NCBI GenBank assembly: GCA_964534375.1
Contig: CAZHPN010000042.1
Location: 1 to 36,612, forward strand
Reading direction: 5' to 3'
DNA from: an uncultured bacterium
GTDB lineage: Bacteria > Lernaellota > Lernaellaia > Lernaellales > Lernaellaceae
DNA length: 36,612 bases
The position numbers and the translations under genes are program-made. The notes below the pieces were generated by a model that was given only the letters and a program-made list of their open reading frames with translations, was not told the origin of the DNA and did no database searches. Positions 1 through 36,612 of this stretch are shown one piece after another. Numbering within the stretch: the stretch's first letter is position 1; each line of letters opens with the position of its first letter.

Positions 1-2
1 AG

Positions 3-158
3 GCCCGCTTGGACCACCGCGGCGCGTACAACATGTTCGTCGCCGCCTATCGCGCCGCTCGCGGCCTATTCTTGCGGCAGCCGCCAGCGGCGATTTATCA
101 GTTTCCCACCGGCTCGTATGTGCCGCCGTTCGTTCCGTTGCCGCCCGCGCCGAACTAA
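3..158 (+). CDS. C-terminal fragment of a probable REP-associated tyrosine (HUH/Y1) transposase; 5' part lies outside the window
   Basis: Frame 3 is open from the window edge and reads ARLDHRGAYNMFVAAYRAARGLFLRQPPAAIYQFPTGSYVPPFVPLPPAPN, ending in TAA at 156-158. From memory this resembles the 'Y..FVAA(Y/F)R.A...FP..S(Y/F).P' tail of myxobacterial RAYT-like transposases. The catalytic HUH motif is not in the window. Confidence 0.5.
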   Translation, partial: ARLDHRGAYNMFVAAYRAARGLFLRQPPAAIYQFPTGSYVPPFVPLPPAPN

Positions 159-366
159 ACGCCTCCAACGCACTCCAAGAACCCAACGAAAACTAACACG
201 GACGGCGAAGAACTGTCCGTGGCCGTCATCACAGTCAAACTGCCGCGCGGAACACGACAAAAATCCCTGCGCGGTGGTCTCTGACTCCGCAAAACGACGA
301 ATCCGGCGGCAAGAATGAGGGGCAAAAGGTCGGGAGGCGGTCCGACGCGGCAATTTGTATCGAAAT

Positions 367-386
367 GTTCCGAAGTGGCTGGCGCC
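367..386 (-). repeat. Single copy of the GGCGCCAGCCACTTCGGAAC dispersed repeat
   Basis: GTTCCGAAGTGGCTGGCGCC is the reverse complement of the motif repeated at 7990-8280. Confidence 0.8.
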
Positions 387-431
387 TTGTCGGGGCGCGT
401 CTTGTCGGGGGTGACACGAAACTGCCCAGGC

Positions 432-461
432 TTTCCGCCGGAAGAAAAACGAAGATATAAT
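432..461 (+). promoter_or_regulatory. Possible sigma70 promoter for the glycyl radical enzyme operon
   Basis: Perfect TATAAT at 456-461, about 60 nt upstream of the ATG at 521; the -35 region (TTTCCG/TTCCGC) is weak. Confidence 0.3.
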
Positions 462-520
462 CGCCGTCGTCGATCGGGGGCGCGGCCTGCGCCGAGTTGC
501 CGCCGAAAAGGGGGGCGAAA

Positions 521-3037
521 ATGAGCACGATGCCCGCCGGCAGTGCGGCGTACAAAATCAAAGAGCCCAAAGGCCTATCGCCGCGCATCAAATGGTTGCG
601 CGACTATTTCTTTCAAGGCGCCGAACGCGCGTGGAACAACGAGTTCACGGCCTGGACGACGGGCGCCCCGTGGGACACGCAGTTCAACGAATTGTCGTTT
701 TACATTGTGCCGGAAAACTACCTCTTGATGCAGACCTTCGTGAAGTCGTTCGCGCAGGCGGCGCTGCCGGTCAAGCTCGATCCGCAATTCTGGTCGTGGA
801 GCCTGCCGGAGCGACGCGCCTGGTTCGTCAAAGAGGTCATGATTAATTACGTGCCGCAGGAAATTCTGCCGGGCGACCTCGTGGCCGGCGCGCGCTTCAA
901 CCTCGAGTCGTCGATGTGTCTCGACAGGAAAGAAGCCGCCGTGCGCGACCGTCGCGTCTACGGCAAACGCGGCGCGCGCGCCAAAATGAAATGGTTCCAC
1001 GATCACGGTTACGGCAACGCCGGCGCCACCAGCGGCCACCTCATCCCCGGCTACGAACGCGCGCTGAAGATCGGCTGGCAGGGCATCCACGCCGACCTCT
1101 CCGCGAAATACGCCGGGCTCACGCCGCGTGAGCAGCAAGGACCGCGGGGCGCGCAGCTTCGCGCGATGCTCACCGCCGCGACGATGCCGCGCGACCTCGC
1201 CGCGAAATACGCCGCGCTCTGCCGCGAACTCGCCGCGCAGGAAGAGACCGCCCCGCGCCAAAAAGAACTGGCCCAGATGGCGGCGAATCTCGACCGCGTG
1301 CCGTGGGCGCCGCCCGTAACGTTCTGGGAAGCGGTGCAGGCGTTGTGGCTGACGCACATGCTCGTGATGAGCGACGAAAACTACCCGGGCCCGGGCGTCT
1401 CGTTTGGCCGCATCGACCAATATCTCTTGCCCTACTGGGAGCGCTCACTGGCGGACGGGATGGACCGCGAGTTCGGCAAGGAAGTCCTCCGCTGTTTCTG
1501 GGTGCACGCGAACACGGTCTACGACGCCCTGATCCGCGCCGGCCACCAGGGCATCACCGCCGGCTTCGGCCAATTGATCACGCTCTCCGGCGTCGGCGCC
1601 GGCGGCCGCGACATGACCAACGACCTGACCTGGGCGATGCTCGAAGTCATCGACGAAATGACGCCGATCCTTGAACCCAAGCCCAACGTCCGCCTGCACC
1701 GCGGCACGCCCGACGAGTTGCTCGATAAGGTCGTGGACATGGTCGCCGCCAGCCAGGGCGCGCCGTTCCTGCTCAATTTCGACGAACGGTCGATGGCCGG
1801 CATGATGCGCGAGGCACGGCGCGCCGGCCTCGAACATCTGATCCATAACGACAACGTCCACGACTATGCGCCGGTCGGCTGCCTCGAAAACACCATGGTC
1901 GGCAACGACCGTTCGGGCACGGTCGACAACAACCTCAACCTGCTCAAAGCGGTCGAGTTGGCGCTCAACAACGGCCGCGATCTCGTCGCCTTTGTCGACC
2001 CGGTGACCGGCAAAACGGAGGCCATCCGCCGGGACGGCCCCTGCACCGGCGAAGCCGCCACATTCCGCACCTGGGACGATTTCTGGCGCGCCTTCGCGAC
2101 CCAGTTGCGTTTCATCGTCAAAAAATGCGTCGATTTATATGAGATATCCGAAGCGCTTCGCGCCGAATATTTCCAGACGCCGTACCTGTCGTGCCTGGTC
2201 AAAGGCTGCGCCGAACAGGGCCGCGACGTCACGCAGGGCGGCGCCGAAATCGCCCTGACGACGATGGAAGGCGTCACCTTCGCGACGACGGTCGATTCGC
2301 TCCTCGCCGTCAAAGCGCTCGTCTTCGACCAGCATGCCTGCACGATGGCCGAATTGCGTCAGGCGCTCCGGGACAACTGGCGCGGACACGAGGTCTTGCA
2401 GGCCCGCGCGAGATTCAAAACGCCCAAATACGGCCGCGACGACGACGAAGCCGACGCCCTTGCCCGCCGCGTGATGGACCTCTGGGCTGAAGAGGTCTGG
2501 AAATACAAGACCGCCTCCACCGGCCGCCAATTCCGCCCCGGCATGCTCAGTTGGAATTATTGGGTCGGCGACGGCTTCGTCCTCGCCGCCAGCCCCGACG
2601 GCCGGCCGCAAGGCCAGTTTCTATCAAATGCGATATGTCCCTCGAACGGCGCCGACATCAACGGGCCGACCTCGAACGCCAACTCGGTCGGCAAAGCGCT
2701 CGGCGGCAAGGTCGCCGACGGCAAAGGCGACTGGGGCGAATATCTCAATAATCTGCCGAACGGCGCGAGCCACACGATCACTTTCCACCCGGCGATCGTC
2801 AACGACCCGGAACATCGCGCGAAATTCAAGGCGTTTCTGCGCGGCTACGGCGAAAACGGCGGCACGGCCCTGCAGATCAACATGCTCGACGAGGGCCTGC
2901 TCCGCGAGGCGCAGCGACACCCGCAGGATTACCGCCACCTGCTGGTGCGCGTCACCGGTTACAACGCCTACTTCACGAGCATCGGCAAGGAATTGCAGGA
3001 CGAAGTCATCGCACGCTTGAGCCACAACAAACTTTAG
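521..3037 (+). CDS. Glycyl radical enzyme (PFL-like/PFL2 family), substrate unknown
   Basis: About 838 aa. Gly-radical loop LLVRVTGYNAYF at the C-terminus, single-Cys loop PVGCLEN, plus SFGRIDQYL, PKYG.DDDEAD and ASPDGR motifs. ATG at 521 follows AAGGGGGG. Confidence 0.93.
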   Translation: MSTMPAGSAAYKIKEPKGLSPRIKWLRDYFFQGAERAWNNEFTAWTTGAPWDTQFNELSFYIVPENYLLMQTFVKSFAQAALPVKLDPQFWSWSLPERRAWFVKEVMINYVPQEILPGDLVAGARFNLESSMCLDRKEAAVRDRRVYGKRGARAKMKWFHDHGYGNAGATSGHLIPGYERALKIGWQGIHADLSAKYAGLTPREQQGPRGAQLRAMLTAATMPRDLAAKYAALCRELAAQEETAPRQKELAQMAANLDRVPWAPPVTFWEAVQALWLTHMLVMSDENYPGPGVSFGRIDQYLLPYWERSLADGMDREFGKEVLRCFWVHANTVYDALIRAGHQGITAGFGQLITLSGVGAGGRDMTNDLTWAMLEVIDEMTPILEPKPNVRLHRGTPDELLDKVVDMVAASQGAPFLLNFDERSMAGMMREARRAGLEHLIHNDNVHDYAPVGCLENTMVGNDRSGTVDNNLNLLKAVELALNNGRDLVAFVDPVTGKTEAIRRDGPCTGEAATFRTWDDFWRAFATQLRFIVKKCVDLYEISEALRAEYFQTPYLSCLVKGCAEQGRDVTQGGAEIALTTMEGVTFATTVDSLLAVKALVFDQHACTMAELRQALRDNWRGHEVLQARARFKTPKYGRDDDEADALARRVMDLWAEEVWKYKTASTGRQFRPGMLSWNYWVGDGFVLAASPDGRPQGQFLSNAICPSNGADINGPTSNANSVGKALGGKVADGKGDWGEYLNNLPNGASHTITFHPAIVNDPEHRAKFKAFLRGYGENGGTALQINMLDEGLLREAQRHPQDYRHLLVRVTGYNAYFTSIGKELQDEVIARLSHNKL

Positions 3038-3048
3038 ACGAGGCGCCC

Positions 3049-4065
3049 GTGGGCCGCACCACAGAACAAAACGAACCGACCGCGGTGATTCTCGAAATCC
3101 AGCGGATGTCCACCGAAGACGGGCCCGGCCTGCGCACGACGGTCTTTTTCAAAGGCTGCAGCCTGAAATGCGCCTGGTGCCACAACCCCGAAAGCCTGGC
3201 GCCCCAGCCGCAGACGCAGTGGCTCGCCTCGCGCTGCCTCGGCTGCAAGTTGTGCCTGGCGGCCTGCCCGAACGGCGCGCTGACCTGGGGCGCGGCGGGG
3301 CCGCTTATCGACCGTGCGCGTTGCCAGGGCTGCGGCGCCTGCGCGGCCGAATGCCCGTCGACGGCGATGGAGCTGCTCGGCAAACGCTGGACCGTGTCGG
3401 ACCTGATCGCCGAGGTCGCGAAGGACCGCGCGTATTTCGCGCAATCGACCGATGGCGGCGTCACCGCCTCGGGCGGCGAAGCGACGCTGCAAAGCGCCTT
3501 CGTCGCCGCGTTCTTCGCCGGGTTGCGCAAGATCGGCCTGCACACGGCGCTGGACACCTGCGGCCAGTGCGCGCCGGCCGCGCTCGAAGCGGTACTGCCG
3601 CACGCCGATCTCGTGCTCTACGATCTCAAGGACATCGACCCCGAACGCCACGCGCAGTTCACGGGCTGCGATAACCGCCGCATCATCGAAAACCTGCGCC
3701 GGGTCGTGCATTCGATGAAGCACAACGGCCGGCCGAAAGAGCTATGGATTCGCACGCCGATCATTCCCGGCGCGACGGACCGCGACGAGAATATCGCCGA
3801 ATTGGGCCGGTTCCTCGGCAAAAACCTGCGCGGCGTCGTCGCCCGCTGGGATTTGTGCTCGTTCAACAACCTGTGCCGCGACAAGTACGCGCGGCTCGGC
3901 CTCGAGTGGCCGTACAAAAACGAGCCGCTGCTCGAACGCGCAACGATGGAACGCCTGGCCGAGGTCGCGCGCGGCTCGGGCGTCGACGCGCGCGTGGTCC
4001 ACTGGAGCGGCGCCGTGCGGGCCGAAACGGACGCTGCGCCGGCCACGGAAGAAGGCGGTTGTTGA
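3049..4065 (+). CDS. Glycyl-radical enzyme activating protein (radical SAM with ferredoxin-like insert)
   Basis: DGPGLRTTVFFKGCSLKCAWCHNPES (CxxxCxxC), two CxxCxxCxxxCP motifs, GGVTASGGE and HTALDTCG; starts 11 nt after the GRE stop. Confidence 0.95.
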   Translation: MGRTTEQNEPTAVILEIQRMSTEDGPGLRTTVFFKGCSLKCAWCHNPESLAPQPQTQWLASRCLGCKLCLAACPNGALTWGAAGPLIDRARCQGCGACAAECPSTAMELLGKRWTVSDLIAEVAKDRAYFAQSTDGGVTASGGEATLQSAFVAAFFAGLRKIGLHTALDTCGQCAPAALEAVLPHADLVLYDLKDIDPERHAQFTGCDNRRIIENLRRVVHSMKHNGRPKELWIRTPIIPGATDRDENIAELGRFLGKNLRGVVARWDLCSFNNLCRDKYARLGLEWPYKNEPLLERATMERLAEVARGSGVDARVVHWSGAVRAETDAAPATEEGGC

Positions 4066-4092
4066 CCACGCGCCGACAGAAAGGAAATCGCC

Positions 4093-4932
4093 GTGAAGCA
4101 TTCCGCGTTTGAGACAAGCGATCTCCCGGCACTCGAGCCGACAACCAAGGTCGGCCTGCTCGCGACGGTCAGCCCCGAAGGTTTGCCGCACGTGTCGCTC
4201 ATCACGTCGATCCAGGCGAAGACGCCGCGGCAATTGATGTGGGGCCAGTTCACCGAGGGGTTGTCGAAAAAGCACGTGCGTCAAAATCCGAAAACCGCGT
4301 TCCTGATGCTGACGGTGGATCGCAAGCTGTGGCGCGGCAAAGCCAGCTACACTCACGCCGTTCGCGAAGGCGACGATTATGTGATGTTCAACAGCAAGCC
4401 GATGTTTCGCTACAACGCCTACTTCGGCATCCACACCGTGCACTACATGGATCTCGTCGAAACCGGCGGCCGCGAGGCGCTGCCGCTGGCGAATATCGCC
4501 GCCGCGCTCGTGGCGACGCGTTTCGCCAAAGCCGGGGCCCGGACCGACGGCGCGCCGATTCTCACGCCGTGGGGACGCGGCCTTTTCGATGGCCTGCTTT
4601 CCCTGAAATTCATCGCCTGGGTCGACGCCGACGGCTACCCCACGCTCACGCCGCTGCTGCCGTGCCAATGCGCCGATCGCCGGCGCCTGGTTTTTTCGCC
4701 GTTGGCGTACGGCGACGAGCTGCGGACGATTCCGGCCGGCGCGCCGGTCGCGATCTTCGGCATGACGATGCAAATGGAAAACATTCTCGTCCGCGGGATC
4801 TTCAGCGGTTTCCGGCGGCATCGTTTCTGCGAGTTGGGCGTCGTCGACGTTGACTGGGTTTACAACTCGATGCCGCCCAAAATGGGGCAGATTTATCCGC
4901 CCGTGCCGTTGACGGCAGTTGTCAATTTCTGA
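4093..4932 (+). CDS. Pyridoxamine 5'-phosphate oxidase-like FMN-binding split-barrel protein, two tandem domains
   Basis: LLATVSPEGLPHVS...KKHVRQNPK in the first half and FIAWVDADGYP in the second; GTG start after AAGGAAA; same strand and closely spaced with the GRE genes. Confidence 0.7.
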   Translation: MKHSAFETSDLPALEPTTKVGLLATVSPEGLPHVSLITSIQAKTPRQLMWGQFTEGLSKKHVRQNPKTAFLMLTVDRKLWRGKASYTHAVREGDDYVMFNSKPMFRYNAYFGIHTVHYMDLVETGGREALPLANIAAALVATRFAKAGARTDGAPILTPWGRGLFDGLLSLKFIAWVDADGYPTLTPLLPCQCADRRRLVFSPLAYGDELRTIPAGAPVAIFGMTMQMENILVRGIFSGFRRHRFCELGVVDVDWVYNSMPPKMGQIYPPVPLTAVVNF

Positions 4933-5086
4933 TATCGTAATTGGCTGCTTCTTCTCCGTCAGAAGCGGTCGGCCTGCACCGCGCCGAATTCCTGGCCGGC
5001 GACGCCGAGCAACGCCCATTCGTCGCGGATTTTCCGGACGCGTCGCTGCACCGCCCCGACCGATTCGCCCGTTGCGGCGCCTCCGC

Positions 5087-6433
5087 TCAACCGCAGCCCT
5101 GGCCGCCCCCGCTGCTCTGGACCGCGCTGTGCGGCGCCGGCGACGGCGAATCGTCGTCGCCGACGCTGTCATCGTCGTTGTCGTCGTCGCCCAGGCCGGG
5201 CGGCGGCGCGGTCAGGTCGTCCCACGTCAGCGCGACCGGTTGCTTGTCGCACGAATAGCCGTCGGCGTTGGTGAACGCCACGCCCATTTCCAACGTCGCG
5301 GGCAGGAAATACATCGTCTGCGCCGTGGTCGAGAGCGTGGTCACCTGCTTCACCGTCGCCGCAATCGCCCACATCTCGCCGAGCGTCACTTCGCCCCCGA
5401 GTTCAGTGATTTCCTGTTTCATCAGGGCGTAGCGTCCGGTCCGCTGGCCGGGCTCTAATTTCAACAGGGTGTTGGCCGCGACCAGCACGTCCGAATACCA
5501 GCCGGCTTCGTCGGCCGGTTGGCGCAAGACCCAGCCGCGATTGTCGACCTCCAGCACCACGGCCGGGTCGCCCGTCGTCACGCCGCGCGGTTCGATGAGA
5601 TTGAGGACTGCCCCGCCGCCGCGCGGCACGTCGGCGACGGCCGTCACCAGCGTGTCGATGTTCATTTCGCCGTCGGCGTCCGGCGCCTGCAGCGCTTGCC
5701 GCAGCGTGACGCCCAGCGGCACAAAGCCCGGCGTGAAGTCGTTGCTCCACAGCGGCGTGCCGTTCGAGGCGACGTGCAGCACGACCGCGACGCCGCGGTC
5801 GTTCATGCACGACAAACAGCCGACGAAACCGGGGAACGAGACCATCGCAACCGTATGACTTCCCGCGGCGGAGGGCGAGAACACGAGCACGATCGTCATG
5901 TCGGGCAGCAGATAGCGGTTCGGACCGTCCAGCGCCCAATCGAGATTGCGCACCAGGGCCGTTTCGCCGCGCAGCCGCGGTTCGACCGACGTCGCCGTGT
6001 CCCAGGCCATTTGCGTGCTGCAGGCCATCCCGCCGACGTCGCTCAAGGCGTTGCCGACGAGCAGGTCGTCGACGTCGAGGTTGCGGCCGAGTTCCGGAAT
6101 GAACGGGTCCGCGCCGCCGGCCGCCAACCCGGCGAGCATGGCGGCCGCTTCCTGCTTAAAATCATCCGGCCATGTATAGAAGATCGGAATCGCGGCGTGC
6201 GCGGCCTCGTACAGGGCCGGCGGCAGCAGCGACAAAACGTAATCGCGAAAGAGCTGGCGAATTTCGGCGCCGAGATGGAAACCGTGCGCATAGCCCATTT
6301 CTGCGGGCGTGCCCCAAACGTGCAAAACGCGCTGCCCGCCGACCGTGTACAGATAGCCGTTCACCGGCGGCTCGGCGCGGGCCGTGACCGTCAGGCAAAT
6401 CATAAAGATCGCCGCGACAGCAATTCGCTTCAC
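5087..6433 (-). CDS. Secreted C45-family Ntn-hydrolase (acyl-CoA:6-APA acyltransferase-like)
   Basis: Signal peptide (V)KRIAVAAIFMICLTVTARA from GTG 6433; GTPAEMGYAHG; autoproteolytic nucleophile context MA|CST; RNLDW; MNDRGV; Asp-rich tail ending GCG. Confidence 0.75.
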   Translation of the reverse strand: MKRIAVAAIFMICLTVTARAEPPVNGYLYTVGGQRVLHVWGTPAEMGYAHGFHLGAEIRQLFRDYVLSLLPPALYEAAHAAIPIFYTWPDDFKQEAAAMLAGLAAGGADPFIPELGRNLDVDDLLVGNALSDVGGMACSTQMAWDTATSVEPRLRGETALVRNLDWALDGPNRYLLPDMTIVLVFSPSAAGSHTVAMVSFPGFVGCLSCMNDRGVAVVLHVASNGTPLWSNDFTPGFVPLGVTLRQALQAPDADGEMNIDTLVTAVADVPRGGGAVLNLIEPRGVTTGDPAVVLEVDNRGWVLRQPADEAGWYSDVLVAANTLLKLEPGQRTGRYALMKQEITELGGEVTLGEMWAIAATVKQVTTLSTTAQTMYFLPATLEMGVAFTNADGYSCDKQPVALTWDDLTAPPPGLGDDDNDDDSVGDDDSPSPAPHSAVQSSGGGQGCG

Positions 6434-6517
6434 GTTCGGCCCCCCGCGATGTCGGCATAAGATCCTGTGTCGTGCAGAATAGCGGCCGGCGCGCCCGCGC
6501 ACAAGACGGGATGTCGT

Positions 6518-6552
6518 CAGTGAACAGGGAACAGTGAACGGTGAACAGTGGT
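6518..6552. repeat. Heptamer array (CAGTGAA-like, 5 units)
   Basis: CAGTGAA CAGGGAA CAGTGAA CGGTGAA CAGTGGT between the MFS stop and the C45 start. Confidence 0.75.
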
Positions 6553-6578
6553 AGTCAGGAACAGGGCGCCCTGTCTCG

Positions 6579-7778
6579 TCAGAAACCTTCTTCCGACTCC
6601 GGGGCCAGCGGACCGACAGGTTCGGCCGACTTCGGCACGCGAATCCGCAGGCAGACAAAAAAACCGGCGGCGGCGATGCTCGCCGCGAGCAAAAACACCC
6701 AGCGATAGCCCCAGGTCACCCAGATGTAACCGGAGAAAACCGGCAGGCTCATCGACAGCGCGTGTTCAATGGTGACGCCGACCGCCGCCGACGAGGTGAT
6801 GTCCGTCGGCGCGACCGCGATCTTCTTCAGATACGTCGTGCGGGCCACGCGCAACGCGTACAACAGACTGTCGAGAATGTACGTCGCATAAAGTAGATAG
6901 ACGTCGTACGGTTTGGGCACCAGATCCGACGCGAACGCGTACGACAGACAAACTAACGCCAGGACAAATTCATCGGCGGACAGCACCGTGCGCTCGCCCA
7001 GCCAATCGATAATCTCGCCCATCAGGGGGCGGAAAATCACGCCCAGCGTCGCCGCAATGAAGAACAGCAGCGCGATCGTGCTCACGGGCACGTCGTATTT
7101 CTTGACCAGCACCCAACCGCCGAAAACCAGAAAAATCTGCTTGTGCAGGCCGAACAGCGCGCTGATCAGATAAAACAGTGAATACTTTTTGCGCAGGACG
7201 ATCCGGGACGAACGCTGGTCTTCGCGCCCGACGCGCAGCCGCCAATACAAAACGCCCGCCGTCAGCGCGCAGGCGGACGCGAACGTGTAAAGCAGGCTGT
7301 AACGGTCGCCCAGCAACTTCGCCAGCACGTACACCACGGCGACCCCGAGAATCGTCCCGATATTCCGCGCGCCGCCGAATTGCCCCAGTCGTTTGCCCTC
7401 GGCGCCGTCGCGGGCCAACCGCAGCGCAATCGGACTTTCGACGGCGAAGATGATGTGATCGCCCAGCGACCAAATCATCGTAAATGCGACCAGCCCGGCG
7501 ACGTTCGAGGGCAGGAAAGCGAGGCCGAGCGAGCCGATGCAGGTGAACAGCATCGCAAACGCGGCCATCTGGGTTTCGCGAAGAAACACGAGCAAGGCGC
7601 CGGAAACGAAAATGATCAAGAAACCCGGAAGTTCGCGCGGAAATTCGAGCCAGCCGCGCTGCCCGGCGTCCAGATGCTGAACGTCCGCCAGGTAATTGCT
7701 GATCGTGGAGCTGAACACGCCGCCGGCCGCCCCGAAAAACAGCGTGGCGAACAACGCGAGCTTCACTTCGGACTTCAT
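6579..7778 (-). CDS. Major facilitator superfamily transporter
   Basis: 399 aa with about 12 hydrophobic segments and the motif-A-like GEIIDWLGER in the second half. Confidence 0.88.
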   Translation of the reverse strand: MKSEVKLALFATLFFGAAGGVFSSTISNYLADVQHLDAGQRGWLEFPRELPGFLIIFVSGALLVFLRETQMAAFAMLFTCIGSLGLAFLPSNVAGLVAFTMIWSLGDHIIFAVESPIALRLARDGAEGKRLGQFGGARNIGTILGVAVVYVLAKLLGDRYSLLYTFASACALTAGVLYWRLRVGREDQRSSRIVLRKKYSLFYLISALFGLHKQIFLVFGGWVLVKKYDVPVSTIALLFFIAATLGVIFRPLMGEIIDWLGERTVLSADEFVLALVCLSYAFASDLVPKPYDVYLLYATYILDSLLYALRVARTTYLKKIAVAPTDITSSAAVGVTIEHALSMSLPVFSGYIWVTWGYRWVFLLAASIAAAGFFVCLRIRVPKSAEPVGPLAPESEEGF

Positions 7779-7972
7779 GAAGGAACCTTCACCCGATGAA
7801 CCTGTCCCGAACTCGATTGAAGTTCCGGATGAGGCGTGGCGGCGTTTCTCCGCGCCAAGGAACGCGACGGCGGCCCAGCACGTAAAAAAATGACGACTGC
7901 CGGGACGTGTTTATCCCGCCGCACACTTGCCGTCAAGTTCTCGACGGGGCGTCCGCGATGACGCGCCCAAAA

Positions 7973-8280
7973 GGCGTCAGCCAAAAGGCGCCAGCCACCT
8001 CGGAGCGGCCACCTCGGAGCGGCTCCTGCGCGCGGCTCACTTCGGCAGGAGCCAGCCACCTCGAAATGGCCAGCACCAGCTCAAGTAATTGAAAACAAAG
8101 CGTTTGATGAAAGTTGTGCAGAAATTCCATCGCCGAAAAAAGGCGCCAGCCACCTCGGAACGGCGCCCAAAACAGGGTGCCTAAAAACAGGGTGCCAGCC
8201 ACTTCGGAACGGTGCAACGGTGCCAGCCACTTCGGAACGCTTTGGAACGCCGCCGAAAAATCGCCAGCCATTTTCGGAAA
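7973..8280 (+). repeat. Cluster of direct REP-like repeats, core GCCAGCCAC(C/T)TCGGA
   Basis: Near-full copies start at 7990, 8051, 8145, 8194, 8222 and 8263, with partial copies at about 8007 and 8035; AAAACAGGGTGCC is duplicated at about 8169-8196. Confidence 0.85.
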
Positions 8281-8426
8281 TTCCGGACGTCGAACCTCTG
8301 CCGGGTGTGTATTCTCCTCAAGAAAATCTCGTCGCCGCGGCAATAATCTGTTTTCGCGCGCGTCACTTAAGTGTGCAATGCCGAGTGATTGCCGACGATT
8401 TTGGCTATTGCTAACGCGTTTTTCGC

Positions 8427-8455
8427 TTGACAGCTTACTGTCCGGTAAGTAGATT
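8427..8455 (+). promoter_or_regulatory. Sigma70 promoter of the efflux operon
   Basis: TTGACA (8427-8432), 17 nt spacer, TAGATT (8450-8455). Confidence 0.8.
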
Positions 8456-8485
8456 CTCCGCGCTCTTTACTTACCGGTCAGTAAC
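8434..8485. promoter_or_regulatory. Two palindromic TetR-type operators
   Basis: CTTAC-TGTCCG-GTAAG (8434-8449, inside the promoter spacer) and TTAC-CGGTCA-GTAA (8471-8484); the two sites are near-identical inverted copies. Confidence 0.7.
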
Positions 8486-8507
8486 CGACCGGGAAAGGAG
8501 ATGGTCA

Positions 8508-9893
8508 ATGATTCGATGCTGGAAGGCGGCGGCCATCGTGATGGCGCTGCTGGCCGTGGCTGCGTCGGCCTCGGCGTTCGACTTGCAGGAGTGCCTGCGT
8601 CGCGGGTTGGCGTCGTCGGACCGAGTGCTGGCCGCCCAAGCGCAATGGGACAAAGCGAAGATGGACGAGGGCGCGACGATTCCGAATTTCCTGCCCCAGA
8701 TTTCGGCGACGGGCGAAAAGCTGTGGCTGAACGAGCACCTGACGTTTACGTTCCCGACCCCCGCCTTTCCGTCCAACTTTACGGCGCACGACAAAGAACT
8801 GTTAGGCGTGGTGTTCGGCGCCTTCAGTTCGTTGGACTCGCTGATCAAGTTGCCGACCTACATGAACGACCTGACGATCAAGGCGTACGAGCCGTTGTCG
8901 ATGATCCCGCAATTGGCAATGTACTCGAAAATGGCGGATGACGGCCGGAACCTGGCGCACCTGGGTTACGAGGTCACGCGCGACCAGATCACGCTGTATC
9001 TCAGCGCCTCGTACTTCGCCGTGCTCCTGTCGCAGAAGCGCGTGAAGGCGCTGCAACGGGCCGACGAGCAGGTCAATCGCCTCTTGCAGGACGGCAAGAA
9101 CATGGAGGCGCAGGGGTTGATCACCAAAGCCGACTTGCTCAAATTCGAAATCCGCCAGGGCGAAGTGGAAATCCAGTTGCTGCAGGCGAAGAACGACGAG
9201 GTGCAGGCGCGCTCGTTGCTGGCGAAGCTGCTGGAAATGCCGATCGACCAGATCGTCTGCGAAGACATGCAGATCCCGCCGACGCAGTTGCACGATCTGG
9301 ATTGGTACGTCGATAACGGCCAGCAGGGACGGCGCGAATTGCGCATGACGTCTCTGCAAGAAAGCATCGCGCGGGCGAACAGCACCGCCGCGTATCTGAA
9401 TCTGATTCCGCAGTTGGGCGCCGTCGGGCAGGCGGAATGGACGCAAACCGACTACATTCTGACGCCCGATCGCCAATACACCTACGGCCTGGTGCTGTCC
9501 TGGAATTTCTGGGGCCTCGGCAAAGACGTCCTCAACGCGCAGTCGGCCGCATACGCCAAGGACCAGGCGACGCACGAAGCCCGCGCCGCCCGCATCGATA
9601 TCCGGATGTCGATCGAAAAGGCCTACCATGACGCGGTCGTCGCCCACCAAAGCGTCGACGTGTCGCAGCGCACCCTCGCGCAGGCCGAGGAAAACTTCCG
9701 CATCGAACAAAACCGTTACAAAGCGGGCAAAACCACCGCTTACGATCTGCTGGGCGCCCAGACGCAACTGACCGGCGCCGAAACCGGCTACGCCGCCGCG
9801 GTCTATGGCGCCGCGTTGGCCGATGCCAGCCTCGACGCCGCGATCGGCCGCAAACCCTTCGCCGCCATCCAAGGAGATGCCAAACATGAATAA
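8508..9893 (+). CDS. TolC-family outer membrane efflux protein
   Basis: Signal peptide, AYFAVLL and AEENFRIEQNRYKAGKTTAYDLLGAQ OEP motifs; AGGAG RBS 7 nt before ATG 8508. Confidence 0.9.
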   Translation: MIRCWKAAAIVMALLAVAASASAFDLQECLRRGLASSDRVLAAQAQWDKAKMDEGATIPNFLPQISATGEKLWLNEHLTFTFPTPAFPSNFTAHDKELLGVVFGAFSSLDSLIKLPTYMNDLTIKAYEPLSMIPQLAMYSKMADDGRNLAHLGYEVTRDQITLYLSASYFAVLLSQKRVKALQRADEQVNRLLQDGKNMEAQGLITKADLLKFEIRQGEVEIQLLQAKNDEVQARSLLAKLLEMPIDQIVCEDMQIPPTQLHDLDWYVDNGQQGRRELRMTSLQESIARANSTAAYLNLIPQLGAVGQAEWTQTDYILTPDRQYTYGLVLSWNFWGLGKDVLNAQSAAYAKDQATHEARAARIDIRMSIEKAYHDAVVAHQSVDVSQRTLAQAEENFRIEQNRYKAGKTTAYDLLGAQTQLTGAETGYAAAVYGAALADASLDAAIGRKPFAAIQGDAKHE

Positions 9894-11117
9894 GCGCTAC
9901 CATGCCGTTCGGCGGCCGTCGGTCGTCGTGGGTTTGATCCTGTTGCTCGCCCTGGCCGCCGCCTGCGGCGGCAAGACCGAGAAATCGGCCAGCGTCGTCG
10001 CGGATCTGGCGATGCCCGTCGCCACCATCACCGCCGGCCAGGGCACGAGCGCCGGCGAGTTCATCGTTTCCGGTTCCTTGCAGCCGCTCAACCACACGAC
10101 GATCTCGACCGAGGTCGGCGGCACCGTGCGCACGGTGAACGTCGAAGTCGGCGATCGCGTCCGCCGCGGCCAGACGCTGGCGCAACTGGACCTTTCCGAC
10201 TTCACGCTCGGCGTGCAGCAGGCGGAAGCCGCGCGCGACGCCGCGGCGATCGCCTTTGAAACGGCCGAAAAGAACTACCAGCGCTTCGTCAGCCTGCACA
10301 AGGACGGTTCGGCGTCGCCGGCCGACCTCGATCAAGCGACGCTCGGTTTCAAAGGGGCGAAGGCGAATCTGGAGCAGGCGACAGCCATGTGCGGCCTGGC
10401 GCGCAACCGCCTGAGCAAGGCGACCGTTCGCGCGCCGTATGACGGCCAGGTGACGCAGCGCCTAGTCAGCGTCGGCGCCTACGTCGATGCGATGATGCAC
10501 CCGGTGATGTTCGTCATGGTCGACAACTCGAAACTGCGCGCGATGCTCGATCTGCCGGAAATGCGCGCCGCGTTGCTCGCGCCCGGCGACGCCGTGCGGC
10601 TCGCCTTGCCGTCGCTGCAGCGTGAAATCACGGCCCAGATCACCGTCATCACCGACTCGGTCGACCCGATGTCGCACACGCGGACCGCGGTCGCGACGAT
10701 CGCCAACGCCGGGCCGAATCCGCTGCCCAGCGGCATCTACTTCGAGGCGCACATCGTGCCCGCCGCGCTGCGCGGCAAGATCATGCTGCCCGCCGCGGCC
10801 GTGCGCACAGAGGCCGGCGGCAGATATTCGGCGTACGTCGCGCAAAGCGGCAAAGCGGTGCAAAAGGCAATTACCGGTAAATTCCTCGCCGACAACAGCG
10901 AATTTATCGTGGAAAACGGCATCGAGACCGGGGAAAAGGTTGTGGTCGAATCGACGATGGTGCGCAACGGCCAACCGCTGGCGATCGCCGAAGAGGCGCC
11001 CGCCGCGGCGGACGCGACGGCGCCGGCGGCCAAGCCGGCGGACGCGAAGCCGGCCGCCCCGACCGCGAAAATGAAGACGGCGCCGGCGGCCAATCTCGCT
11101 CAAAAGGAGAGCGGCAA

Positions 11118-11121
<4 letters not shown>
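9886..11121 (+). CDS. RND efflux periplasmic adaptor (membrane fusion protein), lipoprotein
   Basis: Lipobox LAAAC, lipoyl-like VEVGDRVRRGQTLAQLD, VRAPYDGQV; AAGGAG RBS; overlaps the tolC-like stop. Confidence 0.92.
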
Positions 11122-14215
<3,094 letters not shown>

Positions 14216-14219
<4 letters not shown>

Positions 14220-14812
14220 ACGACACCGGCCAGCCGCGCACCCGGGAGCATATTCTGCGGGCCGCGCTCCACCTTTTCGCGGAGCGCGGCTATCCGCAAA
14301 CCTCGATGGACGAAATCGCCAAAGAGGTCGGCGTCACCAAGCCGGCGATTTATCACTATTTCGACAGCAAGGAGAAACTGTTTCAGGCGCTGGTCGAACT
14401 GGCGAAGGTCGAACAGCGCCGCCGAATCGAGGAAGCGCGCGCGAAAAACCTGCCGCTTCCGGAATTGCTGGAATACCTGATCGGCGCCGCGCTGGCGATG
14501 ATTCGCGACGAGCCCGACTGGGTACAGATGATGTTCCGCGTCAACTCGTATGCTCACGAGCTCGGCAAATTGCTGGATCTCGCGGCGGTGCAGCGCGAGA
14601 TCCACGCCGAAGAGGTGGCGTTGTTCGCCGACGCGATCGCCGACGCCCGTTTGCGCCCCGGATTGACCATCGGGGATTTCGTCGACTTCTACCACGGCGT
14701 CGTCTATTCGCTGATGAGCCGCTGCTTCCTGATGGGCGACTTCCTCGACAGCGAGCGCCTCGCGGCCCGCGTGCGGGATATGATTCTGTATGGCGCGCTG
14801 GCGCGGGAGTAG
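14216..14812 (+). CDS. TetR/AcrR family transcriptional regulator
   Basis: TREHILRAALHLFAERGY..TSMDEIAKEVGVTKPAIYHYFDSKEKLF N-terminal HTH; ATGA overlap with the permease. Confidence 0.95.
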
Positions 14813-14813
14813 G

Positions 14814-14841
14814 CAATGCGGAATGGCGAATGCGGAATGAC
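14814..14841. repeat. Heptamer array (GAATGCG/GAATGGC, 4 units)
   Basis: CAATGCG GAATGGC GAATGCG GAATGAC immediately after the tetR stop. Confidence 0.75.
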
Positions 14842-14883
14842 GGGCAATGAAAAATTACGGGCGTGACGCGGGGAGTGGCGAAA

Positions 14884-15231
14884 TTATAAATTAGACCTCG
14901 CGGTTTTGGCTGAGGCGACGACGATGCGCAGGATTTCGCCCGCCTCGCCCATTAATTCCGTCAATCGAGCTTGCGAGATAGCGCCGCTTTCGACAAGCAG
15001 TTCCATCCAGAACAAAGTTTCGTCGAACTCCTCCTCCACGATGCCAAGTTTGGCGACGAAATCCTTTTTCGATTTCGCGCGGCAGGCGGCGCGGTAGTTC
15101 GCGGCGACCGATGTGCCGCTGCGAAGCAATTGCCTGCCGATCACCTCGGCCGTTCACCCCTTCGGCAACGCTTCAGACGCGCGGATTACGCGCAGCGCAA
15201 ACGCCTTCGTTCGATCCTTCAAATCATTCAC
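14884..15231 (-). pseudogene. Four-helix-bundle protein (23S rRNA intervening-sequence protein / Avd-like) with an in-frame stop
   Basis: From GTG 15231 it reads VNDLKDRTKAFALRVIRASEALPKG*TAEVIGRQLLRSGTSVAANYRAACRAKSKKDFVAKLGIVEEEFDETLFWMELL; the TGA is at 15154-15156. Confidence 0.85.
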
Positions 15232-15257
15232 TGTTCATTCCCCTTTTGGCGCACACG

Positions 15258-15317
15258 ATTCCGCATTTGTCCGACATTCCGCATTCCGCATTCCGCATTT
15301 GTCCGACATTCCGCATT
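15258..15317. repeat. (ATTCCGC)n heptamer array containing a 28-bp direct repeat
   Basis: ATTCCGCATTTGTCCGACATTCCGCATT at 15258-15285 and 15290-15317; orientation is inverted relative to 14814-14841. Confidence 0.85.
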
Positions 15318-16425
15318 ACCCCACCAGCGCTGTTCCCAGCGCGATGCCCGCCGGGCTCGCCACCCAGCCCACGAGCACCATTCCCCATGCAATGCCGTAC
15401 GCCGGGTTATCCGATGATGTCTCGTCGCCGAACACCGCGAACAACGCCGTGGTGTAAACGCCGACGGTCGCGCCGTAGACCAAGAGAATCGGCAGGCCGA
15501 AGACGCCCGCGGCGAAGCGGTGCAAAAGATACAGCAAGGCCAGCGCGCCGAGGCCGCAGGCGGCGGCGCGATTCAGCCGCCGCCAGCCGAGGCGGCCGTA
15601 CAGCAGGCCCGCCCCCACCGCGCCCAGCAAGTGCGCCGCGCCGAACCAGCGCCAGTCGCGGGCGGAGGCGAGAATCGCCGTCTCGCCCGGCGCCCGCGAG
15701 ACCAGCACGAACAGCGCCGTGTCGGCGAACACCACCGCCGCGAGCGGCAGCAGCCGGCGCAGCATGGCGCCGATGGCGCCGGGGCGGCCGAGCGGCGGCG
15801 CGGTTCGGGCGAACGCCCCAGGAAGCAGGACAATTATGATATTCGAGCCGATCAGCGCCATGTCGAACGCCGCGACCGCCTCGGGCCGGCGCGCCGCCCA
15901 ACCGAGCAGGCTGGCGATCGAATAGATCGCCCCGGCGGTCGCGCCCGCGGCGAGGCCGCGCCGGTCCGCCGGCACGGCCAGCGAAAAGAGCGTCAACAAC
16001 GAAACGATGAGCAAGCCGAGCGCCAAGCCCAGCGGCGCAAAGGCGACGATCAGCGTGCCGCGCGAGGGCGCGAGCATCGCCCCGGCGGCCGCGCCGGCCG
16101 CGGCAAGCGACAACAGCCCCGCGGCGCGCGCGATCGCCCGCTGCGCCAGTTTGCGCCGGTCGATGAGCCGCCCTGCGAGCAGACTCCCCGCGATGCCGCC
16201 CAGCGCCAGCAACGCAAAGCCCGGCGCCAGGTCGCGTTCGCCGAGGCCGAGCGCCGCCGCCGCGCGCCGCAACAGGGCGTACTGCACGAAATTCACGTAA
16301 AAGATGAAGCTCGAAAAAAGCGCGTAGCAGGCGAGGAACGCGCCCGCGTAATGGCGAATGGCGAATGGCGAATGGCGAATTCCAGACGGCGTCGCGTCGG
16401 TAATTACCGGGCAATCACTTTCCAT
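15316..16425 (-). CDS. Multi-pass membrane protein, MFS-like
   Basis: About 11-12 hydrophobic segments and GSLLAGRLIDRRK (motif-A-like). ATG 16425 overlaps the upstream gene end; the start is uncertain. Confidence 0.65.
   Translation of the reverse strand: MESDCPVITDATPSGIRHSPFAIRHYAGAFLACYALFSSFIFYVNFVQYALLRRAAAALGLGERDLAPGFALLALGGIAGSLLAGRLIDRRKLAQRAIARAAGLLSLAAAGAAAGAMLAPSRGTLIVAFAPLGLALGLLIVSLLTLFSLAVPADRRGLAAGATAGAIYSIASLLGWAARRPEAVAAFDMALIGSNIIIVLLPGAFARTAPPLGRPGAIGAMLRRLLPLAAVVFADTALFVLVSRAPGETAILASARDWRWFGAAHLLGAVGAGLLYGRLGWRRLNRAAACGLGALALLYLLHRFAAGVFGLPILLVYGATVGVYTTALFAVFGDETSSDNPAYGIAWGMVLVGWVASPAGIALGTALVG
16350..16377. repeat. Perfect (AATGGCG)x4 heptamer array inside the 5' end of the membrane-protein ORF
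   Basis: Four exact copies, translated as IRHSPFAIRH on the minus strand. Confidence 0.9.
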
Positions 16426-17536
16426 GTCGAAAAACGCTTTTCAGCAGTTCCCAGCCGATCGCCGGCAGTTTGCGCTTCAACATCCCGCCGGTTTTGAGAT
16501 AGCTCGGCTGGTCGGTCATGATGTCCATCAAAAAGCGGCGCATCGTCGGGCTGCGGCGCGCCACCGCGTAGACGCGTTCGATCGTCGGCGGATCGTAAAA
16601 CCAACGCGACAGCTCGGACGCCTTCGCCAACTCGGCCCCGTACGCCGTGCGCCACTCGGCTTCGTAACGCGCCGGCGCGCCGGCGAGCAGCGCCTCGGCC
16701 AGCAATTTCCCGTCCCATAGCGCGTACAGAATGCCCTCGCCGGTGAGCGCGTCGACGTGCCCCGCCGCGTCGCCGATCGCCGCGAAACCCTCGCCGACAA
16801 CCGGCCCGCGAAAAAATGCCGGATCGCGGATGAACGGAATCGGCGCGGCCCACTTTTTCAGAATCGGCGCCTGCGGAAATTGCGCCAGGCGAAAGCGCTC
16901 GACCTCCGCCCACATGTTCATTGTCGGGTCGCTGCTGCCGCCGCCGAGGCAAATGTGGTCGGCGCGCGGAAACGCCCAGACGTAGCCCGGGCGCGGCAGA
17001 AACCACGTCCAGGCGGCCGGCGACTCGGCGCGGACGAAATAGCCGACCGTCATCGTCAACAAGTTCCGCGGAATCGGACCCAGCAGATCGCGGCGGACGA
17101 TCGACTTCGCGCCGTCGGCGCCGATCAGAAAATCGGCGGCGATTTCGCTGGCGCCTTGCAGCACGAAGCCGCGCCCCTCGCGCCGCACCCGCCGCACCGC
17201 GGCGTGCACGAACTTCGCGCCGGCCTGCGCCGCGAGCGCGCGCAGCGCACCGTCGAAGTCGCGGCGGGACGTCACCCACATCGGCTGGCGGCTGGTCAGC
17301 AAAACGTCCTCGCCCTTGGGTGAAACAAAGTGGCCGTCGAGCACCGGGCGCCGCGGGCCTTCATAAGCGTCGATCTCGGCGAAGCGCTCGCGCACCTTCG
17401 GCGGCACGCCGCCGCCGCACGGCTTTTCCCACGCCGCCGCTTCGCGGTCGACCAGCGTCACATCCGCGCCGGCCTTCGCGAGGTGATACGCGCAGAACGA
17501 ACCGCCCGGCCCCGCCCCGACGATGACGATCTTCAC
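16415..17536 (-). CDS. Geranylgeranyl reductase family FAD-dependent oxidoreductase
   Basis: VKIVIVGAGPGG (Rossmann), EKPCGGG, RRDFD, IGADGAKS, GYVWAFP and IGDAAGHVDALTGEGI; GTG start overlaps the upstream stop (GTGA). Confidence 0.9.
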   Translation of the reverse strand: MKIVIVGAGPGGSFCAYHLAKAGADVTLVDREAAAWEKPCGGGVPPKVRERFAEIDAYEGPRRPVLDGHFVSPKGEDVLLTSRQPMWVTSRRDFDGALRALAAQAGAKFVHAAVRRVRREGRGFVLQGASEIAADFLIGADGAKSIVRRDLLGPIPRNLLTMTVGYFVRAESPAAWTWFLPRPGYVWAFPRADHICLGGGSSDPTMNMWAEVERFRLAQFPQAPILKKWAAPIPFIRDPAFFRGPVVGEGFAAIGDAAGHVDALTGEGILYALWDGKLLAEALLAGAPARYEAEWRTAYGAELAKASELSRWFYDPPTIERVYAVARRSPTMRRFLMDIMTDQPSYLKTGGMLKRKLPAIGWELLKSVFRHGK

Positions 17537-18453
17537 GCTACACCCTCCAACAACCGCGCCGCGATCGTGCCCGCCAAGAGCAGCGCCCAGAAAATGACGC
17601 CGGTCTGAATCGTCGCCCCGCACGACGCGGTCAATTTCGGCAGTTCGCGCCAGCCGGCCGCGGCGCGGTCGGCCAGGCGCGTCACGCGCGGCAGGAGCAG
17701 CAAGCCGACGATCAACTCGCGCGGCAAAGCGCCGACGAAAATCGCCAGCGCCAGCAGGGCGAAACACGCGTCGGCCGCGGCGCGGGACAATTGCAGGCCG
17801 AACTCCGGCCCGAACCGCGCGACCAGATTCCCCTTTCCCGCGCGCTTGTCGGCCTCGTAATCCGGAATTTGATTGATCGCGATGATCGCCACAGGCCAGA
17901 ACCCGATGATTGCCCCGGCCCACCACGCCGGCGCGTCGATGCGGCCCGCAACGACGTAGTAGCCGGCGAGCGCGGCCAGCGGCCCGTGCGTGACGCCCAT
18001 CGTGATCTCGCCGAGGCCGCGATACGCCAACCGCAACGGCGGCGCCGTATACGCCCAGCCGAGGAACATCCCGGATGCGGCCACGGCGGCGAGCGGCCAG
18101 CCCGTCGCGAACGTCAGCGCCGTGAAAATGACCGCCGCCGCGCCGAGCGTCGCATAGCCGGCGCGCCGCACCTGCCCCGCGGTCAGCAACCCGTCTTCGA
18201 TGACGCGTGTGCCGCCGGAAAACGGCGTGCGCACCGGGTTGTCGACGTCGGCGCCGGACAAGTGGTCATAGTGGTCATTCAGCATGTTGCTCGCGGCGTG
18301 CGTCAGCCACACGGCCGCCTGCGTCGCCAGCAGCAAGCCCCAGCGCAGCGGGAAGCCGTGCCGCCACGCCAGCGCGGCGCCCAGGCTGACGGGCATCAAG
18401 CTCGTAAGCAAAACGCCGCGGAAAAAACCGGTGGCTTGCAACCATGTCTTCAT
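17533..18453 (-). CDS. menA: UbiA-family prenyltransferase, MenA-like
   Basis: NMLNDHYDHLSGAD, TPFSGG, YTAPPLRLAYRGLGE and NQIPDYEADKRAGK; multiple TM helices. Confidence 0.78.
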   Translation of the reverse strand: MKTWLQATGFFRGVLLTSLMPVSLGAALAWRHGFPLRWGLLLATQAAVWLTHAASNMLNDHYDHLSGADVDNPVRTPFSGGTRVIEDGLLTAGQVRRAGYATLGAAAVIFTALTFATGWPLAAVAASGMFLGWAYTAPPLRLAYRGLGEITMGVTHGPLAALAGYYVVAGRIDAPAWWAGAIIGFWPVAIIAINQIPDYEADKRAGKGNLVARFGPEFGLQLSRAAADACFALLALAIFVGALPRELIVGLLLLPRVTRLADRAAAGWRELPKLTASCGATIQTGVIFWALLLAGTIAARLLEGVA

Positions 18454-18858
18454 CGAGTTGACGCTTCATCGACGGCGCAACGCGCGCCGCTCAAAGGGAA
18501 ATTCGTTGACCACAAAGCGCGGCGATTGTAAACAACCCGCGGTTCTTTTCCAAGGCTTTCGGCCTCGCGGCGGATTCGGCCGAGCGGCTGGGGCGCCGCC
18601 GGATAACGCCGCTTTGACTTCGGCCCCGGAATCCACTAGAAAAGCCGTGGAACCCGGTTCTTCCGGACCGGGGAAGCGTCCTTTGAGAAATTTGGCGGAA
18701 ATCTTCGCGCGCCGCCGCCGGCGTTTCGCCGATGACAGTCGCGCGAACGAGATTTATCGTATGTTTTGCATCGGGGACATCCGCCAGGATGTCCTCTTGT
18801 GATGGGGCGATTCGATCCATTCACCCTCCGCGCCGAACGCCGGCGCCGGGAGCGCAAG

Positions 18859-19470
18859 ATGAAGAGTTCCGGTCCGCCGCCGACGGTCATTCGGCGCCGC
18901 GCGAAAAGCGAACGCAGCCAGCCCGAACCCGCCAAGAAACCGACGGAAAAGTTCCACTTCGACCGCGACGCGTTCCGCGCCGCCCATCCGGCCGGCGAGG
19001 AAAATCCGTACCTGGATCGCGAGGCGATGCGCGATCGCCCGCCGGTCGACCCCAAGGCCGCCGCCGAACGGCCCAAGGGCGTCGTGCCGCCGCGGCGCAA
19101 CTACGCCCTCGTGGACGGCATCGATCCGGCGACGCTGTTCACGGCCTATCACCTTGGCGTGACGGAAGACAACCGTTACCAGTTGCAGAATCTGCACGAG
19201 GTCGCGCGGCGGTTTCGGACCTCGCCGGCGCGCATCAACGAAGCGCTCCGCGCCTACGAGATCGATTCCGAAACGGTGATGAACACGGACTTCGATATGG
19301 CGATGGCCCAGATCGACATCCGCGTCGCGCCGCCGGGCGTCAGCCGCAAGGCCTTGGCGCTGCAATTGTACGAGGACTTTCGCAGTTCGCCGCGCATCGT
19401 CCGCGATTGGGCCGCCGAGCTGCACAACGACGCCGAAGAGAACCGGCGCATTTTTGAAAAGTTGAAGTGA
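18859..19470 (+). CDS. Hypothetical protein (basic disordered N-terminus, globular C-terminal domain with a possible HTH)
   Basis: ATG after GGGAG; strong GC3 codon bias; NLHEVARRFRTSPARINEAL resembles a helix-turn-helix. Confidence 0.7.
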   Translation: MKSSGPPPTVIRRRAKSERSQPEPAKKPTEKFHFDRDAFRAAHPAGEENPYLDREAMRDRPPVDPKAAAERPKGVVPPRRNYALVDGIDPATLFTAYHLGVTEDNRYQLQNLHEVARRFRTSPARINEALRAYEIDSETVMNTDFDMAMAQIDIRVAPPGVSRKALALQLYEDFRSSPRIVRDWAAELHNDAEENRRIFEKLK

Positions 19471-19501
19471 ACGCGGGCCGCTCGCCCGCCCGCGCAACGA
19501 A

Positions 19502-20410
19502 ATGTCGAACATCTCTTTTCTCGATGGTCCCTTGCCGCGCGACGATTCGGCCGCGCGCCCGAGCGCCGGCGGCCCGGACGAATCTGCGGCCACCGTCCGA
19601 CTCACGATTCTCCGCGCCGGCGCCACGCACGCGCCGGCGCGGCTGTTCGGCGTCGACGAGAGCTGGCGGCGCGTCGAGATCCCGGCGCTGTTCGCGCTGA
19701 TCGAGCATCCGCGTTACGGCGCGACTTTGTTCGACACCGGCTACTCCACGCGTTTTTTCGAGGCGACGCGGGGTTTCCCCGACAGACTATATCGGTGGCT
19801 GACGCCGGTCGCGATCGGCGCCGACGAAAACGCCGGGCCGCAGTTGGCCCGCCGCGGCATACCGCCCGAGCAGATTCGCTGGATCGTCGTCTCCCATTTC
19901 GACCCCGACCACATCGGCGGCCTGCGCGATTTTCCGGGCGCCCGCTTCGTCTGCTCGTGGCGGGCCTGGCGTGCGATCGCCGGCAAGACCGGCCTCGCCG
20001 CGCTGCGCGAGCGCTTGCTGTGCGGTTTGTTGCCCGATGATTTTGCGGCGCGCCTGCACGTGCTGCCCGATCCGCACGGGCCGGCGATCGGCCCGTTGGG
20101 CCCGTCGCACGACCTGTTCGGCGACGGCTCGGTGCTTTTGGTCGCGTTGCCCGGCCACGCCCCGGGCATGCTCGGCGCGGTCGTCGCGACCGATCGCGGC
20201 GAGCAGACGTTGCTGTGCGCCGACGCCTGCTGGACCCGGCGCACGTTCGAGGACCCGCGCCGCCCCGCGGGCGTGCATCCGTTGTTGGCCAAGAACCGTA
20301 CGGCGCAGCGGGAGACCTACCGGTTGTTGCGCCGCCTGCGCGAAGAAATGCCGGGCGTGCAAATCGTGCCGTCGCATTGCCCGGAGACGTTTCGCTCACT
20401 CCAGTCGTGA
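19502..20410 (+). CDS. Metallo-beta-lactamase fold hydrolase (AHL-lactonase-like subgroup)
   Basis: LFDTGY, SHFDPDHIGG, DLFGDGS, LPGHAPG, ADACW and C-terminal PSHC. Confidence 0.88.
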   Translation: MSNISFLDGPLPRDDSAARPSAGGPDESAATVRLTILRAGATHAPARLFGVDESWRRVEIPALFALIEHPRYGATLFDTGYSTRFFEATRGFPDRLYRWLTPVAIGADENAGPQLARRGIPPEQIRWIVVSHFDPDHIGGLRDFPGARFVCSWRAWRAIAGKTGLAALRERLLCGLLPDDFAARLHVLPDPHGPAIGPLGPSHDLFGDGSVLLVALPGHAPGMLGAVVATDRGEQTLLCADACWTRRTFEDPRRPAGVHPLLAKNRTAQRETYRLLRRLREEMPGVQIVPSHCPETFRSLQS

Positions 20411-20660
20411 CCGGGAAATTGACCGGCGCCCGTCCCGGTATTTGCGAGAAGAACGCCCGCGGGGGGCGGTTGTCAGGAGCCGGCTCTCGATGTAAATATG
20501 GCGCCGATCCCGAATGGATTTTGTTGCCGAGCGTCGCCGAATTCGTCGCCCAGCCGTATTCGTCGCGCACGGCTGCGCAAAACGTGATAGACAGCGAGAT
20601 TCCGGAAAAGCGGGCGGCGCCGAATTTCGCATGCGCCGCGGGTCGAGGACGAGGAGCGAG

Positions 20661-22391
20661 ATGAGCCGAAAAAAGCGGCCGATAAATTGGGACAAGGCGC
20701 CGCTGGGGCGCGAGCCGGACCAGGCGATAGCCAAGAAGTTTGGCGTTTCCATCGACGCCGTGCGGAGTCAGCGGCGTAAACGCGGGATTCCGCTGGGCGC
20801 GCTGGACGGGCGGTTCAACCGCAAGGAATTCCCGCTCGCGGAAATGGGAACGATGACCGACGCGGCCCTGGCCGCCAAACACGGCGTCTCGGAAGAACTG
20901 GTCCAGCGGCGGCGCAAGGCGGCGGGAATTGCCGCATTCGATCCGCGCACGCGGCGGCAAATCGATTGGGACCGCGCCGGCCTCGGTTTGGAAAGCGACG
21001 CCGCCATCGCGCGGAAACTGGGAGTCCACAGCGTCACGGTGGCGATGCAACGGCGAAAGCGCGGCATTCCCCCGTATCGTCCGCCCAAAACGCAAAAAAT
21101 CAATTGGGACCTCGTCGGTCTCGGCAGCGAATCGGACGCGGCCATCGCGAAACAGCTCGGGGTCGCCGTGCACACCGTTTACAAACAGCGACGAAAGCGC
21201 GGCATCGCCGCGCTCCCGGCCGGCCGCCGGGCAAAGCAACGATCGGATCCGCGCCGAACGACGCAATTCGATTGGGACAACGTCGGCCTCGGCGTAGAAA
21301 GCGACGTGGCGATCGCGGCGAAGCTCCGCATCAGCCGCGAAATCGTTCGCCACCAACGGGTCAAACGCAATATTCCGCCGAGCCGGTATCGGCCGCTCGG
21401 TATCGACTGGGACGAGCAACCGCTCGGCAAACTCACGGACCGGGACCTTGCCGAAAAGCTCGGCTGCAGCGAAGCCGCCGTCTTTGTGCATCGGCAACAG
21501 CGCGGCATCCCGGCCTACCGGCCGCCGCGGCGGTTGGGCAACCTCTGGGACGAGCAGCCGCTCGGAAAAATCCTCGATCGCGAGTTGGCCAAACGGCTCG
21601 GCTGCTCCCGCTCCGTCGTGGCCGCCCAGCGGCGAAAGCGCGGCATTCCGCCCTGCCCGTACTCGCCGCTGGGCGTGAATTGGGACGAACAACCGCTCGG
21701 CAAAGTTTCCGATGCCGCGCTCGCGAAACGGCTCGGCGTTGGCGAACTGGCCGTCCGGCGCCAACGGATCAAACGCGGCATTGCCCGACTCGAACCGCCG
21801 CCGCCGGCGCCGGGCGTCAACTGGGACGAACAATCGCTGGGCCAGGTCGCCGACGGGGAGATCGCCAAACAGCTCGGCTGCAGCAAAGCCGTCGTCGCCC
21901 ACCAGCGGCGCAAGCGCGGCATTCCGCCGTGCGCGTCGCCGCTCGCCATCAACTGGGACGAGCAACCGCTGGGCAAGATTCCGGATCGAACGCTGGCCCG
22001 ACGGCTGGGAGTCGACGCGGCGGCCGTCTGGCGCCAACGAGCCAAGCGCGGCCTGCCGCCGGCAGAGCCGATCGGCATGAATTGGGACGAGCAACCGCTC
22101 GGGAAGATGCCGGATCGGGCGCTGGCCGAGCGCCTCGGCTGCGCGCTCACGACGGTCGCCAGCGCCCGGCGGTTGCGCGGAATCCCGAGTTGGACGTCGC
22201 GCCAGCGCGAAGAAGAAGACCGCCGGTTTTGGGACGAGCAGCCGCTGGGGCGTTACCCGGATCAGACGCTCGCCGACCGGCTCGGCGTTCCCGTGGCGAC
22301 CGTCGAAAAAGAACGAATCGCCCGCGGCATTCCCAACTTGAAAGTCAACAATCCGCTGACGAGACTTCGGCGTCGCGACCGGCCGACGTGA
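20661..22391 (+). CDS. Tandem-repeat protein with 12 HTH-like units; putative nucleic-acid binding protein
   Basis: ATG after GAGGAG; 12 units of consensus (I/V)NWDEQPLGKxxDxx(L/I)AxxLGxSxxxVxxQRxKRGIP; strongly basic; no TM segment or signal peptide. Confidence 0.85.
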   Translation: MSRKKRPINWDKAPLGREPDQAIAKKFGVSIDAVRSQRRKRGIPLGALDGRFNRKEFPLAEMGTMTDAALAAKHGVSEELVQRRRKAAGIAAFDPRTRRQIDWDRAGLGLESDAAIARKLGVHSVTVAMQRRKRGIPPYRPPKTQKINWDLVGLGSESDAAIAKQLGVAVHTVYKQRRKRGIAALPAGRRAKQRSDPRRTTQFDWDNVGLGVESDVAIAAKLRISREIVRHQRVKRNIPPSRYRPLGIDWDEQPLGKLTDRDLAEKLGCSEAAVFVHRQQRGIPAYRPPRRLGNLWDEQPLGKILDRELAKRLGCSRSVVAAQRRKRGIPPCPYSPLGVNWDEQPLGKVSDAALAKRLGVGELAVRRQRIKRGIARLEPPPPAPGVNWDEQSLGQVADGEIAKQLGCSKAVVAHQRRKRGIPPCASPLAINWDEQPLGKIPDRTLARRLGVDAAAVWRQRAKRGLPPAEPIGMNWDEQPLGKMPDRALAERLGCALTTVASARRLRGIPSWTSRQREEEDRRFWDEQPLGRYPDQTLADRLGVPVATVEKERIARGIPNLKVNNPLTRLRRRDRPT

Positions 22392-22440
22392 CGAACGACG
22401 CCACGGGTGACCGGCGCATCCCCGACGTGGTGACGAAAAA

Positions 22441-23508
22441 CTATGCGATCAGCGGGTGTGTCGTGCGGTGGCTGCCGATCCAGTTGTGCAGCGTCGCGTG
22501 CGGCGCGCCGTCGACATAGTCGATCCGTAAATACGGTCGAATATAGACGCGGCCGAGCGACGCGATGTCCAGCGACATGATTTCCGTCCACGATCCGGTG
22601 TTGAAATATTCGCGGTCCGGCGAAAGGTGCCGGTAATCGATCTTGTGGCTGTGGCCGAGCGTGACGAGGCGATAGTGCGTACGCCGCAGGATCGTCTGCG
22701 CGCTGCGTTCGAGCGAACGGTGCGACATGGCGTCGGCGAAACGCAGCGGCGACAAGCGAAATTCGCGCCGCCGATACGGGTCGCGCGAGAAGCGGTTGAG
22801 CGCCCAGAAACGAACCACTCCCAGCACAATGCGCCAAAAGAAAAAATGGTCGTTCCAAAACGCCCAACGCAAATACTTGCCAAACGGCCGCACCTTGTCG
22901 ATGATCGGCCGCCGCTGCTTGAGCGCCCGCAGATATTGAATCACGAACAGGCTGCCGTAGGGGAGTTTCAACAGCTCGACGCCGTCCGGGCCGCGGCGCG
23001 TGTAATCGCGCATGTCGAAGTTGAAAATGAATTCGTACTGGTGGCCGTGCGCGATCAGGATGCCGTCGGCCGACCAACTCGTCTCGATGCGCACGTGCCG
23101 CCCGACGCTGTCGCGCAACGTCTTTTGCACGCCGGGAAACAGCAGCGCGGCGTCGTGATTGCCGACGATCAGCGTGAGCTGCTTGCGGTCGCGCCGCACG
23201 AAATCGCGCAACGCCGCGAACACCTCGGGGTGGCCGGCGACGATCTGCCGCATCTGCGCGACCGCGACCTGTTCGGTGATCGCCTCCGTGGCCCTGCCGT
23301 CCACCGGGATTTCCAACAGATTGAAAAAATCGCCGTTGACGATCAGTTCCACGTCGTCGGCCGCGAAATCGCCGCTGGAAAAATGCGCGAGAAACTCGAT
23401 GAGCAACTCGTCTTCGAGAAAATCTTCGAAGGGATTGCGCCGGCCGTCCGGCAGGCGCGCGCCCGTGTGCATGTGCAGGTCGCTGATGACGAGCTTGAGT
23501 TTTCTCAC
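22441..23508 (-). CDS. Calcineurin-like metallophosphoesterase (LpxH-like superfamily)
   Basis: ISDLH, NGDFF, GNHD, HGHQY, GHSH and NTGSW motifs. Confidence 0.88.
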   Translation of the reverse strand: MRKLKLVISDLHMHTGARLPDGRRNPFEDFLEDELLIEFLAHFSSGDFAADDVELIVNGDFFNLLEIPVDGRATEAITEQVAVAQMRQIVAGHPEVFAALRDFVRRDRKQLTLIVGNHDAALLFPGVQKTLRDSVGRHVRIETSWSADGILIAHGHQYEFIFNFDMRDYTRRGPDGVELLKLPYGSLFVIQYLRALKQRRPIIDKVRPFGKYLRWAFWNDHFFFWRIVLGVVRFWALNRFSRDPYRRREFRLSPLRFADAMSHRSLERSAQTILRRTHYRLVTLGHSHKIDYRHLSPDREYFNTGSWTEIMSLDIASLGRVYIRPYLRIDYVDGAPHATLHNWIGSHRTTHPLIA

Positions 23509-23533
23509 GCCCTCTCCGCCCGCCGGCGTGCGC

Positions 23534-24820
23534 TCAGGCCTTCGGCCGGCCGATGAACTCCTTGCCCATGTATGGAACCAAGGCCCGCGGCACGCGCACC
23601 GTGCCGTCGGCCTGCTGGCCGTTTTCCAGCACCGTGATCAGCGCGCGCGACACGGCGATCGCCGTGCCGTTGAGGGTGTGGACGAAACGCGGTTTGCCGC
23701 CGGCCGCCGGGCGGTAGCGAATGTTCAGCCGGCGCGCCTGGTAGTCGGTGCAATTGCTCGTGCTCGTCACCTCGCCGTACTCGCCGGCCTCGCCGCGGCC
23801 CGGCATCCAGGCCTCGATGTCGAACTTGCGATACGCGGGCGCGCCGAGATCGCCCGTGCAAATGTCCACCACCTGATATGGCGCTTCGAGGTCCGTGAAA
23901 ATCTTTTCTTCGAGCGCCAGCATTTTTTCGTGGATCGCGTCGGATTGTTCGGGCGTGGCAAAGGCGAACATCTCGATCTTCGTGAACTGGTGCACGCGGT
24001 ACAGCCCGCGGCTCGCGCGCCCGTACGAGCCGGCCTCGGTCCGGAAACAATGGCTGACGCCGGCCAGCAACAGCGGCAGGTCTTTTTCGTCGACGATCTC
24101 GTCCTGCAGCATGCCGCCGAGCGTGATTTCGGCGGTGGCGATCAGCGCCAGATCCTGGTTGGCGACCGAATAAATCTGCGTTTCTTCGCCGCGCGGATTG
24201 AAGCCGATGCCTTCGAGGATCGCCGGCCGCGCCACATCCGGCGTCGCCACCGGCGAAAACCCGGCCGCCGCCAGGGTGTCGAGCGCGTAGCGGGTCATCG
24301 ACGTTTCGAGCAGCACCGCGTCGTTTTTCAGAAAATAGAAATTGGCGCCGGCGACCTTCTGGCCGGCTTTGAAATCGATCAGGTTCAATTCCTCGCCGAT
24401 AACTACGTGGTCTTTCGGCTTGAACGCAAATTTCGCCGGCTCGCCGACCTGCCGCAGCACCTGGTTGGCGTCTTCGGTCAGGCCGATCGGCGCCGCCGGA
24501 TGCGTCATGTTCGGAATCAAACGCATCAGGCCATCGACCTCGACCTGCGCGGCCTTCGACGCTTCGTCCGCCGCGGCGATCTGCGCCTTCAGCGCCCGGC
24601 CTTCCTCGATCAGCTTCTGGCGCGTCTCCGGCTCCATTTTGCCCTTCATCGAGCCGGCGACTTCATTGGCGCGCCGCCGCAGGTCGTCGACGTCGGTGAT
24701 CAGTTTCGCGCGGCGCTCGGCCAATTCCGGCAGCGCCGCGACGTCGACCTTCACTCCACGGTTGCGAATGTTCGCTTGCACTTCGTCGAAGTGCGCCAGC
24801 ACGTAGCCCAAATCCAACAT
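23534..24820 (-). CDS. serS: Serine--tRNA ligase
   Basis: N-terminal MLD and coiled coil, IATAE, FRTEAG, GLYRVHQFTKIEM, EVTSTSNCTDYQARRL and HTLNGT. Confidence 0.98.
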   Translation of the reverse strand: MLDLGYVLAHFDEVQANIRNRGVKVDVAALPELAERRAKLITDVDDLRRRANEVAGSMKGKMEPETRQKLIEEGRALKAQIAAADEASKAAQVEVDGLMRLIPNMTHPAAPIGLTEDANQVLRQVGEPAKFAFKPKDHVVIGEELNLIDFKAGQKVAGANFYFLKNDAVLLETSMTRYALDTLAAAGFSPVATPDVARPAILEGIGFNPRGEETQIYSVANQDLALIATAEITLGGMLQDEIVDEKDLPLLLAGVSHCFRTEAGSYGRASRGLYRVHQFTKIEMFAFATPEQSDAIHEKMLALEEKIFTDLEAPYQVVDICTGDLGAPAYRKFDIEAWMPGRGEAGEYGEVTSTSNCTDYQARRLNIRYRPAAGGKPRFVHTLNGTAIAVSRALITVLENGQQADGTVRVPRALVPYMGKEFIGRPKA

Positions 24821-24916
24821 CGGCGACTCTCCTGTTCGTCTATGGCAATATTCGTCGGCGGTGACGCACGCATGTAACAGCAGCGCGCGAAAAAGGGCAA
24901 GAGGTCGCCCCGGCCA

Positions 24917-27517
24917 TTACGGCGCGAGTTCCACCATCTGGAACGTCCGCGGCGGCACGGTCAACGGCACGTGGCAATGGCCGTTCGCATCGGGCGCGCA
25001 CGACAGCGGCGTCGCCGAGCCGTCGGTGAGGGAAATCGCGCTCAGTTTGGCTTGCGGCAGGTTGTAATTGGCCGGGTCGAACACGAGGTTGGCCTCGATC
25101 GCCTGATCGGCCGCGTTGGCGACGAGCAACGCCACGTTGTTTTCATACGGGTGGCGCCAGGCGGCGACCTGTAGCGGTTGTGCTTGCCATTGGCCGGCGT
25201 GGTCGCAACCGGACCCGTTGATCGAAAAATAGTACGAATACGAAAACGACGCGTTCGCCGGCGCGGGGTCGAGTTGCGGCGTCGGCTCCATGCGGCCGAG
25301 CGTCAAGTACGGCTGCGCCGGCGACGCGGTGCGCACCGACATCGCCGTGCGTAAAAAGGCGAGTTTATCCGGGTCCGCGCGGTGTACGGCGCCGTCGTAC
25401 TGCCAGCCGCGGTCCCATTGCGCGAGGCCCTGCCCCCAATCGGTCTGGAAGCCGCACGCGGTATGACCGGCCGTGCAGGCGGTCTTCGCGTTCAGCGACG
25501 GCAGCCAATCGAGGGGCGTGTTGAAATAGCTCAGTTCGACGACGCCGCCCCACACGTATTCGGCGGCCACGATCCAGTAAAACACATCGCCGAGGTCCTC
25601 GCTCACGGTCATCTTCCCGCCGGTTCGCACCGCGCCGAGGTGATGGCGCAGGTACGCCATGAGCGGAACCTGGACGGCCAGACCCGCCACGATCCAACCG
25701 TCCGCCCCGGTGAACGCCGGCGGCTGCGAGTTCGCGACCTTGTCGCGCAGCGGCCCGTCGCCCGAGGCGCCCAGATGCCAGAAGTCGACCAGGTCGGCGT
25801 AGGGCTCGGTCGCGTTTTCGGCGCCGTAGCGAAACCCGCGCGGGTTCGGCGTGCCGCACGGCGCGTCGAGGGCGTTGCGCGCGCCCTGCGCGTACCACTG
25901 GCCGGCGCCCGCCGGATGGCCGTCGGCGCGGCCGCACAGCCCCGCGTAGTCGCCGTAGTTCGCGACGGCGAAGCCGAAATCGAAATACAGCGCATCGAGC
26001 GGCCGGCCGAGGGCGTTGACGACCAGCGAGTCGCGCCAGCGCCAGAAATCGGCGACCGTCGCACTGGCCGGATCGAGCGTGAACACCCATCCGCCGGTGA
26101 GCGGATCCTGGGCGCTGAAAGCGCCCGGGCGGCCCGTTTCATCGACGAGCACGCTGTTGGCGAGATAGGCCGGATCGTGCGGATCGTCGCCCGGCGGCGG
26201 CGAAAAACCGTGCCACCCGGGAACGGCCGAGTCGATCGCAATATCGTAAAGAAAGAGGGCCGCGAGGTCGCCTTGGCCCTGCGCCTGGGCGACGTTATCC
26301 GCCGTCGAGCCGACGAACGGCGCCCAGAAAATTTCGTCGTGGCCGGCCTGCTGCATCGACAAGTAGCGGGCCGGTTCCGGATCGCCCAGCCGATGGAAAT
26401 CCCAGCCGAGCACGAACAGCAACTGCGCCGCGGAGAGTCCGCCGGTCAGCGCCGTCCGAAATCCCTCGATCCACGGGCGCTGATCCACCCGCGACGAGAC
26501 GCCGAAAACGCTCGCGCCGAGCCGTTCGAAAAATTCCTGCTCGGCCGGCGCGCGCTGCGCCAGCGGGGCGGCCGCCCAGGGCTGCCCGTCGGACCACGTG
26601 CGGTACACGTCCGCCGCTTCGTCCCACGCGCCGACGTCGAGCCAGTGCAGCACCGTCGGATACGCGACGGCGAAGGCCCCGCGTTGGGCGGCGCCGGCGA
26701 CGTCCGAATTGAGATGCTCGACGCGCCAGACCGGTATCGCCTGCTTCGCGCTGACGTCGGTGTCGAGTTCGAAATCTTTGACGGCGAACGTCGGGTCGGC
26801 CGTATACAGCAACACGCCGCCCAGCCCCGGATGCATGTAGGCGACCAGTTGCGCCATCGCCTCGTGGCCCAGCGGATAATGGTGGGATCGCAAACTGTAT
26901 GACCCGTCGCGAATCTCGTCGGCCAGCCGCGCCAACGGTTGATTCATCAGCACGCCGCCTTCCCACGACGTCAAGTACGTGTCGCCCGAGCCGTCGCCGG
27001 ACAGCGGCGCCAGCCCGTAAAAAATCGGATAGCGCAGGCTGTAGATTTGCCGGCCGCCGAGTTGCGCGATCGTCGCCGTGGCGCTCGCCTCTGCCGCGCC
27101 GTCCGTCAGACGCCAATCGGCGGTCACGGTCGGACCCGCCGGCAAGGCCCAAACGATTTGCAGATGGTCCGCGGCCAGGCGGCGAAATTCGGCCTTCGGC
27201 AGCGACACCGGCATTTGCACGACTTGCAGGAATTTGCCCGACGCGTCTTTGCCGATTTGGAAAATCTCGAACGGATCGCCGGGCGCGGGCGGCGTCGACG
27301 CGGCGGCGCCGAGCAGGTTCAGCGAGGGATTGCGCCGGAGGTCGGCGACCTGCGCAACCCGGCCGGTCGCGTTGTCGAAGGCGACGGAAATCAGCCCGTT
27401 GCTCAGCACGGTCGTCGACGACGCCCCGGCGCCGGACGCCCGGTGGGCGTTGAGGCGCCCGCAGGCGGCCAGCGCCGCGAACAGCATGACGAAAAACCAG
27501 CGAAAACCGGGCCGCAT
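24917..27517 (-). CDS. Large lipoprotein, putative glycoside-hydrolase-like (DUF6259-like)
   Basis: Lipobox LAAC after MRPGFRWFFVMLFAA; beta-rich N-terminus; W.EAADVYRTW...QPW, LDALYFDF and YGAENATEPY. The start could be 27541. Confidence 0.6.
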   Translation of the reverse strand: MRPGFRWFFVMLFAALAACGRLNAHRASGAGASSTTVLSNGLISVAFDNATGRVAQVADLRRNPSLNLLGAAASTPPAPGDPFEIFQIGKDASGKFLQVVQMPVSLPKAEFRRLAADHLQIVWALPAGPTVTADWRLTDGAAEASATATIAQLGGRQIYSLRYPIFYGLAPLSGDGSGDTYLTSWEGGVLMNQPLARLADEIRDGSYSLRSHHYPLGHEAMAQLVAYMHPGLGGVLLYTADPTFAVKDFELDTDVSAKQAIPVWRVEHLNSDVAGAAQRGAFAVAYPTVLHWLDVGAWDEAADVYRTWSDGQPWAAAPLAQRAPAEQEFFERLGASVFGVSSRVDQRPWIEGFRTALTGGLSAAQLLFVLGWDFHRLGDPEPARYLSMQQAGHDEIFWAPFVGSTADNVAQAQGQGDLAALFLYDIAIDSAVPGWHGFSPPPGDDPHDPAYLANSVLVDETGRPGAFSAQDPLTGGWVFTLDPASATVADFWRWRDSLVVNALGRPLDALYFDFGFAVANYGDYAGLCGRADGHPAGAGQWYAQGARNALDAPCGTPNPRGFRYGAENATEPYADLVDFWHLGASGDGPLRDKVANSQPPAFTGADGWIVAGLAVQVPLMAYLRHHLGAVRTGGKMTVSEDLGDVFYWIVAAEYVWGGVVELSYFNTPLDWLPSLNAKTACTAGHTACGFQTDWGQGLAQWDRGWQYDGAVHRADPDKLAFLRTAMSVRTASPAQPYLTLGRMEPTPQLDPAPANASFSYSYYFSINGSGCDHAGQWQAQPLQVAAWRHPYENNVALLVANAADQAIEANLVFDPANYNLPQAKLSAISLTDGSATPLSCAPDANGHCHVPLTVPPRTFQMVELAP

Positions 27518-27602
27518 CGAATTCTGCCTGTTGACTCCCATTCGCCTTGTTCGGCGAAGAGCGAATTTTATCAACAAACCGGCGCGAGATATAGCGGCGT
27601 CG

Positions 27603-30848
<3,246 letters not shown>

Positions 30849-30870
30849 CGCCGCAGCCCCGCGCCAAGGG

Positions 30871-31167
30871 CGAGTGACGAGTTACGAATGACGAATGACG
30901 AGTGGCGAATGACGAATGGCGAATGGCGAATGGCGAATGACGAATCGGTCTTATAGGACCTATATGTCCTATAGGGCCTATACGTCCTATGTCATCGTGG
31001 GGCGCAATAGCGCCACCTCCGACCTGTAAGAGCGCCTTTCCAGGCGCGATTTCACCGATCGCGCCCGGAAGGGCGCTCTTACAGCCTCTCACTTCTGACT
31101 TCTGTCTTCTGTCTTCTGACTTCTTCATTCGGCATTCCGCATTCCGCATTCGCCATTCCGCATTCCC
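30871..31167. repeat. Composite repeat element between imuB and dnaE2
   Basis: 11 CGAATG(A/G)-like units (30871-30947), 4 ATAGGACCT-like units (30953-30988), a hairpin with 27-bp arms (31024-31084), 5 (A/T)CTTCTG units (31091-31125) and 6 CATTCCG-like units (31126-31167). Confidence 0.92.
31024..31084. repeat. REP-like inverted doublet
   Basis: CTGTAAGAGCGCCTTTCCAGGCGCGAT, 7 nt loop, ATCGCGCCCGGAAGGGCGCTCTTACAG; 25 of 27 positions complementary; GTAA-GAGCG head resembles GTAG-family REPs. Confidence 0.8.
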
Positions 31168-32652
31168 CTACTCCACCTGCCCCTGCACAAACCACCGCCG
31201 GACCCCCGCATCGTAGTAAACCCAAAGCAGGCAGCCGTTCTGCGTTTCCAAAAAGTAATAGCGCCGGTGCGTTTCGCGCCGCTGCCAGCCGCCGGAAACG
31301 ATGTACGGCCCCCACGTTTGCAGCACCGCGCCGCATTGCAGGCTGCGAATGCTCCAACTGTCCGGCTCGGGGCGCGCGCGCGGCCCCTGCGGCGCCGGCT
31401 GCGCGAACACGCGCCGGATCAACGTCGGCGGCGCGGCGGCGCGCGGCTCGGCAAAGGCCAGATGCTCCAGCGGCTCCCAGACGAAGCGCGCCTCGGGCAG
31501 ATGGCCCTCGGTCAGCCGCGCCCGCAACACCGCGGCGTCGCCGAGTTCGGCGCGCAAGCGAGCCAGCGCGCGATCCGCCGCGGCCAGGTCGCGGCGCGGC
31601 TTTTCGAAAAACAATTCGAGCTGCCGCCGCTCGGCCGGCGCGGCGTGGGCGGTCAGGCCGAGTTCTGCGGCCGGCGCGGGCAGCGGCGCGGCTTCGAGGC
31701 GCAGCCGCACGAGATCGAGAATCAACGCGTCGTCGAGCGTCGGCTCGGCGGGGCGGATGCGGTCGGTGCGCGGCTCGGCCCCCTCCAAGGCAAACCGGAT
31801 TTCCAATTCGCGCAGCGCCGCCGCTCGTTCGGCGAGGCGGTAAAGCAGCGGGTGCAAATGCCGGCGAATCAGGAACAGCAGCGCGACGGCGTTCTCTTCG
31901 GACTCATCGAGAATCGCCGTCTCCGCGATCGGCTCGAACGGCGGCGCGGGCACGAGCGGCTCGTGGCCCAAACCGGCCGCCAGCGCGTGCAGTTTCGCCG
32001 CCTCCGGGCCGAAACGGCGGCGCACCCCCTGCGGCGGCAGTTTCAGAAAATCGCCGACCGTGCGAACGCCCAGCTTGTCGAGGGTCGCACGCAGGTCCGC
32101 GTCGACCGCCAGCGCCGCCAACGAGGTGCGGCGCAGCGCGGCTTCTTCGTCCGGCGCGCCGGCGAAGACCAGCGCGCCCTGCCGCGATTTGGCGACCGCG
32201 TAAACGGCGAAGCGCCGGAAGCCGACGACGACCGTCGCCTGCCGCCCGCGTTCGACCAGCGCCTGGTGGATCGCTCGCGCCCACGCGCTGGCCGAAGCGA
32301 AAAGCAGCGCCAGCCCCTTGCCGCCGAGCCAGAACACGCCGGGCTCTGCCGCCGAAATCTCGACGTCCGGCGAAAAGCGGCGCAACTCGTCGGCGAGTGC
32401 GTCCACCTCGGCCGCGATCTCGCCGGCGGGGACTTCGGCCGCCTGCAAGTCAGGCGCGAGGCCGAGCCCCTGGTCGTAGCGCATGCCGGGCGCGACGCCG
32501 AGCCGCCGCGCCTCGCGCGTGGCCCAGAGAATCTCGCCCTGCGGCTTGTCCTGCGCCACAACCGCCGCCGGCCGGCCGAGCCACTCGGGCCGGCGCGCCA
32601 GCAATAGCTGTAGCGGCAGCGCGGGGAGGCTAACACAAGCCAGGCGGTCCAT
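31168..32652 (-). CDS. imuB: ImuB, inactive Y-family polymerase homolog
   Basis: Y-family fold lacking the catalytic acidic motif (RLACVSLP, FSPDVE); clamp-binding QLELF; C-terminal GPYIVSGGW...RRYY; lies between imuA and dnaE2. Confidence 0.9.
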   Translation of the reverse strand: MDRLACVSLPALPLQLLLARRPEWLGRPAAVVAQDKPQGEILWATREARRLGVAPGMRYDQGLGLAPDLQAAEVPAGEIAAEVDALADELRRFSPDVEISAAEPGVFWLGGKGLALLFASASAWARAIHQALVERGRQATVVVGFRRFAVYAVAKSRQGALVFAGAPDEEAALRRTSLAALAVDADLRATLDKLGVRTVGDFLKLPPQGVRRRFGPEAAKLHALAAGLGHEPLVPAPPFEPIAETAILDESEENAVALLFLIRRHLHPLLYRLAERAAALRELEIRFALEGAEPRTDRIRPAEPTLDDALILDLVRLRLEAAPLPAPAAELGLTAHAAPAERRQLELFFEKPRRDLAAADRALARLRAELGDAAVLRARLTEGHLPEARFVWEPLEHLAFAEPRAAAPPTLIRRVFAQPAPQGPRARPEPDSWSIRSLQCGAVLQTWGPYIVSGGWQRRETHRRYYFLETQNGCLLWVYYDAGVRRWFVQGQVE

Positions 32653-33277
32653 TGTAGGCAGCCTCCCGCCCCCAACCGGGACCCTGCTGTTTGTCTTTGA
32701 TCGCGCGAAAGCGGCAGAAGAAGCGGCCGTCCGGCAGGCGCTGGCGTTCGCTCTGCCCGCGCAGCGAGACCAGCGACCCGGTGGACGGCGCGTCCGCCGA
32801 TTTTTCGGTCAGCAGCAGAATGGCGATATCATGTTTCTGCGCCAGGCTCGCCAGCCGCGACTGGAGCGGCGTCGGCACGTCGCCCTCGCCCAGATCGAGG
32901 ACCAGCAGGCCGAACGCGCCCGAGCGGGCCAAGCGGTCCGCCGCGCGCGCGCCGGCTTTGTCGTCCGGGCAACGGACGACCGGCAGCGCCGCCAGATCGA
33001 CGCCGCTCGCCGCGACGTCCGGCGGGTAGAATCCGCTCGCGGCGCCGCCGAGCCAGGCCGCGGTCTCGCCCTCGCGCTGCGCGTCGAGAATGGCCTGGCA
33101 AGCGAGCGTCAGCGTCGCGGAATTGCCGCGGCCGGACAGTTCGACCAGCCGCCCCGCCAGTTCCGCCCGCGACAAGCCCGCGGTCGACGCCGGCCGCGGG
33201 CGCGCCCGCGGCCGCGCCTCCACCAGGCGCCGGCCCAATTGCTTCCGCACCGCCGCGGTTCGTTCGTTGGCTTTCAT
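32630..33277 (-). CDS. imuA: ImuA / RecA-like accessory protein
   Basis: GRLVELSG with a degenerate Walker A (GNSATLT), FYPPD, GVDL and LARSGAFGLLVLDL; position in the lexA-imuA-imuB-dnaE2 cassette. Confidence 0.85.
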   Translation of the reverse strand: MKANERTAAVRKQLGRRLVEARPRARPRPASTAGLSRAELAGRLVELSGRGNSATLTLACQAILDAQREGETAAWLGGAASGFYPPDVAASGVDLAALPVVRCPDDKAGARAADRLARSGAFGLLVLDLGEGDVPTPLQSRLASLAQKHDIAILLLTEKSADAPSTGSLVSLRGQSERQRLPDGRFFCRFRAIKDKQQGPGWGREAAYNGPPGLC

Positions 33278-33296
33278 TTGTTTTCTTCCCCCCGGA

Positions 33297-33412
33297 TGAA
33301 ATTTTAAACACAGAGAGCACAGAGGAAGGCACAGAGGGCACAGAGGATTTTTTTGCTTTTTTCTCTGTGTTCTCTGTGTTCTTTTCTCTGTGTCCTCTGT
33401 GTTTAAAATTCA
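33297..33412. repeat. Long imperfect palindrome built of CACAGAG units between lexA and imuA
   Basis: AATTTTAAACACAGAG (33300-33315) pairs with CTCTGTGTTTAAAATT (33395-33410); four CACAGAG units on the left arm and four CTCTGTG units on the right. Confidence 0.88.
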
Positions 33413-33415
33413 ATT

Positions 33416-34018
33416 TCACAGCATCCTCCTTATCTCAATTACCTTCCCCAAGATCGTCACCTCTTCCGGCGGCGGCGCGAGCGGCGGAAAATCCGGATTT
33501 TCGGCGTGCAATTCGATCCGCCCGCCGGGCAGGCGCAACCGCTTCACAGTCGCCTCGTCGCCCACCAGCGCCACGACGATCTCGCCCGCGTCGGCGGTCG
33601 GTTGGCGGCGGACGATGGCGATGTCCCCCGGCAAAATCCCCGCGCCGATCATGCTGGCGCCGCGCACGCGCAACGCGAACAACTCGCCGTGCGCCTCGCC
33701 CGCCAAAACCGGAAGATAGCCCTCCGGGTTTTCGATCGCCGCCGTCAACGCGCCGGCCTGCACCTGCCCGAGAAGCGGAATCAGCGCCGGCAGCCCCGGC
33801 CGCCCCGCCGGCAGCCGATACCCTCGCGCCTGCCCTTCCTCGCGCCCCAATCGGCCCGCGGCGATCAGTTTTTCCAGGTGCCGCCGCGCCGTCTCTACGG
33901 CCGAAAACCCCATCGCCGCCTGCACCTCCCGCACGGTCGGCGATTGCCCGGCCAGAATCCGTTCGCGCACGAACCGAAAAACCAACTCCCGCGTTTCCCC
34001 TTCCGGCGTGTACGCCAT
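33416..34018 (-). CDS. lexA: LexA repressor
   Basis: wHTH SPTVREV, Ala-Gly cleavage site VQAG, catalytic Ser in VRGASM and Lys in ATVKR; AAGGAGG RBS. Confidence 0.95.
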   Translation of the reverse strand: MAYTPEGETRELVFRFVRERILAGQSPTVREVQAAMGFSAVETARRHLEKLIAAGRLGREEGQARGYRLPAGRPGLPALIPLLGQVQAGALTAAIENPEGYLPVLAGEAHGELFALRVRGASMIGAGILPGDIAIVRRQPTADAGEIVVALVGDEATVKRLRLPGGRIELHAENPDFPPLAPPPEEVTILGKVIEIRRML

Positions 34019-34039
34019 GCCCGCCTCCTTGGCTGATTT

Positions 34040-34070
34040 AATCTATAACAGTCATTTGTCTGCTTTGCAA
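34040..34070 (-). promoter_or_regulatory. Probable lexA promoter with an overlapping imperfect palindrome (candidate SOS box)
   Basis: Minus strand: TTGCAA, 17 nt, TATAGA (or TAGATT at 19 nt); the spacer contains CAGACAAATGACTG (34049-34062). Confidence 0.5.
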
Positions 34071-34123
34071 GGGCGCAACCAGCTTTCCTGAGGGTCGCGA
34101 AAAAATACTATTAAATTGGTTTG

Positions 34124-34372
34124 TTATGCGTCCGGAGGGGCGCCGCTGTCGTCGGTCTCGGTGTGTTCTTCGCGCAGTTGTTCGACGACGTGCTTGTTCG
34201 CCGGTTCGACGAGCGATTGCAGTTCCAGCATGGCGCTGGCGGCCGTGCCGGGCGAGGCTTTCTTCTTGCGCCAATAAATCCAGCCGCGCGCCTCGCACCA
34301 CAGCAGGAAGCGGTCCAGCGCAATCGCGCCGGCGACGATCGCCGCGGCGACGAGCAGCCATTTAATCGCCAT
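34124..34372 (-). CDS. Small membrane-anchored hypothetical protein (DUF6191-like)
   Basis: 82 aa with an N-terminal TM helix, LLWCEARGWIYWR and a DDSGAPP tail; overlaps the end of the upstream gene. Confidence 0.65.
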   Translation of the reverse strand: MAIKWLLVAAAIVAGAIALDRFLLWCEARGWIYWRKKKASPGTAASAMLELQSLVEPANKHVVEQLREEHTETDDSGAPPDA

Positions 34373-35714
34373 CGGCGGCCTCCTCACGCAGACCCTTCGC
34401 CTTGCGCTGCAAGCGGGCCAGGCGATAGCGAAACGCTTCGCGCGCCGCCTCGTCGGCGAACACCGGCGCGTCCAGCACGCCGGCGACCAGCCGCATCGCT
34501 TCGCCCCACTCCTTGCGGCGGTGCTCCAACCACTTCGCCATTTCCTCGACGGCAAACAGATCGAACGGATCGGCCGCCAACTGCGCGCGCCAGAGCGCGA
34601 CGGCGTCGTCCCACCGGCCGGCGCGTTTGTGCAGCAGCGACAATTCGCGGCCCCCCTCGCCGACGGTTTCGGCAACGCGCGCCGCCAGCAGGTCGCGCAA
34701 CATTTTTTCCGCCGCCGCCGGATCGCCGCGCAGCACGTGCAGCCGCGCCGCGGCGACGACGTCGGACGGTTCGGCGTCGGGCGTCGCGACGCCCCGGGTC
34801 AGCAGTTCCGCCAGGTGCACGGCCAGGACGCCGAGCGAGACGATGTCCTGGCGGTTGTGATCGAGGATGTCGGCGATCAGCCGCGCGTCGCGCGAGCGCA
34901 GGTAATCGAAATAGCGCTGCGGAATTTCGCTGCCCGGGACGTCGCCGACGCGCCGGCGGCCGAGCACCGCCTCTTCGATCGTGACCAGCCGCGAATTGTC
35001 CAAGCGATGGCCGAGCAAGCGCCGCGACGGGTGCAGCAGGTCGAGATGCGGCAAGCCGCCGAGCGGATCGGGTTGGCGATTGAGCACGAACCGCGCCGCA
35101 AGCAGCGCCATGTCAAAGGTCTTGCCGTTGAACGAGACGAGAAATTTCCGGTCGACCGCCAGCGTCCGCAACACCGACAGCGCCGCCGCTTCCTCGGTGA
35201 AGTCGCGCGCGAAAATCAGCCGCGTGACGAAGCGGTCGCCGGCGAACCAGCCGACGCCGATCAGAAACGCCAGCGTGCCCGTGCCGCCGGCGAGGCCCGT
35301 GGTTTCAGTGTCGAGAAACAGCGCGTCGGCCGGCGCGAGGCCGGCGAGCCGCGGGTCGTCCGCGAGGCGCGCCGCGGCGGCCATGTCCAACTCCTGCATT
35401 TCGCGCAGGCGGCGCCGGCCCCAGAACAGCCCGGCGTCGAATTCGTCGGTCGCGACGAACACCTTGCCGTACGGCGTGGCGACCTCGTCGCCCTTCGCCA
35501 CCGATTCGACGCCGAGCGGCGTGTAGACCGGTTCCGCCCTTTCCGACTTGTCCGCGGCGTCGGATTTGTCCGACCCGTCCGCCGCCGTCGGCCGGCGTTC
35601 GAGAATCTGTTCGATGCGGGCGCGAAGCTCGGAGATTTTTTTCTGCTTGTCGTCTTCCGGCCGGGCGGGCTTGGCGTCGCCGGTCAGCCGATCGAGGCGG
35701 TCGCGCAGGCTCAT
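34362..35714 (-). CDS. RNase H-like (DEDD) exonuclease with TPR-like C-terminus, YprB/MrfB-like
   Basis: FLDTETTGLAGG, SFNGKTFD, HLDLLH and HNRQD; helical C-terminus; ATGA overlap with the helicase stop. Confidence 0.88.
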   Translation of the reverse strand: MSLRDRLDRLTGDAKPARPEDDKQKKISELRARIEQILERRPTAADGSDKSDAADKSERAEPVYTPLGVESVAKGDEVATPYGKVFVATDEFDAGLFWGRRRLREMQELDMAAAARLADDPRLAGLAPADALFLDTETTGLAGGTGTLAFLIGVGWFAGDRFVTRLIFARDFTEEAAALSVLRTLAVDRKFLVSFNGKTFDMALLAARFVLNRQPDPLGGLPHLDLLHPSRRLLGHRLDNSRLVTIEEAVLGRRRVGDVPGSEIPQRYFDYLRSRDARLIADILDHNRQDIVSLGVLAVHLAELLTRGVATPDAEPSDVVAAARLHVLRGDPAAAEKMLRDLLAARVAETVGEGGRELSLLHKRAGRWDDAVALWRAQLAADPFDLFAVEEMAKWLEHRRKEWGEAMRLVAGVLDAPVFADEAAREAFRYRLARLQRKAKGLREEAADGD

Positions 35715-36612
35715 GCGTCGATGAGCGAGAGGATCGCCAGCGCCGCCTCTTTGGCCGTGGCGCCGACTTCGAGGGTCGGACCGACGCAGCTCGGGCAGCC
35801 GCTTTTGCACGGGCAGGCGGCGATCGACGCCTTGGCCCGCGCGACGAGTTCGTGGTGCTTGGCGAACAGCAGATCGGAAAAGCCGATGCCGCCGGGGTAA
35901 GCGTCGTAGAGGAACAGCGTCGGGTCGAACGCGTCGACCTTCGGCGCGCCGTCGCCCGCGTCCTCGCCGCCGCCGACGATCTTGCGGCCGTCGCGGCCGT
36001 GCTTGACGAACCACGCGCCGCTCTTGTCGCCGATGCAGCGGTCCAGGTCGCGCACGTCGGACATCAGCAGCATCGCCGCGAGATGGTGCAGGCTGTACGC
36101 GAGGCCGGAGAGGCCGTCGATCAATTCCTCGCGCGTGAACGGCAGCGACTCGAGCCGGTCTTTCGGAATCGTGAACCAGTAGCTGGTCGTGTGCATGTCT
36201 TTTTCGGGCAGGTTCACATCGCCGTAGCCGACGTTCTCGGCCGTATAAAACTTGATCTTTTTGTAGCCGACGACCTTGCGCACGACCTGCACTTCGCCGT
36301 GTTCGAAAATCACGTTCGGCTTTTGCTGCGAGGCGAATTCCTCGATCACGCGGACGTTGGCGTAGGTCATCGCGTCGGTGTAGTAGTCCACGTCCACTTG
36401 GCGAACGTAAGCCTTCTTGCGTTCGAGGTCGAGTTGATCGACGTGGTACTGGCGCGATTCGACCATGTAAATCGCGTCGTCGTGCACCGTGGTGAACGCG
36501 CTGTCCCAATCGACTTCGGCGATGACCTTGTGGTCGCCGGCGACGGTCGTGTCGACGACGACGACGTTCTCCGGGTTGACCGACCGCAGCGACACCTCGT
36601 CGGCCGGGTAGC
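35711..36612 (-). CDS. DEAD/DEAH helicase with DUF1998 Zn-binding domain (YprA/MrfA/Hrq1-like), 3' part only
   Basis: Frame open to the window edge (YPADEVSLRS...), with VHDDAIY, YYTDA, LYDAYPGGIG and CPCKSGCPSC. Confidence 0.9.
   Translation of the reverse strand, partial: YPADEVSLRSVNPENVVVVDTTVAGDHKVIAEVDWDSAFTTVHDDAIYMVESRQYHVDQLDLERKKAYVRQVDVDYYTDAMTYANVRVIEEFASQQKPNVIFEHGEVQVVRKVVGYKKIKFYTAENVGYGDVNLPEKDMHTTSYWFTIPKDRLESLPFTREELIDGLSGLAYSLHHLAAMLLMSDVRDLDRCIGDKSGAWFVKHGRDGRKIVGGGEDAGDGAPKVDAFDPTLFLYDAYPGGIGFSDLLFAKHHELVARAKASIAACPCKSGCPSCVGPTLEVGATAKEAALAILSLIDA

Follow-up and report, generated by a model that had tools for sequence, protein, structure and literature searches.

What could a bacterial protein composed entirely of small, helix-turn-helix (HTH)-like units be doing in its cell? 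The question is raised by the gene P0001 in the window, by which we mean the whole 36,612-nucleotide stretch of DNA from an uncultured bacterium that was analysed here. A first-pass annotation, made from the letters of the DNA, had described the product as a candidate modular DNA reader. The reading that we favour, at slightly better than even odds (about 0.55), is that this stand-alone, strongly basic array of 12 HTH modules binds double-stranded DNA at many points over an extended stretch. We infer DNA binding from the fold of the units, the charge of the protein and the domains to which such units are fused elsewhere; groove insertion, specificity and cellular role are likewise inferred. 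Homing nucleases are already known to use tandem HTH modules for aiming, and a few regulators contain them too. Stand-alone HTH proteins with 9–19 units make up an unnamed family of thousands, and a full-text search of the literature found no paper on such arrays.

Architecture and fold of the array

The entire protein consists of 12 tandem units of 43–56 residues each, with other domains absent, and the build read from the 576-residue translation at the outset was borne out by our own unit HMM, which recovers all 12 units at 57–74 bits each (Table 1). The period is mostly 44–48 residues, and the intervening linkers are short and rich in Pro and Arg; the stretch before unit 5 (residues 189–201) is modelled with pLDDT <50. 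A pattern opening with W-D had been given for all units; it holds for 11 of the 12 and fails in unit 2 (FPLAEMGTMTD...), which represents a second subtype that occurs twice in each 9-unit paralogue. Across the genome (78,449 six-frame segments) the HMM detects units in the array ORF and in only three others.

The open frame around the gene spans 20514–22391 on the plus strand. We consider the ATG at 20661 the likely true start, since it is preceded by GAGGAG and the same beginning, MS[RG]KK followed by W-D, recurs in three paralogues of the same genome, the N-terminus MSRKK being common to the paralogues. GC3 of the gene (0.77) is similar to that of the adjoining genes. No sigma-70-like promoter was found within 20300–22600, and there is no clear terminator for the gene (4 terminator-like sites vs 3.0 expected). 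Contigs from RNA libraries of three studies match parts of the gene identically; transcription is nevertheless unproven, because DNA may be present in RNA libraries. The genes flanking the array have zero cover in RNA runs, an absence that is uninformative.

Table 1. Features of the array gene and its product, in window positions
Feature	Position	Strand	Basis
HTH-array protein gene (P0001), 576 aa	20661..22391 (including stop codon)	+	ORF and translation
GAGGAG, Shine-Dalgarno-like, 4 nt upstream of ATG	20651..20656	+	read from sequence
Unit 1 (INWDKAPLG...RGIP), first-unit type common to all paralogues	20682..20807	+	unit HMM, 71.4 bits
Unit 2, subtype without W-D (FPLAEMGTMTD...AAGIAAF)	20820..20945	+	unit HMM, 57.2 bits
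Unit 3, GLG-ESD subtype	20961..21086	+	unit HMM, clustering
Unit 4, GLG-ESD subtype	21099..21224	+	unit HMM, clustering
Unit 5, GLG-ESD subtype, longest linker before it	21267..21392	+	unit HMM
Unit 6, EQPLG subtype	21402..21527	+	unit HMM; model pLDDT >90
Unit 7, EQPLG subtype	21534..21659	+	unit HMM; AlphaFold2 model
Unit 8, EQPLG subtype	21675..21800	+	unit HMM; AlphaFold2 model
Unit 9, EQSLG	21816..21941	+	unit HMM; AlphaFold2 model
Unit 10, EQPLG subtype	21948..22073	+	unit HMM
Unit 11, EQPLG subtype, closest to penultimate units of paralogues	22077..22202	+	unit HMM
Unit 12, last-unit type retained in all four paralogues, acidic EEEDRRF helix before it	22218..22343	+	76–90% identity between paralogues
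Basic C-terminal tail (VNNPLTRLRRRDRPT)	22344..22388	+	translation; pLDDT <50

Several lines of evidence bear on the fold of the unit. The protein scores above the Pfam cut-offs for HTH_23 (68.6 bits vs 24.6), HTH_AsnC-type (57 vs 27) and HTH_17 (47.2 vs 27), these being whole-protein scores summed over the repeats, with single stretches spanning 20–30 residues; all its Pfam matches are to generic HTH families. The NCBIfam model HTH_TypR is likewise passed by a score summed over units (32.6 bits vs 30). An AlphaFold2 model of units 6–9 has a mean pLDDT of 91.4, and each modelled unit comprises helices of 8 and 10 residues (13–20 and 24–33) separated by a 3-residue turn, at pLDDT >90. The best structural matches are mostly single HTH DNA-binding domains, such as those of FapR, NiaR, the Tn3 resolvase on DNA, GcrA and sigma-54 RpoN on DNA, with Z 3.4–4.4 over 34–47 residues at an rmsd of 1.5–3.4 Å (two longer two-domain rows excepted); so small a domain keeps the Z-scores low, and they are not significant by themselves. 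Foldseek returned no PDB match to the four-unit model at E<=1e-3, nor did a sequence search of the PDB with the whole protein at E<=1. Taken as modelled, each unit is a minimal HTH, in agreement with the initial reading. The pTM of 0.51 for the four-unit model and 0.31 for the full length, together with linkers of low confidence, point to the beads-on-a-string layout that had been proposed, with the predicted domains borne on flexible linkers. As the annotation had also stated, there is no catalytic domain: neither Pfam nor NCBIfam detects a catalytic family, and on this ground a homing endonuclease was rejected as an identity for the protein.

Two comparisons made in the first-pass annotation fared less well. 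The unit does share with the C-terminal HTH of Fis/TyrR and with the sigma-54 RpoN-box the pattern (I/L)A-x-x-LG-(V/I)-x-x-x-x-V-x-x-x-R-x-x-x-G-I, in which the recognition helix is followed by G-I-P. Those domains occur singly, at the C-terminus of larger regulators or of sigma-54, whereas the array repeats its unit 12 times after a W-D-x-x-P-L-G turn, and the matches are weak. The RpoN-box resemblance noted at the outset is marginal and concerns one helix only: in the PDB the RpoN domain matches the unit profile at E 0.033–0.054 (16–17 bits, best 16.9, over 21 residues), by structure it reaches Z 3.7 over 46 residues with 24% identity, and no Sigma54 family occurs among the best 25 of 32 Pfam families or among the NCBIfam matches. 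The analogy with TALE and zinc-finger arrays holds for the tandem arrangement of modules and no further. TALE repeats are 33–35 residues long, near-identical except at two residues, and stack into a rigid superhelix in which each reads one base. The array units, in contrast, are HTH domains of 43–56 residues that are about 50% identical (mean column identity 54%), are joined by flexible linkers and vary all over their surface rather than at one dipeptide; a TALE-like recognition code is not supported.

The wider family and its viral relatives

Searches of 1.84 billion cluster representatives retrieved 8,521, 3,580 and 707 family members at E<=1e-3, 1e-10 and 1e-30, respectively, and by sequence the unit defines a large family without a name or a dedicated Pfam model. 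The 181 family proteins examined carry 1–19 units each, with a period that again peaks at 44–48 residues, and 125 of them consist of units end to end. Homologues with other unit numbers or with nuclease fusions, for which the first-pass annotation had suggested a search, do exist. Fused domains include SF2 helicases (8 of the 50 first matches; 5 of 25 scanned family proteins), sigma-70 region 4 (4 of the 25) and GIY-YIG nuclease domains. One match was obtained among relatives of 1,009–2,880 residues, a hydrogenase-like protein with HTHs, where candidates are crowded by chance.

The GIY-YIG forms are homing nucleases of the Vibrio phages eugene 12A10, helene 12B3, 1.187.O and 1.170.O, encoded next to terminase genes, in which the GIY-YIG domain is followed by 4–5 units with a period of about 46–48 residues (unit HMM E 4.4e-28 and 1.1e-20). 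The array protein would share with these enzymes, and with phage GIY-YIG homing endonucleases of the I-TevI/Seg type with their NUMOD modules, a succession of small DNA-binding modules along an extended chain that addresses a long site. One study describes "different patterns of NUMODs" on the C-terminal side of the GIY-YIG domain, as well as an extended I-TevI binding domain with an HTH at its end (PMC1564403). Unlike the phage enzymes, the array protein lacks a nuclease domain, has 12 units rather than 4–5 and is chromosomal. The NUMOD1 and NUMOD3 models are absent among the best 25 of the 32 Pfam families that it matches at E<=10 (those 25 reach E 0.067), and no NUMOD model matches two of the Vibrio phage enzymes at E<=0.01.

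Further viral relatives emerged at the levels of DNA and structure. Of 14 viral loci reached with a degenerate DNA pattern for W-D-E-Q-P-L-G, 8 contain genuine units, as do, among the matches listed, only 2 of 118 loci of named genomes; a related-locus search of viral contigs with P0001 alone found nothing. Thirty-one viral structure models match the four-unit model at E<=1e-3, including endonucleases and a Vibrio phage "D5 protein" (E 6e-5), and a viral protein labelled "HTH psq-type" follows at E 3e-3. Consecutive modules on neighbouring stretches of the major groove are also the mode of the Myb R1R2R3, Pipsqueak Psq and paired/Tc1-mariner HTH arrays, which comprise 2–5 three-helix units. 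The likeness to these eukaryotic arrays is one of layout; the Mos1 transposase fold match (Z 4.3) aligns 77 residues at an rmsd of 13 Å.

The Vibrio phage "D5 protein" leads to an alternative that we regard as unlikely, namely that the array coats DNA with low specificity or associates with the nucleoid, its many weak HTH contacts and high positive charge giving a cooperative, mostly sequence-independent binding that compacts or silences DNA, as is reported for T5 D5. The T5 record describes D5 as DNA-binding and required for replication and late transcription; like the array, as we predict it, D5 and PHROG 323 would combine repeated HTH-like modules with DNA binding without catalysis. The PHROG 323 profile ("transcriptional regulator, D5-like") matches the array protein at E 1.7e-13 in two stretches, covering two units. 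The overall charge speaks for coating as well (pI 11.0, net charge +52), as do the invariant Arg and the R-x-x-R-G tail of every unit. Against this, D5 itself scores only 1.5 and 7.4 bits with the unit profiles, values that speak against a direct sequence relationship and suggest that its unit is a different subtype; it is also a protein of 255 residues with about four modules and, by its record note, a role in phage replication and late transcription. Moreover, units of this type also direct GIY-YIG homing nucleases, which depend on long specific sites.

Conservation, divergence and age of the units

Across the 33 units of the host genome the scaffold residues G, D and R never vary, and conservation of L, A, G, V, G and I is 90% or higher; over 1,087 units, drawn from the 181 family proteins, G, D and R are still 98–99% conserved. 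The folded positions that vary most are the four residues that precede the Val and the two that follow (2.65–3.34 bits, against 1.6–2.6 bits at the remaining varying folded positions), which correspond to the N-cap and the opening two turns of helix 2, the usual base-contacting face. The description of these residues as hypervariable is an overstatement, because over the 1,087 units other surface positions vary nearly as much (3.4–3.7 bits vs 3.6–3.8).

A test of dN/dS at these positions had been proposed as a check on the reader hypothesis. Over 75 unit pairs pN/pS reaches 1.05 at the variable positions and falls to 0.53 at the remaining exposed ones and to 0.09 in the core. The first value comes from pN and pS near saturation (0.61 and 0.58), and relaxed constraint fits it as well as diversification does; it is what one would expect of coating modules if these residues were unconstrained. 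The core value, by this sequence measure, is that of strong purifying selection. Unit 12 offers a comparison between paralogues, in which it is 76–90% identical: five of the six pairs have pN 0.14–0.20 and pS 0.37–0.48, and the remaining pair (C9-D3) has pN 0.02 and pS 0.17. Its second-helix residues, PV(A/E)T-V-(E/A)K, are retained despite this synonymous divergence, which argues against coating.

Tandem Repeats Finder detects no repeat in the gene at the DNA level, and units are at most 73% identical in DNA, which indicates that the unit duplications are old. The two groups noticed at the outset, units 3–5 and units 6–12, do form separate clusters, and since the same subtypes are found in the paralogues, they must predate this copy of the gene.

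Paralogues, genomic context and possible targets

The genome encodes four paralogues, of 12, 9, 9 and 3 units (33 in all). The frames of the three largest are intact, and a TAG cuts the 3-unit copy short. The family was found in none of 16 other genomes of the phylum, and the array gene sits at a synteny break relative to related genomes. Such an absence (0 of 16) counts against a housekeeping nucleoid protein, which would be expected in relatives. In the scenario that we prefer, the module would have its origin in the toolkit of mobile elements, with units of this type serving as the DNA-targeting part of phage GIY-YIG nucleases and SF2 helicases, and the family would have entered this genome by transfer and then expanded to four copies.

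The fused helicase and GIY-YIG forms also invite the thought that the array supplies the DNA targeting in a split system, as an unfused counterpart that recruits a nuclease or helicase in trans; we consider this improbable. Its two neighbours encode a metallo-beta-lactamase-fold protein and a calcineurin-like phosphoesterase, each with a fold that counts nucleases among its members. A type IIG restriction-methylase, identified by PADLOC at E 4e-280, is encoded next to one paralogue pair, together with a kinase-STAND-WD40 protein, and another paralogue adjoins a TPR-CHAT gene, company that would suit such a system. No neighbouring gene is common to the four paralogues, however, so genomic context assigns no role. 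Furthermore, the phosphoesterase forms a pair with serS that is kept in relatives without the array, and hence is not a dedicated partner, and the 125 family members that are units throughout fit poorly with a targeting half.

The defence-system searches also yielded candidates that we rejected. The identification of the array protein as MAD1 of the MADS system fails with NF047737 (20 bits vs a cut-off of 80), and no single stretch passes alone in its PADLOC mad1 match (2.6e-16); PADLOC gave no match to its neighbours in the window. A MADS system at the C13 paralogue, with mad1, mad2 and mad6 matches, was likewise dismissed, as the methylase there is far better described as type IIG (4e-280 vs 1.7e-22) and the kinase and HTH mad matches are generic.

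A still more doubtful alternative is that the protein reads no DNA in the cell, being instead a binder of RNA or proteins, a decoy for HTH-sensing factors, or a functionless, decaying remnant of a homing nuclease. HTH-like folds also bind RNA or proteins, the weak fold matches include SelB bound to SECIS RNA and further non-DNA entries, and the distribution of the array family is patchy and selfish-element-like. A 2026 preprint reports a retron that senses the HTH fold of T5 D5 (PMC13405049). Against this alternative stand the strong purifying selection on the core, the intact frames of the three largest paralogues (the 3-unit copy ends at a TAG), the thousands of intact family members and the RNA-library contigs that match the gene.

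Returning to the array as a multivalent DNA binder, its action could be pictured as follows: 1) the W-D-x-x-P-L-G turn would cap the two-helix HTH, and the second helix of each unit would insert into the major groove. 2) The unit-specific N-cap and first two turns of this helix might confer differing base preferences, while the invariant helix-2 Arg and the R-x-x-R-G-I-P tail would make the backbone contacts common to all units. 3) The short Pro/Arg-rich linkers would place adjacent units on adjacent sites. 4) There being no enzyme domain, the array would act by occupancy, without catalysis, and the outcome could be repression, silencing, marking or protection of a long or reiterated target. 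Laid end to end, 12 units would span an estimated 100 bp or more, which to our knowledge exceeds any known specific site; reiterated or low-specificity targets are therefore favoured over one unique site. The paralogues share their first and last units and differ internally, a pattern suggestive of a shared anchor combined with paralogue-specific reading.

If units read consecutive subsites, they would provide a compact scaffold for DNA targeting that occurs in nature and lends itself to shuffling, and the phage nucleases with the same units would serve as matched protein-target pairs for learning the rules; if they bind without specificity, the family would be a new class of proteins that coat DNA and spread horizontally. 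The most specific version, a natural modular reader with one short subsite per unit, internal units exchanged among the paralogues so that new long specificities arise on the shared anchor, and the genome's own heptamer or nonamer arrays as targets, strikes us as a long shot. The genome does hold 530 heptamer arrays of 61 motifs, which resemble the protein family in being almost confined to it among 17 genomes of the phylum, and its heptamer/nonamer arrays include (CGGGATT)n, (AACAGTG)n and (GGACCTATA)n; one relative with such arrays has no member of the HTH-array family. Were this version true, the phage GIY-YIG enzymes, which combine the same units with inferable targets, would make a recognition code derivable.

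Architecture of the repeat protein and its gene

The first-pass annotation had described a protein made of 12 tandem HTH units, and this description is confirmed by the open frame, the start codon and an HMM built from the units. The ATG, which is preceded by a GAGGAG element, yields 576 residues, and the same start (MS[RG]KK, with W-D a few residues on) is common to three same-genome paralogues. A regular-expression pass recovered 11 W-D anchors and 11 R-[GN]-[IL] ends, and the HMM detected 12 units of 57-74 bits each; unit 2 is devoid of W-D and represents a second subtype (…ELGTMTD…AGI…) that is seen again in the paralogues. Tandem Repeats Finder detected no DNA-level tandem repeat in the gene and DNA identity between units does not exceed 73%, so the repeats are old and have been kept at the protein level. 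The GC3 of the gene (0.77) matches that of its neighbours, and the protein has a pI of 11.0 and a net charge of +52. Three metatranscriptome studies yielded contigs that match stretches of the gene at full identity, which is consistent with its transcription, if short of proof.

Coordinates of the array genes and of other features in the window and on contigs C13 and C61 of the same genome
Feature	Location	Strand	Remarks
12-unit array gene	window 20661-22391	+	unit HMM
Open frame of array gene	window 20514-22391	+	
GAGGAG element	window 20651-20656		
9-unit paralogue	C13:44208-45548		unit HMM
3-unit paralogue	C13:45712-46242		ended early by TAG
9-unit paralogue	C61:21443-22783		unit HMM
Defence-island-like stretch	C13:38394-49504		locus L152 2395-13505
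Glycyl-radical enzyme and activase	window 497-4065		
Efflux pump; UbiA	window		
ORF	window 18766-19470	+	234 aa
MBL-fold gene	window 19502-20410		
Phosphoesterase	window 22441-23508	-	followed by serS, then the lexA to dnaE2-like cluster
ORF	window 24917-27577	-	886 aa
SOS mutagenesis cassette	window 27603-34018		
dnaE2-like	window 27603-30848	-	1081 aa
imuB-like	window 31168-32652		IMS-family
imuA-like	window 32630-33277		RecA-fold
lexA	window 33416-34018	-	
(CGGGATT)x14.6	window 28316-28417		102 nt
(GGACCTATA)x3.9	window 28429-28463		
Other short-repeat arrays	window 6518-6550, 15270-15299, 16350-16380, 30871-30990, 31087-31166, 33309-33403		

Predicted fold of the unit and variation at its second helix

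The Pfam families matched by the array protein are generic HTH families only (HTH_23, 3e-19; HTH_AsnC-type, 1.7e-15; HTH_17, 2.7e-12; and others), and the matches in NCBIfam and PHROGs are likewise to HTH or 'DNA binding protein' families, with no enzyme among them. An AlphaFold2 model of units 6-9, based on 36 four-unit stretches aligned in register, has a mean pLDDT of 91.4 and predicts for each unit, in order, a short W-D-E turn, a P-L-G bridge, an 8-residue helix (D-x-x-L-A-x-x-L), a 3-residue turn and a 10-residue helix. The four residues before the Val, singled out earlier as differing in every unit, form the N-cap and first turn of the second helix in this model, and the two residues after the Val sit in its second turn. 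We take these variable residues to be HTH motif positions 11-14, 16 and 17 by standard numbering; of these, 11-13, 16 and 17 usually contact the bases.

Structural alignment of the four-unit model against 48,161 PDB representatives gave Z values up to 4.4, which are not significant alone and are in agreement with the profile matches. The top rows are mostly single HTH DNA-binding domains (34-47 residues, rmsd 1.5-3.4 Å), and include FapR, NiaR, Tn3 resolvase on DNA, the GcrA DNA-binding domain, a mycobacteriophage repressor on DNA, Lrp/AsnC and the sigma-54 RpoN domain on DNA. The RpoN likeness proposed in the first-pass annotation is real but weak: the unit profile matches RpoN domains along 21 residues that read G-V-x-x-x-T-V-A-K-Y-R-E-x-L-G-I-P, at E 0.033-0.054. 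As for the overall architecture, pTM is 0.51 for the four-unit model, 0.31 for the full-length model (mean pLDDT 74, linkers below 50) and 0.18 for the ESM Atlas model of the identical sequence, and Foldseek found no PDB chain matching the four-unit model at E<=1e-3. These predictions fit confident beads on flexible Pro/Arg-rich linkers, and favour such an arrangement over a rigid solenoid.

In-fold entropy in the genome's 33 units peaks at second-helix positions (2.65-3.34 bits; columns 26-28, 31 and 32). Second-helix positions are again the most variable family-wide (3.6-3.8 bits; 1,087 units from 181 proteins), and several other surface positions attain 3.4-3.7 bits in the same set. For 75 pairs of units sharing at least 55% identity, pN/pS was 1.05 at the variable second-helix positions, compared with 0.53 for the remaining exposed positions and 0.09 for core positions; the variable positions are near saturation (pN 0.61, pS 0.58), so that the ratio shows freedom to change rather than positive selection. 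Near-neutral change at the contact positions, like the length of the array, favours low specificity, a less probable reading in which the protein would coat DNA. A counter-weight to viewing these positions as unconstrained is the last unit, whose second-helix residues PV[A/E]T-V-[E/A]K are retained in all four paralogues despite a pS of 0.37-0.48 in five of six paralogue pairs (0.17 in the closest). The conserved last unit instead favours some specificity, in which case the protein would read a long composite or reiterated site.

Paralogues, genomic setting and the wider family

The genome (6.3 Mb, 381 contigs, 94% complete) has four array paralogues, as a search of its 78,449 six-frame segments with the unit HMM found only three unit-bearing ORFs besides the array gene. 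First-unit and last-unit types are common to all four; the number and order of units between them differ. No match to the array protein was found in 40 other genomes sampled (seven of the same family), nor any unit at E<=1e-5 in the 16 other genomes of the phylum. The rest of the window is ordinary chromosome. The phosphoesterase-serS pair is kept in all four relatives inspected, and in the two checked further (G004 and G001) the genes on its far side have their counterparts on a different contig (C59) of the present genome, which places the array gene exactly at a synteny break. The paralogues share no neighbour gene: the C61 copy adjoins a TPR-CHAT gene, and the C13 copies are flanked by a kinase-nSTAND1-WD40 gene and a type IIG restriction-methylase. 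This C13 stretch is defence-island-like, running from the 1801-aa kinase-nSTAND1-WD40 protein through the tandem 9-unit and 3-unit genes to the 957-aa MmeI-type restriction-methylase (PADLOC E 4e-280), with an IS-like fragment upstream.

A word-indexed search returned 50 relatives, the best about 37% identical over more than half of the query, with local identity of up to 50% over shorter stretches; eight carry SF2 helicase domains and some sigma-70 region 4. When the profile of the 33 units was run exhaustively against 1.84 billion representatives, it recovered 8,521 at E<=1e-3, 3,580 at 1e-10 and 707 at 1e-30. The 181 family proteins examined have 1-19 units each, with a period peaking at 44-48 aa; 125 are built of units throughout and 56 include at least 100 contiguous aa that belong to no unit; for 25 of these 56, Pfam gave SF2 helicase (5), sigma-70 region 4 (4), further HTH only (5) or nothing (11). 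Two metagenome proteins of about 800 aa (P0009 and P0011) carry four family units mid-protein, and the flanks of P0009 (about 415 aa N-terminal, about 205 aa C-terminal), with no Pfam family at E<=1e-7, constitute a fusion partner without Pfam identity.

Among cultured phages, 7 of 50,697 records match by tblastn, six of them from Vibrio phage, whose matching genes carry the label homing endonuclease or GIY-YIG nuclease or, in two duplicate GenBank entries, 'hypothetical protein'. In both records inspected (eugene 12A10 and 1.187.O) the nuclease gene adjoins terminase genes and encodes a protein in which 4-5 units (E 4.4e-28 and 1.1e-20 with the unit HMM) come after a GIY-YIG domain (E 3.5e-10 and 4.9e-11). 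Units are also present in 8 of 14 viral metagenome loci from a motif scan, one on a helicase, and 31 viral predicted structures match the four-unit model at E<=1e-3, the named ones including endonucleases, a LAGLIDADG enzyme, transposases and a 'D5 protein'.

GIY-YIG homing enzymes bear 'different patterns of NUMODs' according to Dunin-Horkawicz et al. (2006, PMC1564403), who also describe the extended binding domain of I-TevI as terminating in an HTH. The best 25 Pfam families listed for the window units do not include NUMOD1. PHROG 323 ('transcriptional regulator, D5-like') matches the array protein at E 1.7e-13. The phage T5 protein D5, whose record notes that it binds DNA and is required for replication and late transcription, and which a 2026 preprint (PMC13405049) presents as an HTH protein binding retron msDNA, resembles the array protein in plan. 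T5 D5 itself scores only 1.5-7.4 bits against the unit profiles. A full-text literature search found no paper on the HTH-array family; HTH modules in tandem are a known kind, of which the array protein is a variant.

Proposed DNA binding and the short-repeat arrays

We favour, at a probability of about 0.55, a multivalent double-stranded-DNA binder. The second helix of each unit would enter the major groove, where unit-specific residues would tune base preference; backbone contacts would come from an invariant Arg and the basic tail, short linkers would string adjacent sites together, and the protein, having no enzyme domain, would act by occupancy. The use of the module elsewhere is evident from its fusions to homing nucleases, helicases and sigma region 4, of which those to nucleases again favour some specificity. 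For a TALE-like code of one unit per subsite, an analogy drawn earlier, there is no support beyond the tandem plan.

The genome contains 530 heptamer arrays of at least four copies, in 61 motifs, and 319 nonamer arrays. With up to two mismatches allowed, (CGGGATT)4 is found 110 times in this genome, 9 times in a single relative (G006) and not at all in the other 15 genomes; (AACAGTG)4 occurs 87 times here and is absent elsewhere in the phylum. The heptamer arrays and the HTH units are both nearly private to this genome, but this is a single lineage, and G006 has arrays and no units. That these arrays are the targets of the protein, an idea which the first-pass annotation proposed to test, is improbable.

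Heptamer and nonamer arrays also fill the intergenic regions of the SOS mutagenesis cassette, which has the usual composition, lexA adjoining the imuA-like, imuB-like and dnaE2-like genes. Two arrays fall inside the dnaE2-like ORF; the length of the first is a multiple of three, and the Pfam HHH_6 match at this point is stretched to 142 residues for a 90-position model, so that the ORF may read through the repeat as an in-frame insertion. Two further ORFs of the window, of 234 and 886 aa, have coding-like GC3 and no Pfam family at E<=1e-5. The window also holds an 846-aa pyruvate-formate-lyase-like glycyl-radical enzyme beside a radical-SAM activase with ferredoxin-type clusters.
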